Program-made: the position numbers and the translations under genes
Part shown: piece by piece, positions 1 through 64,000 of the stretch
Layout: the number at the start of each line of letters is the position of its first letter
Position numbering within the stretch: position 1 is the first letter of the stretch
NCBI GenBank assembly: GCA_947303055.1
Contig: CAMYXV010000001.1
Coordinates: 3,961 to 67,960 of the forward strand
Origin: an uncultured Bacteroidales bacterium
Lineage (GTDB): Bacteria > Bacteroidota > Bacteroidia > Bacteroidales > F082
Length of the DNA: 64,000 nt
Direction of reading: 5' to 3'
The notes under the pieces: model-generated
The model's input: the letters and a program-made list of their open reading frames with translations, nothing else
The model's database searches: none
Told to the model about the DNA's origin: nothing

Positions 1-195
1 GTTGAGGTTATTGAAAAGCGCCAAGGCCTTAAGATTGCTTGTCTGGAAGGCATTGCATATCGTAACGGTTGGATTACCGAGGAAAAGATGCGTTCTCTTG
101 CCCAGCCGATGCTGAAAAACCAGTACGGACAGTATCTGTTGAAGGTGATTGACGAGATGAAAAACGAAATAAACTCTGAAACATTTAAAGAATAA
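1..195 (+). CDS. rfbA: glucose-1-phosphate thymidylyltransferase RfbA, C-terminal fragment (5' end lies outside the window)
   Basis: Frame 1 reads [49 protein letters not shown]... to TAA at 193-195. It is almost identical to the C-terminus of the complete RfbA at 43975-44892. Confidence 0.85.
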
Positions 196-209
196 TAAAA
201 CATTACACT

Positions 210-749
210 ATGGAATTAAAAGGAAGTAAAACCGAAAAGAATCTCATGGAGGCCTTTGCTGGCGAATCCATGGCACGCAACAAATACACATATTTTGCCT
301 CGAAGGCCAAGAAAGACGGATATGTCCAGATTTCGAAGATATTTGAGGAGACTGCAGCCAACGAACAGGAACATGCCAAGATTTGGTTTAAGTATCTGCA
401 CGACGGCGAGGTACCAGGCACTGAGGCTAACTTGAAAGCCGCCGCTGAAGGCGAGAACTTCGAGTGGACCGACATGTATGCCCGCATGGCTAAAGAAGCA
501 CGCGAGGAAGGTTTCAAAGAGATCGCTGCGAAGTTTGAGATGGTGGCCGCCATCGAAAAGGAACACGAGGAACGTTATCGCAAACTTTTGAATAATATCG
601 AGGAAGGCATCGTCTTCTCTCGCGATGGCGACAGAATCTGGAAATGCTCAAATTGCGGTCATATCGTCATCGGCAAGAAAGCCCCGCAAATCTGTCCGGT
701 TTGCAACCATCCGCAGGCGTATTTCGAGTTGAATGCTGAGAATTATTGA
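210..749 (+). CDS. rbr: rubrerythrin
   Basis: Ferritin-like diiron motifs ([20 protein letters not shown]) plus a C-terminal rubredoxin-type CxxC...CxxC (CSNCGH...[12 protein letters not shown]). Confidence 0.9.
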
Positions 750-764
750 TATCTGTCTATTATC

Positions 765-1232
765 ATGACACATCTTACAGAAAAAGAACATGAAGCACAG
801 ATGGCTAGCATGCGCGAGTTTGACGAGCAGATGCCATGTGTGGGAATCTTCTGGTATGACTCGGAGGATCACTCGTTCTTTGGTGTGCGTAAAAAGGAGT
901 TGACTCCCCAAATGGTGGAAGAGGCGGCTGATAAGGGAAAGCCTTTTATCAACTATCCGAATTTGCACCGTCAAGTTTGGGCAAAAGAGTATTTCCGCGC
1001 ATTAGCTAATAATTCTGAGACAAAGTTCAAAGGTGATTACACTCAGATTCCTCGTGGTCGTGTTGCTTGGTCAGTTAATAAATTCATTGTTCTCGTTGGC
1101 AAATGGGCTGAACCGATTCAAGACAAATTGACAGAATTATTGGAAAAGGAGTTTTCGTTGCCATATTTTGAGTTTGTATATGATCCACATTGGGATTTGG
1201 GGCACGGTTGGAGTGGGGATATGCCGAAATAA
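765..1232 (+). CDS. hypothetical protein (155 aa)
   Basis: Clean ORF 16 nt after rbr on the same strand. No motif recognised. Confidence 0.55.
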   Translation: MTHLTEKEHEAQMASMREFDEQMPCVGIFWYDSEDHSFFGVRKKELTPQMVEEAADKGKPFINYPNLHRQVWAKEYFRALANNSETKFKGDYTQIPRGRVAWSVNKFIVLVGKWAEPIQDKLTELLEKEFSLPYFEFVYDPHWDLGHGWSGDMPK

Positions 1233-1250
1233 TTTATAAACATAAAGATT

Positions 1251-1760
1251 ATGAAAAATCTACTAACATTATTAATTATGTGTCTCTGCTTTTTCACTGG
1301 CTGCAAGGCGCAATCGAAGGTTGACAATTCAGTGTCGGGTGATTTGAATCTCGACAAATATCTCGGCGATTGGTATGAGATAGCTCGTTTTGACCATAAA
1401 TTTGAACGTGGAATTCAATTCTGCAAAGCCCAGTATTCACTACGTGAAGATGGTAAGGTTGCAGTTTTGAACACTGGTATCAAAGACGGCAAACATAGCG
1501 AGGCTAAAGGTAAGGCGAAGTTCACTGATAATCCAAGAGTTTTAAGAGTTTTGTTCTTTGGTCCATTTTATGGCGACTATCGCATCATGCTCTTAGATGA
1601 ATATTATCAATGGGTTTTAGTTGGTGGCAGCGATGAGAGTTATTTGTGGATACTTTCACGTACACCAAAACTAACAGATGATGTAAAAGATATCGTCCTC
1701 GCCGAAGCGACAAGAAGAGGGTACGATGTGCAGAAGTTGATTTGGGTGGAGCAGGAATAG
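1251..1760 (+). CDS. blc: bacterial lipocalin (Blc-type outer-membrane lipoprotein)
   Basis: Lipoprotein signal with lipobox (LCFFTGC) and the lipocalin signature LDKYLGDWYEIARFDHKFERG. Confidence 0.85.
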   Translation: MKNLLTLLIMCLCFFTGCKAQSKVDNSVSGDLNLDKYLGDWYEIARFDHKFERGIQFCKAQYSLREDGKVAVLNTGIKDGKHSEAKGKAKFTDNPRVLRVLFFGPFYGDYRIMLLDEYYQWVLVGGSDESYLWILSRTPKLTDDVKDIVLAEATRRGYDVQKLIWVEQE

Positions 1761-1844
1761 ATATTAGTATGTGAATAAATATTACACAAAAAAAGAGAAT
1801 AAATGATCATAAAATACAAATACATCAAAAAATATCTTTTATTG

Positions 1845-2096
1845 ATGGCTGTAGAACAGCTTTTAGATGAGTATAAGGAAAATGGATTTGAAATAAAATC
1901 CCAATATCCTATTATTGGCTCTCTAAGAGTGGATTTATTTGCGGTCAAAGGAGATGAAAGGATAGCTATTGAGTTTGTGGATAATCAAACTTCTGATGAT
2001 ACAGTATCACGATTGCAGCAAATCGCGCAGGAAGAGGATTTTGTCCTAAAACTTATAGACATTTCAGCTATACAATTAGAATACAAAAACTTATGA
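1845..2096 (+). CDS. small hypothetical protein (about 83 aa from the MAVEQLL start); possibly a nuclease-like fold
   Basis: Its stop overlaps the next start by ATGA at 2093-2096. The stretch SLRVDLFAVKGDERIAIEFVD loosely resembles a PD-(D/E)xK core, but the ExK element is not intact. The start could be the upstream ATG at 1803. Confidence 0.4.
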   Translation: MAVEQLLDEYKENGFEIKSQYPIIGSLRVDLFAVKGDERIAIEFVDNQTSDDTVSRLQQIAQEEDFVLKLIDISAIQLEYKNL

Positions 2097-3454
2097 CATA
2101 TTTAAAACGCATAAAAACAAGTAATTTTAAATGCTTCTCAGACGAAGTTGATATAGAACTTGGTAAGTTGACGTTACTTACTGGTGCTAATAGTACAGGT
2201 AAAAGTTCGTTGATGTACAGTGTGCTAGGTGCTTTGCAGTCACCGAGATTCCCATATGAGTATTCTGCCAATGGGCGATTTGTGAATATGGGCAGTTTCT
2301 CTGAGATGGTATTTAGACATGACAATTCCCTTCCAATTGGGGTTTCTTTTACTTTGGTCGATAACGGAGTCCCAATTGACATTGAAACGACGTGGGAGTA
2401 TAGAGAATACAACGATCAGCCTGTTCTAAAGAATTACAAGGCACATTCTGAAGACTTCAAAATTAGTATCAAACCCAAAGAGGATGGTAATGAAACAGAT
2501 TTTATACTTGATTTAGATTATGATCCTAGGAGTATTCTTAAAGTGCATGGTTTTGAACAGTTTATGTCGGGTCTTTTTCAGGTGTTTGATACAAACAATT
2601 TGACGAAGAAAGACAAAGACATTTCGAACAAAATCAGAGATGTGTACAAGAAACGCACTATTGTGAAGGACGTTCTTTTAGTAGCAAATGATAAGGGCTT
2701 GAATTGCCCTAATGATATTAGTGCTTCCGTAGCATTCGGAATAGTCGACGGCTTGATAAGAGATGCAATTAATCGTTATAAAAACAAAATGAACTTTATT
2801 AGTTCTTATCGTTTGGCAGCAGAACGCATTTATCTTGAAGAGAGTCTAACCGACGGGAAAATTCAGGCTTCGGGTAAAGGTTTTGTTAATCAAATGCTTT
2901 ATTGGCGAGAAAGCAATCGTAAAAACTATGAATCTCTAATTAATGCCATGAGGTTCATGAAAGTACTTTATGATATTGAGCCGGAAAGAATAGGTGGTGG
3001 GCAGTTTAAAATAGGTGTTACTATTCATAAAGATGGCCCCAAAGCTTCATTAAGCGATGTGGGTTTCGGCATTTCACAATTGCTACCTATTATTGTTGGT
3101 GATATTGAACTAGGTAATGAATCAACGCTCTTTTCAGCGCAGCCAGAGATACATCTTCATCCAAATGCTCAAGCAAATTATGCCGACTATCTTGTCAGTC
3201 AAATAGCTCAAAATAAAAACTATATAGTTGAAACACACAGCGAATATTTACTCAATCGTATTCGACTGGCTATAGTTAAAGGTCAATTGAATGAAGACGA
3301 TATTCGTGTTTATTATCTCTCTCAAGAACATGATACCACAAAATTGTATCCAATTGTTTTTACAAAAAGTGGGCAAATTAATGGTGCTCCTAGTGATTTT
3401 TTTGAGACATATATGATTGATGTGATGAATATAGCGATGGAAGCAGTGGGATGA
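2093..3454 (+). CDS. ABC/SMC-like AAA ATPase (AAA_21/DUF3696-like)
   Basis: Walker A GANSTGKSS near the N-terminus, FGISQLLPIIV, Walker B/D-loop QPEIHLHPNAQ, and H-loop ETHSEYLLNRIR. No transmembrane segments. Confidence 0.8.
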   Translation: MTYLKRIKTSNFKCFSDEVDIELGKLTLLTGANSTGKSSLMYSVLGALQSPRFPYEYSANGRFVNMGSFSEMVFRHDNSLPIGVSFTLVDNGVPIDIETTWEYREYNDQPVLKNYKAHSEDFKISIKPKEDGNETDFILDLDYDPRSILKVHGFEQFMSGLFQVFDTNNLTKKDKDISNKIRDVYKKRTIVKDVLLVANDKGLNCPNDISASVAFGIVDGLIRDAINRYKNKMNFISSYRLAAERIYLEESLTDGKIQASGKGFVNQMLYWRESNRKNYESLINAMRFMKVLYDIEPERIGGGQFKIGVTIHKDGPKASLSDVGFGISQLLPIIVGDIELGNESTLFSAQPEIHLHPNAQANYADYLVSQIAQNKNYIVETHSEYLLNRIRLAIVKGQLNEDDIRVYYLSQEHDTTKLYPIVFTKSGQINGAPSDFFETYMIDVMNIAMEAVG

Positions 3455-3930
3455 AACACGATATTTTTATTGATAACAATATTGCCTGTAAATTTTCTAA
3501 TCCGGCAGATCCAGAGTATAAGGAACTTATTCGTTGGTTGATGGATAATCACAAAATAGAGGATGGTAAAGATGATGATAGAGCATATTTAGTTGTATCT
3601 CAAAAGCTATTAGCGGAGTATTATCGTTCTTGTAGAGATGCTGTTGGCAAAACATCAATTCCAATGATTATAAATCAGTTAACAAAAGATGGGCGTCTTG
3701 CACGATTTTCTAATGAGGAAATCAAAGGATTCAAAAGTAAATATTTTACAAAAGCAATAGAAAAGAAACTAAGATCTAATAATGAAGATTGTGAGCATAT
3801 TCCTCCAGTTCTGATGTCCGATAGGAAATATGCACTGACTTACGATGATAACTTCACATATGACTTGGAACATTTTCCTGGTTTTACTGTTATTGTACAA
3901 AAACGTCCCGAGGATATACCATATCGTTAA
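3451..3930 (+). CDS. hypothetical partner protein (159 aa), possibly PIN-like
   Basis: ATGA start/stop overlap with the ATPase at 3451-3454. The N-terminal DIFIDNNIA resembles the first acidic strand of PIN domains. This is weak. Confidence 0.5.
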   Translation: MKHDIFIDNNIACKFSNPADPEYKELIRWLMDNHKIEDGKDDDRAYLVVSQKLLAEYYRSCRDAVGKTSIPMIINQLTKDGRLARFSNEEIKGFKSKYFTKAIEKKLRSNNEDCEHIPPVLMSDRKYALTYDDNFTYDLEHFPGFTVIVQKRPEDIPYR

Positions 3931-3986
3931 ATAGCGTCTGGAGATATGCATGAATAAATAAGTTGTATTATTAATGCAAATTATAA

Positions 3987-5336
3987 ATGTCCGTTATAGT
4001 AAATACGAAAATACAACCTTTGGTTGACGATTTGAGATGGGTATTGCCAGGTGAATTTTTGGCATCGACTGCATTCAAGCGGTGGATGGTGGAAAAGAAT
4101 CTGGACGAGGATTGGAAAGAGTTTGTTAGTATTGTTCGTCAAAACCGAAACGTTGTTGTATTAGGTTACGACCATGATGCTGGTGATGCAAGGGATGCAC
4201 TCGGATATTTGATAAATAGGATTTTTGAGCAACAAAAAACAAAGTTGCCTAAATTTGTGTATGAGTTGTTAGAGTTCTATTCGGAAGAAAAATCAGAGCA
4301 TGTTGATGCATCAAATATTAAAAAAGATTTGTATGCTGCAGGGTATTCGAAAAAAACGGTATCCAAGTTCGACAACTTTTCTGATTCAAAGCTAAAAGTA
4401 ATGAAAGAAACAGAGAATAATTCCCAGATGGTAAAACCAGTGACTAATAAGAAAAAGACACCAATGGTTTTTATCAGTCATTCTCATGGGGATGAAGATT
4501 TCGTTAAAGCTCTTGTCAATTTGCTGGAAGATATTGGCCTTGGCGCAAAAACAATGTTTTGTAGCTCTGTTAGAGAATATGGGATAAAACTTAGTGGCGA
4601 TATATTTGAAACAATACGCCAATTGTTTCATGAGCACGAACTGTATGTGATTTTTGTGCATTCACCGCGTTTCTATAACAGTGTGGTTTCATTGAACGAA
4701 ATGGGTGCTGCTTGGGTTTTAAGGACAGATTTTTGTTCTTTCTTAACAAATGATATGTCCTATGACCAAATGAACGGTGTTGTTAACAATGCGAAAATAT
4801 CTATTAAGGTTGATGACAAAGATGCCCCATCTTTGTTGAACGAATTGTATAAACAGCTAACACAACTCTTTGCACTTTCAGAAATGGATATGAACAAATG
4901 GGAACGCAAACGCGATCAGTTCATTACACTTGTACGAAATTTAAAGTATGATGAGGTTAAGAAAACCGTTGAAGAGAAAAATGTTGACATGGAGTATAAA
5001 AAGCTTCAAATAGCCAAGATGAAAGCTGAAGCCGAGGACCGTCATAAGGCTTATATCCGTGGCAATATTGTTAAAGATTATCAGGGTAAACGCACTTTAA
5101 AAATATTCAATGCAGGGCAAAGTACTGCGCGAAATGTCCTGGTAGAATGGCTTAATGAAAGTGATCGTGTCATTGTTAGAGGTGAATTTTATAATATTGG
5201 AGAGTTAACCCCTCAAAATGCGCGAAGCTATACTTTGTTGTTATCTATCGGGTGTCCGGATACAATGAATCTTCGATACACATGGGATGATGATTTCGCT
5301 GTTGGAAATAAACTTGAAGAAACATTGCAATTATAA
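3987..5336 (+). CDS. TIR-domain protein (449 aa) with unknown N- and C-terminal domains
   Basis: TIR core MVFISHSHGDEDFVKALVNLLEDIGL ... YVIFVHSPRFYNSVVSLNEMGAAWVL, with a candidate catalytic Glu in NEMG. A coiled-coil follows, then a roughly 90 aa C-terminal domain. Confidence 0.8.
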   Translation: MSVIVNTKIQPLVDDLRWVLPGEFLASTAFKRWMVEKNLDEDWKEFVSIVRQNRNVVVLGYDHDAGDARDALGYLINRIFEQQKTKLPKFVYELLEFYSEEKSEHVDASNIKKDLYAAGYSKKTVSKFDNFSDSKLKVMKETENNSQMVKPVTNKKKTPMVFISHSHGDEDFVKALVNLLEDIGLGAKTMFCSSVREYGIKLSGDIFETIRQLFHEHELYVIFVHSPRFYNSVVSLNEMGAAWVLRTDFCSFLTNDMSYDQMNGVVNNAKISIKVDDKDAPSLLNELYKQLTQLFALSEMDMNKWERKRDQFITLVRNLKYDEVKKTVEEKNVDMEYKKLQIAKMKAEAEDRHKAYIRGNIVKDYQGKRTLKIFNAGQSTARNVLVEWLNESDRVIVRGEFYNIGELTPQNARSYTLLLSIGCPDTMNLRYTWDDDFAVGNKLEETLQL

Positions 5337-5342
5337 CGAACA

Positions 5343-5618
5343 ATGAAAAAGAATTATAGTAAAAATATCAGTTTGCGCTGTGTCACATGTGGGAGTGATT
5401 CAGATTTTGAGAGTAATGATGATAAAACATACATTGTATGCAAAAAATGTAATCGTGAATACCTTGGAGGTTATAGTGAATTGGTGGAATTAAATGAAGG
5501 CCTCATCAATGATGAAGTTATGAAAACCAAAAAAGAGTTAGCTCAAGATATGCAAAAGGAGATTACAGAGAGGTTAAAAAACGCTTTTAAGGGGAATAAG
5601 TATATTCATATTAAGTGA
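5343..5618 (+). CDS. small zinc-ribbon protein (91 aa)
   Basis: CVTCGS...CKKCNREY four-Cys ribbon. Starts 6 nt after the TIR gene on the same strand. Confidence 0.5.
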   Translation: MKKNYSKNISLRCVTCGSDSDFESNDDKTYIVCKKCNREYLGGYSELVELNEGLINDEVMKTKKELAQDMQKEITERLKNAFKGNKYIHIK

Positions 5619-5839
5619 AAATTAAAAAGTAACTGATGTTTGCCAAGCAAAGCATGCAAGAGCGATGAAAGTTTGAAGAAAAAAGATTACAAGGCTAGAC
5701 TGTCATATACTGTAATTGTGTGTCGATGACTTAAGGTCATATTCGTACCAAGTTCGAATCAAGTTAGAAGGATAGTGAAGGATATGGGACGAAGAAAAAG
5801 CGAAGAAATAAATATAAAAATTTAAAATATCTATAACAA

Positions 5840-6129
5840 ATGATCACCATCGGAATTATCGCCTGCGCCCCCGTGCCTGGAGCCCTCAAAGACTGGTTGG
5901 AACACAACAACCCTGAGTGCTAGCTTTTCATCTGTGATCCTCCTAAGGGATATAATGATGACCTGAGCAATGTGGATATTGCATGAAGACTGGCCATCAG
6001 GTGTGCTACATGCTCGAGTTCCTCACCGAGCGCACGCATATCGAGGACTTCAAGAAGCAGACCATGGTCTTCACGGGCGCGCACGAGCTGAATGTGCATT
6101 TCCGTGGGGTGGAGGAACATATATAAAAA
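5840..6129 (+). pseudogene. GC-rich decayed coding fragments of unknown family
   Basis: The ATG at 5840 opens a frame that hits an in-frame TAG at 5921-5923 and continues as LFICDPPKGYNDDLSNVDIA. A second short frame (MKTGHQVCYMLEFLTERTHIEDFKKQ...) follows after a frame change. There is no intact ORF on either strand. Confidence 0.3.
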
Positions 6130-6206
6130 GAACACGGACCGCACCCGTGAAGTGCAATCCGTGTTCAAAAGGAAGCGTTCTGAAAGGCTGAAACAAGGCA
6201 CTCTAT

Positions 6207-6235
6207 TAAGCTTCTAAGCTACTAAGCGATTAAGC
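6207..6235. repeat. TAAGCnnn x4 array, strict 8-nt phase
   Basis: TAAGC occurs at 6207, 6215, 6223 and 6231. The array overlaps the stop of the minus-strand amidase gene. Confidence 0.8.
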
Positions 6236-6649
6236 GGGTTGCAAATCGCGATATTCGTTTGCAGCGTCGAAGCAGGGGCAGGCCTTCATGGGGTTGAAAA
6301 CGTTGTGGCCCATGATCAAGGCCTTGGGGAACTGAGCGTGAAGCTCTTCGAGTAGTTGGCGCATCGCAAGCTTTTGAGCCTCGGTGCGGGTGTCGGCAGG
6401 GCGACCTTCGGTGTCCAAGCCGCCTTCGTAGCAGATGCCAATGGAGTGGCGGTTGTGGTTTTGGCAATGGGCACCGATCATATCGTACGGGCGACCGTCT
6501 TCAATGGTGCCGTCGCGGCGAATCACCTTGTGGTAGCCGCAACCTTTCCAGCCGTGGGCACGATGCCAGCGGTCGATGTCCTCAACAGAGCTTTGCTGCC
6601 AAGGACGCACTGCGGAGCAGTGGATGATGATAAGTGTGATAACTCTCAT
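6230..6649 (-). CDS. N-acetylmuramoyl-L-alanine amidase (Amidase_2 / PGRP-like)
   Basis: IIHCSA, GYHKVIRRDGTIEDGRP, GAHCQNHNRHSIGICYEGG. This is the short amidase type common next to Bacteroidales polysaccharide loci. Confidence 0.85.
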   Translation of the reverse strand: MRVITLIIIHCSAVRPWQQSSVEDIDRWHRAHGWKGCGYHKVIRRDGTIEDGRPYDMIGAHCQNHNRHSIGICYEGGLDTEGRPADTRTEAQKLAMRQLLEELHAQFPKALIMGHNVFNPMKACPCFDAANEYRDLQPA

Positions 6650-6657
6650 AATGGTAA

Positions 6658-6686
6658 TTGATAATTGAAAGTTGAGAATTGATAAT
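6658..6686. repeat. TTGAnnn x4 array, 7-nt phase, immediately 5' of the amidase start codon
   Basis: TTGA occurs at 6658, 6665, 6672 and 6679 (TTGATAA TTGAAAG TTGAGAA TTGATAA). Confidence 0.75.
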
Positions 6687-6699
6687 TTGGTTAGAAGAA

Positions 6700-6771
6700 G
6701 TTCAAAGGTTCAAAAGGTTCAAGAGATAGAAGCTGCAACTTGAACATCTTAAATCCCTTAAACCCTTGAAC
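6700..6771. repeat. GTTCAA / CTTAAA / CTTGAA word array, 8-9 nt spacing
   Basis: GTTCAA at 6700, 6708 and 6717. CTTAAA at 6748 and 6757. CTTGAA at 6765. Confidence 0.6.
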
Positions 6772-6805
6772 TTTCACTGAGAGTCCGAATTAACGGTGAG
6801 GAGGA

Positions 6806-7003
6806 TTACATAGCCATGTAGGCTGCGGCGGCTACCGCGCCACTGGTTGTGGCTGCACCGGCCAAGAGGAGGCCAATCAAGTAGGCCAACACTTTGAGGA
6901 CGATGACCCACCAGGGGTCGTTAGCTTTGATACCGGCTTCTTGAGCCTTCTCAGGATTTGCCAGAATCTCTTCGATCTGGGCTTTTGTTAACTTGATTTT
7001 CAT
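6806..7003 (-). CDS. small membrane protein (65 aa), holin-like topology
   Basis: Start taken at MKIKLTKAQIEEIL (ATG at 7001-7003). There is a single hydrophobic helix, WWVIVLKVLAYLIGLLLAGAATT. The upstream extension to 7138 reads like non-coding AT-rich sequence. Confidence 0.5.
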   Translation of the reverse strand: MKIKLTKAQIEEILANPEKAQEAGIKANDPWWVIVLKVLAYLIGLLLAGAATTSGAVAAAAYMAM

Positions 7004-7044
7004 TGCTTTGAAGTTTTTAATGTTAATAATTCGAAAAAAAATAC

Positions 7045-7052
7045 TATCTTTG
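7045..7052 (+). promoter_or_regulatory. Bacteroidetes -7 promoter element (TAnnTTTG)
   Basis: TATCTTTG followed by CAAAAAAT, 19 nt upstream of the ATG at 7071. The same TTTGCAAAAAAT context occurs at 61842. Confidence 0.5.
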
Positions 7053-7070
7053 CAAAAAATTTGAATAGAC

Positions 7071-7340
7071 ATGTGTACAGTCCAGATAAAGATAGATGAT
7101 GCCAAGATGCGGCAGATCAACCCCAATCTCACCACCACCGAGAGTATTGGTGACTGGTTGCAGCGGGAGGTTGACGATTTACTCGACGATTATGTCAGCG
7201 ATCTGTCAATGCCCCCTTGCAGCCGCACCCGAGAGGAGATGATGGCCATCTGCGACCAGCGTATGGACGACATCCTCACAGGCCGTTCCACCACCATCCC
7301 TCACGATGAAGTGATGCGCCGCATGAATGAGAAATACTAA
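7071..7340 (+). CDS. hypothetical protein (89 aa), antitoxin-like small acidic protein
   Basis: Clean ORF behind the promoter motif. The C-terminal IPHDEVMRRMNEKY tail resembles antitoxin-type proteins, but no partner toxin is adjacent. Confidence 0.45.
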   Translation: MCTVQIKIDDAKMRQINPNLTTTESIGDWLQREVDDLLDDYVSDLSMPPCSRTREEMMAICDQRMDDILTGRSTTIPHDEVMRRMNEKY

Positions 7341-7426
7341 ACAACCGTCGCAACCCCGCTGCCTTGCGCCGTCTTTTGCTAGGGTTGAGATAGTCCAGAG
7401 CTCGGAGTCAGCTTCAAGTTGACCCT

Positions 7427-7491
7427 TAAACTTTAAACTTTGAACTTTGAACTGTCAACTGCTCTAAACTCTACACACTAAACTCTAAACT
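7427..7491. repeat. T(A/G/C)AAC word array, 7-nt phase, between convergent genes
   Basis: TAAAC at 7427 and 7434, TGAAC at 7441 and 7448, TCAAC at 7455, then TAAAC at 7465, 7479 and 7486. Confidence 0.7.
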
Positions 7492-7500
7492 GAGCGAAGC

Positions 7501-8409
7501 TTACTCAGTCTCCGGATTCTCGCCACCTTCGCCCTTCGTGAACACCTTGGTGGTCACCGAGCTCGAAACACCGTCCTTCACGGCGATGGCCTTCACAGTG
7601 GTAGTGTCAGTGATGGTCAGAGCCTCAGAGTAGGCGGTGCTTGCGGAGGTAGGAGTGGAACCGTCAACGGTGTAGTGGATCGAGGCTCCTGCGGTGGCGC
7701 AGCTGATGGTTGCCGAAGTGCTTTCAGCAAACGGAGTCGTACCGCTGATTACCGGAGCAGCCACAGCGGGCGTTTCGGAACCCGAGCCAGAACCCGAACC
7801 CGAGCCTGAGCCGCCACCCGAACCAGAGCTTGAACCACTTGAACCGCTTGAACCGCTTTCAACCACCACAGTCGAGCCATCCGGGTTGAATGTGGTAGTG
7901 GTGCCGTTCTCAGCCACAATGACCACGATGGTGCTGGCGCCCGCAGCGGCGCGCAGGGTGATGGTCGAGGGCCATTCGCCTTCCAGATACACCTCGCCGT
8001 AGCCCGCCAGGCGACCGATGGTGATGGCCTTGGGGTTGGCGGCGGCGTAGGCGCAGATGGCCTCTTCCACATCGTCGATGGTGACAATCTCGCCAGCCAC
8101 CATCACGTCGGCCAGCGTGTCGAGGGCGGCGCGGAGTGCCTTGCCGTTCACCGCATAGTAGCGGTTGGTGGCGTTGCCGTTGCCCTTGGGCGTGAAGGTC
8201 TGCTTGATGGTGCGCAGATGGTACTTCAGGTGCATCTGGATCATCTTGAAGATGGCCTGGCGCTTCAGCGCGGCAGGGGTGGTGTAAGCCTTCGCAGGCA
8301 TGATGGGGTTAGAACGGACAAAAGTCTTGCCGTTGCGTACCACGTAAGTGATACCGTCGATGGTGCCAGCCGTCTTACGACCAGGACCGATCTGTTTAAT
8401 AGTTGCCAT
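7501..8409 (-). CDS. secreted/surface-type protein with a Ser/Gly linker and a C-terminal Fn3-associated (CHB_HEX_C-like) domain
   Basis: Low-complexity SGSSGSSGSSSGSGGGSGSGSGSGSGS linker. The C-terminal IHYTVDGSTPTSASTAYSEALTITDTTTVKAIAVKDG is typical of chitobiase/hexosaminidase C-terminal-like modules. Confidence 0.6.
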   Translation of the reverse strand: MATIKQIGPGRKTAGTIDGITYVVRNGKTFVRSNPIMPAKAYTTPAALKRQAIFKMIQMHLKYHLRTIKQTFTPKGNGNATNRYYAVNGKALRAALDTLADVMVAGEIVTIDDVEEAICAYAAANPKAITIGRLAGYGEVYLEGEWPSTITLRAAAGASTIVVIVAENGTTTTFNPDGSTVVVESGSSGSSGSSSGSGGGSGSGSGSGSGSETPAVAAPVISGTTPFAESTSATISCATAGASIHYTVDGSTPTSASTAYSEALTITDTTTVKAIAVKDGVSSSVTTKVFTKGEGGENPETE

Positions 8410-8425
8410 GATTTTTTAATTTAAA

Positions 8426-8460
8426 TTGATAGTTGATAATTGAAAATTGATAATTGAAGA
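8426..8460. repeat. TTGAnnn x5 array, 7-nt phase, immediately 5' of the 7501-8409 start codon
   Basis: TTGA at 8426, 8433, 8440, 8447 and 8454. Confidence 0.75.
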
Positions 8461-8653
8461 AAGAGTCACCTAAGTTTCAGCCTATATCCAGTATGTCAAA
8501 GAACGCTTGTCATCAGAAGGTCAGTTGTTCTGTCTGATTGACGGTGCAATAATACAACTGTTTGAAAGTCAATATCTTAAATAGAAACTTCGTGAAACTT
8601 TCTTACAACTTTCAGTACTAAAATCAGTCGTTTACCAACCAAAAAAGAAAGTT

Positions 8654-9181
8654 ATGGACATCAACATTCAGGGCAACCCAGGTACGGGCAATACCTTCCA
8701 GGAGATAAAAATCGGGCATGTGGAGAACTATGTTCCCAATGCCACGCAGGTGGTGAACAACTACTATGGCAATCAAGGCAAGCCTAAAGGCGAAGGTCCG
8801 GCCATCGACAAATCCGTTATCCGTAAGGCTATTCTCGAAGATGCAAGCAAGTTGCTCGATATGGTTTATAAGCCGAAGCAAGCCATCTGGATGAGCCTCT
8901 GGAACGATATTATCGACCTCCCTGCGGTGAAGATTGATATCTTCATACCAGGCAAGCAGAACGACAAACTCTATAAGCGAATCCTGTTTGCCGCTATCGT
9001 TCACTACCTTGGCAGCGACGAGAACAACTGCCTGGGCTGGTTCAGCCACTACAACGCCTCCGACATCGCTGAAACCCTCGTGGGTTCATCCTTGAAGTCT
9101 ATGCGTGGCGAACTCGGAGCACAGCCCTCCGACGAAGTCCAAACCGCCATCAACAACCTCATCAACGAGAAATACTCTTGA
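8654..9181 (+). CDS. hypothetical protein (175 aa)
   Basis: Clean GC-rich ORF. The N-terminal peptide is Gly/Asn-rich (MDINIQGNPGTGNTFQEIKIGHVENYV). Confidence 0.6.
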   Translation: MDINIQGNPGTGNTFQEIKIGHVENYVPNATQVVNNYYGNQGKPKGEGPAIDKSVIRKAILEDASKLLDMVYKPKQAIWMSLWNDIIDLPAVKIDIFIPGKQNDKLYKRILFAAIVHYLGSDENNCLGWFSHYNASDIAETLVGSSLKSMRGELGAQPSDEVQTAINNLINEKYS

Positions 9182-9214
9182 ACCCTTAAACTCATGAACT
9201 CTTGAACCAATCAT

Positions 9215-9242
9215 TAACCTTTAACCTTTAACCTTTAACCGT
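9215..9242. repeat. TAACCTT x4 tandem repeat (7 nt)
   Basis: TAACC at 9215, 9222, 9229 and 9236, between the stop at 9181 and the start at 9249. Confidence 0.85.
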
Positions 9243-9248
9243 TATTTA

Positions 9249-10499
9249 ATGACCGCTTCCGACCTATATCGCAAACTCTACTATTGCGGCTACACCGACA
9301 TCGAGGCCTATCTGCATGACAACCCCGTTAACCGCTACATCTACAAGCAGTTGATCGAACTGAGGCAGAACGGCACGGTGAAGACGCCCACACTGACCCT
9401 CTTCAACGAGGTGTACTATCAGTGCGTGAAGGTGCAGACCGACCGCCTGCCGGGCGAGGAGGTGCAGCGCCGCTATCTGCGCGATACCGAGGATTGGCTT
9501 GGCTCATGCAATTCCGCCCTGCTGGTGATGAGCATCGTGTGGGCACTCATGAAACGCAAGTTCAAACCCTCCTTCAGCGACGAGTGCTTTGTTGAGCAGA
9601 TGACCCCGGTCGTGAAGAATGGCGACTATTCCATCCTGGCCGCAAAACTGGTTCAGTTCATGACCTCCGAAAGCATCTACACGCCCTACGAGTTCAAGAC
9701 CATGCCCAGCCCGGTCAACACCCTCCCAATAGGCAATTCTTACGAAGGTGATGAGATGTGGCGTACGGTCACTGAACATTTCACCCCCTCCGTGGTTGAG
9801 GGTCTGCTGACGCTCTATACCAACCGTGCCGAGCAAGGCGACCTGCTCAACTGCATTGTGGGTGGTATGTCGTACGAGGAAAAACGCGACAACACCGAGC
9901 TGGTGCGCCGACTGAGGGAGAACATCGAGAAGGGCGACTACCTGCCCCATGGCAACTATTTTGACAATCAGGATGACGACCCTGATACCGACTACGACTT
10001 CATGTTTGCCGCCAACCTCAAACAGACCATGGAGGAGGCCTACGACGACCGTGCCGAGCAATACAAGCAGGAGCGCGACACCTATAAATATCGTTTGGAG
10101 GAGCAAAAGAAAGCCCATGCCGCCGAGATTGCCCGCTTGGAGGCCAACTATCAGGCCGAGATTGCCCGCCTGAAAACCCTGCTGGAGCAACAGCCCCAGC
10201 CCGTAGCCCCGGCACCGGAAGCCGCAACCCCAACCGCCGCCGCCGAACCCGCCTTCACCCTCACCGAGATGGTGGCACTCGTGAAGGAGCGTTTCAGCAA
10301 GCCGGGTGCCGACGAGGTGAGTGCCATGTTCTACAGCCTTGCCGCCGAACACCAATACCTTAGCGGCGATGTACTCAAGCTTATCAACGGCATCGTTCCT
10401 GCCGTCTTGCAGCGCGACAGCCGCAACCAATATTTCGAGCTGCCCAACGTACAGCAGTTCAACAACAACCCCGGGAACGTAAACAACAACCCCCAATGA
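9249..10499 (+). CDS. hypothetical protein (416 aa) with an internal coiled-coil/Pro-Ala linker
   Basis: Repeated AEIARLEANYQAEIARLKT, then QPQPVAPAPEAATPTAAAEP. The stop overlaps the next start by ATGA at 10496-10499. Confidence 0.65.
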   Translation: MTASDLYRKLYYCGYTDIEAYLHDNPVNRYIYKQLIELRQNGTVKTPTLTLFNEVYYQCVKVQTDRLPGEEVQRRYLRDTEDWLGSCNSALLVMSIVWALMKRKFKPSFSDECFVEQMTPVVKNGDYSILAAKLVQFMTSESIYTPYEFKTMPSPVNTLPIGNSYEGDEMWRTVTEHFTPSVVEGLLTLYTNRAEQGDLLNCIVGGMSYEEKRDNTELVRRLRENIEKGDYLPHGNYFDNQDDDPDTDYDFMFAANLKQTMEEAYDDRAEQYKQERDTYKYRLEEQKKAHAAEIARLEANYQAEIARLKTLLEQQPQPVAPAPEAATPTAAAEPAFTLTEMVALVKERFSKPGADEVSAMFYSLAAEHQYLSGDVLKLINGIVPAVLQRDSRNQYFELPNVQQFNNNPGNVNNNPQ

Positions 10500-13400
10500 C
10501 CAAGACCAGTCCTCAAAACAGCAAACGGAACTTTCAGCTTCGGCAAAAGTATCTGCACATCTTCTTCAGCTATACCAAGCGTTCGAGCGCCCTCCATAGC
10601 CTGAAGAGCATTGTGGATATCGAGTCGTTGCGCGAGGTGCAGAAAAGCATCGGCACCTTTGTGCCCACGCTGAAGGCTGAGATTGAGGGCTGCCTCTTCC
10701 CAGCCGACTTCAAGGAGCTTTGCTCCACGCTGGTGTCGTTTGTGCGACCCTTCTCCCTGCAGTCCGAGCTGATATGGCTCAGCAGCTATCTGATCGACTA
10801 TCAGCAGGAGCTGCACTGGTTCTTGGAAAAGAAAGAGCGTTTCGAGCAGAAGTTCCTCTTGGGCGAGTTTGCCGATTGCTACGACATTTTAGAGGAGGTG
10901 AAAGGCAAAATCGGCGTGTCGCTCTGGTACTACGAGTCCATGTTCCTGCTCTACGAGTATTGGGACAAGCGCAAGGAGGGCGACCTGCTGATGTCGGCCT
11001 GCCTCGAACAGACCAAAGATGCCGACACCAACCACCTTCAGTCGCTCGTATATATGCTTCATCTCAGAAGCACCACCAACATTTCGCCCTACAAGTTCGA
11101 CGACGACCTCGACTCGCTCTACAAGCAGAACAAGACCCTGCTGCATGAGGATTACTACCGCTACGTGCTCTTCCGCCTCAACATGTTCAACAACCTCCGT
11201 CAGGAGGAACTGTCGTTCAACATGATGTTCGAGTCGCTGTCGGCCTTGGTCGATCGCTATCTGATGGCGGTGAATGTCATCAAGGCATCGGCTGTGAATG
11301 AGAAGCTTGACGATGAGCTGATTGCCCGTGCCAGGTATCTCTACTCAAAAACCGACGACAAGGAGTTGCTGCCCCTGCTGGCCAAGGATTCCAAACGCAT
11401 GAAGGCATCCTACTACAACGCCTCCTTCATCGGCATTCTCGACAGCTTCTATGGCGGCGACTACCAGCGCACGGTGCAGCTGTGCCGCGAGTATGTCAAG
11501 GGCGATGCCAGCCTGTTTGATGTGCTGGTCGTCTATTGCCGTTCGCTGGTCTATCTCGGTCAGAGCTATGAGGGCATCTACCCCTTGCCCAATGCCCCTG
11601 TCAACAAGTTGTGCAGCAGAATCTACAGCGTGCTCACCGAAAAAGACAACCACGAGACCGTCTATTCGCTCTACCAGATGAACAAGAACCTCTATGGGTT
11701 CCATCTGGCGGCCTCGATGCACGTGTTCGTGATGAAGGAGCTGAACGAGCCGGTTGAAGACCGCTACCGTGTCTATTGGACCAGCTGTTTCGACCCCGAC
11801 TTTGCCACCTCGGCCTACTCCGACCCCAACGCAGCCGTTGAATACCTGAATTCCTATCCCGACTGCCATGCGTCGCTGGTTTGCAAGGCTACGCTGGCCA
11901 GGATTGAGGGCAGCGAGCTTCAGTCTGGCACAATATCCAACAATGTGGTGACACCTCACAACGCCACCGTTAAGATGGCCAACGAGGACTATGCGGCGGC
12001 CTACCAGCTGTGGAGCGATTTCTACGACGCTTCTGAGGCGTGGCTGCCCAACCGCCAGAAAGCGGTGAGGAACATGGTGAGCTGTCTCCACAAGTCGGGC
12101 CAGACCGGGCAGGCCATCACGCTCTATGTCGATTGCTTGCTCAACGATCAGGCCGCCACCCTCAAGGTTGACACCGATGCCATCATCAAGAGCCTTCAGG
12201 ACAATCTCTATGAAGGCATCCGCCGCAATATCGACCTTGCCATCTTCATGGGTCTCAACTGCAAGGATGGCGTTGACAAGAGCTTCATTCTCCTGGAGTA
12301 TTGCGAAACCAAGGAGGTCACACTGCCTTCCGAGCTGATAGGCAAGCTTGACGAGCCTCTCGACCGGCAGGAGGTGTTCTTCGCCATCTTGGACGACGAC
12401 GAAACCCTGCGGCACTATTTCAATATTCCCAGCCTCAAGGAACGCCTGAACGAGCGACTGAAAATCATCAACTATCTCGTCAAACTCGACACCCCCAACA
12501 AGGAGGTTTATCAGCAACGGCAGAAAGAGGTGGAGGATGCCCTGCTGGTCTATCGCGTGTCAAAAAACCTCAACGAGGGCAAGATTTACGCCAACGACCA
12601 AGCCATCCTGAAATACAAGCTCACCGAGATTGACGGCCTTTTCAAACGCTTCATGCGTCTGTTCGATATGATTGTCAACGAGCACAGCCGCATCTATGTC
12701 ATCGATTTCAAACATTCCACAGTGCTCTACACCCAGGACGGCTACGATGGCGAAAAGGTGAAGTCGAAGACCAGCATCAGCGAAAACGGCATCTACGAGG
12801 TGTTCTATTCGCTCTACGACTATGTGCTCGACAAGTTCCTCTACAGCGAGTTCGGTCTGGTGGCCTACCTGAGCACCCGTGTGCGTCACGGCGAACTGGA
12901 GAGCAAGCTGCGCCCCGAGCTGGCACAGCGCAACCTCATCCTCTCCATGAAGGACAACACCTATCAGGATACCTCCTATTGGCGTGAGCAATACAACCTG
13001 TCGCCAGCCGAGAACACCACCGTCAACACCGCCCTCGCCAAGTTCTCGCGCGACTTCGATGCCGAGGTCATCGACCTCATCAAGGAACGCCTGCAAATCT
13101 ACGACCGCGAGAAGAAGCCCAAAGGCCTCTTCAACTACACCATCGACGAGAACGAGCTGGCCCACAAGACCATGGAGATTGGCATTTTGACCAAGGATGC
13201 GGGGGGAAGCCGCGAGGAGTTCTGCCGGCTGGTGATCAAGTGGCTCTGGCAGAAGACCGAAGTCTGCCTGACAGAAATCAGACATTACATCGCCGGTGAG
13301 TTCACCGAGAAGATCAATGGACTGTTCGAGACCCTGAAGGCCGACCTCAGCACCGAGGCACTCCCCGTGGGACACGCCTACTCTTTCCTTCAGGCCACCA

Positions 13401-13987
13401 TTGCCGAGGCCTCATCGGTCATCGCCAGCCGCCTGAAGACCATCGAGTGCTGGTTCAACATCACCGGCACCAAGCTCGACGATGTTGACATCAAGCAGCT
13501 CACCTATCAGGTATGCAACAACACCCGCACCACCTACAACCAAATCAAGGTGGCGGGCAAGCCCCGCATCGATGGCGAGTCGTTCAAAATCAAGTCGTCC
13601 TACGTGCTGCACTATGCCGACATGCTGAGCAATCTGGTGGCCAATATGATCAAGCATGGCGTCGCCGACGAGACGGGCACCAAAGCCATCACACTCAACT
13701 TTGCCATTTCCGACAAAATGGTGGCCATGCATTTCGAGAACAAGGTGGAGACGGGGCAGGAGGAACACCTGAACCAGATCTTCACCGAGAAGCTCTCCAG
13801 CAAAGCCTCGTTCTTCAACGCCGAAGGCGGCAGCGGCATCGCCAAGGTCAACAAGATTCTGCGTGCCGACTTCCAGAACAGCGACAACGAGTTGAAGATA
13901 TGGGCTGAGAATGGCACTTGTGTGACCGAAGTGAAACTCTTTACCGAAAATCTTAGAAGCAATGTGCAAGAAAGTGCTTGTGATTGA
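10496..13987 (+). CDS. dtcA: soluble giant sensor histidine kinase (DtcA-like): long helical/TPR-like N-terminus + GHKL ATPase
   Basis: Candidate H-box STRVRHGELESKL, N-box LSNLVANMIKHG and G-box AEGGSGIAKVNKIL at the C-terminus. The roughly 900 aa N-terminal region has no transmembrane helices. Confidence 0.75.
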   Translation: MTKTSPQNSKRNFQLRQKYLHIFFSYTKRSSALHSLKSIVDIESLREVQKSIGTFVPTLKAEIEGCLFPADFKELCSTLVSFVRPFSLQSELIWLSSYLIDYQQELHWFLEKKERFEQKFLLGEFADCYDILEEVKGKIGVSLWYYESMFLLYEYWDKRKEGDLLMSACLEQTKDADTNHLQSLVYMLHLRSTTNISPYKFDDDLDSLYKQNKTLLHEDYYRYVLFRLNMFNNLRQEELSFNMMFESLSALVDRYLMAVNVIKASAVNEKLDDELIARARYLYSKTDDKELLPLLAKDSKRMKASYYNASFIGILDSFYGGDYQRTVQLCREYVKGDASLFDVLVVYCRSLVYLGQSYEGIYPLPNAPVNKLCSRIYSVLTEKDNHETVYSLYQMNKNLYGFHLAASMHVFVMKELNEPVEDRYRVYWTSCFDPDFATSAYSDPNAAVEYLNSYPDCHASLVCKATLARIEGSELQSGTISNNVVTPHNATVKMANEDYAAAYQLWSDFYDASEAWLPNRQKAVRNMVSCLHKSGQTGQAITLYVDCLLNDQAATLKVDTDAIIKSLQDNLYEGIRRNIDLAIFMGLNCKDGVDKSFILLEYCETKEVTLPSELIGKLDEPLDRQEVFFAILDDDETLRHYFNIPSLKERLNERLKIINYLVKLDTPNKEVYQQRQKEVEDALLVYRVSKNLNEGKIYANDQAILKYKLTEIDGLFKRFMRLFDMIVNEHSRIYVIDFKHSTVLYTQDGYDGEKVKSKTSISENGIYEVFYSLYDYVLDKFLYSEFGLVAYLSTRVRHGELESKLRPELAQRNLILSMKDNTYQDTSYWREQYNLSPAENTTVNTALAKFSRDFDAEVIDLIKERLQIYDREKKPKGLFNYTIDENELAHKTMEIGILTKDAGGSREEFCRLVIKWLWQKTEVCLTEIRHYIAGEFTEKINGLFETLKADLSTEALPVGHAYSFLQATIAEASSVIASRLKTIECWFNITGTKLDDVDIKQLTYQVCNNTRTTYNQIKVAGKPRIDGESFKIKSSYVLHYADMLSNLVANMIKHGVADETGTKAITLNFAISDKMVAMHFENKVETGQEEHLNQIFTEKLSSKASFFNAEGGSGIAKVNKILRADFQNSDNELKIWAENGTCVTEVKLFTENLRSNVQESACD

Positions 13988-14411
13988 GGACAACGAGGCG
14001 AAACTGAACAAACTCAGGCAGTTTTGCGCCGACTATTGGCCCGGCTATCAGGTGGAGTGCCGCAGCTCTTACAACACCGCGCTGAGCGAGGTGGTGCATC
14101 GGGGCAAGTTCTACGACATCATCCTGCTCGATGTCAGCATGAACACCTACGAGGTGAACGGCGATGCCTCCGACGGCGAGCAGGAGCCGCTGGCAGGAGC
14201 CAATATACTGCGCTTCATGAAGCTGCGCAAAATCAATGTGCCGGTCATCGTGGTCACCATGTACGAGAGCTTTGTGGACGGCATCCGCATCGACAGGCTC
14301 GATGAGGGCTTCCGCGCCAAATACCCCGAGTTCTACAAAGGCTATGTCTATTATAACCTGAAAAACGAGGATTGGATCAACAAACTTAACGAATTAATGG
14401 CAGGGATATGA
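13962..14411 (+). CDS. dtcB: stand-alone receiver (REC) domain protein (DtcB-like)
   Basis: VLVIEDNE, phospho-acceptor context IILLDVSM, and VIVVTMYE. There is no output domain. The start lies 26 nt inside the kinase ORF. Confidence 0.8.
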   Translation: MCKKVLVIEDNEAKLNKLRQFCADYWPGYQVECRSSYNTALSEVVHRGKFYDIILLDVSMNTYEVNGDASDGEQEPLAGANILRFMKLRKINVPVIVVTMYESFVDGIRIDRLDEGFRAKYPEFYKGYVYYNLKNEDWINKLNELMAGI

Positions 14412-15649
14412 TTAGGGTATTGATTATGGACGACACCCCCGAAAAAACCAGCAAGATAAAATCGGTGCTGATGGGGAAGTGCATGCTGCACGAGAGCGAA
14501 ATCACCGTGGCCAAGTCAATCAACAGCGGACGGCGTATGCTTTCGGCTGAAAGCTACGACCTGCTTATCCTCGACCTGGTGATGCCTGTCAACGACGGCG
14601 AGGAGGTGGGTGCCGAGGGGCAGAGCGAAGGCTTCATTGATGAGCTTTCGCGCGTGGGCCGTCTGAACAAGCCTATCTATATCATTGCTCTTACGCAATA
14701 CAAGGAGAAGATTGAGGAGAACCGCCAGACCTACGCCAAAAAGCTGTGGAAGCTGATACATTACGACCTGAAGCAGACCGAGTGGGAAGATGTGTTGCAG
14801 GATGCGGTGGATACCATCATCGAGACCAAGCGGAAACTCTTGGAGCATATCGCGAAGGAGAACCGCTTCGATGTGGGGTTGCTCTGCGCCCTTCCCGAGG
14901 AGTTTGAGATGATGAAGGCTGCCACCTCGCCCAATTGGGTGGTGAAGGAGGACGACCATTCGCCCTTCAACCTCTACACCCTTCAGGTGCGTACCGAAAA
15001 CGGCCATTCGCTCCGTTTGCTGGCCTGCTGTTGCAATGCGCCCGGAATGCAGGCTGCGTCGGTGGCGGCATCCTATATGTTGAGCCGATATGGCCTCGCG
15101 ATACTGTTTATGACGGGTTTCTGTGCAGGCTTCAAAAAAGACGGAGTGAACCGTGGCGACCTGTTTGTTGCCGACTCCGAATACGACTATGGCAGCGGCA
15201 AACTGGCACGCAACGCCAACAACGACCAGGTGCTCAACACCGAGCAGAAGCAGTATCCATGTTCATTTGAATTATTGGGCAAGCTTAATGCCTTCATTGC
15301 TGCGCAGAATATGCCCGACAAGTTGCGCACCGAGCTCGAAAGGGTGGGTTATCTGCAAGAGGAGATGGGCCAGCCCGCCATCCATGTGGCTCCTGGCACC
15401 TGTGGCTCGTATGTGGTGGGCGACGAAGCCTTTATGAATAAGCTGCGTAAGGAAGGCAACCGCAAGCTTACAGGGCTTGACATGGAAGGCTATGGCCTGT
15501 ATCTGGCCGGTCACATGCTGAAGAAAGACTGTGTGCTGGTGAAAGGCATCGCCGACTATGGCGACGGTGTGAAAGACGACAAGTATCACCGCACCTGCTC
15601 CTACGCCAGTGCCTGGTTTGTGATGCGATTTATCAAGGTGATGCTGTAA
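14408..15649 (+). CDS. dtcC: response regulator with a PNP_UDP_1-type nucleoside phosphorylase/nucleosidase effector domain (DtcC-like)
   Basis: REC motifs VLIMDD, LLILDLVMP and IIALTQY. The C-terminal half carries FDVGLLCALPEEFEMM, LTGLDMEGYGLYLAG and VKGIADYGD. ATGA overlap with the previous gene. Confidence 0.85.
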   Translation: MIRVLIMDDTPEKTSKIKSVLMGKCMLHESEITVAKSINSGRRMLSAESYDLLILDLVMPVNDGEEVGAEGQSEGFIDELSRVGRLNKPIYIIALTQYKEKIEENRQTYAKKLWKLIHYDLKQTEWEDVLQDAVDTIIETKRKLLEHIAKENRFDVGLLCALPEEFEMMKAATSPNWVVKEDDHSPFNLYTLQVRTENGHSLRLLACCCNAPGMQAASVAASYMLSRYGLAILFMTGFCAGFKKDGVNRGDLFVADSEYDYGSGKLARNANNDQVLNTEQKQYPCSFELLGKLNAFIAAQNMPDKLRTELERVGYLQEEMGQPAIHVAPGTCGSYVVGDEAFMNKLRKEGNRKLTGLDMEGYGLYLAGHMLKKDCVLVKGIADYGDGVKDDKYHRTCSYASAWFVMRFIKVML

Positions 15650-15655
15650 AACCAT

Positions 15656-15710
15656 TAAGCAACTAAGCAATTAAGCAAATCTATAAACTATAAACCATAC
15701 ACTATAAACT
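15656..15710. repeat. TAAGCnnn x3 (8-nt phase) followed by TATAAAC-type 7-nt words
   Basis: TAAGC at 15656, 15664 and 15672. TATAAAC at 15683, 15690 and 15704. The array starts 7 nt after the dtcC-like stop. Confidence 0.8.
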
Positions 15711-15806
15711 TTAAAAGCATAGCGTGCCATTGATCTTACGCGCAGTCAGTGCCGCACAAGGGGCTGAAAGGTCTTCCGCACAGCCTGGAAGCCCCCAATA
15801 TAATGA

Positions 15807-15861
15807 GGCAGTGCAATCCCGCAAGTCTCTCAAATATGGTTCAATTCCCTGCGGGACTGCC
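15807..15861 (+). promoter_or_regulatory. imperfect hairpin just upstream of the first polysaccharide-locus gene
   Basis: GGCAGT(15807-12)/ACTGCC(15856-61) and CCCGCA(15818-23)/TGCGGG(15850-55) give 12 bp, with a 5-nt bulge and a 26-nt loop. It lies 10 nt before the ATG at 15871. Confidence 0.35.
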
Positions 15862-15870
15862 TTATATTAA

Positions 15871-16839
15871 ATGAACTTGTTGAACTCGTATAATAATTTA
15901 ATTCATAAATATATGTTACCATTACCACTTTCTACTTATTTCAAAGAGCCTAAACGTATAATACTTGGAATAGTCCATCGGTTCTGGTTCTTGTTTCCGG
16001 ACAAAACAAGTATTAAGATACAATATAAGGCGTATATGGGTCGTAAACTCAATTTAAGGAATCCTAAACGGTTTTCAGAGAAGTTACAATGGTTAAAGTT
16101 GTATGATCGCAAGCCTCATTACACTACAATGGTTGACAAAATCACCGTTAAAGATTATGTTGCTAATATCATTGGCAAACAATACATTATTCCAACATTA
16201 GGTATATGGCATCATTTTGATGAGATTAATTTCGATACATTGCCCGATAAGTTTGTATTAAAGACGAACAATGGTGGTGGCGGCGGTGGTGTCGTAATTT
16301 GTAGAGATAAAAAGAGTTTCGATAAAGAGAAGGCAAAGAATATATTAGAGGCTTCTTTAAAAGAAAGTATATATCGTGATTTTCGCGAATGGCCTTATAA
16401 AAATGTAAAACCGATGATATTGGCGGAACAAATGCTTGAGGATGATGGTGTGCATGGGTTGATGGATTATACAGACGAAGGTATAAAAGATTATAAGTTC
16501 TATTGTTTTAATGGTTGCCCAAAAGTTCTTTTGATTGCTTCAAACAGGTTTACAACACACAACTTAAATTATTTTGATATGGATTTTCGACCATTATCAA
16601 TCACTTCTGTTGATGGTAACCCAGTAGATTCAAATCTAATAAAAAAACCTAGAACATTCGAAGAAATGAAAAAGGTGGCAAGTTTACTCTCTGAAGGAAT
16701 GTCATTTATACGAGTGGATTTATATGAAGTACAAGGCAAAGTATATTTCGGAGAATTGACTTTTTTTGACTCTTCTGGTTACGATAACTTAAATTCAGAT
16801 GAAATAGATTTGAAATGGGGTTCGTGGATAGAATTGTAA
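15871..16839 (+). CDS. ATP-grasp fold amidoligase (TupA-like)
   Basis: FSEKLQWLKLYDRKPHYTTMVDKITVKDYV, FVLKTNNGGGGGGVVICRDK and DYKFYCFNGCPKVLLIASNRF. Confidence 0.75.
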   Translation: MNLLNSYNNLIHKYMLPLPLSTYFKEPKRIILGIVHRFWFLFPDKTSIKIQYKAYMGRKLNLRNPKRFSEKLQWLKLYDRKPHYTTMVDKITVKDYVANIIGKQYIIPTLGIWHHFDEINFDTLPDKFVLKTNNGGGGGGVVICRDKKSFDKEKAKNILEASLKESIYRDFREWPYKNVKPMILAEQMLEDDGVHGLMDYTDEGIKDYKFYCFNGCPKVLLIASNRFTTHNLNYFDMDFRPLSITSVDGNPVDSNLIKKPRTFEEMKKVASLLSEGMSFIRVDLYEVQGKVYFGELTFFDSSGYDNLNSDEIDLKWGSWIEL

Positions 16840-16930
16840 AATATTTGATTATTTGATGAATAGAATTAATGTAAAATTGTTTGTAAATATATTATTTCAA
16901 TTTGTTTAGATTTCCAAGTTTTTATTAAAT

Positions 16931-18469
16931 ATGGCAACGACATCACGTATAGAAAATACAACCCGAAATATGACTTTCGCCACGATTTCTCAAATTGTGA
17001 CCATTGGTCTTAATGTGATTAGTCGTGCTGTTTTTGTCAGAGTTTTGGCCGCTGAATATATGGGATTAAGCGGTTTGTTCTCAAATGTATTAGGCTTATT
17101 GTCGCTTGCAGAGCTGGGTATAGGAGCTGCTATTACTTATAGTTTATACGCACCAATAAAAAATGACGACCATGAAAAAATCAAGTCATTTATGCGTCTA
17201 TATAAAATGACGTATTGGGCTATCGGTATTTTCATATTCGTTGTCGGTTTATGCCTAACTCCTTTTATTGACAGTTTTATTAAAGAACGCCCTAATATTC
17301 CTTATCTTGAGTTGATTTTTATACTATTTGTTGTTCAATCGTCAAGCTCTTATTTCTTTAGCTATAAGACTCATTTCTTTACAGCAACCCAAAACGATTA
17401 TATACTTCAAAAGTACAAGATAGTTTTTTCTTTTATCCAGGTTGTACTACAAATATTTTATTTGTTAGTGTTCAAGGAATATTTCGGCTTTTTGATAATA
17501 GGTATTGTATTCCCATTTATAAACAATGTCTATGCATCAGTTAAAGTTGATGAAAAGTATCCTTACCTAAAAGAGAAAGCTAAAAAACTATCATCTGAAG
17601 AATTAAAACCTGTCAAAAAGAATGTATTAGCGCTTTTTTTATACAAGATAGCCCAAAAACTATCAGCTACAATAGATACAATTATTGTGTCCAAATTCAT
17701 GGGTATTATCGAAGTGGCTATATATTATAATTACCACTATATCCTTGCATTTGCTGATATGTTTTTCATTCAAATACTTGGTGCTATTACGCCTTCGCTT
17801 GGTAATCTTTTGGTGGATGATGACAATGAGAAAAAAGTAAAAACATTTGGTACGCTTCAATTCGTCTATTACTGGGTTGGAACTTATATGGGCGTTGGTT
17901 TCATTGTGCTATTTAATACATTTGTTAATATTTGGCTCGGCCCCGATTATTTATTTCCTCAGGCCATTGTAATAGCACTTGCTATAAGCACTACGGTTAC
18001 AAATTTCCAACGACCATGTTCTCTGATGCGTGATGCGGGGGGGCTGTTTTGGTATGGGAAGTTGCGCCCCGTTGCTTCAATGATTATTAATGTTGTGGCA
18101 TCTATCTTGCTTGTTAAACTTATTGGGACAATAGGCGTTGTAATAGGGACAATTCTCTCAAAAGTTTTGACATACACATGGTATGACCCCTACATTGTTT
18201 ATAAACATGCAATTAAAGGCTCATTGAAAAAGTACTTTATTAAATATTTGTTCCATTGGGGCATTTTCGCAGCATTTGCTTTTGGATGCGATTATTTGTA
18301 CAAACTCACTTCATTAAATGGAGTTTTAGGGCTAATTGTAGGATTTTTGATCGTAACGTTAATTGTCAATGGCGGTTTCATATTGATGTTCAGGAATAGC
18401 TATGATTATAATTACCTTAAAGACAATGTATTTAGAACAGCACTCGTAAAGTTAAAGATACACAAATAG
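16931..18469 (+). CDS. wzx: oligosaccharide flippase (Wzx / polysaccharide biosynthesis protein family)
   Basis: 512 aa multi-pass membrane protein with MOP/Wzx-like organisation, in a polysaccharide-locus context. Confidence 0.75.
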   Translation: MATTSRIENTTRNMTFATISQIVTIGLNVISRAVFVRVLAAEYMGLSGLFSNVLGLLSLAELGIGAAITYSLYAPIKNDDHEKIKSFMRLYKMTYWAIGIFIFVVGLCLTPFIDSFIKERPNIPYLELIFILFVVQSSSSYFFSYKTHFFTATQNDYILQKYKIVFSFIQVVLQIFYLLVFKEYFGFLIIGIVFPFINNVYASVKVDEKYPYLKEKAKKLSSEELKPVKKNVLALFLYKIAQKLSATIDTIIVSKFMGIIEVAIYYNYHYILAFADMFFIQILGAITPSLGNLLVDDDNEKKVKTFGTLQFVYYWVGTYMGVGFIVLFNTFVNIWLGPDYLFPQAIVIALAISTTVTNFQRPCSLMRDAGGLFWYGKLRPVASMIINVVASILLVKLIGTIGVVIGTILSKVLTYTWYDPYIVYKHAIKGSLKKYFIKYLFHWGIFAAFAFGCDYLYKLTSLNGVLGLIVGFLIVTLIVNGGFILMFRNSYDYNYLKDNVFRTALVKLKIHK

Positions 18470-18477
18470 ATAGTATT

Positions 18478-19533
18478 ATGAAGATAGGTATTTTAACGGC
18501 AACGCGAACTGATAACAATGGCACAGATCTTCAAGCATTGGCGATGCTCAATATGTTTCGAAGGTTAGGAGCCGGTGATGTTGAATTAATTGATTATGTG
18601 TGCCAAGGGTTGGAATCATCCAGATATTTGCTTAAACCACTCTCTTTACGTAAGATATTATATTATCCTATTAAATTGTGTTTGCATTATAAACACGTTC
18701 GCTTCCGAGATCTATATTTTAAAAAATCGTCAACAAAGTTTAATCAAGAAACATTGGCCACTGCACAATACGAAAAAATAGTGGTGGGAAGTGACCAAAT
18801 ATGGAACTTAATTATAACAGATAATGACCTTTCGTTTTTTTTGCCTTTTGAAAGAAAAGGTCTTAGAAAATACTCTTATGCTGCCTCAATAGGGCGAGAT
18901 GACATTCATTCATGGGAAAGCAAGTTTTTATTATCAGAAAAACTGAATGATTTTCAGACCGTTTCCGTTCGTGAAGATTCTGCGGTTAAAACCCTTTCTG
19001 AAATTGGAATCACAGCACGACATGATTTGGATCCTATTTTAATGGGAAGCGTTGATGATTGGAAAGGGTTTATTAAGAGAACAAGAAATGAGAAATATAT
19101 GGTTATCTATTTTATGGATTCCCATTCATCAGCATGGAGTAAAGCAAAAGAATTAGCGAAAATAAAAGGTTGGGATGTTATCAATATTAACCCTGTTTTA
19201 AGAAGTTATGGTGGTGTTAGTACTCTTCGATGTGTGGGCGTGGACGAGTGGTTAAGTCTTATCGCCAATGCTGAAATGATATTTACTAGTTCTTACCATT
19301 GCTTGTCTTTCGCTATCCTATTTAACAAATCATTCTGTTTGGTTCCAGAAGATAATTCGGTTCAAAACAATGCAAGGATGATTGATTTGGTAAATAGAGT
19401 TGGTTTGCAGAAATGTATATATAATCAGTCGTATGACTATTCTCAAATAATTGATTGGGGCTCGGTGAACACAGTTGTCGGTGAATTGCGAAGGAAATCA
19501 GAAGAATATGTAAGATTAATTATAAACAATTGA
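18478..19533 (+). CDS. polysaccharide pyruvyl transferase family protein
   Basis: MKIGILT...NNGTDLQALAM N-terminus and IFTSSYHCLSFAILFNKSF motif. Confidence 0.75.
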   Translation: MKIGILTATRTDNNGTDLQALAMLNMFRRLGAGDVELIDYVCQGLESSRYLLKPLSLRKILYYPIKLCLHYKHVRFRDLYFKKSSTKFNQETLATAQYEKIVVGSDQIWNLIITDNDLSFFLPFERKGLRKYSYAASIGRDDIHSWESKFLLSEKLNDFQTVSVREDSAVKTLSEIGITARHDLDPILMGSVDDWKGFIKRTRNEKYMVIYFMDSHSSAWSKAKELAKIKGWDVININPVLRSYGGVSTLRCVGVDEWLSLIANAEMIFTSSYHCLSFAILFNKSFCLVPEDNSVQNNARMIDLVNRVGLQKCIYNQSYDYSQIIDWGSVNTVVGELRRKSEEYVRLIINN

Positions 19534-20351
19534 ATATGAATATAAGAAAAGAAGTAAATAAATATCCTCGGTTTGTCAGGTTTATAAGGTTTATATATCA
19601 TGATATACTGGAAGGTTTTTTCAATGGTTATTATTGGTTTATGATTCGTTATCGCTTGTCTATTCATAATAATGAAGTAAATAAGCTGAAAGAGATGGGG
19701 TTTGAAGATGTTATAATCTTTAAATCAAGAACTTGGCGAATTGGTAAGGGCTTGGACAAGGCTTATCGAAGGTATTATACAGCTAATTATCAACACAACC
19801 CTTGTTTTATTAAGATTGCTGAGAACGATAAAACCATACAAAATGAAATTATAACGGCAAATCGCATTAAGAAGGAGAATTGGAATTTTACCCCCTCCAT
19901 TTTGATTGCAGACCCCTGTTTTATGGGAAAGAGAAAATTATTGGCAGTTTCTTTTACAGATGGTCTCCATCCTATTCCAAATAACATCACTTCAGATAAT
20001 TTAAAGATATTATGTGCTCAATTTGTTCAAATACATGAATCTTTGATTAAGGCTCATTTAGTACACGCAGATATTCATAGAGGTAATCTAATGTTAAATT
20101 CGGCTAACCATTTGGTGTTGCTTGACTTCGGAATAAGTAAGTTTCTTAACGAAGATAACGAAATAGATTATAAGGCCCGTCCAGGAACTTTCTATAAAAA
20201 GACCGAACAAGGTCGTATATATGACGATGCATATTCTTTTCTAAAGATGATCGAAAAATTGCCAGCTTGTGCAACGATTGATAAAAGTGATGAATATAAG
20301 ACCATTGTTAATCGCATAGGATTAGCTCAGTTCGAAGTAAAAATAAATTAG
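19530..20351 (+). CDS. protein-kinase-like phosphotransferase
   Basis: Catalytic loop HADIHRGNLML and LLDFGISKF (DFG). ATGA-type overlap with the upstream gene. Confidence 0.65.
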   Translation: MNMNIRKEVNKYPRFVRFIRFIYHDILEGFFNGYYWFMIRYRLSIHNNEVNKLKEMGFEDVIIFKSRTWRIGKGLDKAYRRYYTANYQHNPCFIKIAENDKTIQNEIITANRIKKENWNFTPSILIADPCFMGKRKLLAVSFTDGLHPIPNNITSDNLKILCAQFVQIHESLIKAHLVHADIHRGNLMLNSANHLVLLDFGISKFLNEDNEIDYKARPGTFYKKTEQGRIYDDAYSFLKMIEKLPACATIDKSDEYKTIVNRIGLAQFEVKIN

Positions 20352-20356
20352 AAATC

Positions 20357-21406
20357 ATGAAAATAGAATTATTGACTATTTGGCACGAAATGAATTACGG
20401 TGCAGAATTGCAGGCGTATGCTACAGTCAAAATGCTTCAACAGCTTGGTCATCAAGTAGAAATGATAAATATTCAGTTGGCTGATTGCCATGTGTCTAAT
20501 GTTAGAGGTAAACTAGCTAATATGGTCTCCTTTTTTGGACCTGTTTCTAAAAAATATAATTCGTTTTGGAATAAACACATTCCAGTCACACGAAGGTATC
20601 ACACTATTGATGAGATTCAATCAATGCCCCCGAAAGGTGATGTTTATATGGTGGGAAGTGATCAGGTATGGAACCCAGAACTAACTGGTGATTTTGCGAA
20701 ACTTTTTTTCCTTGATTTTGGCGACAATAATGTTCGTCGTATCAGTTATGCATCAAGTTTTGGCACATCTGAATGGATGGCTCCTGAACTAACCGAGGAT
20801 GTAAGAAGTTTATTACAACGATTTGACCATATCAGTTGTCGTGAATTAAGCGGTGTTAGAATCCTCAAAGAAACATTTGAAAAGGAATCAACACTGGTTC
20901 TTGACCCAACCCTTTTATTTAAAAACTATAGGGAATTAACAGGCTCATTGAACCAACAAAAGTCGTTGGTCTTTTATCCTTTATATGATGACCCTGAATT
21001 AGGTGAATATGCATCCGTCCTTGCTGAACGATTACATTTGAAACTTGTTAATAACAAAAAAACAACCACGGTATTAGGGAAAATCACTTGGGATCGTGTG
21101 GGTATTGAAGAGTGGGTAAAAAACATTGCGGAATCTCAATTTGTATTGACGCGCTCTTTTCATGGCTTGGTATTTAGTTTGTTGTATAAAAAACCTTTCG
21201 CCATAATAGCAAATAGAAATAATCGTGGAACCCGGGTGTTGAATCTTCTTGAACAGCTTGGACTGTCGGATAGGTATTATAGAAGTTTTGAGGATTGTGA
21301 TAATGCACAACCTTGGAATAAGGTCATAGATTATGATGCCGTTCATGCTAAAATAGAATTGCTAAGAACAAAATCCATAGATTATCTAAAAAACGCACTT
21401 AAATGA
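20357..21406 (+). CDS. polysaccharide pyruvyl transferase family protein
   Basis: NYGAELQAYAT and LTRSFHGLVFSLLYKKPF motifs. Paralogous to 18478-19533. Confidence 0.75.
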   Translation: MKIELLTIWHEMNYGAELQAYATVKMLQQLGHQVEMINIQLADCHVSNVRGKLANMVSFFGPVSKKYNSFWNKHIPVTRRYHTIDEIQSMPPKGDVYMVGSDQVWNPELTGDFAKLFFLDFGDNNVRRISYASSFGTSEWMAPELTEDVRSLLQRFDHISCRELSGVRILKETFEKESTLVLDPTLLFKNYRELTGSLNQQKSLVFYPLYDDPELGEYASVLAERLHLKLVNNKKTTTVLGKITWDRVGIEEWVKNIAESQFVLTRSFHGLVFSLLYKKPFAIIANRNNRGTRVLNLLEQLGLSDRYYRSFEDCDNAQPWNKVIDYDAVHAKIELLRTKSIDYLKNALK

Positions 21407-22587
21407 ATATTTGTTTTATGACATATTTCCCCATGATTCCATATCGTGGTGGAGTTCAACGTGTGACTACAATATTGAGTCATGAATTGGTGCGCAGAGG
21501 GCATAATGTATGTTTTTTGTGCTATGACGCTAGTAGAGATAATCAAATGTTGGAAAGAGAAATTGAATTTCCACAATATTATTTGGATATTTCATCAAAT
21601 AATAGGGGAAAAATAGGTGTCCTAATTCATAATTTTTTAGTTGAACACAAGATTGACTATTTAATAAGCCAAGAACAGGATAAGGGAAGTGAATTGTTAT
21701 TGGAGGTGATTGATAATAGTGTTTCTGTGATATCTGTGCATCATGTAGTTCCATTAGCGGGGCGGTATGCGACTAGAAAGAGTATAATACGAATGCCAAG
21801 TGACACATTGAGAATGATTATTATTAAAACTATTGCATTAATTAGCCCCCGGTTTTTTTCTTGGTACCGGATCAAAAAAGAGCGTAATGTTTTTAATAAG
21901 GTTATTCGCTATTCTGATAAATTTGTCTTTATTTCAGAACGTCATCTTAAACGTGTGTTGGAATGCATGCCCAATGTCCCTAGTTCCAAATTAGCCGCTA
22001 TCAACAATCCAAATACATTTGACACGAACAATCCTGTTTTTTTTGAAACAAAGAAAAATATCATTCTATGGGTTGGAAGGGTTGATGCTAATAAAAATTG
22101 TATGGATTTTATTAAAGCATGGAAGATGTTTTCAAAAACTAATTCTGATTGGGAGGCAATGGTTGCAGGAGAAGGACCTTTATTATCAGAATGTAAACAA
22201 TGGGCAGATTCTCATAAAGTAGATAGGATTACTTTTTGGGGGAATTATAAAAATATGATAGATCTATATAGGATAGCTAAAATATTTGTTTCAACATCAT
22301 ATAGCGAATCATGGGGTATGTCTTTGACCGAGGCTATGTCTATGGGGTGCGTACCCTGTGTTTATAATACTTATGAGACACTAGCAGATATTATTAAGGA
22401 TGGTGTTGATGGGATACTTTGTGAACCTAAACCCAGTCAATTAGCATATGCTTTGGCTAAGATTGCATGTGATGAAATAGGGATGGCCTCAATGGCTGCT
22501 GCTGCTCGGATTTCAGTGTCGCGTTTTTCTGTGTCAAATATATGTGACCAATGGGAAGAATTGTTGTTTACTAATAAAACGAAATAG
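21403..22587 (+). CDS. glycosyltransferase family 4 (GT-B)
   Basis: SYSESWGMSLTEAMSMGCVPCV (E-x7-E region). Confidence 0.8.
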   Translation: MNICFMTYFPMIPYRGGVQRVTTILSHELVRRGHNVCFLCYDASRDNQMLEREIEFPQYYLDISSNNRGKIGVLIHNFLVEHKIDYLISQEQDKGSELLLEVIDNSVSVISVHHVVPLAGRYATRKSIIRMPSDTLRMIIIKTIALISPRFFSWYRIKKERNVFNKVIRYSDKFVFISERHLKRVLECMPNVPSSKLAAINNPNTFDTNNPVFFETKKNIILWVGRVDANKNCMDFIKAWKMFSKTNSDWEAMVAGEGPLLSECKQWADSHKVDRITFWGNYKNMIDLYRIAKIFVSTSYSESWGMSLTEAMSMGCVPCVYNTYETLADIIKDGVDGILCEPKPSQLAYALAKIACDEIGMASMAAAARISVSRFSVSNICDQWEELLFTNKTK

Positions 22588-22589
22588 AA

Positions 22590-23846
22590 ATGACAATGAA
22601 ATGGCTTAAAGAGAACGATAAAGCAAAGCAAGGGAAATATATATTATATTTTCTATGGCCGTTCGGTGCTTGGGTTTATAGTTTAAAAGAACCAAGAAGC
22701 AAATCAACTTATGTTGTTTTTTTCTTATTTTCTGTGTTATTATTATGGCACATGGCACCAGCCGGCGTTAGTGGTGATTATCATGACTTCTTAGGTGTAT
22801 TAGATGAATTTAATTCCATTGATTTGACCACTAGTGAGTTTGTTGATGAAGTAATTGCTTTTTTCACTTTTTCGGATAATGCACCAAAAGAGCTGTATGG
22901 TGATTTTTTAACCTGGTTCACAAAACTCTTCACAAATAATTACCATTTTTTCTTTTTATTAGCGGCAATTCCAGTTGCTTTGTTTCAGTTAAAGAGTTTA
23001 CGATTAGTGACGTCTGATGATTGTTTTCAACCAGGATTTTATGCTATTGTTTCATTAATGCTGATGATACTTCCTCGTGATATGATTTCTGTACAAAATC
23101 CGAGGTTTACTACCGGTTTTTGGCTGTTTGTCTGTTGTGCATTATATTTGTTTAACTCAAAAAAAATTAAAATTAAATACCTGTTTCCTTTGCTATTACT
23201 GCCTGTTTTCCATTCGGGTATGTGGCTTGCAACAATTATGGTTGTGTTTTTTTTAATCATCCCCAAAAATATAAGAGTATTGGAAATATTGGCAATTGGT
23301 TCAATTCCTTTTGTTTTCATTGATCCGGAAATCATGCCTTCTTATGACTTGGGATTTCTACCAAGCAAGCTTGCAAGTTGGGTGGATACCTACACGTCAG
23401 ATGAGGCGTATGCCAATCTGGTTATGCACGAAGGTAAAGCTGGTTTTTATTTTGTAGGGCAAGTGATTTCTATAGGAACAAAAGTTTTGTATATCATTAT
23501 GGCCGTTCAAGTGATTAGAAACAAGCAAACTTTAATAAGTAGAGAAAATGGTTATGCATTTTACCCTTTCTTTCTATTAACCTTTTTCATAGTTAATATG
23601 ATTCAATTCGTCCCAGAATTAGGAAGTAGATATTATGGGGTATTAAGAATATTTACTTTTTTTATTTGGTATAAAACTTTTCATTTTTCTCGTCCAGCTA
23701 TTTATAATTTGTTATTTGTTTCTTGTGCTTGGAAAATGTTGTTTAGGTATGGTTATGTATTGGGTGGCGCTTTGTCGGTTAATATGCCGCCTGATATTTT
23801 TGTTACCCCGCTGCCTTATCTTATTGGAAAGGGATTGTGGTGGTAA
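22590..23846 (+). CDS. putative Wzy-type polysaccharide polymerase (EpsG-like multi-pass membrane protein)
   Basis: 418 aa, highly hydrophobic, about 10 or more predicted helices. Position is typical for a polymerase. Confidence 0.6.
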   Translation: MTMKWLKENDKAKQGKYILYFLWPFGAWVYSLKEPRSKSTYVVFFLFSVLLLWHMAPAGVSGDYHDFLGVLDEFNSIDLTTSEFVDEVIAFFTFSDNAPKELYGDFLTWFTKLFTNNYHFFFLLAAIPVALFQLKSLRLVTSDDCFQPGFYAIVSLMLMILPRDMISVQNPRFTTGFWLFVCCALYLFNSKKIKIKYLFPLLLLPVFHSGMWLATIMVVFFLIIPKNIRVLEILAIGSIPFVFIDPEIMPSYDLGFLPSKLASWVDTYTSDEAYANLVMHEGKAGFYFVGQVISIGTKVLYIIMAVQVIRNKQTLISRENGYAFYPFFLLTFFIVNMIQFVPELGSRYYGVLRIFTFFIWYKTFHFSRPAIYNLLFVSCAWKMLFRYGYVLGGALSVNMPPDIFVTPLPYLIGKGLWW

Positions 23847-23915
23847 TATTTCAAAGGGGAACTCTATAGAAAATTTGAAATCAGGTTTTATTAACACAAT
23901 TGAATAAATAGTACA

Positions 23916-24986
23916 ATGAGAATTTTGTGTTTAATCGAGTCACTTGGTTCTGGAGGAGCAGAACGACAGCTGACAGGTTTGGCTGTGATGTTGAAACAGC
24001 AAGGTATTGAAGTTGAAGTTGCATATTACATCAAGGAAGAATTTTATCTTGGCTTTTTACAAGAAAATAACGTAAGTGTCCAATATTTACCTAAGGCGGC
24101 AAGCGTTTATAAGCGTTTTTTTGTGCTAAAAGAATACATTCGCACGAAAAACCCTGATGTTGTAGTGTCATATTCACCAGCCACAAGCATGATAACTGGT
24201 TTGCTGAAAGCACTTGGCGCCAAGTTCAAATTGATTGCTTCGGAGCGTAACACCACCCAAAGCCTCAGCAGACGTGAAAAGAGTAAGTTCTTCTTTTGCC
24301 GTTGGGCAGATGTGATTGTGCCTAACTCATACGCACAAGGGGCTTTCATCAAAAAGCATTACCCAAAATACGAATCAAAAGTTAGTGTGATTACCAACTT
24401 TGTGGATACCGACTTTTTCTGTCCAGAGGGAGAAAAGATGTTTGACTCCCAGACTTGTAGGATGGCTTGTGTGAGCCGCTTGGCAGCACAAAAAAATGTA
24501 TTGGGTTTCATTGATGTGGTGAAGCGGCTGAAAGATGAAAACGTACCCGTTCAGATTGACTGGTATGGTAGCACCAATACGGACTATGGTCAGAAATGTA
24601 TGGACAAAGCTAAGAACCTTGGTCTTGATGGTATAATATGCTTCAAAGGTGAGACCAATGATATACGCACGGTCTATCGTCAGTATGACGTAATGTGTCT
24701 TCCGTCATTCTACGAGGGATTCCCCAATGTGGTATGCGAAGCTATGAGTTGTGGCACCCCTATTCTATGCGGCAATGTGTGCGACAATGGCTATATCGTA
24801 ACAGATGGCGAAAACGGACTGCTGTTTGACCCCAAGAGCGTGGATGATATGATTGAGAAGATTAAAGCATTTGTGTCAATGACCGCAGAGCAGCGCAAAG
24901 CGATGAGTGAAGCCAACAGGCATAAAGCCTTGGGACTATTCTCTACTACAGCTTTTATTGAGAAATACAGAAAGATAATATTATAA
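23916..24986 (+). CDS. glycosyltransferase family 4
   Basis: LIESLGSGGAERQL and YEGFPNVVCEAMSCGTPIL. Confidence 0.85.
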   Translation: MRILCLIESLGSGGAERQLTGLAVMLKQQGIEVEVAYYIKEEFYLGFLQENNVSVQYLPKAASVYKRFFVLKEYIRTKNPDVVVSYSPATSMITGLLKALGAKFKLIASERNTTQSLSRREKSKFFFCRWADVIVPNSYAQGAFIKKHYPKYESKVSVITNFVDTDFFCPEGEKMFDSQTCRMACVSRLAAQKNVLGFIDVVKRLKDENVPVQIDWYGSTNTDYGQKCMDKAKNLGLDGIICFKGETNDIRTVYRQYDVMCLPSFYEGFPNVVCEAMSCGTPILCGNVCDNGYIVTDGENGLLFDPKSVDDMIEKIKAFVSMTAEQRKAMSEANRHKALGLFSTTAFIEKYRKIIL

Positions 24987-26167
24987 TGAAAAAATTATAT
25001 TTGTTTACAGTAAAATATCCTTTTACGATCGATACTGAATGTTTCTTGGATGATGAAATAAAATACCTATCTCAGGTTTTTGATAGTATTGAAATCATTC
25101 CGCTACAGTTTGAAACGGCAGAAAAGAAACTTCTTCCAAAAAATTGTCAAGCCGTTTTACCGGTTTTCTCCAATAAGCTCTCATTCTTATTTAATGGACT
25201 GTTTAATTGGAGGGCCTTCCGCAAGATGTTCCCTCTTTTATTCAAGAACGACACTTTAACAGACAAGGTGCATCGTAGTGATTGGATAAAGGCATATACC
25301 ACTGCAACAAATTTGCTGAACAACAAAGAAGTCAAGCGAATTGAGCGAAACTTACAGACATCGGATGTATGTTACTTCTATTGGGGTAAATGGAGTAATT
25401 TGTTAGCCTATTTTTGGAAAGATAAGTGCCATTTAGTATCGCGGTTTCATGGTCAAGGCGATTTATGGGAGGAGGATCATAGAGGGTTTGTTCCTATGCG
25501 AAAAGAGGTTGTTGAATCATTAGATGCGGCTGTCATTATCTCTTATAAAGGAGAAAAGTATTTTAAAGAAAAATATCCAGAAAGTAAAACTAAAGTATTC
25601 CCATTAGGTTCAAATGACATTACTTATATGATCCCAGAAAAATCAGAAGTAGTCAAAGTGTTAAGTTGCTCTACGGTGTCATTGCTGAAAAGGGTTACAT
25701 TGATATACCAATCGCTACTTGAAATTAAAGACTTGAAAATAGAATGGACCCATATTGGTGACGGGGCGGAAATGGAAAATCTCAAAGTATTGATAGCAGA
25801 GAGAAAACATGACAATGTGAAAGTTAAGCTGATGGGGTTGATGCAACACGAAGATGTGTTAGATTATTATACAAAGAATAGTTTTAACGTTTTTATTAAT
25901 TTGAGCACGAACGAAGGAGTCCCTGTTTCCATTATGGAAGCCATTTGTTGTAATATCCCCATTGTGGCCACTAACGTGGGTGGCAATTCAGAGATTGTTA
26001 CTTCAGAGACAGGTCTGCTGGTAAGCGCCAACCCAACACCGCAAGAGGTAGCCGAGGCTATCACGGCTGTGGTGAAAGGCCATTATACCCCACGAGAGTA
26101 CTGGGTCAATCACTACAACGCAGAAAAAAACTATACAGCATTTGCACAATTTTTAACCAACTTATAA
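24986..26167 (+). CDS. glycosyltransferase (GT-B fold)
   Basis: STNEGVPVSIMEAICCNIPIVATNVGGNSEIV. Confidence 0.75.
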   Translation: MKKLYLFTVKYPFTIDTECFLDDEIKYLSQVFDSIEIIPLQFETAEKKLLPKNCQAVLPVFSNKLSFLFNGLFNWRAFRKMFPLLFKNDTLTDKVHRSDWIKAYTTATNLLNNKEVKRIERNLQTSDVCYFYWGKWSNLLAYFWKDKCHLVSRFHGQGDLWEEDHRGFVPMRKEVVESLDAAVIISYKGEKYFKEKYPESKTKVFPLGSNDITYMIPEKSEVVKVLSCSTVSLLKRVTLIYQSLLEIKDLKIEWTHIGDGAEMENLKVLIAERKHDNVKVKLMGLMQHEDVLDYYTKNSFNVFINLSTNEGVPVSIMEAICCNIPIVATNVGGNSEIVTSETGLLVSANPTPQEVAEAITAVVKGHYTPREYWVNHYNAEKNYTAFAQFLTNL

Positions 26168-26175
26168 ATAAGATT

Positions 26176-27156
26176 ATGCGAGACCGTTCACTTGACCTTG
26201 GCAAAGGTTTGGCTATTTTATTTGTCTACATAGGGCATAGCATATTGTATCACCCAATTAATATTGGAGCAATACCTTGGTGTAGGGTGTTGGCTGATAT
26301 GATCACATCGTTTAATATGCCTATGTTTTTTATTATTTCAGGATATCTCTTTTCGAAGACGAGAAAGAGTACGGCTGAATTGTATAAAGGAAAAACAATG
26401 CGTATTCTAATACCTTATCTTTTTACAATGTTAATACTTGTTTGTGCAAAATTAGTACTTCCAACTTCCATGTCATATAATACAGCAGCCGAAGGTGGTC
26501 TTAAATCACTAATTATGAATGCATTGTTTTATGGTGGCGATAGATGGTTTGTTTATACGCTCTTTATTATGTTCATGCTACTTATACCTGTTAGAGGTCA
26601 GTTGAAGAACAAATGGTTTGACATTGCGGTAATCGGTGTGTTGACAGTAGTGTATTTTATGAAATTTATGCCTACAATATTCGCTTTGGAAAAAGTATTT
26701 TACTATATGGTTTTTTTTATAGCGGGTTACCTGCTTGACAAACATTATCCAGCAATCAAGGCTTGGTCGTTAAAATTCTGGTGGTTTGTTTATTTTGTTT
26801 TTCTTTTGGCAAATATTGTATTTGTTAGGCAATTATGCCATTTCCCATTTGTGTTTCGTTTCATACTTCCATTTTCTGGTTCTTTGGCGGTTATGACTAT
26901 GGCATTCCAGTTGGAAAAGGTAATTGACAAGAGCAAAGTTGCACAGTATATCGAGTATTGTGGAAAATATTCGTTGCAATTCTATCTGTTTACCTTCTGC
27001 TATCCTTTGATTCGCTGGGGCATTGTTTCCGTACTTCATATTACAAATCCATTTGTCATCCTGTCATCGGTATTCGTACTGCAATTGATTACTATTACTA
27101 TTATAGTCGAGGTAACACGGCGGATTAAATGGTTGAAAATACCTTGTGGATATTAA
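26176..27156 (+). CDS. acyltransferase family 3 (membrane O-acetyltransferase)
   Basis: RSLDLGKGLAILFVYIGH N-terminus and about 10 hydrophobic helices. Confidence 0.8.
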   Translation: MRDRSLDLGKGLAILFVYIGHSILYHPINIGAIPWCRVLADMITSFNMPMFFIISGYLFSKTRKSTAELYKGKTMRILIPYLFTMLILVCAKLVLPTSMSYNTAAEGGLKSLIMNALFYGGDRWFVYTLFIMFMLLIPVRGQLKNKWFDIAVIGVLTVVYFMKFMPTIFALEKVFYYMVFFIAGYLLDKHYPAIKAWSLKFWWFVYFVFLLANIVFVRQLCHFPFVFRFILPFSGSLAVMTMAFQLEKVIDKSKVAQYIEYCGKYSLQFYLFTFCYPLIRWGIVSVLHITNPFVILSSVFVLQLITITIIVEVTRRIKWLKIPCGY

Positions 27157-27228
27157 TAATGGTTAAAGGTTAGTTGGTGATTGATGATTATGTTTGAATT
27201 ATTTGTACGAGATTTAAAAAGATAAATA

Positions 27229-28464
27229 ATGGAAAAATATTTTGTACTTCTTGGAGAAAACCCGCTCCTGTGGGGGCAGGTTTGCCATTTGCGTGAATTA
27301 GGCTATAAAGTCATCCTTGTGGCGTGGAGCGAGAAGCCCCGCATTGAGGGTGATATATATATCCAGAAAGATATTAAGGATGCACCGGCCATTATTGCCG
27401 AACTGGAAGCTCGTGGGCTTAAAGGCAAGGTGGGTGGAGCCCTGTCGAGCATCGACTTGGCTGCGCCTACGGTGAATGCCATCAACGGCTGGTGCGGCAA
27501 CAAAACCATGCCCGAAAAGTTCAACAGCGTGCTCACCAAAGAGGAAATGCGCGATGCCTGGATGAAGGCTGGTGTGTTCAACCGCATTTCGAAGATGGAC
27601 GATGAGTTCCCGTTGGAGGAGATTTACGGAGCTTCGCAACGGATGAAACTTATCTGCAAGCCCAATGTGGCGGCCAGCTCGCGTGGCATCACCATTTTGG
27701 AAAAAGGCCAAACCCGTGATGCGTTGGAGGAGGCATTGGCCAAGGCCAAAGAGACTTCTTTCGATGGCAAATGCTTGATAGAGGAGTTTGTGGAAGGCGA
27801 GGAGTTTACGGTGGATATGCTGGGTGATGCCTACGGCAATGTGAATTGCTACAGCAGCTCCATACAGCACCATTCGCTCTATGCCCTAAAGAACCACGTG
27901 ACGGTGATTCACCATTGGAACTCCCGCAAGTATGACGACGAAACCTGGGTGCGCATTGCCAACTTCGGCATTGCTTGCTACAAAGCATTGGGCTTGCACA
28001 GCATGTTTGGCCATCTTGAAATCATTATGAAAGAGGACGGCTCTTTCACCCCAGTGGAGATGGGTGCCCGCAGCAGCGGCTTCATTTGCAGCCACACGGT
28101 GTGGAAAGCCTCGGGTCACGACTACCTTGGTGACTATGTGCGTATGCTGCATGGCGAAGCCATTGAGCCAGGCAACTATATGAACGGCAAAGATGCCTCG
28201 ATGTGGTTTGGTTATGATATTCCTTCCCATAGCCATTCGGTGGCTGAAACCAACATCACTGAATTTCTTGACCCTCGTATCACCGTTCTTTTTGAAAACC
28301 ATGATGGTTTGAAGGTGGGTGTGGACTATGGCGACTACATCAACGATGGTGACCGCGACAAGTTTGGCTATGCCATACTCTGTGGCCCACGCGATGTAAT
28401 GACCTATGAGAGCGTGCAGGAATCGAACGAGAAGTTTTTGGACAAGTTCTTGGGACGTAAATAG
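27229..28464 (+). CDS. ATP-grasp domain protein
   Basis: ICKPNVAASSRGITILEKG and CLIEEFVEGEEFTVDMLGD motifs. It is visibly GC-richer than both neighbours. Confidence 0.75.
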   Translation: MEKYFVLLGENPLLWGQVCHLRELGYKVILVAWSEKPRIEGDIYIQKDIKDAPAIIAELEARGLKGKVGGALSSIDLAAPTVNAINGWCGNKTMPEKFNSVLTKEEMRDAWMKAGVFNRISKMDDEFPLEEIYGASQRMKLICKPNVAASSRGITILEKGQTRDALEEALAKAKETSFDGKCLIEEFVEGEEFTVDMLGDAYGNVNCYSSSIQHHSLYALKNHVTVIHHWNSRKYDDETWVRIANFGIACYKALGLHSMFGHLEIIMKEDGSFTPVEMGARSSGFICSHTVWKASGHDYLGDYVRMLHGEAIEPGNYMNGKDASMWFGYDIPSHSHSVAETNITEFLDPRITVLFENHDGLKVGVDYGDYINDGDRDKFGYAILCGPRDVMTYESVQESNEKFLDKFLGRK

Positions 28465-28560
28465 CATAGAGCAGACATAGTGCAGCAATACTGATGGAAA
28501 GCACTTGGCATACTGTTCGCATAGTCAAAACCCCCGTTTGAGTATGCCATGACTATGCCT

Positions 28561-28603
28561 ACACTATGCGATGAGTATGCCAACACTATGCGATCACTAT
28601 GGG
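28561..28603. repeat. 22-bp direct repeat, about 1.5-2 copies (ACACTATGCGATGAGTATGCCA)
   Basis: ACACTATGCGAT at 28561 and 28583. GAGTATGCCA at 28540 and 28573. Confidence 0.7.
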
Positions 28604-28624
28604 AAAGGTCACTTTACAGCGACG

Positions 28625-28733
28625 GTTCAAAAGGTTCAAGAAGTTCAAAAAGTTTAAGTATTGAAACCTGAAACCTGAAACTTGGATCTTTGAACCTTGA
28701 ACCTTGAACTAATAAGCAATTAAGCTACTAAGC
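28625..28733. repeat. composite word arrays: GTTCAA (9 nt) x3, GAAACCT (7 nt) x3, TGAACCT (7 nt) x3, TAAGCnnn (8 nt) x3
   Basis: GTTCAA at 28625, 28634 and 28643. GAAACCT at 28663 and 28670. TGAACCT at 28691 and 28698. TAAGC at 28713, 28721 and 28729. Confidence 0.8.
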
Positions 28734-28751
28734 AATTAAACAAACAGAAAT

Positions 28752-29861
28752 ATGATTCCATTTTTGAGTCTAAAAGATGTCACCGCTTTGCACGGTGATG
28801 AGATTAACGAGGCCGTCACCCGTGTGGTGAATGGCGGCTGGTACCTCCAGGGTGAGGAGAACAAACGCTTCGAAGCCAACTATGCCAACTTCATCGGTGC
28901 CAAACACTGCATTGGCTGCGCCAACGGCTTGGATGCCCTGATTTGGATCTTCCGTGCCTATATCGAGCTGGGTGTGATGCAGCCTGGTGACGAAGTGATT
29001 GTTCCGGCCAACACCTATATTGCCACCATCCTCTCCATTACCGAGAATGGCTTGAAACCCATCTTGGTGGAGCCTAAGTTGAACACCTTGGAGATTGACG
29101 ATGACCTGATTGAAGCCTCCATCACACCTAAGACCAAAGCAATCTGCATTGTTCACCTCTATGGCCGCAATGCCTACACCGACAAGATCGGTGCCTTGTG
29201 CAAGAAATATAACTTGAAACTTATTGAGGACAACGCACAGGCCCACGGATGCAAGCATACCGATGGCCGCACTACGGGTTCCATCGGTGATGCAGCAGGT
29301 CATTCATTCTATCCAGGAAAGAACCTTGGCGCATTAGGCGATGGCGGAGCAGTGACTACCAGCGATGATGCATTGGCTGAAGCTGTCCGTACATTGGCTA
29401 ACTATGGCTCGCAAAAGAAGTATGTGTTCAAATATACAGGTCGTAATAGCCGTTTGGATGAGGTTCAGGCTGCGGTGCTCGATGTGAAGTTGAAATATTT
29501 GGTTGAGGACAATGCTCATCGTAAGCAGGTGGCTAACTACTATTACGACCATATCAGCAACCCGCTGATTACCTTGCCCGACCGCTTGCCCGATGAGCAG
29601 AACGCTTATCACTTGTTCCCGATCCTGGTAGCTGATGGCAAGCGTGATGCCTTGCACGACTATCTGGAGCAGAACGGAGTGGGCACAGTGATTCACTATC
29701 CCATCGCCCCGCACAAGCAGGAGTGCTACAAAGAGTGGAATGGTATGAGCTTCCCCATCACCGAAAGCATTGCCAACGAGGAACTGAGTTTGCCTATCGG
29801 CCCTGCTATTTCTCATGATGAGGTTGCAACTGTTGTCAAACTCATCAACCAATTCAAATAA
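28752..29861 (+). CDS. DegT/DnrJ/EryC1/StrS family sugar aminotransferase
   Basis: GWYLQGEENKRFE, CANGLDAL, and the PLP-Lys context HSFYPGKNLGALGDGGAVTT. Confidence 0.9.
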   Translation: MIPFLSLKDVTALHGDEINEAVTRVVNGGWYLQGEENKRFEANYANFIGAKHCIGCANGLDALIWIFRAYIELGVMQPGDEVIVPANTYIATILSITENGLKPILVEPKLNTLEIDDDLIEASITPKTKAICIVHLYGRNAYTDKIGALCKKYNLKLIEDNAQAHGCKHTDGRTTGSIGDAAGHSFYPGKNLGALGDGGAVTTSDDALAEAVRTLANYGSQKKYVFKYTGRNSRLDEVQAAVLDVKLKYLVEDNAHRKQVANYYYDHISNPLITLPDRLPDEQNAYHLFPILVADGKRDALHDYLEQNGVGTVIHYPIAPHKQECYKEWNGMSFPITESIANEELSLPIGPAISHDEVATVVKLINQFK

Positions 29862-29865
29862 CAAT

Positions 29866-29886
29866 TAAGCAACTAAGCTATTAAGC
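29866..29886. repeat. TAAGCnnn x3 array, 8-nt phase
   Basis: TAAGC at 29866, 29874 and 29882, between the stop at 29861 and the start at 29892. Confidence 0.8.
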
Positions 29887-29891
29887 AAAAG

Positions 29892-31133
29892 ATGAAGATT
29901 TGGATAATAAATTTTTATACAAGCCCCGACTGTGCTAACCCGCGTTATAATAAATTAGCTCGATATTTTATGGATGCGGGGCATGAAGTGATAACCTTCA
30001 ATGCTAGTCGTGTTTCCCAAATATCCGAAAACGACTTCAAAGGTGGCTGTTTTCTTGAAAGACAATATGGTGATTTCAAATTTGTACATGTTGATGTACC
30101 AGCGTTTAATGGTAATGTGGTAAAGAGGATGTTCTCAATTTGGAAGTTTGCAAAGAACATACTTAAAGGTGCCAATCAGTTTGAACATCCAGACGTAATA
30201 TTACATAATATTCATCCACCTTTTGATTATCCAATTGTTAGGCTTGCAAAGAAACTCAAATGTAAATATGTTGCTGAAGCGTGGGACTTGTGGCCTGAGG
30301 ATTTCGTTACTTTTGGATTGGTAGGTCGCAATAATCCGGCTTTGAAGATTGCATACGCCATCGAGAGAAAATTTTATTATGCTTCCGATGACATCATCTT
30401 CACCTTCTTAGGGGCTTTCGACTATCTGAAACGTCAGGGTTGGATGAAAGAACAGGGTGGAAAAATTGACCCTGCTCATCTGCACTATATAAACAATGGT
30501 ATCGATTTGGGTGAGTTTGAAAAGAACAAGGTGGCTTATCCACGTAAAGATGAGGATATGAATGATCCAAGCCTAACAAAGATTGTTTATTTGGGTTCTA
30601 TCAATAAAGCCAACAATGTCAAGACTCTTATTGATGCGGCTGCTATTTTGAAGGACAATCCAAAGTATCGCTTCTTTATCTATGGCAATGGTGCTTATCG
30701 TCCGGAATTAGAGCAGTATGTGAAGGACAACCATATTGACAACGTGGTGTTCAAAGAAACTAAGATTCCTTTTGATGAGTGTGCGTGGGTGGTGAGTCAG
30801 GCTACAGTGAATGTAATGAACTATGAAAAGAATTTTGGTTGGGCTGGTGTTAGTTCAGGCAAAATGTTCTTATACCTTGCTGCGGGCAAGCCTATAGTCT
30901 GTAATATTGATATCGCTTACGATAATGTTATAGAAGATAAAGATTTGGGAGTTGCACATGATTTAACCACACCAGAAGAATTTGCCATGGCGATACGCAG
31001 CCTTGCGGAGCAACCTCGGGCAAGTTATGATGCGATGTGTGAAAGGGTAAGAGAAGTTGCAAAGAGATTTGATTATAAAGTGTTGGCTGCTCAAGAACTT
31101 GAAGTAATTGAGAATGCTGTTAGAGCTAATTAA
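29892..31133 (+). CDS. glycosyltransferase (WbuB-like GT4)
   Basis: N-terminus MKIWIINFYTSPDCANPRYNKLARYF and GT-B length. The motif match is weaker than for the other glycosyltransferases. Confidence 0.65.
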   Translation: MKIWIINFYTSPDCANPRYNKLARYFMDAGHEVITFNASRVSQISENDFKGGCFLERQYGDFKFVHVDVPAFNGNVVKRMFSIWKFAKNILKGANQFEHPDVILHNIHPPFDYPIVRLAKKLKCKYVAEAWDLWPEDFVTFGLVGRNNPALKIAYAIERKFYYASDDIIFTFLGAFDYLKRQGWMKEQGGKIDPAHLHYINNGIDLGEFEKNKVAYPRKDEDMNDPSLTKIVYLGSINKANNVKTLIDAAAILKDNPKYRFFIYGNGAYRPELEQYVKDNHIDNVVFKETKIPFDECAWVVSQATVNVMNYEKNFGWAGVSSGKMFLYLAAGKPIVCNIDIAYDNVIEDKDLGVAHDLTTPEEFAMAIRSLAEQPRASYDAMCERVREVAKRFDYKVLAAQELEVIENAVRAN

Positions 31134-32169
31134 CGCCACTCTTTGCAAACGACCTTTGAACGAGAAGGTGTTTGCTGAGGCAACCGAGGAAGATTGGCAG
31201 CAGTGCTTTGACTTGGCATTGCAGCAGATTGTGCTGGCCATGACTTTCCCGGCTATGTCATCGCTGCCAAAGGAATTAAGGCCGTCTTTTACTCTATGGT
31301 CAAAGTGGATGGCATACACACAAAGCATTGCTGAGCACTCACAATATAAACGACAGGTGGTAGAGAAGATGGGCTCATGGTTAGTTGAAGAAGGTTTGTC
31401 AACAACTATTTTGAAAGGATTCTCTTTGTCGGCTCTTTATCCAAATCCGAACTTGAGGGAGTTTAGTGATATTGACATCTTTTCTGGTGAATCCTACGAT
31501 GCAGTGAATGCTTGTTTTGCCAAGCATGGGGTGAAGGTAGATAGTGTGGATGGTCATCATGCATACCTTAAGGTTGACGGCATTTCAGTGGAACACCATT
31601 TCGCTTTTTCAAATACCAAAGTGAAAGATGGCTTGGTTGGCCCGGAAGAAGGCCTGCAACAATTGGCAGTTAAAGACCCACGGCCATCATCTATACAAGG
31701 GATCAACTTTCCAAACCCTGTTTTCACTGCCTTGTTTGTGGGCTGGCATGCTTATGAGCATTTCTTGCAAGAGAAGATAGAATTGCGGCACGTTATTGAT
31801 TGGGCATTAGCCTTAAAACAGTTGACAAAACAGGAGGCTGAAACGCTGGATGAAATAAAACGAAATACAGGCTGGGGTGAGTTTTGTGATACTCTTACCT
31901 CGATAGCGATTCATCACCTAAAACTACCACAAGAATGGTTCTTGACAGAAGAGCTTACATCCTATGCGCATGAAGAGCGCGTTTGGAATGACATATTAAA
32001 AGCCCCACGCACTAAAATAAGCAAGTCATCAAACTTCCGCCGCATTTATATCGCTAAGCGTATGCTTAAGAATGGTTGGAAACTTGACCAGTATGCCGAT
32101 GTAAGCGCAAAAAGATGGCTTTGGAAATCGTTTGTGGGGCATTTGAAAAAATCGTATTTTATTCAATAA
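31108..32169 (+). CDS. uncharacterised nucleotidyltransferase-family protein (NTP_transf_5-like)
   Basis: LKGFSLSALYPNPNLREFSDIDIF core. It overlaps the previous gene by 26 nt, so the true start is uncertain. Confidence 0.5.
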   Translation: MRMLLELINATLCKRPLNEKVFAEATEEDWQQCFDLALQQIVLAMTFPAMSSLPKELRPSFTLWSKWMAYTQSIAEHSQYKRQVVEKMGSWLVEEGLSTTILKGFSLSALYPNPNLREFSDIDIFSGESYDAVNACFAKHGVKVDSVDGHHAYLKVDGISVEHHFAFSNTKVKDGLVGPEEGLQQLAVKDPRPSSIQGINFPNPVFTALFVGWHAYEHFLQEKIELRHVIDWALALKQLTKQEAETLDEIKRNTGWGEFCDTLTSIAIHHLKLPQEWFLTEELTSYAHEERVWNDILKAPRTKISKSSNFRRIYIAKRMLKNGWKLDQYADVSAKRWLWKSFVGHLKKSYFIQ

Positions 32170-32180
32170 AAACACTTTAA

Positions 32181-32816
32181 ATGAAACATCTAATTATACT
32201 CGGAGCTGGTGGCATGGGACGGCAAGTGCTGTCGTTTGCCAAAACGTGCGATGGTTTTGAAAAAGAATATGACATCAAGGGGTTTCTTGATGACAACCTT
32301 GAAGCTATGAAGGATTTTCCTGGTTATCCCCCTGTACTGGGAACTGTTGATAATTACAAGGTTGAAACCGACGATGTGTTTTTCAACTCTATCGGTGACG
32401 TGCAGTCCAAGAAACGCTGTATCAACAAGATTCTTGCCAAGGGCGGCGATTTCATTACCTTGGTTCATCCCACGGCACAGGTGTCGCCTGGGACTAAGAT
32501 AGGAAAAGGTTGTATGATCGGCTCTTTGGTGGGCATTGGGGTGGAGACAACTATTGGCGATTTCTGTCTGATTCAAAGCAAGGCAACCATTGGTCACGAT
32601 GTGCATATTGCTGATTATGCCAGGATAGATTGTAATGTGGTGCTGATAGCAGGAGTCTATGTGGGTAATGACGTTTGTATCCATACATCGTCTGTCATCA
32701 ATCACAATGTGAAAATTGCCGATGGTGCAACAGTGGGGGCTATGAGCTTTGTTATCAGAAACGTTAAAGCGGGTCAAACCGTATTTGGTAATCCGGCAAA
32801 AAAAATACTTGAATAA
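32181..32816 (+). CDS. NeuD/PglB-type sugar N/O-acetyltransferase (left-handed beta-helix)
   Basis: LIILGAGGMGRQV Rossmann-like N-terminus followed by hexapeptide repeats. Confidence 0.8.
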   Translation: MKHLIILGAGGMGRQVLSFAKTCDGFEKEYDIKGFLDDNLEAMKDFPGYPPVLGTVDNYKVETDDVFFNSIGDVQSKKRCINKILAKGGDFITLVHPTAQVSPGTKIGKGCMIGSLVGIGVETTIGDFCLIQSKATIGHDVHIADYARIDCNVVLIAGVYVGNDVCIHTSSVINHNVKIADGATVGAMSFVIRNVKAGQTVFGNPAKKILE

Positions 32817-33559
32817 TGAATAATCCGTTTTCACTTGAAGGTAAAACCCTGTTGGTAACAGGCTCGTCATCCAACATCGGCAGGAAAATTGCTATCCGTT
32901 GTGCTGAGATGGGTGCCAAGATAATTGTTGTGGCCAGAGACGAAGAGCGCATGAAAGCCACTGTGGCTGATTTGGCTGGCAATGGTCACCAGTATTACGC
33001 TGTTGACTTGTCGAATGCTGAGTCAATTGCTAATTTGGCTGAGGTATTGCCTGTGTTGGATGGCGTTGTGCTTTGTGCTGCAAGGTTCGACAGTACTCCT
33101 GTTAAGAACATCAAAAGAGAATTGGTGCAGGATATGTTCAACACCAACACTTTCGCCAACTTCGACCTGATACAGAAACTGCTGAAGAAGAAAAAAATCA
33201 ACAAGGGAGGCTCCATCGTCTTCATATCTTCGGTTGCATCCATGCGACCCTATAAAGGCAATTCGTTGTATTCAGCGACCAAAGGAGCAATTAATTCGTT
33301 CTCCAAAGTGTTGGCAACCGAATTGGGTTCGCAAAGAATTAGAGTAAACTGCGTCCATCCAGGCATTGTGCCTCGTGATGGTGGTGTACGTGAGGGCGCA
33401 TTGACCGTTGAGCAGCAAAGAGAAGAAATGGCAAAATTCCCATTGGGTATGGGTGAGACAGACGATATCGCTTACGCTTCAGTTTATCTGCTCTCTGACG
33501 TTTCTAAATGGGTAACGGGTATCGACCTGATAGTGGACGGTGGACAATCATTAATTTGA
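32816..33559 (+). CDS. SDR family oxidoreductase (3-oxoacyl-ACP reductase-like)
   Basis: TGSSSNIGRKIA and YSATKGAINSF (YxxxK). Confidence 0.85.
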   Translation: MNNPFSLEGKTLLVTGSSSNIGRKIAIRCAEMGAKIIVVARDEERMKATVADLAGNGHQYYAVDLSNAESIANLAEVLPVLDGVVLCAARFDSTPVKNIKRELVQDMFNTNTFANFDLIQKLLKKKKINKGGSIVFISSVASMRPYKGNSLYSATKGAINSFSKVLATELGSQRIRVNCVHPGIVPRDGGVREGALTVEQQREEMAKFPLGMGETDDIAYASVYLLSDVSKWVTGIDLIVDGGQSLI

Positions 33560-33581
33560 AGAAATAAAAAATAATCTAATT

Positions 33582-34520
33582 ATGAAAGCATTTATTTTCC
33601 CTGGCCAAGGATGCCAGAAAGAAGGAATGGGTAAGGATTTATATGAAAACTTCCCCAAAGCGAGAGCAATCTTTGAACAAGCTAATGACATCTTAGGCGA
33701 GCGTTTTAGTGATACGTTATTCACTGCATCAGAAGATTTACTGATGGACACTCGCTATACCCAGATGGGCGTATTTATCTATGAGTGTGCGCTTGCTATG
33801 GGACAGGATGAAATAAGACCCGACTGTGTGGCTGGTCACTCTCTTGGAGAATATGCCGCATTGGTGGTTTCTGGCGTGCTGTCATACGAAGAGGGCGTTA
33901 AGTTTATCAAGAAACGCGGAGAGGTATTCTATGAGGCATTCCAGAAGCACCCCAGTGCCATGGGGGCTATTATTGGTATTTCTGAAGAGCAAGTGTTAGA
34001 AGTGTTGAAACGTGTGACAGAAGAAGATAACGAAAACCTCTATATTGCCAATTATAATGGCCCAGGACAATTAGTGATTACGGGTGCAAGGGGTTCGGTG
34101 AAGAAAGCATGCAAGATATTCAAGGAGATGGGAGCCAAGCGAGCCTTAGTATTGCCTCAGAAGGGTGTAGGACATTCACCAAACTCGGCAGAAGAAGGAG
34201 CTATTCTTGGTGAAGAGTTGAAGAAACTGCATTTCCGTGAGGCTCAGATACCTATTTATCAGGATGCCGATGGTTTGCCACACACTGATCCACAAGAGAT
34301 TCTGGAGAATCAGATTAAGTTGATGACTTATCCTGTGCAGTGGACCAATATCACGTTCAATATGGTGAAAAACGGTGTGAACGAATTCTATGAGTGTGGT
34401 ACAGATGACACACTCCAGAAAATTATAAAGAGAATGACCCCAGAGTCTCTAGTCACTTCGTTGGTTCATACCCCCATCTATGAAGGAAAAGTTCAAGATT
34501 TCGCGATAGTGAAAGAATAG
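33582..34520 (+). CDS. ACP S-malonyltransferase-like acyltransferase (divergent FabD paralogue)
   Basis: FPGQGCQKEGMG and GHSLGEYAAL. Confidence 0.8.
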   Translation: MKAFIFPGQGCQKEGMGKDLYENFPKARAIFEQANDILGERFSDTLFTASEDLLMDTRYTQMGVFIYECALAMGQDEIRPDCVAGHSLGEYAALVVSGVLSYEEGVKFIKKRGEVFYEAFQKHPSAMGAIIGISEEQVLEVLKRVTEEDNENLYIANYNGPGQLVITGARGSVKKACKIFKEMGAKRALVLPQKGVGHSPNSAEEGAILGEELKKLHFREAQIPIYQDADGLPHTDPQEILENQIKLMTYPVQWTNITFNMVKNGVNEFYECGTDDTLQKIIKRMTPESLVTSLVHTPIYEGKVQDFAIVKE

Positions 34521-34551
34521 TTTATTTATTAACACTTTAAATCATTAAACA

Positions 34552-34779
34552 ATGACATTAGATGAATTTGTAAAGGCATTCGCTGCCGAGTTCGATGACA
34601 CTCCTGAGGAGACCTTCAAGCCCGAAACTCATTACAGAGAGCTGGACGAGTGGGGTTCACTGGTGGCCTTGTCAATCATCTCCATGGTTGACGACGAGAT
34701 GGACAAGCGCGTTACTGGCGCTGACCTGCGTAACTGCACCACCATAGAGGAACTCTATAACCTCGTGGAGTCAAAGTAA
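34552..34779 (+). CDS. acyl carrier protein
   Basis: 75 aa acidic protein. Candidate phosphopantetheine Ser in LDEWGSLVALSII. Confidence 0.7.
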   Translation: MTLDEFVKAFAAEFDDTPEETFKPETHYRELDEWGSLVALSIISMVDDEMDKRVTGADLRNCTTIEELYNLVESK

Positions 34780-34852
34780 AACCAAACTTTGGGAAGCACA
34801 CATCCAAACCGTGTGTGTGCTTCCCTTTATTCCAAAATGTTAATCTGATTAT

Positions 34853-35920
34853 ATGTCATCAATTAGTGTAAAAAACATAGCCATCAAAGGTATGGCAGGT
34901 TGTGTGCCGGAACGTGTGGAGGAAAACCGCAACTATCCGGGCATGACGGCTGAAGAAATTCAGAAATATATTGCAGCCACTGGTGTGGAACGTCGCCATT
35001 GCGCCATTCACGACGGTAGCATCTGCACCTCTGACCTCTGTCAGAAGGCTGCTGAAAAGTTATTGACTGACCTTGGTTGGGATAAGAGCGAGATTGATCT
35101 ACTGATTTTTGTTTCTCATACCACCGATTATAAACTGCCTGCCACAGGCATTGTGTTGCAGGACAAAATGGGCATCCCTACTTCGTGCCTTGCTTTCGAC
35201 ATTACCCTTGGTTGCTCCGGCTTTCTGGTAGGGCTTGGTGTGATGGGCAACCTTATGGCCTCTGGCTCGTTTCGCAAGGGTCTTCTCATGGTGGGCAACA
35301 CTCAGTCGGAATATGCCAGCCCCGAAGACCGCAGCATGAAGCTGTTGCTTGGCGATGCCGGTACTGTAACCGCCATTGAATACGACCCCAACTCGAAAGA
35401 TGAGGTCAATATTACTTATATGTCCGATGGCTCTGGCCGCCAATTTGTTATCCTTCCCGATGGAGGTTCACGTAATCCTGTCAACGAGAAATCGTTCATC
35501 ATGGAAGACTGTGGTGGCGGCATCCGTCGTACGCGCCTGCACGAAAAGATGATTGGCGACGAGGTGTTCTCCTATGGCACCCACTTCATCCCGAAGGTGT
35601 ATGAGGAGATGCGTTCGAAGTTCAATATCGAACCTGACGAGGTGGACTACCTGCTGCTGCATCAGGCCAACAAGTTCCTTTGCGAGAAACTGCGCAAGAA
35701 ATTGAAATTCCCGCCCGAGAAGGTGCCTTACAACATTCAAGAGTTTGGCAATACCAGCGGTGCTACCATTCCGTTGCTGATGATTACGGAATTGCAGAAA
35801 GAGCTTTACGACCGTCAGCTGAATATGCTTGCCGCCACCATTGGTGTGGGCTTCTCGCTTGGCGTGGCCCAAATCAAGACCCATGGCGGTATTATTGTTC
35901 CCGATTTGATGTATTTGTAA
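34853..35920 (+). CDS. 3-oxoacyl-ACP synthase III (FabH-like)
   Basis: Cys-His-Asn triad contexts DITLGCSGF, LLHQANKF and FGNTSGATIP. Confidence 0.85.
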   Translation: MSSISVKNIAIKGMAGCVPERVEENRNYPGMTAEEIQKYIAATGVERRHCAIHDGSICTSDLCQKAAEKLLTDLGWDKSEIDLLIFVSHTTDYKLPATGIVLQDKMGIPTSCLAFDITLGCSGFLVGLGVMGNLMASGSFRKGLLMVGNTQSEYASPEDRSMKLLLGDAGTVTAIEYDPNSKDEVNITYMSDGSGRQFVILPDGGSRNPVNEKSFIMEDCGGGIRRTRLHEKMIGDEVFSYGTHFIPKVYEEMRSKFNIEPDEVDYLLLHQANKFLCEKLRKKLKFPPEKVPYNIQEFGNTSGATIPLLMITELQKELYDRQLNMLAATIGVGFSLGVAQIKTHGGIIVPDLMYL

Positions 35921-35921
35921 T

Positions 35922-36665
35922 ATGAACAATCCGTTTACTTTAGAGGGCAAGACTATTCTTGTCACAGGAGCCTCGTCTGGTATTGGACGTGGCATCTGCA
36001 TCGACTGCTCCAAGATGGGAGCCAAGGTTCACCTGATGGCACGCAACGAGGAACGTCTGAACGAAACCCTTGCCCAGATGGAAGGCGAGGGACATGTGAT
36101 ACATAAGGCAGACTTGTGCAGCACGGATGACATCAACGCTTTGGTGGATGAACTGCCTGTGATTGACGGTGTGGTGCTGTGTGCTGGCATCATCAAGACC
36201 ATGCCTGTGAAGAACATCAGCGAAGAGGCCATGACCGAAATCTTCAATGCCAACATTATGGGCGACATCAAGATTTGCAGTCGCCTGTTGAAGAAGAAGA
36301 AACTGAACCATGGCGGTTCGGTGGTGTTTATCTCATCGGTTTCCACATTCAACGTGAAGGTGGGCAACTCGCTCTATTCAGCCACCAAAGGCGCGGTCAA
36401 CTCGTTTGCCAAGGCGATGGCTTTGGAGGTATCGAAGCAGGAGATGCGTGTCAACTGCATCCAGCCGGGCTTTGTGCCGTCAAGCATTTTGAGTAGTGGT
36501 GCCATTGAGGAAGATGCCTTCCTGAAGTTCTATGCCGAGCGTCATCCGCTGGGCTTCGGCACGCCCACTGACATTGCCAATGGTTGTATCTATCTCTTGT
36601 CCGATGCCTCGCGTTGGGTGACGGGCAGTATTTTTACCATCGATGGAGGATATACTCTGCAATAA
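35922..36665 (+). CDS. SDR family oxidoreductase
   Basis: TGASSGIGRGI and YSATKGAVNSF. The N-terminus MNNPFTLEGKT is paralogous to 32816 and 39668. Confidence 0.85.
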   Translation: MNNPFTLEGKTILVTGASSGIGRGICIDCSKMGAKVHLMARNEERLNETLAQMEGEGHVIHKADLCSTDDINALVDELPVIDGVVLCAGIIKTMPVKNISEEAMTEIFNANIMGDIKICSRLLKKKKLNHGGSVVFISSVSTFNVKVGNSLYSATKGAVNSFAKAMALEVSKQEMRVNCIQPGFVPSSILSSGAIEEDAFLKFYAERHPLGFGTPTDIANGCIYLLSDASRWVTGSIFTIDGGYTLQ

Positions 36666-37332
36666 CATCAAGGTGTTGAGCTTTGTCAATGCTCCTGTTC
36701 CTTCCAACACGTTTTTGCTTGTTCGGGAGGATGGGCATTGCATTGTCATCGACCCCGGCACCAAGGAACAAGCCGATGTGCGTGACTATATCCAGTCACA
36801 CGGTCTGACGCTTGACTATATCATCCTCACACACGAACACTTTGACCATTGTTGGGGTGTGAATTACCTGCTTGACTGTTTCCCGTCAGCCAAGGTGGTG
36901 GCCACCAAGTTGTGTACCGAATGGGTGCAAACCCCGATGAACTATTTCAACCAGCTGTATTACAACTCCGATGAGATGTACCAAATCAAAAAGGTGGATG
37001 TGATTGTGGATGAGGTGGGCTGGAAGTTGATGTGGGGCGATAATCCTGTCGTGTTTGTCAACACCCCCGGCCATACCAGCAAAGGAATGTGCATAGAAAT
37101 AGGGGGTTGCCTGTTTACTGGCGACACCGTCTTATATCGTACTAAGCCGTTTATCAAGAAACGTTATGGAGGCTCGCTGCCAGTGTTGAAACAGAGCATT
37201 GATACCATATACCACTCTTATTCGGGCGATACCAAGGTGTTTCCTGGTCATGGAGATTCATTCCTGTTGAAAGAAACTAAAGAATTTTATTATAAATATT
37301 TTAACGACAAGAAAGATGAAATGTCTGATTGA
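36643..37332 (+). CDS. MBL-fold metallo-hydrolase
   Basis: ILTHEHFDHCWG (HxHxDH) and FPGHGDSF. Confidence 0.8.
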   Translation: MEDILCNNIKVLSFVNAPVPSNTFLLVREDGHCIVIDPGTKEQADVRDYIQSHGLTLDYIILTHEHFDHCWGVNYLLDCFPSAKVVATKLCTEWVQTPMNYFNQLYYNSDEMYQIKKVDVIVDEVGWKLMWGDNPVVFVNTPGHTSKGMCIEIGGCLFTGDTVLYRTKPFIKKRYGGSLPVLKQSIDTIYHSYSGDTKVFPGHGDSFLLKETKEFYYKYFNDKKDEMSD

Positions 37333-38347
37333 TAACATTGATATTAAGTGTATCGCAACCTGCTTGCCCGAAGGCATACTCGAAATGTCTTCATTGAAAG
37401 AACGTTTTGGTGAAAAAGCAGTGGAAGATACCGTTAAAGGCAGTGGCATTGAACGTTTGCATGTGGCTGCCGATCATGAAACCACGGCCGATCTGTGTGA
37501 ACGTGCCGCAAACAATCTGTTCGAAGCCACAGGATTTGACAGAAATGAAATTGATGGAGTGGTGTTTGTGTCGCAGACCATGGATTACTTCAACCCTGCC
37601 ACCTCATGTGTATTGCAGGGCAAACTGGGGTTGCCTGAAGAGTGTGTTTGCTTTGACATTGCATACGGTTGCAGCGGCTATATCTATGGCATGTTCCAAG
37701 CAGCCGTTTTGATTAGCTCAGGTGCTTGCAAGAATGTGCTGGTGCTGGCTGGCGACACCAATTCAAAAATGGTGGACAAAAACAAACATTCGTCGCTGAT
37801 GGTGTTTGGCGATGCCGGTTCGGCCACATTGGTCTCCAAAGGCGAAAACAAAATGGGATTCCATATTTGCTCTGATGGCTACAACTACCAGACGGTGCTC
37901 AACGACAGAATGGGATTCCGCAAATTCCCAGAGAATACCCGTCCGGACTATCAGCCTGACCCTGCCATGAGTGGTGACGACGTGTTCAGCTTTATCGTGA
38001 ATGTGGGGCCAAAGACCATCAAGACCGTAATCGAACTGATGGGTTGGGACAAGGACGATGTGGACTTCTTCGGCCTGCATCAGGCTACCAAAATCACTGT
38101 CGATTTCATGCGCAAGAAACTGAAACTGGCGCATCCCGAAAGGGCTCCGTTCGACATACAGAACTATGGCAACACAGGTCCTACCACCGTGCCGATGGTG
38201 CTGACCGACTACCCGCATCGTGCCGAGGGTATAGACACCTCCTCTTGGAACAAGGTGGTCATGGCCGCCTATGGTGTAGGACTTTCGTGGGGCAGTGTGG
38301 CCTGTGACTTGTCGAAGACATTGATACTTAAACCGATTAATCAATAA
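37316..38347 (+). CDS. 3-oxoacyl-ACP synthase III-like
   Basis: DIAYGCSGY, GLHQATKI and YGNTGPTTVP. Confidence 0.8.
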   Translation: MKCLIDNIDIKCIATCLPEGILEMSSLKERFGEKAVEDTVKGSGIERLHVAADHETTADLCERAANNLFEATGFDRNEIDGVVFVSQTMDYFNPATSCVLQGKLGLPEECVCFDIAYGCSGYIYGMFQAAVLISSGACKNVLVLAGDTNSKMVDKNKHSSLMVFGDAGSATLVSKGENKMGFHICSDGYNYQTVLNDRMGFRKFPENTRPDYQPDPAMSGDDVFSFIVNVGPKTIKTVIELMGWDKDDVDFFGLHQATKITVDFMRKKLKLAHPERAPFDIQNYGNTGPTTVPMVLTDYPHRAEGIDTSSWNKVVMAAYGVGLSWGSVACDLSKTLILKPINQ

Positions 38348-38379
38348 ATTCAATTATTAACAATTAAATATTTAGAGTT

Positions 38380-38610
38380 ATGGAATTAAAAGATTTTATT
38401 GCAAACTTTGCAGAACAGTTTGACGAAACCGACGTTAACGAATTCAAGCCCGAAACCGTTTTCCACGATTTGGAAGAGTATTCATCACTGGTAGCCCTTT
38501 CCATCATTGCCATGATCAACGAGGAGTATGACGTTACTCTCAAAGGTGATGACATGAGCGCAGCCGTGACCATCGAAGATCTTTTCAATATCGTTAAAAG
38601 CAAGATGTAA
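38380..38610 (+). CDS. acyl carrier protein
   Basis: 76 aa. LEEYSSLVALSIIAMINEE is paralogous to 34552-34779. Confidence 0.7.
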   Translation: MELKDFIANFAEQFDETDVNEFKPETVFHDLEEYSSLVALSIIAMINEEYDVTLKGDDMSAAVTIEDLFNIVKSKM

Positions 38611-39671
38611 TGGCTTTCTTAGAAGTTAAAAACGTCAGAATTGCCGGTATGAGTGCCGGTGTTCCCAAGCGTGTCATCAACAACATGGAGCAGTTTAACG
38701 ATTACTCCAAGGATTATGATGCCGCAGCGTTTGTGGAACAGACCGGTGTGCTGGAACGCAGAGTGGACAACATTCCCACTTCCGACCTCTGTGTTCCAGC
38801 TGCCGTGCAGCTAATGAATGACCTGGGTTGGGAGAAGGCCGATGTGGATGCGGTGCTTTTTGTGTCGCAAAACACCGACTATATCCTTCCTGCCACCGCT
38901 TGCATTGTGCAGGAACGACTTGGCCTGAGCAAGGAATGTTATGCCATGGACATTGCCATGGGATGCTCGGGCTGGGTTTACGGCCTCAGTGCTGCCTTGT
39001 CGTTGATGCAAGGAGGAACCATAAAGAAAGCTCTGTTGATGTGCGGCGATGCCAAGCGTCGCTCGCAATACGACGGTCCGCTGTTTGGCTTTGCCGGAAC
39101 GGTAACGGCATTGGTGTATGATGAAGGTTGCAGTAGCATCAAGTTCCATCTGGGAACAGATGGCGGCAGCTATGATGCCATCATCATCCCAGACGGCGGT
39201 GCCCGCAACCAGGTTACACCCAAGTCGTTCGAACTGGAAGAGTTCGATGGCAAGATGGTACACCGTCTGGAAAGCCGTATGAAAGGCATGGATGTGTTTG
39301 CTTTCGGTATCTCAACCGTGCCGAAGTCGGTGAAGCAGCTGTCAGAACACTTTGGAATAGACTATCAAGATGCTGACTACTATGTGTTCCATCAAGCCAA
39401 CATGAAAATGAACAACATGATTATGAAGAAGCTGAAATTGCCGCAGGAGAAAGTGCCGTCGTGCATGTACTGGTTTGGCAACACTTCTTCAGCGTCTATC
39501 CCTTTGACCATCGTCACCCAATTGGGTGATAAATGCCAAGACCACAAGCGATTCCTTTGTTGCGGTTTCGGTGTGGGATTGTCGTGGGGTACGGTCGTGT
39601 TTGAAACTGACAACCTGGTGCTTTCAAAATTAGTTGAAGTTGAAGAAGACAAAAATACAAAATGGGTATGA
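38610..39671 (+). CDS. 3-oxoacyl-ACP synthase III-like
   Basis: DIAMGCSGW, VFHQANMK and FGNTSSASIP. Confidence 0.85.
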   Translation: MAFLEVKNVRIAGMSAGVPKRVINNMEQFNDYSKDYDAAAFVEQTGVLERRVDNIPTSDLCVPAAVQLMNDLGWEKADVDAVLFVSQNTDYILPATACIVQERLGLSKECYAMDIAMGCSGWVYGLSAALSLMQGGTIKKALLMCGDAKRRSQYDGPLFGFAGTVTALVYDEGCSSIKFHLGTDGGSYDAIIIPDGGARNQVTPKSFELEEFDGKMVHRLESRMKGMDVFAFGISTVPKSVKQLSEHFGIDYQDADYYVFHQANMKMNNMIMKKLKLPQEKVPSCMYWFGNTSSASIPLTIVTQLGDKCQDHKRFLCCGFGVGLSWGTVVFETDNLVLSKLVEVEEDKNTKWV

Positions 39672-40417
39672 GTTATAATCCTTTTTCACTTGAGGGCAAG
39701 ACTATTCTTGTCACAGGCGCATCATCGGGCATTGGCCGTGGTGCCGCCATCGAATGCGCTAAGATGGGCGCAAAAGTCATCATTACAGCCCGTAATGAGG
39801 ATCGCTTGAAAGAAACCTTATCGCAATTGGAGGGTGAAGGACACGTGATGCGTGTTTGCGACCTTACCGACAACGAGGCCATCAAGGAGATGGTCAACAG
39901 CCTGCCTGAATTGCAAGGCGTTGTCAACAATGCAGGTTTCACCACCATCCAGCCCATACCTTTCATCAACGAGGAGGAGTTTCTCAAAATCATGCAGGTA
40001 AATACCATGGCACCTGTGTTGACATTGAAATACCTGATGAAGAAGAAGAAACTGAAATCAGGTGCTTCTGTTGTTTTCACCAGTTCATTAGCTGGTATTG
40101 GTACCATGTCGGTGGGCAATACCATGTATGGTTGTAGTAAGGGAGCTATCAGTGCCTTTATCAAAGGTGCTGCAAAGGAATTGGCTGCCAAGAACATTCG
40201 AGTGAATGCCGTGTGCCCCGGTCTGGTTGACTCCCAAATATTGGCATCGGGAACCATTACCGACGACCAATTGAAAAAGACTTTGGAATTGTACCCTCTT
40301 GGCCGTTCTGGCAAACCTGAAGACGTAGCTTGGGCTATGGTGTATTTGCTTTCGGATGCCTCCAGCTGGATTACCGGTGTGAACCTGCCCGTTGACGGAG
40401 GCCGTGAACTTTATTGA
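39668..40417 (+). CDS. SDR family oxidoreductase
   Basis: TGASSGIGRGAA and YGCSKGAISAF. Start chosen at MSYNPFSLEGKT (ATGA overlap with the upstream stop, matching the paralogue N-termini). An alternative ATG lies at 39662. Confidence 0.85.
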   Translation: MSYNPFSLEGKTILVTGASSGIGRGAAIECAKMGAKVIITARNEDRLKETLSQLEGEGHVMRVCDLTDNEAIKEMVNSLPELQGVVNNAGFTTIQPIPFINEEEFLKIMQVNTMAPVLTLKYLMKKKKLKSGASVVFTSSLAGIGTMSVGNTMYGCSKGAISAFIKGAAKELAAKNIRVNAVCPGLVDSQILASGTITDDQLKKTLELYPLGRSGKPEDVAWAMVYLLSDASSWITGVNLPVDGGRELY

Positions 40418-40430
40418 TAAATGAATAGCG

Positions 40431-41546
40431 ATGGCATTTTATAATTTACCAAACATTAGAATAGCGGCAGTGGCATCGGCTGTGCCGACCGAGGTGGTGA
40501 AACTGGAGAGTTTTGCCGACAAGTTCGGTGCTGACTATGTTGAAAAATACAAAGAGCAGACTGGTGTTCAACAGTTCAGAAAGACTCGCGAGCACCAGAC
40601 CGCTTCCGACTTGGCTTTTGCTGCGGCAGAGAATATTATCAACACCAAGGGCATTGACCGCGAATCGATAGGTGCGCTGGTCTTCATAGCCCATTCCAAG
40701 GACTATTGGCGTCCCGCCACGGCCTGTGTGCTTCACAAGCGGCTAGGGCTGAACAAGGATTGTGCTGCTTTCGACATCAGCTTGGCTTGTTCGGCAGTGC
40801 CTTACGGCATGTATGTGGTGGGGTCAATGATGATGACTTCCGATATTGACCGTGCATTGCTGCTGGTGGGTGAGACCCCACAGAAAATTACCAATCCTGA
40901 TGACAAGTCATCGTGTATGCTGATTGGCGAGGGCGGTGGTGCTTTCCTCTTGGAGAAGAGCAATGCCGAAGGTGCCGGCATCAGTGGCATTTGCCGTTCA
41001 TTCGGCCAAGGCTACAATGCCATTATTATGCCCGGTGGTGGCTTCCGAAACCCTAATCCGCCAACGGAAGAGTATGTGTGGAAAGACGGCAACCGTCGTT
41101 CGATGTATAACGTGATGATGCGGGGCGAGGACGTTTTTGCCTTCACCATTTCCGACATACCCAAGACTATCAAGGAGTATTTGGCCAAGGTGGAAAAAAC
41201 GGTTGAGGACTTCGACTGCTTGGCAGTCCATCAGGCCAATAAGTTCATCCTCCAGATGCTTTGCAAGAAGCTGAAAGTGGGGCAGGAGAAGATGCCGATG
41301 TGTCTCGATCGCTACGGCAACACTTCGGCAGCATCCATCCCTATGGTGCTGGGCGATGTGTATGGCAATAGAGATGATGCAAAAGACATCAATGTTTTGA
41401 TGAGCGGTTTTGGTGTAGGTTTGAGTTGGGGCGTTTGCTCTGCAAAGATCTCTCCAAAAGACATTCTGCCCATCATTGAAACGGACGAAATCTTTGAAGA
41501 GGGTATCATCAACACACCAGAGGATTATTATAACTTAAGCAAATAA
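40431..41546 (+). CDS. 3-oxoacyl-ACP synthase III-like
   Basis: DISLACSAV, AVHQANKF and YGNTSAASIP. Confidence 0.8.
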   Translation: MAFYNLPNIRIAAVASAVPTEVVKLESFADKFGADYVEKYKEQTGVQQFRKTREHQTASDLAFAAAENIINTKGIDRESIGALVFIAHSKDYWRPATACVLHKRLGLNKDCAAFDISLACSAVPYGMYVVGSMMMTSDIDRALLLVGETPQKITNPDDKSSCMLIGEGGGAFLLEKSNAEGAGISGICRSFGQGYNAIIMPGGGFRNPNPPTEEYVWKDGNRRSMYNVMMRGEDVFAFTISDIPKTIKEYLAKVEKTVEDFDCLAVHQANKFILQMLCKKLKVGQEKMPMCLDRYGNTSAASIPMVLGDVYGNRDDAKDINVLMSGFGVGLSWGVCSAKISPKDILPIIETDEIFEEGIINTPEDYYNLSK

Positions 41547-41554
41547 AGAAAAGT

Positions 41555-42460
41555 ATGAACATCAAGAAAGCCATAAGTGAGGCAAAGAGTATCATCAATG
41601 CTGACAACATCATACTGTACTTTCCCAACGTCAAGGCGAAAGAGCATCGGGTGAACCTGCATGTTTCGGATATGAAGCAGAAGGGGGATGTGGATGCCAA
41701 TGATGAAACACGAAACGCTTATAACCTCGGAGACTATTTCGGGGTTATTGTTGTGAATTGGATGCTTCAGCGAAAAGGGCTTTCTCTTGATGACTATGTG
41801 GAGAAGAAGAAGCATCTTTTGACGGTAGGTTCCGGGGCAGTGAAGTCCTATCAGAACATGACCATTTGGGGGTCTGGTGTTGAAAGGGAATTGCCACAAA
41901 GGTTCAGAAGGTTCTTCCAAAAGAGTTGGTATAGGAAGCTGGACATCCGTGCCGTTAGAGGTCCCAAGTCAAGAGAGTATTTGATGAGACTTGGACACAA
42001 AGTACCTGAGGTATATGGTGACCCTGCCATATTGATGCCGCTGATTTACAGTGATTTAACGGGGGGTAATGAGGGGTATGATATTTCCATTATCCCTCAG
42101 TTAGTTACAGAGAAGGGCATTCGGGAAAAATATCCCGATGCCCACATTATCAGCATGAATACTAATGACTACAAGAGTGTCATAGACCAGATTGTTCAAA
42201 GCAAGTTGATTATCAGTTCCTCACTGCATGGTGTGATTCTGGCAGATGCATACGGGGTGCCATCTGTATGGTATCGCGGTCTTGGTAAAGACATCGACTT
42301 CAAGTATCTGGATTATTACGCCAGTACGGACAGAAAGCCAGAGACAATACCGACAACGATAGAAGAGGCAATGAACACCAAACCATTGCCACTACCTGAT
42401 TTGAAACCTTTACAAGAAGGATTGTTGAAATCGTTCCCATACGATTTGTGGGATAAATAA
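41555..42460 (+). CDS. polysaccharide pyruvyl transferase family protein
   Basis: IISSSLHGVILADAYGVPSVW. Confidence 0.7.
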   Translation: MNIKKAISEAKSIINADNIILYFPNVKAKEHRVNLHVSDMKQKGDVDANDETRNAYNLGDYFGVIVVNWMLQRKGLSLDDYVEKKKHLLTVGSGAVKSYQNMTIWGSGVERELPQRFRRFFQKSWYRKLDIRAVRGPKSREYLMRLGHKVPEVYGDPAILMPLIYSDLTGGNEGYDISIIPQLVTEKGIREKYPDAHIISMNTNDYKSVIDQIVQSKLIISSSLHGVILADAYGVPSVWYRGLGKDIDFKYLDYYASTDRKPETIPTTIEEAMNTKPLPLPDLKPLQEGLLKSFPYDLWDK

Positions 42461-42467
42461 TAAAAAC

Positions 42468-43331
42468 ATGGCAAAAGCATACGTATTCCCCGGTCAGGGA
42501 GCCCAGTTCGTAGGCATGGGCAAAGACCTCTATGAGAGCAATCCCAAAGCCAAAGAATTGTTCGACAAAGCCAACGACATACTTGGCTACCGTATCACCG
42601 ATATTATGTTTAATGGTGACAGCGATGACTTGAAACAAACCAAAGTCACCCAACCTGCCGTCTTCCTGCATTCAGTTATCTCGGCACTGTGCATGGAAGA
42701 TTTCCACCCCGATATGGTGGCCGGTCACTCCCTTGGCGAATTTTCGGCTTTGGTGGCCGCTGGCGCATTGACCTTCGAGGATGGTCTCCGCTTGGTATAT
42801 GCCCGTGCCATGGCTATGCAGAAAGCTTGCGAAGCTGCACCATCAACCATGGCAGCCATCATCAATCTGCCAGATGAAACCATCGAGAAGGTTTGTGCTG
42901 AGCTGAGCAAGGATGGTCAAGTGGTAGTCCCAGCCAACTACAACAGCCCCGGTCAAGTGGTCATCTCTGGAAATGTGGAGGCCATTAAAGAGGCTTGTAC
43001 CAAGCTAAAAGAGGCTGGTGCAAAACGTGCTTTGCCTTTGGCTGTGGGTGGCGCATTCCATTCACCGCTGATGGAGCCAGCCCGCATTGAGTTGGCTGCT
43101 GCTATCGAGAAAGCCCCAGTGAGCAAATCTATTTGCCCTGTGTACCAGAATGTGGATGCATTGCCGCATACCGACCCAGTGGAAATTAAGGACAACCTGC
43201 TGAAGCAGTTGACCGCCCCCGTCCGCTGGACTCAGAGCGTCATCAACATGATTAACGACGGCATGACCGAGTTTGTTGAGTGCGGTCCAGGCCAGGTGTT
43301 GACGGGGTTGATTGGTAGGATAATGAAGTAA
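42468..43331 (+). CDS. fabD: malonyl-CoA:ACP transacylase
   Basis: FPGQGAQFVGMG, GHSLGEFSAL and GGAFHSPLM. Canonical FabD length. Confidence 0.9.
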   Translation: MAKAYVFPGQGAQFVGMGKDLYESNPKAKELFDKANDILGYRITDIMFNGDSDDLKQTKVTQPAVFLHSVISALCMEDFHPDMVAGHSLGEFSALVAAGALTFEDGLRLVYARAMAMQKACEAAPSTMAAIINLPDETIEKVCAELSKDGQVVVPANYNSPGQVVISGNVEAIKEACTKLKEAGAKRALPLAVGGAFHSPLMEPARIELAAAIEKAPVSKSICPVYQNVDALPHTDPVEIKDNLLKQLTAPVRWTQSVINMINDGMTEFVECGPGQVLTGLIGRIMK

Positions 43332-43342
43332 ATAATAAGACT

Positions 43343-43951
43343 ATGTATAAACACTTTTTCAAGAGGGTTTTAGATATCCTCATATCAGGTATTGCCTTAT
43401 TGTTAATTGGCTGGTTCTTGATTATTGTCACCATTTTCCTTCACTTTGCGAACAAGGGGGCTGGTGCTTTCTTTTTCCAAGAACGACCGGGTAAGAATGC
43501 CAAGATTTTCAAAGTCATCAAGTTTAAGACCATGACTGATGAACGTGATGAAAATGGTAATTTACTGCCTGATTCACTGCGATTGACAAAAGTTGGGAAA
43601 TTTGTGCGCAGCACGTCTGTTGATGAGTTACCTCAGTTGATCAACGTTTTCAAAGGTGACATGTCGTTGATTGGCCCTCGGCCATTGTTGGTGCAATACC
43701 TGCCATTATATTCTCCAGAGCAGGCACGTCGTCATGAAGTGCGACCGGGCATCAGCGGCTGGGCACAATGTCATGGCCGCAACGCCATCAGCTGGAAAGA
43801 AAAGTTCGCATTAGACGTTTGGTATGTTGACCATTGCACTTTTTGGACAGACATCCGCATTATATTCATCACCATCAAGAACGTGTTACAACGCAAGGAT
43901 ATTGACTTTGACGGTGCTGCTGAATTGAAAGCGTTTGATGGAACGAACTAA
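43343..43951 (+). CDS. undecaprenyl-phosphate sugar-phosphate transferase (bacterial sugar transferase family, initiating enzyme)
   Basis: One N-terminal transmembrane helix, DELPQLINVFKGDMSLIGPRP and RPGISGWAQ. Confidence 0.9.
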   Translation: MYKHFFKRVLDILISGIALLLIGWFLIIVTIFLHFANKGAGAFFFQERPGKNAKIFKVIKFKTMTDERDENGNLLPDSLRLTKVGKFVRSTSVDELPQLINVFKGDMSLIGPRPLLVQYLPLYSPEQARRHEVRPGISGWAQCHGRNAISWKEKFALDVWYVDHCTFWTDIRIIFITIKNVLQRKDIDFDGAAELKAFDGTN

Positions 43952-43974
43952 AGAAATAATTAAACATCAGTAAT

Positions 43975-44892
43975 ATGAAAGGTATAGTATTAGCAGGCGG
44001 CAGTGGTACCCGCCTTTATCCAATTACAAAAGGAGTTAGCAAACAGTTGCTTCCTATTTATGACAAGCCGATGGTGTATTACCCCATCTCGGCCTTGATG
44101 CTGGCGGGCATTCGTGACATCCTCATCATCAGCACGCCTTACGACCTGCCGGGCTTCCGCCGTCTGCTGGGCGACGGCTCGGACTACGGTGTGCATTTCG
44201 AGTATGCCGAGCAGCCTTCACCCGACGGCCTGGCACAGGCATTTATCATCGGTGAGAAGTTCATCGGCAACGACAGCGCTTGCCTGGTTTTAGGCGACAA
44301 CATTTTCTATGGTGCCGGTTTTACCACCCTGCTCCGCAATGCCGTGAAGGATGCCGAGGAGAACAAGAAAGCCACCGTGTTTGGCTACTGGGTGAGTGAC
44401 CCCGAACGTTACGGTGTGGCGGAGTTCGACCGCCAGGGCAACTGCCTCAGCATTGAGGAGAAACCCAAGGAGCCCAAAAGCAACTACGCCGTGGTGGGCC
44501 TCTATTTCTACCCCAACAAGGTGGTGAACGTGGCCAAGACCATCAAGCCCTCTGCCCGTGGCGAACTGGAAATCACCACGGTGAACCAAGAGTTCTTGAA
44601 AGACGGTGAACTGAAAGTCCAAGTCTTTGGCCGTGGCTTCGCATGGCTTGACACGGGTACGCATGATTCGCTTTCAGAGGCATCGACCTTCGTGGAGGTG
44701 ATCGAGAAACGCCAAGGCCTGAAGGTGGCTTGCTTGGAAGGCATCGCCTACCGTAATGGCTGGATCACGGAAGAAAAGATGCGCGAGCTGGCCAAGCCGA
44801 TGCTGAAGAACCAGTATGGGCAGTATCTGCTGAAGGTAATTGAGGAGAAGAAAGCGGAGATAGACTCGGATTCGTTCCGCTACACTGAATAA
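43975..44892 (+). CDS. rfbA: glucose-1-phosphate thymidylyltransferase
   Basis: [26 protein letters not shown], and full RfbA length. Confidence 0.95.
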
Positions 44893-44898
44893 TGGTGG

Positions 44899-45792
44899 GT
44901 GACTATGGCAACAGTTGATGATGTAAGAATCATAGAGCTGCCCAAGTTCTTGGACGCTCGAGGCAACCTTTCGTTTGCTGAGCAATTGAATCATATTCCG
45001 TTTGAGATTAAGCGGACGTATTGGATTTACGATGTGCCCGGTGGTGAAGCCAGAGGTGGACATGCTTTCAGGCAGAACCAGGAAGTGGTGGTTGCCTTAT
45101 CCGGCTCGTTTGACGTGATTGTCGATGACGGCAACCAGCGAAAGACCTTCGCCTTGAACCGTTCCTACTACGGGCTCTATATCCCCGCAGGGCTTTGGCG
45201 TACGATGGAGAATTTTTCCACCAATTCATTGGCTTTGGAGTTTGGATCCATGCATTATGATGTGAACGATTACATCTATGACTATGAGGAATACCTCCAG
45301 CTTCGCAAGGCGATTCCTGAACAGAAACCATTGGTTGCTGTTAACGAACCATCGGCCTCGACTGCGATGCCAGTAAAAAAATACAACGTCTTCGACTGCT
45401 CCATGGTGGAACTCGACCGACACCACAGCGACCGCAAGGGCAACCTCACAGTGGTGGAGAACGGTCAGACCTTGCCCTTTGACGTGAAGCGCGTGTACTA
45501 CCTCTACGACGTGCCAGGTGGCGAGAACCGCGGCTCGCACGCTCATAAAGAATTGAGCCAGCTGATTATTGCTGCTTCTGGCTCTTTCACTGTTACGTTA
45601 GATGACGGTAAATGCAAACGGTCGTTTTTCCTCAATCGTCCTTACCAAGGTTTGTATGTGAAACCAGGAATGTGGCGTGACTTGGAGGACTTCTCCTCGG
45701 GAGCCGTCTGCATGGTGCTGGCCAGCGATGTGTATCTGGCTTCGGATTATATTAGGGATTATCAGGAGTTTTTGGAGTTTAGAAATCAATAA
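44899..45792 (+). CDS. tandem-duplicated FdtA/WxcM-like sugar 3,4-ketoisomerase (two cupin domains)
   Basis: Two copies of the motif set are present. Copy 1: LPKFLDARGNLSFAE...YDVPGGEARGGHAF. Copy 2: LDRHHSDRKGNLTVVE...YDVPGGENRGSHAH. Confidence 0.8.
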   Translation: MTMATVDDVRIIELPKFLDARGNLSFAEQLNHIPFEIKRTYWIYDVPGGEARGGHAFRQNQEVVVALSGSFDVIVDDGNQRKTFALNRSYYGLYIPAGLWRTMENFSTNSLALEFGSMHYDVNDYIYDYEEYLQLRKAIPEQKPLVAVNEPSASTAMPVKKYNVFDCSMVELDRHHSDRKGNLTVVENGQTLPFDVKRVYYLYDVPGGENRGSHAHKELSQLIIAASGSFTVTLDDGKCKRSFFLNRPYQGLYVKPGMWRDLEDFSSGAVCMVLASDVYLASDYIRDYQEFLEFRNQ

Positions 45793-45802
45793 ACATCATA
45801 TT

Positions 45803-47092
45803 ATGTCAGAAAGAAAACGTATTTATCTCTGCCTCGCCCACATGTCGGACGAAGGCCTTGAACAAAAGTATATCAAAGAAGCATTCGACACCAATTGGGT
45901 GGTGCCGCTTGGACCGAACGTTAACGGATTTGAAAAGGACCTCGAGGAATTCGTGGGTCAGAACAAAAGGGTAGTGGCCTTGTCTGCAGGTACTGCTGCT
46001 GTACATCTGGCTTTGATTGCCTGCGGTGTGAAGTCTGGTGATGAAGTGTGCGTGCAGAGCTTCACTTTCTGTGCTTCGTCGCACCCGATTACTTATCTGG
46101 GGGCTACACCAATCTTCATCGATAGCGAGAAGGATACCTGGAATATGGATCCGGAACTGCTGGAAGAGGCCATTAAAGATCGTATTGCCAAGACGGGCAA
46201 GAAGCCAAAAGCGATTGTCCCTGTGGCTTTGTATGGAATGCCTTATCAGATTGATAAGATTATGGCCATTGCTGAGAAGTATGATATTCCAGTTGTCGAG
46301 GATGCTGCCGAGGGCTTCGGTAGCCGCTGGAAAGGTCAGGTACTGGGCACCTTTGGTAAATACGGTGTACTATCGTTCAATGGCAACAAGATGATTACCA
46401 CTTCTGGTGGCGGTGCTCTGGTGACCGCCAACGAGGACGAGTGGCGCGAGATTATGATGTATGCCACGCAGTATCGCGAGAGCTATCCTTATTATCAACA
46501 CGAGAAGATTGGTTTCAACTACCGTATGAGTAACATCTGCGCTGGTATCGGCCGTGGTCAGATGACGGTGGTGAATCAGCACATAGAACACCACAAACAC
46601 GTACAGGCTCTTTACGAGGAGCTGCTGGCTGGCGTGCCCGGCATCGCCGTGCATTCGCAGCCTAAAGGTCACACAGATAGCACAGATAACACAGATAAGG
46701 TTCCTGTCTTCGACAGTAACTATTGGTTATGTACCATAACCCTTGACCCCTTGCTCCGCATCAAAGGTCAGGAGAACGCCTACAAGACCATCGTGACCGG
46801 TGCCGTGGGTGGCGCTGCCGGTGTGATTCATGCCGCTTCGTCAGCTGTTACGAACTGCCAGCCTAACGACAACGTTGAAGCACTCCGCGTCTTCATGGAT
46901 GCCGCTGGCATTGAGGCCCGTCCCGTGTGGAAGCCCATGCACAAGCAGCCAGTCTATAAGAACTGCCCCGCCTATGTCAATGGCGTTTCAGAGGCCATTT
47001 TCAAAGTGGGTATGTGTTTGCCTGCCGGACCGTATGTGAGCGACGAGGATGTGAAGTATATTGTAAGCTGCATCAAAGATGCAATTAAGTAG
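45803..47092 (+). CDS. DegT-family PLP-dependent sugar aminotransferase
   Basis: Start at MSERKRIYLCLAHMS (the track ORF from 45677 overlaps the previous gene). LSFNGNKMITTSGGGAL carries the PLP Lys. Paralogue of the gene starting at 62983. Confidence 0.85.
   Translation: MSERKRIYLCLAHMSDEGLEQKYIKEAFDTNWVVPLGPNVNGFEKDLEEFVGQNKRVVALSAGTAAVHLALIACGVKSGDEVCVQSFTFCASSHPITYLGATPIFIDSEKDTWNMDPELLEEAIKDRIAKTGKKPKAIVPVALYGMPYQIDKIMAIAEKYDIPVVEDAAEGFGSRWKGQVLGTFGKYGVLSFNGNKMITTSGGGALVTANEDEWREIMMYATQYRESYPYYQHEKIGFNYRMSNICAGIGRGQMTVVNQHIEHHKHVQALYEELLAGVPGIAVHSQPKGHTDSTDNTDKVPVFDSNYWLCTITLDPLLRIKGQENAYKTIVTGAVGGAAGVIHAASSAVTNCQPNDNVEALRVFMDAAGIEARPVWKPMHKQPVYKNCPAYVNGVSEAIFKVGMCLPAGPYVSDEDVKYIVSCIKDAIK
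46672..46697 (+). repeat. in-frame 9-nt tandem repeat CACAGATAn x3 inside the aminotransferase gene
   Basis: CACAGATA at 46672, 46681 and 46690, encoding TDSTDNTDK. Confidence 0.8.
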
Positions 47093-47113
47093 CCTTGATA
47101 GTCAGCTGGGAAG

Positions 47114-47134
47114 TTGATAGTTGAATGTTGAGAG
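47114..47134. repeat. TTGAnnn x3 array (7-nt phase) just 5' of the WbuC start
   Basis: TTGA at 47114, 47121 and 47128 (also 47095). Confidence 0.6.
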
Positions 47135-47139
47135 TATCA

Positions 47140-47538
47140 ATGGTTATCACACAAGCGATATTAGATGATTTATCGAGGCGGGCGAAGAACTCGCCTCGGT
47201 TGCGTATGAATCTCGATTTACGTAACTCAGAATAGGACTGTTCCCAAAGGATGCTCAATGCCATTGAACCCGGTTCTCCTGAATGCATACACAGACATCA
47301 GCATACATCGGAAACCGTTGTTTGTATTAGAGGCCGAGTGGTGGAAGAATTTTATGACGAGTTGGAGCGTATCTGCACGGATTCGATCGTGCTAACACCC
47401 AATGGCCCCAACGTAGCAATTAACATCCCTGCCGGCCAATGGCACTCTATCCGTGCGGTGGAATCAGGCTCTGTGGTGCTTGCCGTGAAAGATGGGAAGT
47501 ATGAGCCGCTGGGAGAGGAAGATATATTGGCTCTATAA
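47140..47538 (+). pseudogene. wbuC: WbuC-family cupin, interrupted by an in-frame amber codon
   Basis: The ATG at 47140 gives MVITQAILDDLSRRAKNSPRLRMNLDLRNSE, then TAG at 47233-47235. The same frame continues as DCSQRMLNAIEPGS...HRHQHTSETVVCIRG (the track ORF 47251-47538). Confidence 0.7.
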
Positions 47539-47614
47539 TTCAGGTTTTTTTAAGCTTTTTCTCATTTATGTATAAGCCGCTTGGCGTGGAATATAATGGG
47601 GTAACATTCTAACA

Positions 47615-48514
47615 ATGAAAAAGAACAAGCTAGCATACGAACAGGTGATTGATAATCTCAGCAGAGCCGGTGTTGACTACTATTCTTCTGCTGAGTATGA
47701 AATACAAATCCTTAAAAGCGCTTTTGAAAAATGCGATGACTCTTGTCTGTACCCTTATGTCCCTATGAGATTGGTGGCTCTAATGGAAGGCTATTTTCAA
47801 GAGCTTTATTCCAATATCATCGATGCTGATGTTAAGTATAGAAAGAACTTTGCAAAGCTTGTGAAAGATTTGCAGTTTGAGTCACCCATCATTGATTCTT
47901 TTGAGCGGAATACTATCACATTTGGCGAATATGCGTCAATGTTGTTGTCGTGCAACAAACATGAAGATGTACTGACCAATATTTCTACCTTACTTGACAC
48001 TGACAAACTTAAAGAGAAGTTTAAAGATACTAGCATACTGTCAGATGTAAAAGAAGTTTTCTATTATCGACATATATTTTGTCACGAGATTGCCGGTAAC
48101 ATAATATTAGAGCATAGTAAAATCCTGAAAATGATAGACTCTGTATCTGATTTTATGAGAATCGCTGGTGACTTCGTTTCATCAATCTTATATCCCAATG
48201 CTCCCGAATTAACACCTGATATTATTGATGAGGCCATGAGAGACTTTGAGGCAAAAGACAAGGAACTTCGTGAGCTAATAAAATGGTTGAAAGAAAATGT
48301 GGATATTGAATATTTGGGCACTGATTTCAACTTTATGGATGTCTTTGAGGAATATAGGAAAAGACGTACAGAAAAAGTGTGTGAGCAATATGCCGATGGA
48401 ACAATCTATGGCTACATCTATGCCCAATCAATGGCCGAAATAACAGAAGAACTCATAAACGGTTTGAAAAAGAAATATAGGGTTTGGTTAAGGGCATATA
48501 ATTTACCGCACTAA
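47615..48514 (+). CDS. hypothetical protein (299 aa) with a candidate HEPN Rx4H motif
   Basis: All-helical-looking sequence. FYYRHIFCHEIAG contains R-x4-H followed by E. AT-rich composition. Confidence 0.45.
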   Translation: MKKNKLAYEQVIDNLSRAGVDYYSSAEYEIQILKSAFEKCDDSCLYPYVPMRLVALMEGYFQELYSNIIDADVKYRKNFAKLVKDLQFESPIIDSFERNTITFGEYASMLLSCNKHEDVLTNISTLLDTDKLKEKFKDTSILSDVKEVFYYRHIFCHEIAGNIILEHSKILKMIDSVSDFMRIAGDFVSSILYPNAPELTPDIIDEAMRDFEAKDKELRELIKWLKENVDIEYLGTDFNFMDVFEEYRKRRTEKVCEQYADGTIYGYIYAQSMAEITEELINGLKKKYRVWLRAYNLPH

Positions 48515-48525
48515 GGATTTATGGT

Positions 48526-48755
48526 ATGACGCAAGACGAACGCTGGCTTGCGAAGTAACAAGAAGTAATGGATTTAATGGAAGCTAATCATCAGAATCCA
48601 TCACGACATAGAATATAGGAACACGATATGCTGAACTGGCTCAAAACCACGAGAAAAAAGATGAATGCAGGGGAGTTGAAAGAATAGAGAATAAAAAGTT
48701 TGAGAAGTTGTTGGAGTTGGGGGAAAAGTGTAAGTGGGTGAATCAGTGGAAATGA
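48526..48755 (+). pseudogene. decayed helicase-associated (HA) domain gene fragment
   Basis: One frame reads MTQDERWLAK*QEVMDLMEANHQNPSRHRI*EHDMLNWLKTTRKKMNAGELKE*. After a frameshift it continues as NKKFEKLLELGEKCKWVNQWK*. That gives three in-frame stops plus one frameshift. Confidence 0.6.
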
Positions 48756-48793
48756 GCATTTTTTGTATCTAATAATCTAAGTATTATAACATT

Positions 48794-50986
48794 ATGACTA
48801 TGATAATACGCAATGCTGGTGATAAAGATCATGACAAAACGTATTGCGTGTTTGCTATCCGTGTGAATAGAGATGGCTCAACGGGTCAGCGTAAACTGAT
48901 GGCCGATGTGCCGTATTATCTGATGCAAGGATTCTCAATAGACGGTGATACGATAAGGATAGAAAAACATGCGGACACTCTTCTTCGGGACAGCATATTC
49001 AACCAATCATATCAAAATCAAACAACTCGTGCGCATTTGAATTTTAGTGCCATTGTGGGAATGAATGGCTCTGGAAAAAGCACATTAGTTGAATATATGC
49101 TTCGGTTGATTAACAATTTTTCGGCTTCGGTTTTTGGTGAATATAAGAAGAATGTGGCAACAGACAGATTGCATTTTATTGATGGTGTTGATGGCGAGCT
49201 TTATTATTATTCAAAGGGATTGCCGTATTGTTTAGCAGTTAAGAATGACAAGGTTTCCCTATCCCATTACTCATTCAAAAGGATCACTGATGACAATGGT
49301 GCGTTCCTGTTTGAAAGAGATTGTGATTTTTATAATAACCACAGAAGCGGTGACAATGAAAAAAATCATGCTCCTTTTTATGAATCCACCAATCGTGACA
49401 TTAAAAATTTCTTTTACACGTTAGTCTCGAATCACTCTATTTATGCGTATAATGCAAATGATTTTGAAAATGAATGTTGTGATAATTTAGTAGAACGTCG
49501 TTTTGACAAGGAGTACTATACGAGTCATCAACTTGAGATGCCTGAAGAGATAAATACAAAGGAGTATTCGGTAGAAGAAAGATGTTGGCTGCATGGTCTT
49601 TTTCATAAGAACGATGGGTATCAGATTCCTTTGGTTCTTAATCCATTCAGAAAAGAAGGTTGTATTGACATCAACAATGAAAACAAACTGGCTAAAGAAA
49701 GGCTTGTGTCGCTAATTGTCAGTCCGGGCAGTGAGTTTCGCAGGATTAACGGCCATTTGGAAGTTGTCAGCCTCACTTTGAAGAGGAAGACTGATACATA
49801 CGACCGAAACTATATAAACACAAAACTTAAGGCTGGCATTGACAACGATGAAGACTATGAGGCGATAAAATCCATTATCTTTGAAGAATGGCTTGATGTT
49901 TTGAATGTTGACAAAGACTTTGGTAAAGGGAAACGGTATTATGAAGATACAAAGAATTATGTTTGTTACAAAACTTTGAAGATAGCGAAACAATACCGCC
50001 AATACCAATTCTTTTTCGATAGGTTTCAAAAGAAAGCATGGAAACTTGTTGGTGATGATATACAACAATTGATAGAAAGATTATTACTTGATTCATCTCA
50101 TATTACAGGGAAACTGTTCCAAGCGCTTAACTATTTGATTTTTGACATTTATAATGATGAGGCTATTGAGCAACCAATGCCACTCGATTCAATTAAAATG
50201 CAAAAAAAGGCAGATGGTTCAAAGATTGAATATCCACAAACATTTCTAAGCGCATCGAAGGTTAAACTGATACCATCCCCAATTTTTAATGTCACCATTG
50301 ATTTGAAAGATTCAAATGATGGTAGGGTTGTTGATTTCGAGACTTTAAGTTCTGGAGAAAGGCAATTAACCTATGCGGTTAGTTCACTCCTATACCATTT
50401 GAACAATATTGATTCGGTGGCCGAAGACAATAATGGATTAAGGCTTGTTTACAAGAAGGTAAACATAATTCTTGAGGAAGTTGAGCTATATTTTCACCCC
50501 GAATTACAAAAGCAACTTGTAAAATACATCATTGATGGCGTTGGACAACTCAATTTTATGTCTATCCAAGGTATCAATTTCATTTTGGTTACACATTCGC
50601 CATTTGTTCTGTCAGACATTCCGTCAACCAATATCCTGGCATTGACTAAGGATGGTATGGTAAGCGATGGTATTCGTTCGTTTGGGTCTAATATACACGA
50701 CATGCTGAAGGATAGCTTCTTCCTTCAAACAGGATGGATTGGTGATTTTGCTCAGGATCATATACATCGACTGGTTGAGCAATTGCAGGAGAATCATTTA
50801 GATAAAGAAGAATGTGAAAAACTGCATAGAAAGATTATGCTGATTGACGAACCTGTAATGCGGACACTGCTTCTTGAAAAATATCATGATGTATGTTCTG
50901 AACCGATGGCCGAACAGCGCATTGCTGAACTTGAGAAAGAATTGAAAGAATTAAAGGTAGATAGACCGGATGTGGAAGTTAAATAA
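48794..50986 (+). CDS. ABC/SMC-like AAA ATPase (Septu PtuA-like), 730 aa
   Basis: Walker A GMNGSGKST, signature-like LSSGERQLTYAVSSLLYHL, Walker B NIILEEVELYFHPELQ and H-loop ILVTHSPFVLSDIP. Confidence 0.75.
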   Translation: MTMIIRNAGDKDHDKTYCVFAIRVNRDGSTGQRKLMADVPYYLMQGFSIDGDTIRIEKHADTLLRDSIFNQSYQNQTTRAHLNFSAIVGMNGSGKSTLVEYMLRLINNFSASVFGEYKKNVATDRLHFIDGVDGELYYYSKGLPYCLAVKNDKVSLSHYSFKRITDDNGAFLFERDCDFYNNHRSGDNEKNHAPFYESTNRDIKNFFYTLVSNHSIYAYNANDFENECCDNLVERRFDKEYYTSHQLEMPEEINTKEYSVEERCWLHGLFHKNDGYQIPLVLNPFRKEGCIDINNENKLAKERLVSLIVSPGSEFRRINGHLEVVSLTLKRKTDTYDRNYINTKLKAGIDNDEDYEAIKSIIFEEWLDVLNVDKDFGKGKRYYEDTKNYVCYKTLKIAKQYRQYQFFFDRFQKKAWKLVGDDIQQLIERLLLDSSHITGKLFQALNYLIFDIYNDEAIEQPMPLDSIKMQKKADGSKIEYPQTFLSASKVKLIPSPIFNVTIDLKDSNDGRVVDFETLSSGERQLTYAVSSLLYHLNNIDSVAEDNNGLRLVYKKVNIILEEVELYFHPELQKQLVKYIIDGVGQLNFMSIQGINFILVTHSPFVLSDIPSTNILALTKDGMVSDGIRSFGSNIHDMLKDSFFLQTGWIGDFAQDHIHRLVEQLQENHLDKEECEKLHRKIMLIDEPVMRTLLLEKYHDVCSEPMAEQRIAELEKELKELKVDRPDVEVK

Positions 50987-51989
50987 AGTTGGTGGCTCGA
51001 TTCTGAAACAATATACACAAGAGTTGCTGGCCGATCTTAAAAAAGGGATAACAGAGAAACTATTGCCATCAGAGGTAAGTGTTTTGATTCCCAATTACGG
51101 GACATCTGTTGAAGATTTGTCGGTTTTAATAGATTTATTAACTGCAGAGCCACAACAGCTGATTGCGCTAAACACAGCAATCATGTCGCAACTTGTTTCA
51201 GGTTATACTGAAGCGGATTTGCTAGCGTATCAGAAAGCTAAAATAAAGAAAAACAAACAGTCTTCTGACATAAATCTTATCAATCAATACGAAGATGTAT
51301 TAGCGCGGCTGAAAGAAGCCTTTGATTACAAGGGTAATATAACAAACAATCCCAATAGGGCGTACCGTTTGACCGAGATGAAAGGCTCAAATGTTTGTAC
51401 ATACTGTAATCGGCAATACATCTTCACCGTAAACAAACCAAGAAACAGAAGTCTTAGGCATATTGTAAGGCCCGAACTGGATCATTGGTTTTGTCAAGAA
51501 TTATTTCCGCTACTTTCTTTGTCATTCTATAATCTTATTCCGAGTTGTCATATTTGCAATAGCACAGCAAAAGGAAGCGCTGTATTTAGTTTGTCAACAC
51601 ACATTCACCCATACATTCAGCACAATCCAAACCCTAACATATCTTTTAAGCCAGTGCCATCAACTTTATATCCTTCGCATATTGGAGTAAAGATTGACAG
51701 ACGACAGGGCTCTCGAGAAGATGCAACGATTAAGGCTTTTGCGCTGGATGAGATTTACGATTTACATGGACATTTGGAAGTTGAAGAACTTTTTAAATTC
51801 AATAATACATACAGTACAGGATATTTGAAGATAGTGTTTAAGGATTTGCTTAATGAATTCTGTCCGACTTTAACAAAAGCCGAAGTCTATCGGATGCTGT
51901 TCGGAACAGAATTGGACCCGAAAAGATTCGGAGAACGACCGATGAGCAAGTTGAAATATGACATATTGAAGTATCTTAAGGTAATTTGA
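50970..51989 (+). CDS. HNH endonuclease-family protein (Septu PtuB-like), 339 aa
   Basis: CTYCNRQY...RPELDHWFCQELFPLLSLSFYNLIPSCHICNSTAKG (CxxC...DH...N...CxxCN). It overlaps the upstream ATPase gene by 17 nt. Confidence 0.75.
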   Translation: MWKLNKVGGSILKQYTQELLADLKKGITEKLLPSEVSVLIPNYGTSVEDLSVLIDLLTAEPQQLIALNTAIMSQLVSGYTEADLLAYQKAKIKKNKQSSDINLINQYEDVLARLKEAFDYKGNITNNPNRAYRLTEMKGSNVCTYCNRQYIFTVNKPRNRSLRHIVRPELDHWFCQELFPLLSLSFYNLIPSCHICNSTAKGSAVFSLSTHIHPYIQHNPNPNISFKPVPSTLYPSHIGVKIDRRQGSREDATIKAFALDEIYDLHGHLEVEELFKFNNTYSTGYLKIVFKDLLNEFCPTLTKAEVYRMLFGTELDPKRFGERPMSKLKYDILKYLKVI

Positions 51990-51993
51990 TATA

Positions 51994-54900
51994 ATGACCA
52001 AACAAATGGAAGAAAGAGTAATCAATCAATTTGGTGTAAAACCCATATATATAGACAAGAACGAAGGGAAAATCCACATTGACAATAACTATGTGGAGGA
52101 ACCTTCTTTTGCCTTTAAGAATGGGTCATACGAGTTGCTTGGCTATACTCCAACCATTCAACCGTCCATACATAGGCCGGAAGTTAATCAAATAATAAAT
52201 TGGATAGAGAGGGATGCTTCTACCGACCAATCAGCCAGGATAGCGTTGCTTTATGGAAAGGCTGGTATTGGTAAGTCGGTGGTTATGCATGACGTTTTGG
52301 TTGCTTTGAATGATAATCCGGAGTACCTTGTTTATGGATTGAAGTCGGACCAGGTGGAGTTTGTGGATACGGATGACCTTGGTCGTAAAATACACTTGGC
52401 GCAACCCATTGATGTTGCCATTAGTGAGATGGCTCAGAAACATAAGCGAGTGGTTGTGCTTATTGATCAAATTGACGCTTTATCTTTATCGTTATCCTCA
52501 AATCGCGCTCCTTTACGTTCGGTGCTTAAACTGATAGGACAGATAAAAAATATACCACATGTAAGAGTTGTTATTTCGTGCCGTCCATATGACTTGGAGT
52601 ATGATCCGCTGCTTGATGAATTGCGGATAAAAAACAAATGGGAATTAAAGGAATTCACGCCAAATCAAGTTACCCAAATTCTACATGAAAACAATTGTCT
52701 AGAACGGGTGAGTGATAATTTGATGCGTTTTCTGGGGAATCCCCTCAACTTGTTCCTATTCTTAAAGGTTAAGCCCAACGAACAACTGACCGACTCGCTG
52801 TCAACTGATTTGTTGTACCATCAGTTGTGGAGGAAATATGTGACCGATGACAGTGTTCGCAAAGTGAATAAAGATAGGCTGTTGACATTGCTTGATGCTA
52901 TAGTGTCGGAAATGTACAAACGTCAGGAACTTTCGTTACACATTAGGGCTTTTGAAACAGAATACGATGCGGAGTTAAGATACCTTTTCACCAACGAACT
53001 ACTTCTGGTAACAAAAAATGGGCATATTCAGTTCTTTCACCAGACGTTGTTTGATTATGTCTATGCAAGAAGGTTTACTGAGCATGGATATGATTTGCTT
53101 GAAGGGCTGAAATCGCAACACCAAGGTCTATTCTCAAGGGCGGCGGTGAAAAGCATTTTGACTTTCCTCCGTGAGCAAGACCCGGCTAAATATATTGATG
53201 TAATAAACCAGTTGCTTTATGCTAAAAACGAGTATGGCAAGCCCGTTTATCGCTATCATCTGAAATCGCTTGTGTTGAGCAATATGGCCTTTTTTGATGA
53301 GCCTTTAAAGGAGGAAACAAATCTTATTGCCAAAAAAATATTTGACGATAAGGTATATATGGATGTGATTTTCGAATCGGTCCATACAGTCAACTGGTTT
53401 GATGTGGTATGGCAAACAATTAACAATAGAGGTGGTTGGAAATCGTTAAGTACAGACTATAAGGAAAAAGTAATGCTGATGTGCCAGAGAACACTTTGGT
53501 CTGATGCTGCGGTTGTGCTTGATAGAGTTGAGAGGTCATTGAATTGTAATAACGAAGCGGATTGCAAATACATCGGCAATTTGATTCAGTATTATGATTT
53601 GCGCTGCGACAGCAAAAAACTCATAGCTTTTTACAATAGACTAGTCAAGACACGAAATCCACTGGAATATACACATCTTTTAAAAAATATTCTGAAGGAA
53701 GATCCTGAATTTGTATGTCAGGAGTTGAAAGAGAATATTAGGCTTCAGTTACAGGAGAAGGAAACAGATAGCTTTCATCGCATTAAATTAAGCCATGAAA
53801 CTGAAATGCTCTATCATGAGTTGTTGCAAAAACACCATAAACGAGCCATACAACTCTTGATTGATTCGTTGACTCTTGTTTATGAATCAACGAAATATGA
53901 AATAGAAGGCTCCGATATATATAATTCATTAGAGTTTTTTACTTTCCAAAGGACATCAGGCGGAAATTTCGGAACCAAGTTTTCAGAGGATGCTGTAAAC
54001 ATTATTCTTGATGATTTTACCCAAAATGCTGATAGCGATCTCACCAAACGGTATCTTTCAGAATTTAGCTCAAGCAAACATGAAGGGTTTGTGTTTATTG
54101 CATTATTTGTATATGCATCGTGCCCGAACCTGTATAAGGATGAGTTTTGTAAGCTTGTTGTAAGCAGGCAGGTGCTGTCTAACGCCCCTACTTGGGTGGA
54201 ATATCAAGCTGTGGAAGCTTTAAAGGTAATATTCCCATTGTTGTCGGGTACTCAGAAGATTGCTGTCATTGATAGGATTCTTGCCATTGAAGATAATGGC
54301 GAAAAGAGGCTGTATCCTAAGGAGATGAGAGCGGAGAGGGTGGAATATCTTCATCCTATTCTTGATATTGATATACACAAAGGTAAAGCTCTTGAGGTTA
54401 TACCAATTGGCGAGCTGAGGAAACTTTCGTGGACAGCCTATCAGGAGCGCCAAAGAATTGATAGGAAGTTTAATAGCAGGCGTTTGGAAAATGTTAAGCC
54501 GTCAAGTTTTTCAGTCCATTCGGGTTGGAGTTCCCTAACTGTTGAGCAAGGTGTTAAAATGAGTTGTAAAACTTGGTACAACTCGATGCTTAAGTATAAC
54601 ACGAATGCCCATCATGAATGGAATAAACCCTCATTGACAGGTCAATGTGAATTATTCAGAGAGGTGGTGAGCCGCAATCCTGATAAGTATTTAGAACTAA
54701 TTGACAAGATAATCCAAGATGACGAGATTTTGTTGGCCTATCCAGAGGCAGGTATGCGTGGGCTGATTGATGCCAACAGGATAGCAGAGGCGGAACATGT
54801 GCTGCAAGGGATTCTTGGAGTAATTGGCAATGATGTTAATTCAGAAAAAAGGGGCTTTAGCATACATTCTTTCCTCTTTGCCATCAATGATATGATAAAG

Positions 54901-55941
54901 GGCGATACTATGCCTGAAAGCGTATTCAGATTATTGTGTAATACGCTTGTCAACGCCAAGGAACCCAAGGATGACATACATAAAGGAGAAAAGGACGTTT
55001 ATAATGTCGGCATCAATCAGGCACGGGGTAATGCCGGATATATGTTGGTTGAATGTGCCAAAAACACACAACACAAGGATGAGGTTTTTTCGACAATAGA
55101 ACAAATTGCAGAGACGGCATCGGTATATACAAGGGCTGCAATATTGTTGAATATGGCCGCACTAAATTTCTTGGATCAAAAAAGGAATGTAGTGTTGTTC
55201 AAGAAACTCTTGCACGACTATGATCCAAGGTTGATGTCAATGCCGGTTCATAATTACAATCCTTTGGTCTATTTCATCAACTATGCGGCTGATGATTTGA
55301 TAGATTTCTTTAACCATGCGGCAAATTGTCCCGATTGCTATCGTGAGCAGGTTGTTATATTGTGGTTGGCATGGTCGCACAATAATCATGATGAAAGGTT
55401 TAAAACTTTGCTTGATACAATGTGCGAAAACAGTCAAGAAGCAAGAATTTCATTGTTACATTTCTTGAGTACGTTGGGAAATAAAGCTGATGAAGATGCG
55501 TCTGCTTTCGTGTTACGTTTCTTTGATGCTCGGTTTGATTCAATGGAAATGGGAGATGCTTGTGATGACCTGTTCCACAATCTTGATTCATGGCCAGAAG
55601 AATTGCAGTTCCAGATAGCAGATGCATTTGTGACTTCTCCATTGAGTTCTCACAAGACAAATTCGTTCATTGGCTACTTGGCCGGATACGCAATAAAAGA
55701 CCCTGTCCAAACACTGAAATGGTTGGAACAAATCATACATGACAATGTTCCAGATGATTACTTTGTATGGAATAAAGTCATCGATGTAATCATACAATCC
55801 TACAATGGCATTAAGTCATTCAACGACAGCGCTTATCAAGATACTTTGGAGCATGCCCTTGATATGATAGATGGTGCCATGCTGAACCCTAGTAGGAAAT
55901 ACCTGGTTTCCAATTTCATCAACAAACTTGACAATGAATAA
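51994..55941 (+). CDS. NACHT-like STAND P-loop NTPase with a long helical-repeat C-terminus, 1315 aa
   Basis: Walker A LLYGKAGIGKSVVM, Walker B VVVLIDQIDAL, and the NACHT-type VVISCRPYDLEY motif. About 1000 aa of helical sequence follow. It starts 4 nt after the HNH gene. Confidence 0.75.
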   Translation: MTKQMEERVINQFGVKPIYIDKNEGKIHIDNNYVEEPSFAFKNGSYELLGYTPTIQPSIHRPEVNQIINWIERDASTDQSARIALLYGKAGIGKSVVMHDVLVALNDNPEYLVYGLKSDQVEFVDTDDLGRKIHLAQPIDVAISEMAQKHKRVVVLIDQIDALSLSLSSNRAPLRSVLKLIGQIKNIPHVRVVISCRPYDLEYDPLLDELRIKNKWELKEFTPNQVTQILHENNCLERVSDNLMRFLGNPLNLFLFLKVKPNEQLTDSLSTDLLYHQLWRKYVTDDSVRKVNKDRLLTLLDAIVSEMYKRQELSLHIRAFETEYDAELRYLFTNELLLVTKNGHIQFFHQTLFDYVYARRFTEHGYDLLEGLKSQHQGLFSRAAVKSILTFLREQDPAKYIDVINQLLYAKNEYGKPVYRYHLKSLVLSNMAFFDEPLKEETNLIAKKIFDDKVYMDVIFESVHTVNWFDVVWQTINNRGGWKSLSTDYKEKVMLMCQRTLWSDAAVVLDRVERSLNCNNEADCKYIGNLIQYYDLRCDSKKLIAFYNRLVKTRNPLEYTHLLKNILKEDPEFVCQELKENIRLQLQEKETDSFHRIKLSHETEMLYHELLQKHHKRAIQLLIDSLTLVYESTKYEIEGSDIYNSLEFFTFQRTSGGNFGTKFSEDAVNIILDDFTQNADSDLTKRYLSEFSSSKHEGFVFIALFVYASCPNLYKDEFCKLVVSRQVLSNAPTWVEYQAVEALKVIFPLLSGTQKIAVIDRILAIEDNGEKRLYPKEMRAERVEYLHPILDIDIHKGKALEVIPIGELRKLSWTAYQERQRIDRKFNSRRLENVKPSSFSVHSGWSSLTVEQGVKMSCKTWYNSMLKYNTNAHHEWNKPSLTGQCELFREVVSRNPDKYLELIDKIIQDDEILLAYPEAGMRGLIDANRIAEAEHVLQGILGVIGNDVNSEKRGFSIHSFLFAINDMIKGDTMPESVFRLLCNTLVNAKEPKDDIHKGEKDVYNVGINQARGNAGYMLVECAKNTQHKDEVFSTIEQIAETASVYTRAAILLNMAALNFLDQKRNVVLFKKLLHDYDPRLMSMPVHNYNPLVYFINYAADDLIDFFNHAANCPDCYREQVVILWLAWSHNNHDERFKTLLDTMCENSQEARISLLHFLSTLGNKADEDASAFVLRFFDARFDSMEMGDACDDLFHNLDSWPEELQFQIADAFVTSPLSSHKTNSFIGYLAGYAIKDPVQTLKWLEQIIHDNVPDDYFVWNKVIDVIIQSYNGIKSFNDSAYQDTLEHALDMIDGAMLNPSRKYLVSNFINKLDNE

Positions 55942-57154
55942 GGCGTATGAGTTGGAACAACTCCGACAATTGTTGATGAGTCCGGGATTAAAGTCGGGTC
56001 TTTATCTGCTTGATACAGATCTTTCTGATGAAGATATAGAGGCTTTTATAAAACATCAGGGCTTCTCGTCTTATGTGAAAGAATCCCTTTTTCCTTCAAT
56101 AGAGGGGTCTGCATTCGAACTTTTTGTAATAGGATTAAGTTACAAATGTAATGATAAGGTAATAGACGGCCTACGAGGTCAGCTTTTTACGGCAGAGGGG
56201 AAAAGGAAGGAAATAATCATATATAGTATGTTTATACAGATGATACAAACACTTTTCCCATCAGAGAAGTCTGTTTTACAGGTTGTGGGTGAGATGGACT
56301 TGTCAATGATTTGTCATGAGGATTTATGTTTGATAAACGAAGCTCTAGGTCACAATAGTGAGGTTGTTCTATTAATAAGCAAAAACAAGGGAGCTTTTTC
56401 GCAAAAGTGTGATCCTATAATAAATAGAGTTTCTTTTAAAGAAGAAAAAAAATACATATTTATGGAAAATAGATTGGACAAGGTGCACATTTCATACAAA
56501 CACGATGATGAACACAAAGATGTGTTAGAGGCTATAAAAAGAGGGTTGGATAAAAACAAAATCCCATATTCAATAGACGAATATGATATTCTTTATCGCG
56601 ACAATATTGAAGATTACGAAAAAGAGATAGGATTATCAGGAAGAGTTATTATGTTTGTAATACCATCATATCTGAAGTCGCTAGCCTGTATGTTTGAGAT
56701 GACACAAATGTTTAAAAATGGAAATGTTAGAGAACGACTATTCCCTGTAGTTGATATGAAAGGTATACGTCGAGACGGAGATGGGCTTAAAGAGATAAAA
56801 GATTATTGGCATAATGAAAAATGTAGAAAGTCTGAACAAATAAAGACAGAACCAGGTGGTTCGGAATTTATTCTCAAAGAAATCCAAAAAATCGATGAAA
56901 TTATCAATACTATGAATAAATTGTGGGATTTCTTGATTAATGAGAATACGGGTGATTATAAAAAGTTAATTGAAAACGATGCAGCATTGCTGATGGAGGA
57001 ACTAAAGAGATCGTTGCCTCAAGTCTCCGCTCCGATTGATAATGTTTTTGTTCCATCTGGTGATACTAAGCCAACCGAATATCAAACAGTTAATCAATAT
57101 GGTGAGAAATCTATCTATGTTCAGAATAATTCTGGGAACATTATTATAAACTGA
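55928..57154 (+). CDS. TIR-like domain protein (408 aa) with an unknown N-terminal domain
   Basis: KVHISYKHDDEHKDVLEAIKRGLDKNKIPYSID ... VIMFVIPSYLKSLACMFEMTQMF. It overlaps the NTPase gene by 14 nt. Confidence 0.7.
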   Translation: MTMNKAYELEQLRQLLMSPGLKSGLYLLDTDLSDEDIEAFIKHQGFSSYVKESLFPSIEGSAFELFVIGLSYKCNDKVIDGLRGQLFTAEGKRKEIIIYSMFIQMIQTLFPSEKSVLQVVGEMDLSMICHEDLCLINEALGHNSEVVLLISKNKGAFSQKCDPIINRVSFKEEKKYIFMENRLDKVHISYKHDDEHKDVLEAIKRGLDKNKIPYSIDEYDILYRDNIEDYEKEIGLSGRVIMFVIPSYLKSLACMFEMTQMFKNGNVRERLFPVVDMKGIRRDGDGLKEIKDYWHNEKCRKSEQIKTEPGGSEFILKEIQKIDEIINTMNKLWDFLINENTGDYKKLIENDAALLMEELKRSLPQVSAPIDNVFVPSGDTKPTEYQTVNQYGEKSIYVQNNSGNIIIN

Positions 57155-57408
57155 AATGTTATTATGCCATTAAAAAAGCCGCCTATGCAGACGGCTCGAT
57201 AATTTTACACTAGTGTGGTTTTTAGAGAGTGCCGAAGCGTGGATGAATGCCTAGATTTCATTCAAGCCTGTAGAGTTCTTCTCCAGGCGTGACGAATCCC
57301 TTTCGCTGAATGACCTCTTTGCAGATATTAATCAGTACACCTCCATGTGGGATTTGGCCTGAACATCCACTTGTTTAACGTCGCTATCTCCATAGTCCGA
57401 CGACCTAA

Positions 57409-58380
57409 ATGGCGGTGCAAAATTACAAAAAAATCATGACATACCCGATAGAAATCAAAGGAAAGACAAAAAAGCAAGTCACGAAGCTGAACCTTTCTGG
57501 TTGTAAATTAACTTCTTTCCCTGAAAACATATTTGAATATACCAACCTTACAAAGCTGGTTTTGAGCAACAATAGGATTAAGGTTATCCCAGCGGATATA
57601 CTGAAATTGAAGAAGCTCAAAATGCTTGATTTATCGAACAACGAAATAAAAGTCTTGCATAGTGCTGTATTCAAACTACCGAAATTGAAGATTCCGAATG
57701 TTTATGGAAACCAAATAAAAAAGTTCCCTAAACAGGTGTTTGAATCACATTTGGAAAAGATAATTGTTGGGAAAAACCCAATGGAAAACGAAGAAATAGA
57801 GAAAATAAGTTTGCTTTGTGAGGTAGTCGCAGATAAGAACCAATTCAGTTCTTCAACGATAAAAGTAGAAGAATCAAACAAGGGAGAAGTTAAAGTGGAA
57901 GATATGAAAAAAGACAAAAATACTGAGCAGAAACACAGCATTTTTATTAGTTATTCGCATAAGGATATGGAGTGGTTGGGTAGAGTAAAAACCCACTTAA
58001 AGCCACTGGCAAGATATTATAGCATTGACGAGTGGGATGACCAAAAGTTGAGGACAAGCGATAAGTGGAAAGAAGAAATAACAAAGGCTTTAAACAATGC
58101 TACGATAGCTATATTGTTGTTTTCTCCTGATTTTATGGCTTCTGATTTTATCGTCAATAACGAACTACAGCCTTTGCTCGATAATGCCAAAAGTGGTGGG
58201 GTGAGGATTATGCCTGTATTTGTAAGGCCGTGTGCAATGTTTGAAGAGAGTGGCCTTTCGGATTATCAGGCACCAAGCGGTAAGGAAAGGACATTAATTG
58301 AAATGAATGAAGGTGAAATTGACAGGACGTTGATGAAATTGGTTGAAGATATAAAACATTTTATCAATAAGAATAAATAA
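57409..58380 (+). CDS. leucine-rich-repeat + TIR domain protein (323 aa)
   Basis: LRR units (LNLSGCKLTSFPENIF, LTKLVLSNNRIKVIP, LKMLDLSNNEIKVL). TIR core HSIFISYSHKDMEWLGRVKTHLKPL ... IAILLFSPDFMASDFIVNNELQPLL. Confidence 0.85.
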   Translation: MAVQNYKKIMTYPIEIKGKTKKQVTKLNLSGCKLTSFPENIFEYTNLTKLVLSNNRIKVIPADILKLKKLKMLDLSNNEIKVLHSAVFKLPKLKIPNVYGNQIKKFPKQVFESHLEKIIVGKNPMENEEIEKISLLCEVVADKNQFSSSTIKVEESNKGEVKVEDMKKDKNTEQKHSIFISYSHKDMEWLGRVKTHLKPLARYYSIDEWDDQKLRTSDKWKEEITKALNNATIAILLFSPDFMASDFIVNNELQPLLDNAKSGGVRIMPVFVRPCAMFEESGLSDYQAPSGKERTLIEMNEGEIDRTLMKLVEDIKHFINKNK

Positions 58381-58412
58381 AAGTTGAAATAAACAAATAC
58401 ACAATAATTGCA

Positions 58413-59450
58413 ATGAAGAACATACTTGTGACTGGTGGTGCCGGGTTTATCGGCTCGAACTTGATAAAGCGTCTTTTCGCTGACTTGAAGGGCGCAACGA
58501 TTGTGAACATCGATAATATGAATGCCTATTACGATGTCAGTTTGAAAGAGTATCGCTTGAAGGAACTTGATGCGATGGTTCCCGAAGGGATAAACTATAA
58601 GTTTGTGAAAGGCTCAATTGCTGACAAGGCTTTGGTGGATAAACTCTTTGAGGACTATAAGTTCGATGTGGTGGTGAACCTTGCAGCCCAAGCTGGAGTT
58701 CGCTATAGCATCGAGAACCCTGACGTGTATATTGAAAGCAACATCATTGGTTTCTACAACATCCTCGAAGCCTGCCGCCACAACCCCGTGGAACATCTTG
58801 TGTATGCATCGTCATCCAGCGTGTATGGCGGCAACAAGAAGGTGCCGTTTGCGGTGGAGGACAGGGTGGACAACCCCGTTTCGCTCTATGCCGCCACCAA
58901 GAAGAGCAACGAGCTGTTTGCCCATTGCTACTCGAAGCTTTACAACATCCCATCAACTGGCCTTCGTTTCTTCACCGTGTATGGCCCTGCCGGAAGGCCC
59001 GACATGGCCTACTTCGGTTTCACCAACAAGCTGCTGCGTGGCGAAACTATCCAGATCTACAACTACGGCAACTGCCGCCGCGACTTCACCTACGTGGACG
59101 ACATTGTGGAAGGCATAGTGCGCGTGATGGCGAAAGCCCCTGAGAAACGCAATGGCGAAGACGGCCTGCCTCTGGCTCCATACGCGGTTTACAACATTGG
59201 TGGCGGCCAGCCGGAGAACCTGCTGGACTTTGTGCAGACGTTGCAAGAGGAGCTTTTGAGAGCTGGTGTCCTACCGCAGGACTATGACTTCGAAGCCCAC
59301 AAGCAGCTGGTGCCTATGCAGCCTGGTGATGTGCCGACCACGTATGCAGATGCTACGGCTTTGGAACGGGATTTCGGGTTTACTCCAAAGATTACGCTGA
59401 GAGAAGGATTGCGGAAGTTTGCGGAGTGGTATAAGGCTTACTACAAATAG
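58413..59450 (+). CDS. NAD-dependent nucleotide-sugar epimerase (UDP-glucuronate 4-epimerase-like)
   Basis: VTGGAGFIGSNL and YAATKKSNE (YxxxK). Extended SDR length. Confidence 0.9.
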   Translation: MKNILVTGGAGFIGSNLIKRLFADLKGATIVNIDNMNAYYDVSLKEYRLKELDAMVPEGINYKFVKGSIADKALVDKLFEDYKFDVVVNLAAQAGVRYSIENPDVYIESNIIGFYNILEACRHNPVEHLVYASSSSVYGGNKKVPFAVEDRVDNPVSLYAATKKSNELFAHCYSKLYNIPSTGLRFFTVYGPAGRPDMAYFGFTNKLLRGETIQIYNYGNCRRDFTYVDDIVEGIVRVMAKAPEKRNGEDGLPLAPYAVYNIGGGQPENLLDFVQTLQEELLRAGVLPQDYDFEAHKQLVPMQPGDVPTTYADATALERDFGFTPKITLREGLRKFAEWYKAYYK

Positions 59451-59512
59451 TTGTAGGTTTACGGCTTAAAAAGGCGTTCGGCGGTTTTACTGGACATAAT
59501 CATATAGAAGAA

Positions 59513-60235
59513 ATGTTGCCAATAAAAGAATTGACACCTGTAGAAAAGGAAATTGATGTATTGTTGGGGAAGTCGGCTTTCTACCTCCAGACCTATCGTG
59601 CGATTGATGCATTGAATATGTTGCAACAGGCACGGGAAATGGCAGAAACAAATGAAGTGAATAGTCAGATAAGAGCTGTCATCTATAGAAATATGGGGCA
59701 AGCCCAGTTTCAGTCGGGAAAATTCGACGATGCGATGAGCAATTTTATTCTCAGCTATGAAACCTTTGAAGATGAAAACGACAAAGCGGCAGCAGCAGGA
59801 TTGATCGCCGATTATTACCTGCAGGCTGGGAAGTGCGAGGAAGCCCATGGATATGCTAACAAGGCTTTAGGTTTGGCTAAAGCTCCCGAACTGATGGCAC
59901 ACCCATACCAGATTATGGGTGGCATAGCTATTGAAGAGGGAGACTATCCTAAAGCATTGGAATTAATGAACAAGGCTGCGGAAAAGGCAGAAGAGGCTCA
60001 TTGTATAACCGATCTGGCCATGATTATCATGGATATTTCGGTTATTTTTGTGAAGATGGGAAAACTGGAGACGGCTCTTAGTGAGATGTTCCGGGCGGAA
60101 CGCTATGTGAAGGAATGTAGGAATTGGGATTTGTATTTGCGCTGTGCCATCAGACGGGCTAAGGTTTTATACAAGATGGGACGAGACGAAGAGGCTAAAA
60201 AACTCGTATGCGCATTGGAGGAACATAAGCGATAG
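59513..60235 (+). CDS. tetratricopeptide-repeat protein (240 aa)
   Basis: Repeated 34-aa helical units (YRNMGQAQFQSGKFDDAMSNF, IADYYLQAGKCEEAHGYANKAL, MGGIAIEEGDYPKALELMNKA). Confidence 0.65.
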   Translation: MLPIKELTPVEKEIDVLLGKSAFYLQTYRAIDALNMLQQAREMAETNEVNSQIRAVIYRNMGQAQFQSGKFDDAMSNFILSYETFEDENDKAAAAGLIADYYLQAGKCEEAHGYANKALGLAKAPELMAHPYQIMGGIAIEEGDYPKALELMNKAAEKAEEAHCITDLAMIIMDISVIFVKMGKLETALSEMFRAERYVKECRNWDLYLRCAIRRAKVLYKMGRDEEAKKLVCALEEHKR

Positions 60236-60238
60236 AAG

Positions 60239-61327
60239 ATGGGTAAACTGATGTTCAGTGCAGCGGAAATAAACGCGCTCCCTACCATTTTGGACGTTGT
60301 GGAGCAACTATCTGTCGTGGAGAATCAAATGGCGCTTAGAACGTCGTCAATCATACCGCCCATGCAGTTTTTTGACGAAGGCCGCTACAGTTTTGTGTCG
60401 GATTCCCATAATCACAATATTGTACGCCTGATGCCAACGTCACAAACGCCATTTCTATTCTTTCGCGGGCAAAGCCGGTATCATGATCCATGTTATCCTA
60501 CATTATACAGAGGGGAAAAGGAAGGAGAGCTGGCGTCCGAAGAGGATGTGGCAAGCAATCGCATCAAAATATGTGAATTCTCTTTTTTGTTGGGCACACA
60601 TCCTGTTTTTCGCGAAGTAGCGCTTAATACCCATGTGGATATGGTGGCATTGGCTCAACACTATGGGCTGTCAACGGAGTATCTGGATATTACCAACAGT
60701 AAGTGGGTGGCAGCTTTCTTTGCCTCAACTCGTTATGAAGGTGACACGGATTCATATTGCCCTGTAGGGAGAGACTATGCTGAAGGATATGGTGTGATTT
60801 ATGTTGCGAAAGATGTTGTGGATCAATTTTCGGATGCTTTTTTTGAGAAGAACGAGGTGATCGGTTATCAGTATTTCGAGCGCCCCTCAAAACAGTCGTC
60901 ATTTGGATTTAAGCTGAATAAAGGTGAGGATTTCAATCAGCTGCCTTATTTTGAAAAAGTGTTTTTTAGGCACGATATAGAGGCCTCAAGCATTGTGTAC
61001 AATATGGCATATCGTCAAAATCGGTATGTGCCAAGAGACGAGCTTTCGAAACTGGCGCGTATCATAGCTGATAGTAATGAGGTGACAAGACAAGCATTGT
61101 TTAAGTGTTGGCAGACCTATTATCAAGATAAGGATCTCGTTTATTTGGATAAGGTGTGTGCAAATAAAGGATGGAAGATTCGCGAGGATACCAAGCCGAT
61201 AGCGAAGTTTGACGAGGCAGTTTTGGCTGACGATTGGAAAAAATGGAATGAATTTGGCCGTGAAAACCTGAAATCACGTATTCTACCGCTTATTGCAGTG
61301 ACCAGCGTCCCATATGAAAATGAATAG
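60239..61327 (+). CDS. FRG-domain protein (362 aa)
   Basis: FFRGQSRYHDPCYPTLYRG and ALAQHYGLSTEYLDITNSKWVAAFFA. It starts 3 nt after the TPR gene stop. Confidence 0.8.
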   Translation: MGKLMFSAAEINALPTILDVVEQLSVVENQMALRTSSIIPPMQFFDEGRYSFVSDSHNHNIVRLMPTSQTPFLFFRGQSRYHDPCYPTLYRGEKEGELASEEDVASNRIKICEFSFLLGTHPVFREVALNTHVDMVALAQHYGLSTEYLDITNSKWVAAFFASTRYEGDTDSYCPVGRDYAEGYGVIYVAKDVVDQFSDAFFEKNEVIGYQYFERPSKQSSFGFKLNKGEDFNQLPYFEKVFFRHDIEASSIVYNMAYRQNRYVPRDELSKLARIIADSNEVTRQALFKCWQTYYQDKDLVYLDKVCANKGWKIREDTKPIAKFDEAVLADDWKKWNEFGRENLKSRILPLIAVTSVPYENE

Positions 61328-61369
61328 AGTTGATCGGCTAACGTTATCCAAGCTGGATTATTAGCTGAA

Positions 61370-61609
61370 ATGTTCGACGATGAATACAATTATGTTAAGG
61401 CTTACCAACAATTAGTCTCTGCCAAAGAATCTCATAGGACGATTGAAGAGATTGTTGTTGATTTGCAAAACGAGTTGCGACCTATAAAGGAGGAATCGCT
61501 GCTTGTTCATGCTATGCGGTTGTTTGTTGAACTGGGCAATAGATCATCATCACCGCTTTATGAGCATCTTCAATCGCCAATGCGACAAACGCCTTTGCTC
61601 TTTGTGTGA
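61370..61609 (+). CDS. hypothetical protein (79 aa)
   Basis: ORF only. No motif. Confidence 0.3.
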   Translation: MFDDEYNYVKAYQQLVSAKESHRTIEEIVVDLQNELRPIKEESLLVHAMRLFVELGNRSSSPLYEHLQSPMRQTPLLFV

Positions 61610-61841
61610 ACTCTATAGAGAAAAAGTGAGTCAACGATTTGCAAATTATCTATCTAGAATAGGATTGCCATGATATTATTTGGGTCAAGTGGTTGTGAAT
61701 AATGCGCGATATTAAATTTCGCCATACGTCTTATGTTTTGATTGGAAGGCTTGATTATAAAACAAAATAATCAATGAAATATGATATGCGGCATCAAGAT
61801 AAGTGAGATTTGATAATTAGTGTTGATATGTAAAATATTTG

Positions 61842-61849
61842 TATATTTG
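61842..61849 (+). promoter_or_regulatory. Bacteroidetes -7 promoter element (TAnnTTTG)
   Basis: TATATTTG followed by CAAAAAAT, 18 nt upstream of the ATG at 61867. Confidence 0.5.
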
Positions 61850-61866
61850 CAAAAAATTATATCCAC

Positions 61867-62037
61867 ATGAAAAATAGGAATGACAATTTGTCAAAGATGT
61901 ATGAAGGTGTGATGAATGGTTTTAGTTCACAACCCTATGTTCCAGGCAATTGGCCGATGGAAAATGGCGTGTACAAACAATATTCAGCTTTTGAAAAAAC
62001 CAACAATTCTGTGGGAGGGACAAGTTATAATGATTAA
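61867..62037 (+). CDS. small ORF (56 aa), not in the supplied track (below its length cut-off)
   Basis: MKNRNDNLSKMYEGVMNGFSSQPYVPGNWPMENGVYKQYSAFEKTNNSVGGTSYND. It lies directly behind the promoter motif and 12 nt before the protease gene. Confidence 0.35.
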   Translation: MKNRNDNLSKMYEGVMNGFSSQPYVPGNWPMENGVYKQYSAFEKTNNSVGGTSYND

Positions 62038-62049
62038 TTTTTCTGTATT

Positions 62050-62958
62050 ATGCCAACATGGAGTGTACTTTTGAATGAAGCCAATAGGTTGGGGGCAAAA
62101 AACCCTAATGCTGCCATAAATTATATTGTTAGTCAAAAAAGGGATTTTCTCAAAAGATTATCAGAGAAAACAGGGAGAAATACTATTTTGTATTTCTCTG
62201 GTTTTCTACAAAAACAACCTTCAAATGATGCTTCCATAAATGATTTAGATATCAACGCTTTTATGGAAAATATCCATGGTTTGGATAAAAATGTCGGATT
62301 GGACTTAATATTACATACACCAGGCGGTGATTTGGCGGCGACCGAACATATTATTAAATATATAAAAACTTGTTTTCACGGCGACATTAGAGCTATAATA
62401 CCACAGATGGCTATGTCTGCGGGATCTATGATGGCGGTTTCATGTAAGTCGGTTGTTATGGGAAAACAATCATCTCTTGGCCCATTCGATCCACAGCTAA
62501 ATGGTGTGCCGTGCCAATCTGCTATTCGGGAGTTTTATAAGGCCGTTGATGATGTTTCAAAAAATGCCGCATCACTTGGATTGTGGCAGGCAATTCTGTC
62601 CAAATTGAATCCAACATTTTTAACCCTTTGTGCACAAGCTGATGAGCTTGCTGAAGAATTGACCGAGAAAATTTTAGCAGACAAAAATATTGACGAGGCT
62701 ACTAAAACTAAAATCAAAATGTTATTTGCCAAAAATGAAAACACCAAAACACATAGACGTCATATAGATAGGGATCAGTGCAGAGAAGCTGGCTTGGATA
62801 TAATCGATTTGGAGGATGATAATGATCTGCAGGATATTGTTCTAAGCATACATCATTGTTGTATGATATTGGCGGAAAAGACTCCTGTAATTAAAATTGT
62901 TGAAAATAATATTGGCGGCTGCTATATAAGAAATATGGCCATGCCTTCTCCAGTATAA
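62050..62958 (+). CDS. Clp-fold serine protease (S49 / SDH-family-like)
   Basis: ILHTPGGDLAATEHI and the nucleophile context QMAMSAGSMMAV. Confidence 0.75.
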   Translation: MPTWSVLLNEANRLGAKNPNAAINYIVSQKRDFLKRLSEKTGRNTILYFSGFLQKQPSNDASINDLDINAFMENIHGLDKNVGLDLILHTPGGDLAATEHIIKYIKTCFHGDIRAIIPQMAMSAGSMMAVSCKSVVMGKQSSLGPFDPQLNGVPCQSAIREFYKAVDDVSKNAASLGLWQAILSKLNPTFLTLCAQADELAEELTEKILADKNIDEATKTKIKMLFAKNENTKTHRRHIDRDQCREAGLDIIDLEDDNDLQDIVLSIHHCCMILAEKTPVIKIVENNIGGCYIRNMAMPSPV

Positions 62959-62982
62959 TAATTAATACCAAGAACACTAATC

Positions 62983-64000
62983 ATGTCATTGAAACGCATC
63001 CACCTCTGCCTCGCCCACATGTCGCCAACTGGCGCCGAGCAGCACTACATCCAGGAAGCGTTCAACACCAACTGGATTGCCCCGCTCGGTCCAAACGTCG
63101 ATGCTTTTGAGGAGGACTTAGAAAACTTTTTCAACTCTACACCAAAAATAGCCGCCATTTCATCCTGTACTGCCGCCATCCACATTGCACTCCTGCTTTT
63201 AGGCGTAGGCAAAGGCGACGAGGTGCTCTGTCAGTCATTCTCATTCTGCGCAAGCTCAAATCCCGTGACATATTGCGGTGCCACTCCAATCTTCGTTGAT
63301 TCAGAGGAAGATACATGGAATATGTCGCCTGAACTTCTCGAAGAAGCCATCAAAGACCGCATCGCCCAAACGGGTCGCAAACCGAAAGCAATAATTGTGG
63401 TTGACCTCTACGGTATGCCAGCCAAATGGGACGAAATAACCGCCATCAGCCAGAAATACGACATTCCCGTTATTGAAGACGCTGCCAACGCCCTTGGCTC
63501 GTATTACAAAGGCAAGCCCTGCGGCACTTTTGGCGATATCGCGACGCTTTCGTTCAACGGCAACAAGATGATAACCACTTCGGGCGGTGGAGCTATCATT
63601 TGCAAAGACGAGGCGACTAAGAAACGTGCCATTTTCCTTGCAACACAAGCCAAAGAGCCATTTTTGCATTACGAACACGAAACCATCGGCTTCAACTACC
63701 GAATGTCGAACATCTCCGCAGGCATCGGTCGCGGTCAGATGACGGTTTTGGAGGACCACATCAACCATCATAAACACGTTCACAAACTATATCGAGAATT
63801 ATTTTTGAACACTAATCTCACGAATAACACGAATATTTTTGTTCAAGATAATCCTAACGCTGATTTTGACTCCAACTTTTGGCTTACCACAATCCTTTTC
63901 AAGCAAGAACTCGACACCGAAACTTTCTGCCTTGAGCTTGATAAATCCGGCATAGAAGCGCGTCCACTCTGGAAACCAATGCATCTCCAGCCAGTTTATA
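62983..64000 (+). CDS. DegT-family PLP-dependent sugar aminotransferase, N-terminal part (3' end outside window)
   Basis: The ATG at 62983 gives MSLKRIHLCLAHMSPTGAEQHYIQEAFNTNWIAPLGPNV..., with LSFNGNKMITTSGGGAI. The frame is open to the window end. Paralogue of 45803-47092. It is not in the ORF track because it has no stop. Confidence 0.85.
   Translation, partial: MSLKRIHLCLAHMSPTGAEQHYIQEAFNTNWIAPLGPNVDAFEEDLENFFNSTPKIAAISSCTAAIHIALLLLGVGKGDEVLCQSFSFCASSNPVTYCGATPIFVDSEEDTWNMSPELLEEAIKDRIAQTGRKPKAIIVVDLYGMPAKWDEITAISQKYDIPVIEDAANALGSYYKGKPCGTFGDIATLSFNGNKMITTSGGGAIICKDEATKKRAIFLATQAKEPFLHYEHETIGFNYRMSNISAGIGRGQMTVLEDHINHHKHVHKLYRELFLNTNLTNNTNIFVQDNPNADFDSNFWLTTILFKQELDTETFCLELDKSGIEARPLWKPMHLQPVY

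Follow-up and report, generated by a model that had tools for sequence, protein, structure and literature searches.

An ATPase-PIN gene pair and a SpbK-type TIR protein with a zinc-ribbon neighbor form two probable anti-phage modules in a Bacteroidales genome

Among the closest described systems, Menshen (NsnA-NsnB-NsnC; Millman 2022) has been analyzed comparatively by Li et al. (NAR 2025, PMC12065111), and in a model of NsnB4-NsnC2 the inactive PIN-like domain of NsnC is predicted to be clamped by DUF3696 (PMC12065111). HEC-03, a pair formed by an ABC ATPase and a VapC-like PIN protein, protects E. coli and requires both genes (Payne et al., bioRxiv 10.1101/2024.01.29.577857). In PARIS (AriA-AriB) and Septu (PtuA-PtuB), an ABC ATPase oligomer keeps a nuclease effector in check as long as no infection is sensed. 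SpbK, from the Bacillus subtilis element ICEBs1 (PMC8880864, PMC11984713, PMC12847820; PDB 9phb), is a TIR protein whose residues N191, E192, G194 and W197 are required for NADase activity and defense (PMC12847820). For the pair formed by ECs_2282 and DUF8453/phrog_6723 we found no published function, the pair being annotated only; its two genes are neighbors in E. coli, Klebsiella, gut Bacteroidales and phage contigs, as they are in the locus described here.

The window, a stretch of 64,000 nt from a ruminant-gut Bacteroidales genome, contains a 3.8 kb AT-rich block with five ORFs, all on the forward strand: gene A (1803-2096, 97 aa from an upstream ATG, or 1845-2096, 83 aa), gene B (2093-3454, 453 aa), gene C (3451-3930, 159 aa), gene D (3987-5336, 449 aa) and gene E (5343-5618, 91 aa). 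The description of the block in an earlier note was accurate: ORF calling returned all five genes, the ATGA overlaps at 2093-2096 and 3451-3454 could be read directly from the sequence, C and D are indeed separated by 56 nt, and the motifs GANSTGKSS, QPEIHLHPNAQ, ETHSEYLLNRIR, MVFISHSHGDEDF and SLNEMGAAW all occur in the translations. The spacing between D and E is 6 nt. Lengths of around 450 aa at 35% G+C, together with many conserved homologs for each ORF, indicate that these are not chance ORFs; homology searches retrieved 234 matches for C, 1841 for D, mostly other TIR proteins, and 235 for E. The G+C content is 0.32-0.38 across the block, in keeping with its reported AT-richness, versus 0.40-0.49 upstream and 0.46-0.63 downstream. 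The flanking genes taken for rbr and blc do code for rubrerythrin and lipocalin, as judged from an annotated relative with which they share 83% nucleotide identity. The decayed gene fragments placed at 5840-6129 are also real, corresponding to a deletion-riddled remnant (5803-6126, forward strand) at the downstream edge of the block. Its source is a 251-aa UDP-glucose/GDP-mannose-dehydrogenase fragment gene, and when compared by blastn and tblastx with the UDPG_MGDP_dh fragment genes of loci L006-L009 and L016, it aligns in three segments and shows internal deletions.

Genes A, B and C lie on a 2.2 kb insertion (1760-3971, forward strand) that is polymorphic between strains. In blastn comparisons with locus L009, from a close relative, positions 219-1759 and 3972-5624 of the window correspond to positions 5444-6986 and 6985-8638, respectively, so that in L009 the blc stop codon is contiguous with the short spacer preceding D, without A-B-C. 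Likewise, a contig from run X3, from a co-occurring strain, joins position 1759 to 3980, leaving out 2220 nt. We looked for a target-site duplication at the insertion and saw none. The presumed accessory nature of the block is thus borne out by its composition and by the absence of A-B-C from this relative and this strain. Neither D nor E occurs in any of 80 B-C loci, and D-E is present without A-B-C in all loci examined; the "one or two" defense modules suspected in the block are therefore two, unrelated ones.

Gene B codes for an ABC ATPase that its sequence identifies as being of the NsnB type. It matched Pfam AAA_15 (2e-19) and DUF3696 (5e-8), and its PADLOC matches were NsnB (1.3e-52, full-length), HEC-03B (1e-39), PDC-M55A (5e-37) and AriA (1e-20). 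Motifs were located for the Walker A (2183-2206), a signature-like DVGFGISQ (about 3056-3079), the Walker B/PEIHLHP (about 3143-3163) and the H-loop ETHSEY (about 3230-3247), followed by the C-terminal DUF3696 tail (3287-3430, Pfam). All the ATPase motifs, including the Walker A, Walker B and H-loop, and the DUF3696 tail are kept in 75 homologs.

The start of the product of gene C had been considered weakly PIN-like. An AlphaFold2 model (pLDDT 94.1, pTM 0.89) and a Foldseek search, in which the best-scoring PDB matches were nearly all VapC/PIN proteins (top match 3zvk_C, E 1.8e-3, TM 0.53/0.61), confidently predict a stand-alone, VapC-like PIN-fold protein, an assignment confined to the level of the fold (8-16% identity, Foldseek E about 2e-3). 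C had no match among the sequence models of PADLOC, Pfam, PHROG and PDB. Residues D8, E56, D113 and D132, and also D4, D20 and D138, are invariant, and the alignment and model put invariant acidic residues at the catalytic places of PIN domains, after β1, in the helix after β2 and after β4. The family has 205 clusters among 1.84 billion representatives and a uniform length of 140-175 aa; all 150 clusters listed are single-domain, with no two-domain relatives among them, and members in genome loci are 42-80% identical to C across phyla. In every one of 80 genomes, C is immediately preceded by gene B; these genomes represent about nine phyla, including Bacteroidota, Cyanobacteriota, Planctomycetota, Acidobacteriota, Chloroflexota, Desulfobacterota, Omnitrophota and others. 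Homology thus shows B-C to be an obligate gene pair, of which C is presumed to be the nuclease effector. The neighbors of the pair in the 80 genomes are mostly housekeeping genes, with few of defense type, so that they do not show enrichment in defense islands for the B-C family overall. Contigs from a rumen metatranscriptome map on B and C, which is weak evidence.

In architecture, B-C is closest to HEC-03, a validated two-gene system of an ABC ATPase and a VapC-like PIN protein. The HEC-03 ATPase model matches B chiefly in its C-terminal half and tail, but B scores higher with NsnB (178 bits) than with the HEC-03 ATPase (135 bits), C and 50 members of its family gave no match to the HEC-03 PIN model, and HEC-03 is found embedded in Hma systems, whereas B-C is mostly free-standing. 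The matches of B to the AriA and PtuA models are due to the common ATPase core only; unlike B, the PARIS and Septu ATPases do not have a DUF3696 tail, and their effectors are Toprim/DUF4435 (PARIS) and HNH (Septu) proteins. The reading of the block as an ATPase with a small nuclease-type partner, plus a TIR effector, holds, and C is a confident PIN fold.

The linkage of both genes and the published Menshen prediction suggest a contact in which B would oligomerize and hold C between its C-terminal DUF3696 helices, as predicted for NsnB and NsnC. The ATPase would sense a phage cue, leading to altered ATP binding or hydrolysis, and this altered state would release or activate C, which would then cut RNA (tRNA, rRNA or mRNA), so that the infected cell stops; this logic would be that of PARIS, Septu and HEC-03. 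The same two proteins could instead serve chiefly as an addiction or stress module resembling a toxin-antitoxin system, in which the ATPase would restrain a PIN toxin and the pair would stabilize the carrier DNA rather than protect against phage. PIN proteins are the classic VapC toxins, HEC-03 is toxic on induction, and B-C is usually a lone two-gene cassette amid the housekeeping genes mentioned above. However, B is no small labile antitoxin, belonging to ATPases of 400-460 aa with all catalytic motifs kept, and neither the plasmids searched nor the viral contigs, the expected carriers of addiction modules, contained the pair. Additionally, in the window B-C is located in a defense island, and HEC-03, the closest tested architecture, lowers phage plaquing by orders of magnitude; we thus regard addiction as the main role of B-C as unlikely. 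Addiction and defense roles may also coexist.

The second module comprises D and E. The structure model depicts D as a four-part protein, in agreement with the extra N- and C-terminal domains that had been noticed around its TIR: a helical N-terminal domain (aa 1-131; 3987-4379), a disordered linker, a SpbK-type TIR domain with catalytic residue E238 (aa 156-317; 4452-4937), and a module of a helix and a β-sandwich, here designated CC-beta (aa 333-449; 4983-5333), which matched phrog_6723 (3e-8). D was identified as spbK by PADLOC (5.5e-52), its profile matched the SpbK sequence from PDB (4e-24), and its best Foldseek match was SpbK 9phb_A (E 7e-9, TM 0.79, 31% identity). The motif LNEMGAAW contains the equivalents of SpbK N191/E192/G194/W197, and none of 42 homologs of D deviates at the corresponding N237, E238, G240 and W243. 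Homology thus shows that D bears a SpbK-type TIR NADase domain in which both the catalytic Glu and the residues of the filament interface are kept. D resembles SpbK in its TIR domain, including the extra αF helix region, the catalytic Glu and the N/G/W interface residues of αC, and in having a helical N-terminal domain joined by a flexible linker. Unlike SpbK, a single gene product of 266 aa, D has an additional C-terminal coiled-coil and β-sandwich module and an obligate-looking zinc-ribbon neighbor; with the SpbK sequence (PDB 9phb), the TIR domain alone aligns, the N-terminal domain having no match. TIR-CC-beta proteins exchange their N-terminal domain among three or more unrelated types, and it should not be taken for granted that D responds to YonE, the SP-beta portal protein that triggers SpbK.

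Gene E was correctly perceived as coding for a four-Cys ribbon: its CxxC...CxxC motif (5379-5450) comprises C13, C16, C33 and C36, invariant in 30 homologs, followed by a helical central part and a basic tail that is conserved (KGNK.I.IK). Sequence comparison assigns E to the ECs_2282 CxxC zinc-ribbon family; its own score against this NCBIfam model (8e-7) is under the family cutoff, and its E. coli homolog scores 58 bits versus a cutoff of 37. A CC-beta ORF adjoins E in 71 of 80 loci, most of the others being cut by a contig end. This association occurs in either gene order and with both versions of CC-beta, the TIR fusion and the transmembrane-helix form. E follows D after 0-10 nt in every full-length TIR-CC-beta locus seen, and TIR relatives without CC-beta are also without E. 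In these distributions, E tracks the CC-beta module of D and not its TIR domain. At nearly every other locus, the CC-beta protein, unlike D, is of about 150 aa and has a single N-terminal transmembrane helix, which in D is replaced by about 320 aa of N-domain and TIR; those loci usually have the ribbon first, whereas E is second here, and E. coli loci contain a third conserved gene, of 123 aa, that is missing here. The stand-alone pair is found within type I R-M operons and in E. coli islands and prophages; 67 conjugative enterobacterial plasmids and 13 viral contigs carry it as well. That the two stay linked in Bacteroidales, Enterobacteriaceae, plasmids and phages alike speaks for a common function of E and CC-beta.

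By analogy with SpbK, the activity of D would need clustering of its TIR domains. The variable N-terminal domain would give phage specificity, and CC-beta and E, whose interaction is suggested by gene linkage, would make a conserved switch governing oligomerization, in which E may serve as inhibitor, sensor or scaffold; on triggering, D would degrade NAD+. The far commoner relatives with one transmembrane helix in place of TIR would instead breach the membrane. It is quite improbable that D is a self-sufficient, single-gene SpbK-like defense and E an unrelated protein without a role in TIR control, such as a transcription regulator or a separate small toxin or antitoxin partner of the CC-beta family, in view of the short D-E gap and of the association of E with CC-beta in either fusion and either gene order. 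Nevertheless, SpbK acts alone in B. subtilis, relatives of 321-328 aa with only the N-domain and TIR exist without E, and the zinc ribbon resembles DNA-binding ribbons (weak matches to MqsA, TFIIB and S27e).

Gene A seems, from its sequence, to code for a PD-(D/E)xK-fold domain missing the motif lysine. It matched Pfam PF18743 (AHJR-like; E 5e-6) with 26.5 bits, barely above the cutoff of 26.1 bits, and had no PADLOC, PHROG or plasmid match. Its homologs, with 52% identity over an alignment that includes residues before Met15, are confined to loci L006-L008 and L016; in the remaining 73 of the loci scored, B is preceded by no equivalent ORF, and A is missing from 79 of the 80 genome loci of B-C. 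As judged from this distribution, A is a lineage-specific accessory outside the conserved core, and the three-gene unit proposed in the earlier note is reduced to B-C. A would probably be a non-catalytic PD-(D/E)xK-fold protein gained by one lineage and, as a guess, may serve as an extra DNA-binding sensor or regulator.

Module 1 shares with Menshen an AAA_15 ABC ATPase with a DUF3696 C-terminal helix and a GxG signature-like motif, a following gene that starts with a PIN-fold domain (predicted in Menshen to be clamped by two DUF3696 tails) and tight gene coupling. However, there is no NsnA (ParB-DUF262 and ParBDB) in the window or beside the 80 homologous pairs, the PADLOC models of NsnA and NsnC had no match in the module, and C is single-domain, without a C-terminal toxin, and highly conserved, whereas its Menshen counterpart is hypervariable; Menshen identity was thus rejected. 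[quoted passage not shown]

A PDC-M60A/B/C (Detocs-like) system was identified by PADLOC 5 kb downstream of the block (10496-15649). The view that no named system could be assigned stands for the gene arrangements of both modules, which are not listed in the defense catalog used here, and has to be revised for their components, an NsnB/HEC-03-like ATPase and a SpbK-type TIR. Comparisons with these relatives suggest that both modules are probably anti-phage cassettes. We favor, with moderate confidence, two independent abortive-infection-type modules that would act by the mechanisms proposed above, stacked in a defense hotspot that, in this best explanation, would be situated at the edge of the capsule-synthesis locus of a ruminant-gut Bacteroidales bacterium.

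Translation of the open reading frames placed the five genes of the AT-rich block, designated A to E, where the earlier note had drawn them: A (1845–2096, or 1803–2096 when read from an upstream ATG), B (2093–3454), C (3451–3930), D (3987–5336) and E (5343–5618). The two ATGA start/stop overlaps could be read directly off the sequence, the 56-nt gap between C and D was confirmed, and all the motifs quoted in that note were found in the translations. The block is AT-rich, as had been described, with a G+C content of 0.32–0.38 against 0.40–0.49 upstream and ≤0.63 downstream. Its upstream flank, previously called housekeeping-looking, contains genes for rubrerythrin, a 155-aa protein and a lipocalin, as deduced from an annotated relative with 83 % nucleotide identity; the 155-aa ORF (765–1232, plus strand) has no family match and is shared with the homologous loci L009 and L010. 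The decayed fragments noticed downstream (5840–6129) are also real, and correspond to a deletion-riddled remnant (5803–6126) of a 251-aa UDP-glucose/GDP-mannose dehydrogenase fragment gene, which is also found flanking defence islands in related contigs. The sequence comes from gut metagenomes of cattle, goat and sheep. A scan for sigma-70 promoters, a method unsuited to Bacteroidota, returned sites no more frequently than a shuffled control. Possible transcription was indicated by only a handful of short contigs from metatranscriptomes, which lie on B and C and may stem from DNA carry-over.

The earlier note had left open whether the block holds one or two accessory defence modules, and our comparisons separate two, A-B-C (module 1) and D-E (module 2). 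A single five-gene system can be rejected, because neither D nor E occurred in any of the 80 genomes with a B-C pair, and D-E was found without A-B-C in three different neighbourhoods. One of the loci without the cassette is L009, a close relative whose D is 88 % identical to that of the window and starts within 14 nt of the lipocalin stop codon; this tight junction indicates that the window holds a 2.2-kb insertion (1760–3971) with A, B and C. Additionally, metagenome run X3 contains a cassette-free contig (depth about 4) joining positions 1759 and 3980, together with cassette-bearing contigs (depth about 7). The presence of both forms within one gut metagenome indicates that the A-B-C cassette is polymorphic between strains. 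No target-site duplication was seen at its junctions.

The structure model of D comprises a helical N-terminal domain (residues 1–131), a disordered linker, a TIR domain (residues 156–317) and a long helix followed by a beta-sandwich (residues 333–449, pLDDT above 90), designated here the CC-beta module. D matched the PADLOC spbK model (5.5e-52), its profile aligned with the sequence of the solved SpbK (4e-24, including LNEMGA.WV), and its top Foldseek match was SpbK (9phb_A, TM 0.79, 31 % identity), followed by SPARTA TIR-APAZ proteins. The residues N237-E238-x-G240-x-x-W243 are invariant in D homologues and correspond to N191, E192, G194 and W197 of SpbK. In that protein, a model places E192 in the site that binds NAD+, the other three make up the contact between filament strands, and mutating these three abolishes NADase activity even when YonE is there (PMC12847820). 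By sequence and predicted fold, the TIR domain of D is of the SpbK type, with the putative catalytic Glu and the alpha-C residues kept. Nevertheless, SpbK is a single gene coding for an N-terminal phage-portal-binding domain and a TIR, whereas D adds the CC-beta module and a linked zinc-ribbon gene, and its N-terminal domain did not align with the solved SpbK sequence.

Among proteins combining a TIR with CC-beta, the shared core, made of the TIR and the module, is 49–72 % identical, and the N-terminal 75–230 residues belong to at least three unrelated types. In relatives of 535 aa, the commoner length form, the difference from D is an insert of some 85 aa ahead of the TIR, and the idea that they carry a different C-terminal domain was discarded. 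Relatives of 321–328 aa, with the N-terminal domain and TIR and without CC-beta, have an AbiGi gene behind them and not E, which suggests that TIR-AbiGi is a separate pairing; in two different contexts (loci L177, 4001–5723, and L180, 4001–5744) 22 nt separate the TIR gene from an AbiGi-family gene of 244 aa downstream.

The family of E is uniform, with 91 aa and four invariant cysteines. E scored 28.9 bits against the NCBIfam model ECs_2282_CxxC, whose cutoff is 37. E. coli proteins with which it shares 38 % identity across 98 % of its length reach 58 bits, and PGAP names them as members of the ECs_2282 family. Residues 319–449 of D matched phrog_6723 (3e-8), and the CC-beta module matched the E. 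coli partner of the zinc ribbon by BLASTP (8e-13). In RefSeq, the two E. coli genes are named 'ECs_2282 family putative zinc-binding protein' and, recently, 'DUF8453 domain-containing protein'. Using an HMM of the module, we found a CC-beta ORF adjoining E in 71 of 80 metagenomic loci collected with the E profile; the ORF was a long upstream TIR fusion in 15 loci, a short upstream protein in 5, and in 51 a protein of roughly 150 aa encoded directly after E. Of the nine remaining loci, six are truncated on one side by the end of their contig. E therefore tracks the CC-beta module and not the TIR domain.

The stand-alone CC-beta proteins consist of a single N-terminal transmembrane helix, a coiled coil and a beta-sandwich. 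With their zinc ribbon, they occur in 104 of 5426 complete E. coli genomes, on 67 enterobacterial plasmids, mostly conjugative, between hsdM and hsdS or after hsdR in type I restriction-modification operons, and in an integrase-bearing island beside hipBA. The pair was also found on 13 viral contigs of IMG/VR, and E had no match in the phage GenBank collection. In a filamentous prophage of strain F11, the CC-beta partner gene is preceded by a different, 140-aa protein that replaces the zinc ribbon. In E. coli, the pair is followed by one more conserved gene, the third of the set, which codes for 123 aa and has no family match (loci L176, 5771–6142; L195, 7780–8151; and L196, 6530–6901).

TIR function in SpbK requires clustering (PMC8880864, PMC11984713, PMC12847820). 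Since a lone transmembrane helix and a TIR are both clustering-dependent effectors, we propose three roles: the CC-beta module and E would form a conserved switch controlling oligomerisation, the N-terminal domain of D would supply phage specificity, and the TIR, once clustered, would degrade NAD+. The homologies and the linkage are observed, the switch mechanism inferred; E may act in it as an inhibitor, as a nucleic-acid or protein sensor, or as a scaffold. Tentatively, the ECs_2282 ribbon and CC-beta (DUF8453/phrog_6723) can be read as a widespread defence chassis with an interchangeable killing part. That part might be the transmembrane helix in most loci and an SpbK-type TIR, with swappable N-terminal sensors, in rumen Bacteroidales, although we hold this with some reserve, and D-E of the window could possibly, if not quite probably, be the TIR-armed form. 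None of the PADLOC models matched the zinc-ribbon or CC-beta parts, the chassis is not listed in PADLOC v2, a literature search for ECs_2282 found nothing, and no published function was found for the chassis. With its interchangeable TIR or membrane effector, it is the more novel lead of the two modules.

In module 1, B contains a Pfam AAA_15 domain (2e-19) and a C-terminal DUF3696 (5e-8). Its best PADLOC model is NsnB of the Menshen system (1.3e-52, residues 4–447 against 2–342 of the 345 in the model), followed by the HEC-03 ATPase PDLC04148 (1e-39), PDC-M55 (5e-37) and AriA of PARIS (1e-20). The Walker A, a GxG signature-like motif, the PE.HLHP Walker B, the H-loop and the DUF3696 tail are kept in 75 B homologues. 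The 159-aa product of C had no match in Pfam, PADLOC, NCBIfam, PHROGs or the PDB sequence set, a sequence-profile search against the PDB returned only noise, and no PIN sequence model matched it. The weak PIN hint of the earlier note nonetheless proved right at the level of the fold: a model built from a 50-sequence alignment (pLDDT 94) has a predicted three-layer alpha/beta/alpha architecture with a parallel sheet, as in the PIN fold, and nearly all its top-scoring Foldseek matches were VapC/PIN proteins (probability about 1.0, TM 0.5–0.6). Four acidic residues are invariant in the 50 sequences, D8 (end of beta-1), E56 (helix after beta-2), D113 and D132 (after beta-4), and their positions appear compatible with the PIN acidic tetrad. 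The assignment of C as a PIN protein is thus a prediction at fold level only. Its family is uniform in length, with 234 matches, of which the 120 listed are 58–99 % identical, and makes up only 205 clusters in a set of 1.84 billion representatives, the 150 clusters listed being single-domain; no matches were found on the viral contigs or plasmids searched.

A profile scan with one genome per species returned 80 loci, and in every one of them the gene right before C encodes a B homologue. They belong to Bacteroidota, Pseudanabaena cyanobacteria, Planctomycetota, Acidobacteriota, Chloroflexota, Desulfobacterota, Omnitrophota and others. The genes around the pair change with nearly every genome; most are housekeeping genes, and only a few are of defence type (AAA_21, AAA_15, TIR, methylase and DpnI genes). 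Synteny and enrichment near defence genes had been put forward as a check on the defence reading; the linkage of B and C stood, but no enrichment was apparent across the family, because most neighbours are housekeeping genes. The B-C pair could also, less probably, have a toxin-antitoxin-like role. TIR_2 matches were found in 2 of the 71 scanned upstream neighbours; in one Bacteroidia genome (locus L018, 3909–4583) the gene directly upstream of B-C is TIR-like by its N-terminal sequence, and there an ATPase-PIN and a TIR module look to be adjoining, the TIR family apparently differing from that of D.

Gene A had a marginal match to the AHJR-like Pfam family (PD-(D/E)xK fold), and the lysine of its ExK motif appears to be replaced (IEFV in the window and IELV in a homologue). 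It was present in one of the 80 B-C loci and in one metagenomic locus type, with no other conserved small ORF ahead of B at the remaining loci, and it had no DUF262, no match to the PADLOC NsnA model and no match on plasmids. Being confined to the window and two related locus types, A was rejected as a core component, and is treated here as a lineage-specific add-on.

Among known systems, the B-C pair is close to HEC-03, an ABC ATPase with a VapC-like PIN that protects E. coli and requires both genes (bioRxiv 10.1101/2024.01.29.577857). It shares with HEC-03 the two-gene operon of an ABC ATPase and a VapC-like PIN, a pairing kept in 80/80 genomes; however, PADLOC wants both models, and only the ATPase model matches, C being unmatched, as no HEC-03 model hit C or its 50 relatives even at E values up to 10. 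Menshen consists of NsnA (ParB-DUF262 and ParBDB), NsnB and NsnC (an inactive PIN with a C-terminal toxin), and the paired DUF3696 tails of an NsnB tetramer are predicted to clamp the PIN-like domain of NsnC (PMC12065111). B is like NsnB, an AAA_15 ABC ATPase with a C-terminal DUF3696 helix, but no NsnA with ParB-DUF262/ParBDB lies beside B or the homologous pairs, a ParB-DUF262 protein being absent from 71 upstream and 74 downstream neighbours. C, unlike NsnC, is a single 159-aa PIN-fold domain with invariant acidic residues and no second domain; the PADLOC NsnC model did not match it, and matched one of 50 relatives at 0.006. With the NsnB part alone, and both NsnA and a two-domain NsnC missing, A-B-C is not Menshen; a text search of PMC12065111 found no mention of NsnA-less pairs. 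A transporter or repair ATPase was rejected, given that the matches of the N-terminal P-loop to ABC transporters, RecF, SMC and UvrA were weak (E ≥6e-4) and that the gene context is different in every genome.

We therefore file B-C as a family-level variant of the 'NsnB-like ABC ATPase + PIN' kind. By analogy with the Menshen model, PARIS and Septu, B would sequester the PIN protein C and free or activate it upon infection, and the freed C would cleave RNA, with growth arrest as the result. The pair may represent the free-standing NsnB-NsnC core of Menshen with a catalytically live PIN.

Downstream of the block, an N-acetylmuramoyl-L-alanine amidase (Amidase_2) gene (6230–6649, minus strand) is followed by a terminator-like hairpin with a 17-bp stem (6130–6166), the strongest of the region, right where the G+C content rises abruptly. 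Between the amidase gene and the next defence system lies a gene for a 302-aa protein (7501–8409, minus strand; G+C 0.60–0.63) with a long Gly/Ser run and a C-terminal Fn3_assoc/CHB_HEX_C_1 match, and two conserved-looking proteins of 175 and 416 aa without family match are encoded just upstream of that system (8654–10499, plus strand). The system itself, PDC-M60A/B/C (10496–15649, plus strand; PADLOC 8.7e-48, 4.5e-29 and 1.3e-64), codes for proteins of 1163 aa, 149 aa (receiver domain) and 413 aa (receiver and PNP_UDP_1, purine-nucleoside-phosphorylase-like), which we take to be the Detocs architecture; its G+C content (0.53–0.59) is far from that of the AT-rich block. Together with genes A to E, its presence indicates that the first 16 kb of the window are a defence island, which adjoins what look like capsule-synthesis genes. 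The defence reading of the earlier note is supported and sharpened to two candidate modules, an NsnB-type ATPase with a predicted PIN protein and an SpbK-type TIR with a zinc ribbon.

At the same place, relatives carry other cassettes between a full UDP-glucose dehydrogenase gene and copies of the 251-aa fragment, including AAA_15 genes paired with 175–181-aa proteins, PIN_8/PIN_12, caspase-like genes, an HD protein and AbiGi. Copies of the dehydrogenase gene or fragment lie at 535–1986 and 14004–14759 in locus L006 and at 2575–3873, 11612–12367 and 14865 to the locus end in L009; contig 27 of metagenome run X7 also shows the arrangement, and in one metagenome the A-E block has fragment copies on both sides. 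Recombination between these repeated fragments may be what reshuffles the cassettes of capsule loci. An AAA_15/AAA_21 ATPase (394–436 aa) followed by an unannotated 175–181-aa protein (L006, 2301–4022; locus L013, 8969–10716; L180, 1949–3814) recurs beside TIR or ATPase-PIN modules in relatives, and may be another candidate system of an ATPase and a small partner.

Module 1 amounts to the Menshen core pared down to two proteins, without the polymorphic NsnA and NsnC parts, and would allow a direct test of whether a PIN domain is controlled by ABC ATPases with a DUF3696 tail, and of what such ATPases sense. It also suggests an origin for the 'inactive PIN' adaptor of Menshen: if our reading of B-C is true, the PIN would have begun as the effector and been turned into an adaptor later, with the loss of its activity. 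In module 2, the TIR type of SpbK, an NADase whose structure is understood, is joined to a conserved two-part candidate switch that would also drive a one-helix membrane effector, and that is also found on E. coli and Klebsiella conjugative plasmids, in prophages and inside type I restriction-modification operons. Should the pair prove to serve defence, PADLOC v2 would lack a system that is common in bacteria of clinical and agricultural relevance; the versions in E. coli are easily tested. The locus as a whole illustrates the stacking and swapping of defence cassettes at capsule loci of gut Bacteroidales.

Follow-up and report, generated by a model that had tools for sequence, protein, structure and literature searches.

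A probable PNP-type Detocs operon following a conserved gene pair that heads a capsule locus in an uncultured Bacteroidales bacterium

The operon and its flanking genes

The window, i.e., the whole stretch of 64,000 nucleotides that we analysed from contig CAMYXV010000001.1 of an uncultured Bacteroidales bacterium, carries three co-directional genes, dtcA, dtcB and dtcC (ORF1, ORF2 and ORF3), preceded by two orphan genes on the same strand. The features discussed below are:

8654..9181, plus strand: 175-aa orphan gene, the first gene of a conserved two-gene anchor module
9249..10499, plus strand: 416-aa orphan gene; ATGA overlap with dtcA; dN/dS 0.20
9215..15650, no strand assigned: exchanged cassette (416-aa gene plus dtcABC), from blastn against the related loci L012/L013; ends exactly at the dtcC stop codon
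10496..13987, plus strand: dtcA, 1163 aa, predicted soluble sensor histidine kinase, Pfam PF27260 'Y4jQ' family
10496..12565, plus strand: dtcA sensor region, aa 1-690, helical/TPR-like repeats, all-helical in the model
12866..12892, plus strand: dtcA H-box YLSTRVRHG, aa 791-799; codon of the predicted phospho-acceptor H798 at 12887-12889
13490..13942, plus strand: dtcA GHKL catalytic ATP-binding domain, aa 999-1149; N-box N1050, G-box E1110/G1114/K1117
13962..14411, plus strand: dtcB, 149 aa, stand-alone receiver domain; predicted phospho-acceptor D57, codon 14130-14132
14408..14827, plus strand: dtcC receiver domain, aa 1-140; predicted phospho-acceptor D56, codon 14573-14575
14867..15649, plus strand: dtcC predicted PNP_UDP_1 nucleosidase effector domain, aa 154-413; predicted catalytic D383, codon 15554-15556

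In the list of open reading frames dtcC spans 14408-15649 and encodes 413 aa. The start of dtcB lies 26 nt within the end of dtcA, an ATGA at 14408-14411 joins dtcB to dtcC through a 4-nt overlap, and a second ATGA overlap, at 10496-10499, leads from the 416-aa frame into dtcA; the coordinates and overlaps that the first-pass annotation had given for the three frames were exact. ORF1, ORF2 and ORF3 are real genes, because exact or near-exact copies of the operon genes are present in public data and because dN/dS against the L012 copy (79–90% identical) is low (ORF1: 0.19; ORF2: 0.17; ORF3: 0.12). A Kyte-Doolittle scan over 19 residues detected no transmembrane segment in any of the three proteins (peak means: ORF1, 1.21; ORF2, 1.15; ORF3, 1.35). 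Our searches found no upstream promoter (13 sigma-70-like sites against 8.6 ± 3.0 expected, without clear enrichment), no terminator 3' of dtcC, and no exact TAnnTTTG motif either upstream of the 175-aa gene or within the operon.

DtcA, DtcB and DtcC compared with known Detocs proteins

Detocs is a bacterial anti-phage system that acts by abortive infection, in which ATP and dATP are cleaved to adenine; it is defined by three adjacent co-directional genes, dtcA, dtcB and dtcC in this order, interrupted by no more than one foreign gene, and the DtcC effector is a PNP domain in ~80% of systems (Rousset et al., 2023; doi 10.1101/2023.01.24.525353). The first-pass annotation had read the operon as DtcA/DtcB/DtcC and had proposed a search with profiles of these proteins. 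All three proteins gave full-length matches to PADLOC profiles (ORF1: PDC-M60A, E = 8.7e-48; ORF2: PDC-M60B, E = 4.5e-29; ORF3: PDC-M60C, E = 1.3e-64). Since validated Detocs proteins of Vibrio alginolyticus UCD-32C (Va) and E. cloacae JD6301 (Ecl), namely VaDtcC, VaDtcB, EclDtcB and the EclDtcA N-terminus, match the identical models with scores similar to those of ORF1-3 (PDC-M60C: 216.5 bits for VaDtcC and 216.6 bits for ORF3), we take the PDC-M60 models to represent Detocs. The validated proteins are only 27–32% identical to those encoded here; every residue mutated in the Vibrio work has a conserved counterpart here, the link being transitive for the DtcA histidine. Together with alignments to VaDtcC and EclDtcB and the hhalign comparison of the kinase, these profiles bore out the DtcA/DtcB/DtcC reading for each element.

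The gene order was also shared. Among 71 species-representative homologous loci, including four genomes listed as carriers in the Detocs paper, the genes stand in A-B-C order in 68–69; DtcB was present in 68 and a receiver-bearing third gene in 69, 45 of which had a PNP domain and 24 a non-PNP effector domain. The family comprises ~3,300 clusters, and Bacteroidia carriers are already included in Table S4 of the original description (doi 10.1101/2023.01.24.525353). Three genomes in that table, Parabacteroides gordonii MS-1, Bacteroides gallinarum DSM 18171 and Hoylesella shahii DSM 15611, whose loci we found with the H-box motif (DtcA 29–44% identical), show the same A-B-C(PNP) layout, but have no 416-aa gene adjoining dtcA and lie in other genomic contexts. 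On the evidence of its sequence, the locus is in all probability a Detocs (defensive two-component) system of the PNP type, and an intact one. The operon is a member of a family already described in 2023 and no new system.

All motifs proposed for ORF1 were located in its translation: the phospho-acceptor box STRVRHGELESKL at residues 793-805, the N-box LSNLVANMIKHG at 1044-1055 and the G-box AEGGSGIAKVNKIL at 1109-1122. PF27260 is precomputed on all DtcA homologues. The AF2 model of DtcA (pLDDT 86.4) consists of ~690 residues of helical repeats, followed by a helical bundle and then the GHKL domain, which adopts an alpha/beta fold. The ~900-aa N-terminus is therefore helical and free of transmembrane segments, as had been proposed, but is composed of two regions, a sensor of ~690 aa and a phosphotransfer region of ~300 aa with the conserved histidine, rather than one. 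Consensus TPR proteins matched DtcA at about aa 481-545 (E = 5e-6, profile search), and the sensor region was collinear with the E. cloacae DtcA N-terminus (hhalign probability 96.3%), whereas the Vibrio-type DtcA sensor did not align with it (about 620 aa, hhalign).

Downstream of the sensor, H798 was invariant across 49 homologues, down to 17% identity, and a search with the H-box motif retrieved 160 species genomes. The kinase core of ORF1 aligned with Vibrio-type DtcA (hhalign 98.6%, E = 1.2e-15), and its H-, N- and G-boxes were in register, placing H798 on H646, the sole RHG histidine of Kp DtcA (983 aa). Kp DtcA is a Vibrio-type plasmid homologue from Klebsiella pasteurii that is 43% identical to VaDtcA in its N-terminal region and is encoded in a locus whose DtcC is 63% identical to VaDtcC; by this transitive alignment H798 is the predicted equivalent of VaDtcA H645, which was mutated in the Vibrio study. 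Within the GHKL region, HATPase_c and HATPase_c_5 matched at E ~2e-3, under the Pfam cut-off, and profile searches matched the VanS CA domain (E = 1.5e-4) and HK853 (E = 4.5e-3); N1050, N1082, E1110, G1114 and K1117 were invariant in DtcA homologues. The top Foldseek matches of the DtcA model were histidine kinases and PDK-type GHKL kinases, with a histidine kinase as the top fold. Pfam yielded no HisKA match, and the monomer model puts H798 where one short helix breaks off and another begins, with 252 residues separating it from the N-box downstream. Of the phospho-acceptor histidine and paired DHp helices expected upstream of the GHKL domain, the invariant histidine in a helical region was thus present and a canonical HisKA/DHp hairpin was not. 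Because no HisKA match was obtained, HATPase_c scored under cut-off and the histidine is 252 residues away, DtcA falls outside the HisKA family; it is predicted to work like a histidine kinase and belongs to PF27260 'Y4jQ'.

ORF2 contains the receiver motifs VLVIEDNE (5-12), IILLDVSM (53-60) and VIVVTMYE (95-102) and matched Pfam Response_reg over the cut-off, which together with the PDC-M60B match agrees with its description as a bare receiver. It is 32% identical to E. cloacae DtcB over the full length (E = 1e-21) and matched VaDtcB weakly (E = 7e-4). Across 83 DtcB sequences D10, K14, D57, G79 and W138 were invariant and T99 was 98% conserved; D57 aligned with Va D53 and Ecl D54.

The receiver-PNP fusion described for ORF3 was likewise upheld, with receiver motifs at 4-9, 52-60 and 92-98, PNP motifs at 154-169, 354-368 and 378-386, a PNP_UDP_1 match over the Pfam cut-off (E = 4.6e-13) and an end-to-end alignment with VaDtcC (27% identity, E = 8e-34). 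In this alignment D56 falls on VaDtcC D58 and D383 on VaDtcC D353, both of which were mutated in the Vibrio study, where D58 was needed for defence (doi 10.1101/2023.01.24.525353). Invariant residues in 49 DtcC sequences were D9, D51 and D56 in the receiver, and E165, M359-E360, K379 and D383 in the PNP domain. ORF3 also matched the PADLOC 'PN-superfamily' effector model (E = 8.8e-20).

Compared with the two validated systems (Rousset et al., 2023), the operon resembles that of V. alginolyticus (Detocs, PNP type) in its A-B-C order with overlapping genes, in a receiver-PNP effector with conserved receiver and catalytic aspartates, and in a homologous kinase core with an RxRHG histidine motif and N- and G-boxes. 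It differs in its divergent DtcC, in the weak VaDtcB match, in a sensor that does not align with the Vibrio type, in a DtcA that is ~180 aa longer (1163 aa vs. the 983 aa of Kp DtcA) and in its host (Bacteroidales vs. Vibrio). With the E. cloacae Detocs-hydrolase system it shares the full-length DtcB similarity, the collinear DtcA sensor and a match of both DtcA proteins to PADLOC sub-model PDLC04723, but whereas that system has a transmembrane alpha/beta-hydrolase as its effector, a soluble PNP nucleosidase is predicted here. Cap17, a CBASS-associated ATP nucleosidase, and other immune PNP effectors have the same PNP_UDP_1 fold; activation of Cap17 is by cyclic nucleotides through a TPALS domain, in place of which DtcC carries a phospho-receiver domain. 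HisKA/HATPase_c kinases with phosphate sinks share the GHKL domain, the His-to-Asp logic and a competing receiver-only protein with this system, which has no HisKA domain or membrane anchor, a histidine remote from the N-box and, as predicted output, a cell-killing or cell-arresting enzyme instead of the transcription factor of canonical two-component systems. In chemotaxis, CheY-type receivers act as phosphate sinks.

Proposed signalling and its alternatives

By homology with the V. alginolyticus system, on which every step below is modelled, DtcA would be a cytoplasmic kinase whose helical/TPR sensor (~690 aa) perceives a cue of phage infection, upon which its GHKL domain would phosphorylate H798. 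The phosphoryl group would then pass from H798 to D56 of the DtcC receiver, and energy exhaustion of the cell would abort the infection. DtcB, through D57, would compete for the phosphoryl groups of a leaky kinase and so prevent autoimmunity. That DtcB would act as a phosphate sink, and the PNP domain as an ATP nucleosidase, is carried over by analogy from the Vibrio system.

A Detocs-like layout could also house other chemistry, with DtcA as a PDK/BCK-like Ser/Thr kinase or a scaffold and H798 in a structural or otherwise catalytic role: in Foldseek PDK2/PDK4 (E = 2e-4) scored about as well as genuine histidine kinases, a HisKA match was absent, the monomer model places H798 at a break in the helix and well away from the CA domain, and the RHG motif differs from canonical H-boxes. 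However, a histidine kinase was the top fold match, both receivers keep a complete acidic pocket with the phospho-acceptor aspartate, and the reported mutants (VaDtcA H645A and VaDtcC D58A abolish defence, and mutation of the DtcB receiver aspartate is toxic; doi 10.1101/2023.01.24.525353) fit His-to-Asp phosphotransfer, so that we regard this reading as very improbable. Less probable still is a housekeeping or regulatory two-component system without an immune role, in which the receiver-PNP protein would be a phosphorylation-controlled nucleoside-salvage or MTA/SAH nucleosidase. The PNP_UDP_1 fold is indeed common to MTAN, DeoD and Udp, and NCBIfam returned MTA/SAH nucleosidase and, also weakly, futalosine hydrolase for ORF3, yet these matches were far under their curated cut-offs (28.7 bits vs. 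169 for MTA/SAH nucleosidase) and the best matches of ORF3 were to defence profiles and VaDtcC. Synteny with nucleoside-salvage genes, which the first-pass annotation had named as an argument against Detocs, was not seen either: no salvage genes lie nearby, and the neighbours are defence and capsule genes. Moreover, the swapping of the effector for a non-PNP domain in 24 of 69 loci is a pattern typical of immune effectors, and the distribution of the locus is patchy and cassette-like. A Detocs system signalling from histidine to aspartate is therefore the reading that we retain.

The upstream gene pair and the cassette slot

DNA homology to L012/L013 extends over 9215-15650 (83.6%, blastn), and Detocs in this clade moves as a four-gene cassette that includes the 416-aa gene. 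The slot that it occupies is variable and lies within a defence island, behind a conserved two-gene module that heads a capsule-polysaccharide locus; in relatives the same slot is empty or holds either PARIS or a type IIG restriction-modification enzyme. NsnB-like and SpbK-like TIR genes are found 5 kb upstream, and homologous loci adjoin AbiE, a Piwi-domain (pAgo-like) gene, an Eco57I-type RM enzyme and PARIS. Neither a tRNA, a tmRNA or an Rfam family nor direct or inverted repeats bound the cassette, leaving site-specific integration unsupported; the likelier route is homologous exchange by way of the flanking gene. A T-arm-like stretch at 15715-15870 was discarded as a candidate, as its folding has little advantage over that of shuffled sequence (z = -1.77) and it is missing in related loci. 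We also set aside the GC island as a strong argument for recent foreign origin: the GC content of dtcABC (53–54%) is close to that of the genes at 27–47 kb (49–51%), and the contrast arises mainly because the TIR/NsnB and capsule genes are at 33–37%.

The 416-aa protein had no match in Pfam, PADLOC, NCBIfam, PHROGs, the PDB (by profile) or viral contigs, and fold searches returned none either (best E = 0.57 in the PDB and 0.07 in BFVD). For the 175-aa protein, Pfam, PADLOC, NCBIfam and PHROGs gave no family match beyond one insignificant one; a 31% identical homologue occupies the same position in L001. The layout of the two genes is repeated in 12 metagenome loci.

The pair could be integral to Detocs in this lineage, e.g., by regulating DtcA or as a sensor adaptor, which would make it a five-gene system. 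The 416-aa gene is co-directional with dtcA and overlaps it at the ATGA, is under purifying selection (dN/dS 0.20), was transferred together with dtcABC in L012/L013, which also contain a second paralogue as a resident gene, and has a family member adjoining dtcA in L001/L002 and L015 as well. Against this, the gene pair stands without any Detocs in L008/L009, L111 and L118, with capsule genes directly next to it, and precedes other cassettes elsewhere (PARIS in L010; the type IIG RM enzyme in L103); the 416-aa family, present without Detocs in L008, L111 and L118, also supplies the resident gene on the left flank of the insertion site. A 416-family gene adjoins dtcA in none of the 71 species-representative Detocs loci, and both validated Detocs systems function as three genes (Rousset et al., 2023). 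The identities are moreover decoupled (416-aa gene and DtcA: 84% and 79% against L012, but 33% and 63% against L001), which implies recombination at the junction. We thus consider a five-gene system unlikely. Somewhat less doubtful, though still improbable, is that the pair marks an undescribed hotspot of defence cassettes heading Prevotellaceae/Bacteroidales capsule loci, with the 416-aa protein, translationally coupled to dtcA, either a functional partner that ties Detocs expression or kinase activity to transcription of the capsule operon, or a recombination handle that moves cassettes between strains.

For Detocs itself the gain is small: thousands of members of this family, published in 2023, exist, and Bacteroidia were already among its reported carriers. 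The locus nevertheless offers a clean, intact PNP-type system as an experimental candidate from a gut or rumen Bacteroidales lineage. It combines an E. cloacae-type sensor with a Vibrio-type effector, which makes it well suited to studying what the sensor responds to. In Bacteroides, susceptibility to phages reportedly depends in part on the type of capsule. Should the slot prove to be a defence hotspot in general, new systems in Prevotellaceae could conveniently be sought there, and expression of capsule and of defence genes might be connected.

Identity of the three-gene operon

The first-pass annotation had proposed a Detocs-type defensive two-component operon (an anti-phage system described by Rousset et al.), and its three co-directional genes were recovered at the coordinates it had assigned:

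10496-13987, + strand: ORF1 (dtcA homologue), 1163 aa
13962-14411, + strand: ORF2 (dtcB homologue), 149 aa
14408-15649, + strand: ORF3 (dtcC homologue), 413 aa

The overlaps it described were borne out, with ORF2 starting 26 nt within ORF1 and an ATGA shared by ORF2 and ORF3. The motifs it quoted were all found at the expected positions and, in line with its reading of a soluble sensor, a transmembrane-like stretch was absent from ORF1, ORF2 and ORF3 alike. ORF1-3 are maintained genes: public assemblies hold exact and near-exact copies, and dN/dS against the copy in a related metagenome locus, L012 (79-90% identical), was 0.19, 0.17 and 0.12 for ORF1, ORF2 and ORF3, respectively.

A PADLOC scan matched ORF1, ORF2 and ORF3 near full length to PDC-M60A (E = 8.7e-48), PDC-M60B (E = 4.5e-29) and PDC-M60C (E = 1.3e-64), respectively, which are profiles for components of a candidate system. 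To identify PDC-M60, we ran the validated Detocs proteins of Vibrio alginolyticus (Va) and of the Detocs-hydrolase system of E. cloacae (Ecl) against the same PADLOC library (Table S1, doi 10.1101/2023.01.24.525353). VaDtcC matched PDC-M60C at 1.4e-64 with 216.5 bits, and ORF3 scored 216.6 bits against the same model; PDC-M60B was matched by both VaDtcB and EclDtcB; and PDLC04723, a PDC-M60A sub-model, was matched by the EclDtcA N-terminus and was also the best sub-model for ORF1. Since the validated proteins match the PDC-M60 models, PDC-M60 and Detocs are one family. These matches, together with direct alignments to validated Detocs proteins, indicate that the original identification as Detocs was correct.

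A search with the H-box motif of the kinase retrieved 160 species-representative genomes, the majority of them Bacteroidota, including Parabacteroides gordonii MS-1, Bacteroides gallinarum DSM 18171, Flavobacterium rivuli and Hoylesella shahii DSM 15611, all four of which are Detocs carriers according to Table S4 of the same study (doi 10.1101/2023.01.24.525353). Among the 71 species-representative loci with enough downstream sequence, DtcB was present in 68 and a receiver-bearing third gene in 69. This third gene carried a PNP domain in 45 of the 69 loci and another effector in 24, a split that agrees with the effector modularity described for Detocs (doi 10.1101/2023.01.24.525353). Receiver-bearing third genes without a PNP domain were also seen in loci L006, L007 and L083, the L006 example being a 369-aa protein. 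Searching 1.84 billion representative proteins with a profile returned 3,336 clusters at E ≤ 1e-3, of which 2,080 reached E ≤ 1e-30. The window kinase had its nearest relatives among MAGs of Prevotellaceae and Paludibacteraceae (62-64% identity), which makes a Bacteroidales origin of the window likely.

Response regulators and kinase

ORF3 aligned end to end with VaDtcC (27% identity, E = 8e-34), placing D56 against the receiver aspartate D58 and D383 against the PNP catalytic aspartate D353, both of which are needed for defence in the Vibrio system (doi 10.1101/2023.01.24.525353). D9, D51, D56, E165, M359-E360, K379 and D383 were invariant in 49 DtcC homologues and common to VaDtcC. ORF2 aligned over its full length with E. 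cloacae DtcB (32% identity, E = 1e-21), and its D57, the counterpart of Va D53 and Ecl D54, was invariant (n = 83 sequences). Pfam Response_reg matched ORF2 over the cut-off and ORF3 under it (26.2 bits vs 30.2), and PNP_UDP_1 matched ORF3 over the cut-off. For the window locus it is thereby established what architecture it has, that its three proteins are all homologous to those of Detocs, and that every functionally tested residue is conserved.

For DtcA, Pfam gave only sub-threshold HATPase_c matches and no HisKA; a newer family, PF27260 ('Y4jQ'), was present on all ORF1 homologues. When 49 homologues were aligned, down to 17% identity, YLSTR[VI]RHG was almost unchanged and H798 invariant, as were N1050 (N-box), N1082 and E1110/G1114/K1117 (G-box).

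12866-12892: H-box RxRHG (DtcA aa 791-799), which resembles the histidine-phosphatase RHG signature by motif only

As a stand-in for full-length VaDtcA we used the Vibrio-type DtcA (983 aa) on a Klebsiella pasteurii plasmid, where DtcC shares 63% identity with VaDtcC and the DtcA N-terminus 43.5% with VaDtcA. The K. pasteurii protein has a single RHG motif, with its His at 646 and no other His nearby, and this His is by position the counterpart of H645, which was mutated in VaDtcA. Profile comparison of the window DtcA family with K. pasteurii DtcA (98.6% probability, E = 1.2e-15, 451 columns) aligned the H-box, the LQI..KKP.GL motif, the N-box and the G-box. The sensor region of the window protein (aa 1-617) gave no alignment with the Vibrio type in this comparison; it did match the N-terminus of the validated E. 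cloacae DtcA collinearly (96.3%, E = 1.9e-9).

An AlphaFold2 model of DtcA was confident (pLDDT 86.4, pTM 0.71) and had helical repeats over its first 690 or so residues, a small beta insert, the H798-bearing helical region and four long helices, with an alpha/beta GHKL domain at 999-1149. A PDB-sequence profile search matched residues at about 481-545 to consensus TPR proteins (E = 5e-6) and those at about 980-1110 to the catalytic domains of VanS and HK853; a PDB structure for any Detocs component was not detectable by sequence. Foldseek with the model returned histidine kinases first (bacteriophytochrome HK, ZraS, CpxA, HK853), plus PDK-type GHKL kinases, the latter scoring like the histidine kinases. 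The annotation had named the lack of a phospho-acceptor histidine and helical region in ORF1 as a finding that would speak against Detocs; we found the invariant H798 in a helical region, at the break between helices 788-797 and 800-811. As 252 residues separate H798 from the N-box downstream of it, this is not a canonical HisKA/DHp hairpin, and in the model the phosphotransfer geometry appears non-canonical.

The trigger, phosphotransfer, substrate and phenotype would carry over from the homologous Vibrio system: phage infection would activate DtcA, which would autophosphorylate on H798 and pass the phosphoryl group to D56 of DtcC, whose PNP domain would then act as an ATP nucleosidase, and DtcB (D57) would buffer stray phosphorylation, a role put forward as a hypothesis only in the source paper (doi 10.1101/2023.01.24.525353).

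Genomic neighbourhood

The Detocs locus is situated in a defence island, with NsnB-like ATPase and SpbK-like TIR genes about 5 kb upstream:

within 2093-5336, + strand: 453-aa AAA_15/DUF3696 ATPase (PADLOC NsnB, 1.3e-52; also HEC-03B and PDC-M55A)
within 2093-5336, + strand: 159-aa ORF, no family match
within 2093-5336, + strand: 449-aa TIR-domain protein (SpbK model, 5.5e-52)
6230-8409, - strand: divergent module of an Amidase_2 gene, a 110-aa ORF and a 302-aa protein

Homologous Detocs loci adjoin AbiEi/AbiEii, a Piwi-domain (pAgo-like) gene, an Eco57I-type methylase, a KAP NTPase and a caspase-like AbiJ gene. On the 3' side of dtcC a long co-directional polysaccharide-biosynthesis locus starts (TupA-like ATP-grasp, then further genes). 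Over the whole window GC content is a strong mosaic: the TIR/NsnB genes have 33-37%, as do the capsule genes (15.9-26 kb), the module and Detocs have 50-60%, and the genes at 27-47 kb have 49-51%. The sharp 'GC island' at Detocs is largely due to its AT-rich neighbours.

Several smaller features were seen around the operon. The 2093-5336 stretch, with a GC content of just 33-37%, is a second candidate defence system. In the divergent module, the Amidase_2 gene is phage-endolysin-like (phrog_822, 5.5e-58), the 110-aa ORF (6806-7138, -) has a hydrophobic C-terminus, and the 302-aa protein has a Gly/Ser-rich linker and a Fn3_assoc/CHB_HEX_C_1 domain. An 89-aa ORF (7071-7340, +) without a family match overlaps the 5' end of the opposite-strand 110-aa ORF, and just one of the two may be a real gene; a perfect copy of the Bacteroidetes-type -7 motif (TATCTTTG; 7044-7051, +) precedes the 89-aa ORF by about 20 nt. 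AT-rich heptamer-like repeats (TTGATAATTGAAAATTGATAATT) occupy both intergenic regions flanking the module (6649-6687 and 8403-8455) and are promoter-like by sigma-70 scan; comparable low-complexity tracts are present after the stop codon of dtcC (15650-15715). The GC-rich intergenic stretch 15715-15870 holds a T-arm-like element (GGTTCAATTCC, with complementary flanks CCCGCA and TGCGGG), for which ARAGORN and Rfam returned no tRNA or RNA family, the fold z-score was just -1.77, and the motif was not found in 126 related loci.

The upstream gene pair and its proposed variable slot

Two genes at 8654-10499 encode a 175-aa and a 416-aa protein, and an ATGA at 10496-10499 couples the latter to ORF1. 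Neither protein had a match in Pfam, PADLOC or NCBIfam or a significant one in PHROGs, and the 416-aa protein had none among PDB sequences, PDB folds or BFVD; its confident model (pLDDT 83.7) is all-alpha with a long central helix. The orphan-pair family was absent from IMG/VR viral contigs. Across loci L008-L013 and L095-L126 the first member of the pair has about 180-200 aa and the second about 415-485 aa, and in all related loci the pair comes after a divergent amidase or Peptidase_M15_3 gene. What follows it varies:

capsule genes directly: L008/L009, L111, L118
PARIS (AriA/AriB), then Detocs about 4 kb on: L010
type IIG Eco57I/MmeI-like enzyme: L103
unannotated proteins: L104, L107, L114, L116
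Detocs: window, L001, L012, L015

The window and L012/L013 share DNA homology (83.6% identity) that begins at 9215, 34 nt before the start codon of the 416-aa gene, and ends exactly at the dtcC stop codon at 15650; in L012 a resident 454-aa paralogue precedes this four-gene unit of the 416-aa gene and dtcABC. A five-gene system, with both upstream proteins as integral Detocs components and the 416-aa gene as a functional partner, is possible but less supported than a flanking role. Identities of the 416-aa gene and DtcA are decoupled (84% and 79% to L012; 33% and 63% to L001). As the comparison of loci shows, the pair is not Detocs-specific and forms a conserved module in Bacteroidales capsule loci. 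Repeats, a tRNA or a recombinase bounding the four-gene unit were not found. The simplest interpretation has the module bordering a variable slot where homologous recombination swaps one defence cassette for another; on this view the left-hand flank of the slot is the 416-family gene, which is at times carried with the cassette. Past the opposite end of the module, non-coding 5810-6090 is 80-85% identical to part of the L008 UDP-glucose/GDP-mannose dehydrogenase gene, which there follows the 416-family gene, and looks like a capsule-gene remnant from rearrangement. With its variable downstream content, the conserved orphan pair looks like the marker of a defence-cassette hotspot where Bacteroidales capsule loci begin.

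The locus is not a new kind of system: it is an uncharacterised representative of a family that is widespread, published and on record in Bacteroidia. What it adds to that family is the non-canonical placement of the predicted phospho-histidine, the pairing of an E. cloacae-type sensor and an effector of the Vibrio type, and a setting in a cassette and probable hotspot that includes the orphan 416-aa gene.

Follow-up and report, generated by a model that had tools for sequence, protein, structure and literature searches.

A predicted KAS III-based acyl-chain module for sugar N-acylation in a Bacteroidales surface-polysaccharide locus

In Pseudomonas syringae, mutants that lack vioR or vioB no longer make N-(3-hydroxybutanoyl)viosamine, and the viosamine island that holds these genes carries vioS (KAS III) and acp as well (PMC3927599). 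In Flavobacterium psychrophilum, the wfpC-G genes, which encode a pair of KAS, a single ACP, a single KR and a homologue of PglD, correspond to 3,5-dihydroxyhexanoyl-QuiNAc4N (PMC6519341). In Vibrio cholerae O100, one amino sugar bears 3-hydroxybutanoyl and a different one 3,5-dihydroxyhexanoyl (PMC12024518), and a heptose of Bacteroides fragilis PS A2 bears ether-linked 3-hydroxybutanoic acid (PMC12648304).

A gene module was analyzed within a surface-polysaccharide locus of an uncultured, Prevotella-like Bacteroidales bacterium of gut or rumen; the whole stretch of DNA, 64,000 nucleotides, is referred to as the window. ORF calls and family searches placed 14 co-directional, tightly packed genes on the plus strand at 32181-43331, with a gene spacing of -23 to +73 nt across 31108-47092. 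They encode one NeuD-type N-acyltransferase, four KAS III enzymes, three ketoreductases, two ACPs, two malonyl-CoA:ACP transacylases, one metallo-beta-lactamase-fold (MBL) hydrolase and one pyruvyltransferase-like protein (PyrL). The preliminary description had listed twelve consecutive co-directional genes; the shared direction held, but the span contains 14 genes, and PyrL, located between KAS4 and FabDb, interrupts the run of twelve FAS-like genes. Its statements that dehydratase, enoyl reductase and phosphopantetheinyl transferase (PPTase) genes are absent were borne out: no hotdog dehydratase or enoyl reductase occurred among the ORFs of the module stretch and no PPTase gene within the window, with an Sfp/AcpT-type copy on contig C41 of the same genome. 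Housekeeping fabD and fabH genes are located on other contigs, so that all FabD and KAS copies of the module are extra.

We put the probability at roughly 65% that the module is a private FAS-like (type II PKS-like) reducing line, with condensation by KAS III enzymes only, that serves sugar N-acylation. Its products would most likely be C4 to C10 acyl chains of the 3-hydroxy or polyhydroxy type, N-linked to a 4-amino-4,6-dideoxy-HexNAc. Two points that count against this reading are that the genome is a MAG of 58% completeness and that, to our knowledge, Bacteroidales loci of this kind have no known product.

In the proposed pathway, the two FabD-type transacylases would charge the two private ACPs with malonyl, and a KAS III enzyme would elongate a short acyl primer (acetyl-CoA being the most likely one) with malonyl-ACP. 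The 3-oxo group would be reduced by an SDR with NADPH, and further KAS III paralogues would use the 3-hydroxyacyl thioester as primer of the next round. Since there is no dehydration step, a hydroxyl would be left by every round, giving 3-hydroxybutanoyl, 3,5-dihydroxyhexanoyl or longer polyols, reaching C10 if all four KAS work one after another. ACP thioesters would be cleared or released by the MBL hydrolase, most likely a thioesterase, and the NeuD/VioB/PglD-type enzyme would acylate UDP-4-amino-4,6-dideoxy-HexNAc at its 4-amino group with the completed chain. This sugar would come from a PglE-like aminotransferase (DegT2) acting with a PglF-like dehydratase whose gene lies on another contig, and a PglC-like transferase would load it onto undecaprenyl phosphate to start the repeat unit. 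Substrates, chain length, enzyme order, the role of the MBL hydrolase and the acceptor sugar are inferred from family function.

The four condensing enzymes are encoded by KAS1 (34853-35920; ACP_syn_III and ACP_syn_III_C; "cassette A" orthogroup), KAS2 (37316-38347), KAS3 (38610-39671) and KAS4 (40431-41546), all with KAS III domains. Cys, His and Asn are invariant columns in the alignment of all four (Cys121, His270 and Asn300 in KAS1). The motifs given earlier largely stand, with GCSG around the Cys in three paralogues, ACSA in KAS4 and F/YGNTS/G around the Asn in all four, but the His context HQANK/HQATK is replaced by HQANM in KAS3. Identity to the housekeeping FabH was 25-29%. In the KAS tree, KAS1 clusters with genes of L003, L004, L010, L011, L013, L080 and L082, KAS2 forms its own orthogroup with L077, L079 and L090, KAS3 forms another with L014 as sister to the G001/G149 copies, and the KAS4 orthogroup is shared with L004, L008 and L010. 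KAS2 is matched in metagenomes by at least 120 clusters at 67-94% identity, and KAS4 has 3336 homologues, of which those with names come from Prevotella and Bacteroides. Other Bacteroidales loci were observed to use the same KAS orthogroups in smaller and larger sets.

At least one of these paralogues may act as an ACP-dependent acyltransferase instead of a condensing enzyme and move the chain to a sugar, for example a 3-amino sugar. Such KAS III-like acyltransferases exist; four KAS face three reductases here, KAS2 and KAS4 form a superclade apart from KAS1 and KAS3, and a second amino sugar has no transferase in the window. Condensing KAS III enzymes use the Asn for decarboxylation, however, and the full triad including this Asn is kept in all four. 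A joint KAS profile scored true FabHs at 170-215 bits, and its matches to PqsD, OleA or CorB were far weaker than those to FabH-type condensing enzymes; among the 60 listed matches no chain bore the name of a KAS III-like acyltransferase, nor that of CerJ or DpsC. Moreover, a KAS4-type gene is the sole KAS in some loci such as L008, where it must condense if any chain is made. An acyltransferase role is thus considered unlikely, though the retained triad is compatible with it for one paralogue; this, like the excess of condensing enzymes over reductases, counts against the main reading.

The ketoreductases SDR1 (32816-33559; 3-oxoacyl reductase-like), SDR2 (35922-36665; cassette A) and SDR3 (39662-40417) matched adh_short_C2 with 153, 159 and 185 bits, respectively. 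All three have the NPF(S/T)LEGKT start and the YxxxK motif seen before, together with the Ser of the Ser...YxxxK arrangement and an Arg after strand 2 that suggests NADPH use. Orthologues of SDR1 occurred in no position other than directly behind NeuD-type genes, as seen in the tree for L077 and L079 and by tblastn for L154 and L155. In the SDR tree the SDR2 orthogroup comes after KAS1, and that of SDR3 goes with genes of the KAS4 or ACP2 type. All the KAS and SDR genes of the module are old, separate orthogroups that are combined differently in other loci, and not recent duplicates; the threefold KASIII-SDR iteration noted in the preliminary description does not stem from recent duplication.

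Both carriers have PP-binding domains, with the Ser in the GSL motif of ACP1 (34552-34779; WGSLVALSII) and in the SSL motif of ACP2 (38380-38610; YSSLVALSII). The two had been described as 75-residue ACPs with these motifs, which fits ACP1, but ACP2 has 76 residues. Of the transacylases, FabDa (33582-34520) had been called divergent and FabDb (42468-43331) canonical, and TIGR00128 scores of 240 and 336 bits, below and above the cut-off of 260.9 bits, agree. Both retain Gln, Ser, Arg and His, with the FabDa Ser in the context GHSLGE, and compared with the genome's housekeeping FabD (contig C36) they are 39 and 65% identical, respectively. FabDa always lies directly 5' of ACP1-type genes. At cut-offs of 1e-4 and 60% coverage, L139 (52%) was the single other surveyed locus with a FabDb-best match.

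From ACP1 to KAS4, the window forms one colinear match with L002/L003 from Prevotella MAGs, and with L009 up to its contig end. The DNA of this block is 80% identical to these loci and its proteins 91-97% (MBL 79%). With dN/dS of 0.009-0.075 (0.009 for ACP1 against L003), the block is under purifying selection. L154, from a further metagenome, repeats the full order NeuD-SDR1-FabD-ACP1-KAS1-SDR2-MBL-KAS2-ACP2-KAS3-SDR3-KAS4-PyrL at 72-93% identity (FabD 52%), with a DegT2 orthologue (PglE-like, 85%) directly after PyrL. Smaller sets are SDR3-KAS4-FabD-ACP1-KAS1-SDR2-MBL-PyrL with a single ACP (L004/L010 type) and NeuD-SDR1-KAS2-FabD-ACP-ACP2-SDR3-KAS (L077/L079 type).

The window set equals the union of these two types, and its gene order contains two ACP-KAS-SDR triads, ACP1-KAS1-SDR2 and ACP2-KAS3-SDR3, alongside two FabDs. 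Two parallel lines, each with a further KAS (KAS4 and KAS2, respectively) and its own FabD, may therefore make two different hydroxyacyl groups, such as C4 and C6 or two C6, for two amino sugars of the repeat unit, a PglE-type 4-amino sugar and a QdtB-type 3-amino-3,6-dideoxyhexose; the locus holds two amino-sugar pathways, and V. cholerae O100 is a precedent for two acyl groups on two amino sugars (PMC12024518). We treat this as a tentative possibility, as ACP1 through KAS4, nine genes in all, move together as a block and the NeuD-type transferase is single in the locus. Loci with two ACPs and one NeuD-type gene are common (L077, L079, L084, L085 and L155), so a second ACP does not require a second product.

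For sugar N-acylation, one link is the NeuD/VioB/PglD-type gene (32181-32816; TIGR03570, 173 bits, above cut-off; PglD_N and Hexapep). Its product has VioB (7txp, 1e-31) as closest solved structure, followed by PglB, PerB and PglD. Its stop overlaps the SDR1 start, which points to translational coupling, and orthologues (60-78%) lie 5' of SDR1 orthologues in L077, L079, L154 and L155. The PglC-like initiating phosphoglycosyltransferase (43343-43951, plus strand; Bac_transf, 199 bits) has orthologues (63-86%; 85% in L077) that adjoin NeuD-type genes in L011, L077 and L134. DegT2 (45803-47092, plus strand; DegT family; nearest solved structures PglE 1o61 and 4ztc, 5e-81) is the proposed maker of the acceptor UDP-4-amino-4,6-dideoxy-HexNAc, with orthologues (79-85%) beside the module in L077, L079 and L154. 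PglF-like genes accompany the NeuD orthologue and module in L079, and in the genome studied here such a gene is found on contig C29. In the L155 stretch examined, the NeuD-type gene (70%) occurred without a DegT2 or PglC-like match.

DegT1 (28752-29861, plus strand), a QdtB/WlaRG-like 3-aminotransferase (nearest solved structures 7n63, 5u1z and QdtB 3frk, 1e-104 to 1e-120), forms a second amino-sugar pathway with RmlA (43975-44892) and FdtA (44899-45792), each assigned to the family of that name. No N-acyltransferase for this 3-amino sugar was found in the locus, which counts against the main reading, and in L139 a NeuD-type gene adjoins a DegT1-type gene, so the acceptor could instead be the 3-amino sugar. 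On the whole, the preliminary proposal that short 3-hydroxyacyl-type groups are built on private ACPs and attached to amino sugars of the repeat unit gains support from the enzyme content (triads, NADPH-type ketoreductases, no dehydratase or enoyl reductase), from the NeuD-SDR1 coupling, from the PglE-like or PglC-like genes conserved beside the module in L154, L077 and L079, and from published precedents (PMC3927599, PMC6519341).

The glyoxalase-II-like MBL hydrolase (36643-37332; Lactamase_B, 91 bits; HEHFDH motif) has hydroxyacylglutathione hydrolases among its nearest solved relatives and a weak match to SolJ. It is most likely an editing or release thioesterase, although the need for one beside an acyl-ACP-dependent transferase is not obvious, which counts against the main reading. 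PyrL (41555-42460; PF04230, 63 bits, residues 102-240) gave an AF2 model of pLDDT 94 whose fold weakly matched GT-B and Pvg1p structures, and its gene comes after the module in the window, L002/L003, L004, L010 and L154.

These two genes could mean that the thioesterase frees the chain as a hydroxy or oxo acid, which is then attached by PyrL as an ether- or ketal-type O-substituent or by an ATP-grasp ligase as an amide. Wherever a cassette-A contig extends past SDR2 (L003, L004, L009-L013 and L154), the MBL gene comes next; PyrL recurs behind the module in five independent contexts in addition to the window, and B. fragilis PS A2 carries ether-linked 3-hydroxybutanoic acid (PMC12648304). The window also has an ATP-grasp gene (27229-28464), and L002/L003, L004 and L010 have ATP-grasp genes and no NeuD-type gene in the stretches examined; in L002/L003, the closest relative block, an ATP-grasp and a C-C lyase gene lie upstream, so NeuD transfer is not universal, a point against the main reading. 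However, the window ATP-grasp had no tblastn match in L004 or L010 (1e-4, 60% coverage), and both the window and L154 have NeuD coupled to the module. PyrL homologues (42-46%) exist without any KAS or ACP gene and its fold search returned generic GT-B and pyruvyltransferase-like matches only, so its adjacency may be positional and its link to the acyl module is uncertain. We know of no mechanism by which a PF04230 enzyme would act on a 3-oxo or 3-hydroxy acid, and release as a free acid is judged decidedly unlikely.

It is very improbable that the locus merely hosts a block making a diffusible small polyketide or lipid unrelated to the polysaccharide. The thioesterase-like gene and the complete loading, condensing and reducing set could free an acid, but the module lies among glycan genes in the same direction in every context examined, is in the window coupled to the gene of a sugar N-acyltransferase, and includes no regulator or exporter of its own.

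Compared with known systems, a private line for sugar N-acylation would follow the same principle as the P. syringae viosamine island, where it is genetically proven, and the module of the window would be an expanded form of it. The principle is already known, while a version of such large size was not previously described: against the two KAS, one ACP and one KR of F. psychrophilum wfpC-G, the window has four KAS, two ACPs and three SDRs.

All genes between 27229 and 47092 lie on the plus strand and run in one direction, with intergenic gaps of -23 to +73 nt over 31108-47092. Gene calls and family profile searches placed 14 genes in 32181-43331. The first encodes a NeuD/VioB/PglD-type acyltransferase (TIGR03570, above cut-off) and is followed by SDR1, the divergent malonyl-CoA:ACP transacylase FabDa, ACP1, KAS1, SDR2, an MBL-fold hydrolase, KAS2, ACP2, KAS3, SDR3, KAS4, the short PS_pyruv_trans-like protein PyrL (41555-42460), and the canonical transacylase FabDb. 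The four KAS III paralogues matched PF08545 and PF08541 above cut-off, the three ketoreductases carry Ser...YxxxK and an Arg after strand 2, and the MBL hydrolase carries the HxHxDH metal motif as HEHFDH. FabDb reached 336 bits with TIGR00128, above the cut-off of 260.9, and FabDa 240 bits. Both carrier proteins have the serine, in the motifs GSL and SSL, respectively, and not in DSL. The preliminary description had read this stretch as a fatty-acid-synthase-like module for short 3-hydroxyacyl decoration of amino sugars. Minor counting points aside, its account of the module was borne out by gene calls and family matches.

The largest gap inside the module (73 nt, 34780-34852) separates ACP1 from KAS1 and contains a hairpin at 34796-34818 without a clear T-run, through which the balance between ACP and enzyme transcripts might be tuned. 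Promoter and terminator counts were close to the shuffled expectation in a scan with sigma-70-type promoter models, so that the scan was uninformative; Bacteroidota promoters differ from the sigma-70 type. An Rfam scan of the whole window gave no match.

Upstream of the module, glycosyltransferases, an ATP-grasp gene, the aminotransferase DegT1 (28752-29861), and two further pyruvyltransferase genes (18478-19533 and 20357-21406) were found, the latter bringing this family to three members in the locus together with PyrL. Directly downstream lies a PglC-like phosphoglycosyltransferase (43343-43951), followed by RmlA of the dTDP-sugar route, a double-domain FdtA (44899-45792) whose 297 aa comprise two FdtA (WxcM C-terminal) cupin domains and no acetyltransferase half, and the aminotransferase DegT2 (45803-47092). 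Farther along, an LRR and TIR protein (57409-58380) stands downstream of NACHT/TIR defence genes, with a TPR protein and then an FRG-domain protein after it; this region may be a further defence module.

The Cys-His-Asn triad that had been claimed for all four KAS III proteins was confirmed, with Cys121, His270, and Asn300 (KAS1 numbering) as invariant columns in the four-way alignment that fall on the corresponding motifs in solved FabH homologues. KAS1-4 scored 191-221 bits against the NCBIfam FabH models, under the cut-off of 249, and were therefore not regarded as housekeeping FabH. A joint KAS1-4 profile searched against the PDB returned 4efi with 324 bits and true FabHs with 170-215 bits. 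PqsD, OleA, and CorB scored far lower than FabH-like chains, and no chain named CerJ or DpsC was among the 60 matches listed. By domains and triad, KAS1-4 would be FabH-type decarboxylating condensing enzymes, and condensation with malonyl-ACP is predicted. FabDa and FabDb both retain the oxyanion-hole Gln, the GHSLGE serine, the malonyl-carboxylate Arg, and the catalytic His. A “GVGH” motif in FabDa was considered as a mark of another extender unit and dropped, since two solved FabDs with alignments shown already differ there.

No ORF for a 3-hydroxyacyl-ACP dehydratase or enoyl-ACP reductase was found in 27229-47092. The locus contains no elongating KAS I/II (FabB/FabF) and only KAS III-type enzymes, so that elongation would be left to the KAS III paralogues. 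Housekeeping fabD and fabH are located on contigs other than the window's in the same genome, a 58%-complete Prevotella-like MAG, with a FabF-like ORF adjoining fabH on contig C47 and an Sfp/AcpT-type PPTase on contig C41. FabDb and FabDa are 65 and 39% identical to the housekeeping FabD, respectively, and KAS1-4 are 25-29% identical to the housekeeping FabH.

The nearest solved structure to the NeuD-type protein was VioB (1e-31), followed by PglB, PerB, and PglD, all of which are 4-amino-sugar N-acyltransferases. The NeuD stop overlaps the SDR1 start, and its closest orthologues (60-78%) adjoin the module in relative loci. DegT2, nearest to PglE among solved structures, has orthologues (79-85%) that occur with NeuD orthologues in the relative loci L077, L079, and L154; a PglC-like transferase (85%) is present in L077 and PglF-like genes in L079. 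The stretch fetched for L155 gave no DegT2 or PglC-like match. The window's own genome encodes a PglF-like protein of 643 aa on contig C29. From the NeuD likeness, the SDR1 overlap, and the DegT2/PglC/PglF linkage, UDP-4-amino-4,6-dideoxy-HexNAc appears to be the most likely acceptor, and the PglC-like enzyme would use this 4-amino sugar to start the repeat unit. The locus combines its three pyruvyltransferase-family genes with the PglC-like/PglE-like pair, which resembles WcfS/WcfR of B. fragilis PSA, and the polymer would be zwitterionic if the 4-amino group were left free, a reading that competes with acylation of the same amine by NeuD. Next to the proposed NeuD-acylated 4-amino sugar, a second route in the locus leads to a dTDP-3-amino-3,6-dideoxyhexose (RmlA, FdtA, and DegT1, the latter closest to WlaRG and QdtB). 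An N-acyltransferase that could serve this second sugar was not found, and the locus encodes none of the QdtC/FdtC type. RmlB gave no match above cut-off, which is uninformative in a MAG that is 58% complete.

In a minority reading, PyrL attaches the module product. It adjoins the 3' side of the module in six contexts, and in a few loci it is present where NeuD is absent and vice versa. Its Pfam match (PF04230, 63 bits) covers residues 102-240 only, and its predicted structure (pLDDT 94) gave weak fold matches of the GT-B type, including Pvg1p at a TM of about 0.4. As more distant homologues (42-46% identity) occur in loci without KAS, and PDB sequence and fold searches gave no specific function, PyrL is unsupported as the dedicated transferase of the module, and transfer by the NeuD-type enzyme is preferred.

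The module is a real, selected unit. The block from exactly the ACP1 start to the KAS4 stop (34536-41547) formed one colinear alignment with the Prevotella metagenome contigs L002 and L003, while L009, a Prevotella MAG from water-buffalo omasum, matched from inside KAS1, where its contig starts. DNA of the block was 80% identical to these three relatives and its proteins 91-97% (MBL 79%), with saturated dS, a dN of 0.01-0.05 (MBL 0.13), and dN/dS of 0.009-0.075. The flanking SDR, FabD, and PyrL in the L002/L003 context reached only ~50% identity, which is typical of capsule-locus mosaicism. The order NeuD-SDR1-FabD-ACP1-KAS1-SDR2-MBL-KAS2-ACP2-KAS3-SDR3-KAS4-PyrL was complete in L154, with protein identities of 72-93% (FabD 52%) and a DegT2 orthologue (85%) directly after the run. 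This contig (ERZ28653765 scaffold_117; L154:1-15100) is an even larger relative: upstream it adds a further SDR, a long pyruvyltransferase, a protein of the FrhB/Fer4 type, and two KAS III genes, which brings its polysaccharide locus to six KAS III in all.

A survey of 400 Bacteroidales species genomes was conducted with a four-KAS profile; 60 loci were fetched and tblastn-mapped, and KAS and SDR trees were built. The FabF-like ORF of the housekeeping locus served as outgroup of the KAS tree, the root of which was not interpreted. KAS1-KAS4 formed four separate, well-supported orthogroups within two superclades, KAS1 + KAS3 and KAS2 + KAS4. SDR1-SDR3 were separate orthogroups as well, and SDR1 occurred only directly after NeuD-type genes. 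The preliminary description had pointed to a threefold KAS III-SDR iteration and proposed a KAS III phylogeny as a check; the tree yielded four old orthogroups and no support for the threefold pairs as recent duplicates. Recent tandem duplication of KAS-SDR pairs is ruled out, since each KAS and SDR orthogroup is separate and found in other loci. A rule by which two-KAS loci hold one KAS per superclade was likewise rejected, with A+A, A+B, and B+B combinations all found in the tree.

KAS of the derived clade holding the window's four occurred in 19 of the 400 genomes, and within this sample the window's genome alone had four of them in one locus. Three further species of its genus had the housekeeping FabH only. 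A locus can have as few as one KAS (Parabacteroides faecis) and as many as six (a metagenome contig). In cultured P. faecis JCM 18682 (L011), the order is BacT-NeuD-FabD-ACP1-KAS1-SDR2-MBL, where BacT denotes the PglC-like initiating transferase, and a DegT-type ORF (31% to DegT1) lies beyond a gap. A Bacteroides MAG (L008) showed BacT-NeuD-ACP2-SDR-SDR3-KAS4 with DegT2 farther along. SDR3-KAS4-FabD-ACP1-KAS1-SDR2-MBL-PyrL with one ACP was found in L004 and L010, and NeuD-SDR1-KAS2-FabD-ACP-ACP-SDR-KAS with further enzymes in L077, L079, and L155.

Not all high-scoring KAS matches in the 400 genomes belong to this system. The commonest is a plain ACP-KAS-SDR triad, which in L113 (3352-16930, G083:C2) is surrounded by a pair of acyl-AMP ligases, one of them with a fused carrier domain, a GT2, a GNAT, a sulfotransferase, a flippase, an MBOAT, and a TPR/PMT-like protein. 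Because of this different gene context, in the one locus checked, the triad was not counted as a capsule N-acylation module. The two-KAS module of L004 (2777-21158) and L010 (715-16964), with no NeuD-type gene in the stretches fetched, is accompanied by an ATP-grasp ligase, a PF15617 C-C bond lyase, MmgE/PrpD, a two-subunit class-I fumarase-like hydratase, a 2-hydroxyacid dehydrogenase, and two ~300-aa proteins without a family. By family assignment, this gene set looks like a route to a branched hydroxy-dicarboxylic acid substituent. KAS2-type relatives in L077 (14321-19974) and L079 (13500-20206) occur with AMP-binding ligases, extra carrier proteins, an HMGL-like aldolase, DHQ-synthase-like and GFO/IDH/MocA enzymes, and a split transketolase or LuxC/LuxE-type reductases, which points to a far wider acyl-decoration chemistry.

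By analogy with published systems, the product is most likely an ACP-built hydroxyacyl chain that is transferred by NeuD to an amino sugar. On its ACPs the module would build acyl chains of the 3-hydroxy or polyhydroxy kind, each condensation leaving a hydroxyl since a dehydratase is missing, and the NeuD-type enzyme would move the finished chain onto the sugar. Our best guess for the MBL protein is an editing or release thioesterase; hydroxyacylglutathione hydrolases of the glyoxalase-II type are among its best hits in the PDB and NCBIfam, at weak scores (35-61 bits, mostly in the N-terminal third). Four condensing enzymes could give a chain of up to C10. In the most ambitious version, which we consider rather unlikely, the NeuD-to-PyrL run of 13 genes would work in trans as a non-iterative assembly line in which each KAS acts once and the chain is shuttled between two ACPs, the product being a 3,5,7,9-tetrahydroxydecanoyl-type C10 polyol N-linked to the first capsule repeat sugar. 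If true, free-standing FabH-like parts would here make up a “modular polyketide synthase”, and its product would be, to our knowledge, the longest known polyketide-like decoration on a bacterial glycan. Two shorter chains on two amino sugars would also fit, as ACPs, ACP-KAS-SDR triads, FabDs, and amino sugars each number two in the locus; however, two ACPs with a single NeuD-type gene are common in relative loci, and the nine-gene block from ACP1 to KAS4 moves as one. PMC12024518, citing Perepelov et al. 2019, gives such a case for the O-antigen of V. cholerae O100, in which Fuc4N bears (R)-3-hydroxybutanoyl and QuiNAc4N bears 3,5-dihydroxyhexanoyl. The likeness in glycan chemistry is that of one repeat unit with two hydroxyacyls on two amino sugars.

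The locus is part of a combinatorial toolkit whose parts are shuffled between loci: KAS III enzymes of four orthogroups, reductases of three, ACPs of two types, FabD-like loaders, and an MBL hydrolase. If each extra KAS adds a hydroxylated C2 unit, this would amount to a polyketide-like surface-sugar code in gut and rumen bacteria that is readable from sequence. Capsule chemistry largely governs the recognition of Bacteroidales by phages, the immune system, and neighbouring microbes. The module also offers a simple test case for how KAS III enzymes, normally pure initiators, elongate and why two carrier proteins are required.

Compared with type II fatty acid synthesis, the module shares parts resembling FabD, ACP, FabH, and FabG, whose catalytic residues are intact, but it lacks dehydratase, enoyl reductase, and KAS I/II, and every part is extra to the housekeeping set. 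The PqsD/PqsE/PqsBC system of Pseudomonas aeruginosa likewise combines KAS III-type enzymes and an MBL-fold thioesterase acting on short thioester intermediates, but uses anthraniloyl substrates, yields a quinolone, and has no ACP or glycan context. PqsD and PqsC were among the weaker PDB matches of the joint KAS1-4 profile, far under the FabH scores. With KAS III, ketoreductase, and ACP beside a NeuD/PglB/VioB-family gene and the aminotransferases DegT1 and DegT2, the window has the gene content of a putative vio/wfp-type module.

The viosamine island of P. syringae pv. tabaci (vioA, vioB, vioS, vioR, acp, vioM, and vioT) yields N-(3-hydroxybutanoyl)-2-O-methylviosamine on flagellin, and mutants showed that both the reductase VioR and the acyltransferase VioB are needed for the acylated sugar, with vioS (KAS III) and acp in the same island (PMC3927599). 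KAS III, a 3-oxoacyl reductase, a small private ACP, a NeuD/PglB/VioB-family acyltransferase, and an adjoining sugar aminotransferase are shared with the window. The island has a single KAS, reductase, and ACP, lacks FabD and MBL, and decorates a flagellin glycan with its C4 product. In the window, the setting is a polysaccharide locus of the Wzx/Wzy type, and the set comprises an MBL hydrolase and four KAS alongside three reductases and two each of ACP and FabD. For the O-polysaccharide of F. psychrophilum, wfpC/wfpE (KAS), wfpD (ACP), wfpF (reductase), and wfpG (PglD homologue) were proposed, on gene-structure correlation, to make 3,5-dihydroxyhexanoyl (C6) on Qui2NAc4N (Cisar et al. 2019, PMC6519341). 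Likened by gene functions as described, this system of two KAS, one reductase, and one ACP with a known product belongs to the same phylum and shares several KAS III without dehydratase leading to a polyhydroxy chain, a PglD-type transferase, a bacillosamine-type acceptor, and PglE/PglF/PglC functions. The principle and the minimal parts list are already published. New are the size of the window's set; the strong purifying selection on its four KAS III, which belong to ancient orthogroups that are each reused separately; the regular presence of FabD-like loaders, an MBL hydrolase, and ACPs of two types; and the combinatorial spread of these parts through Bacteroidales capsule loci.
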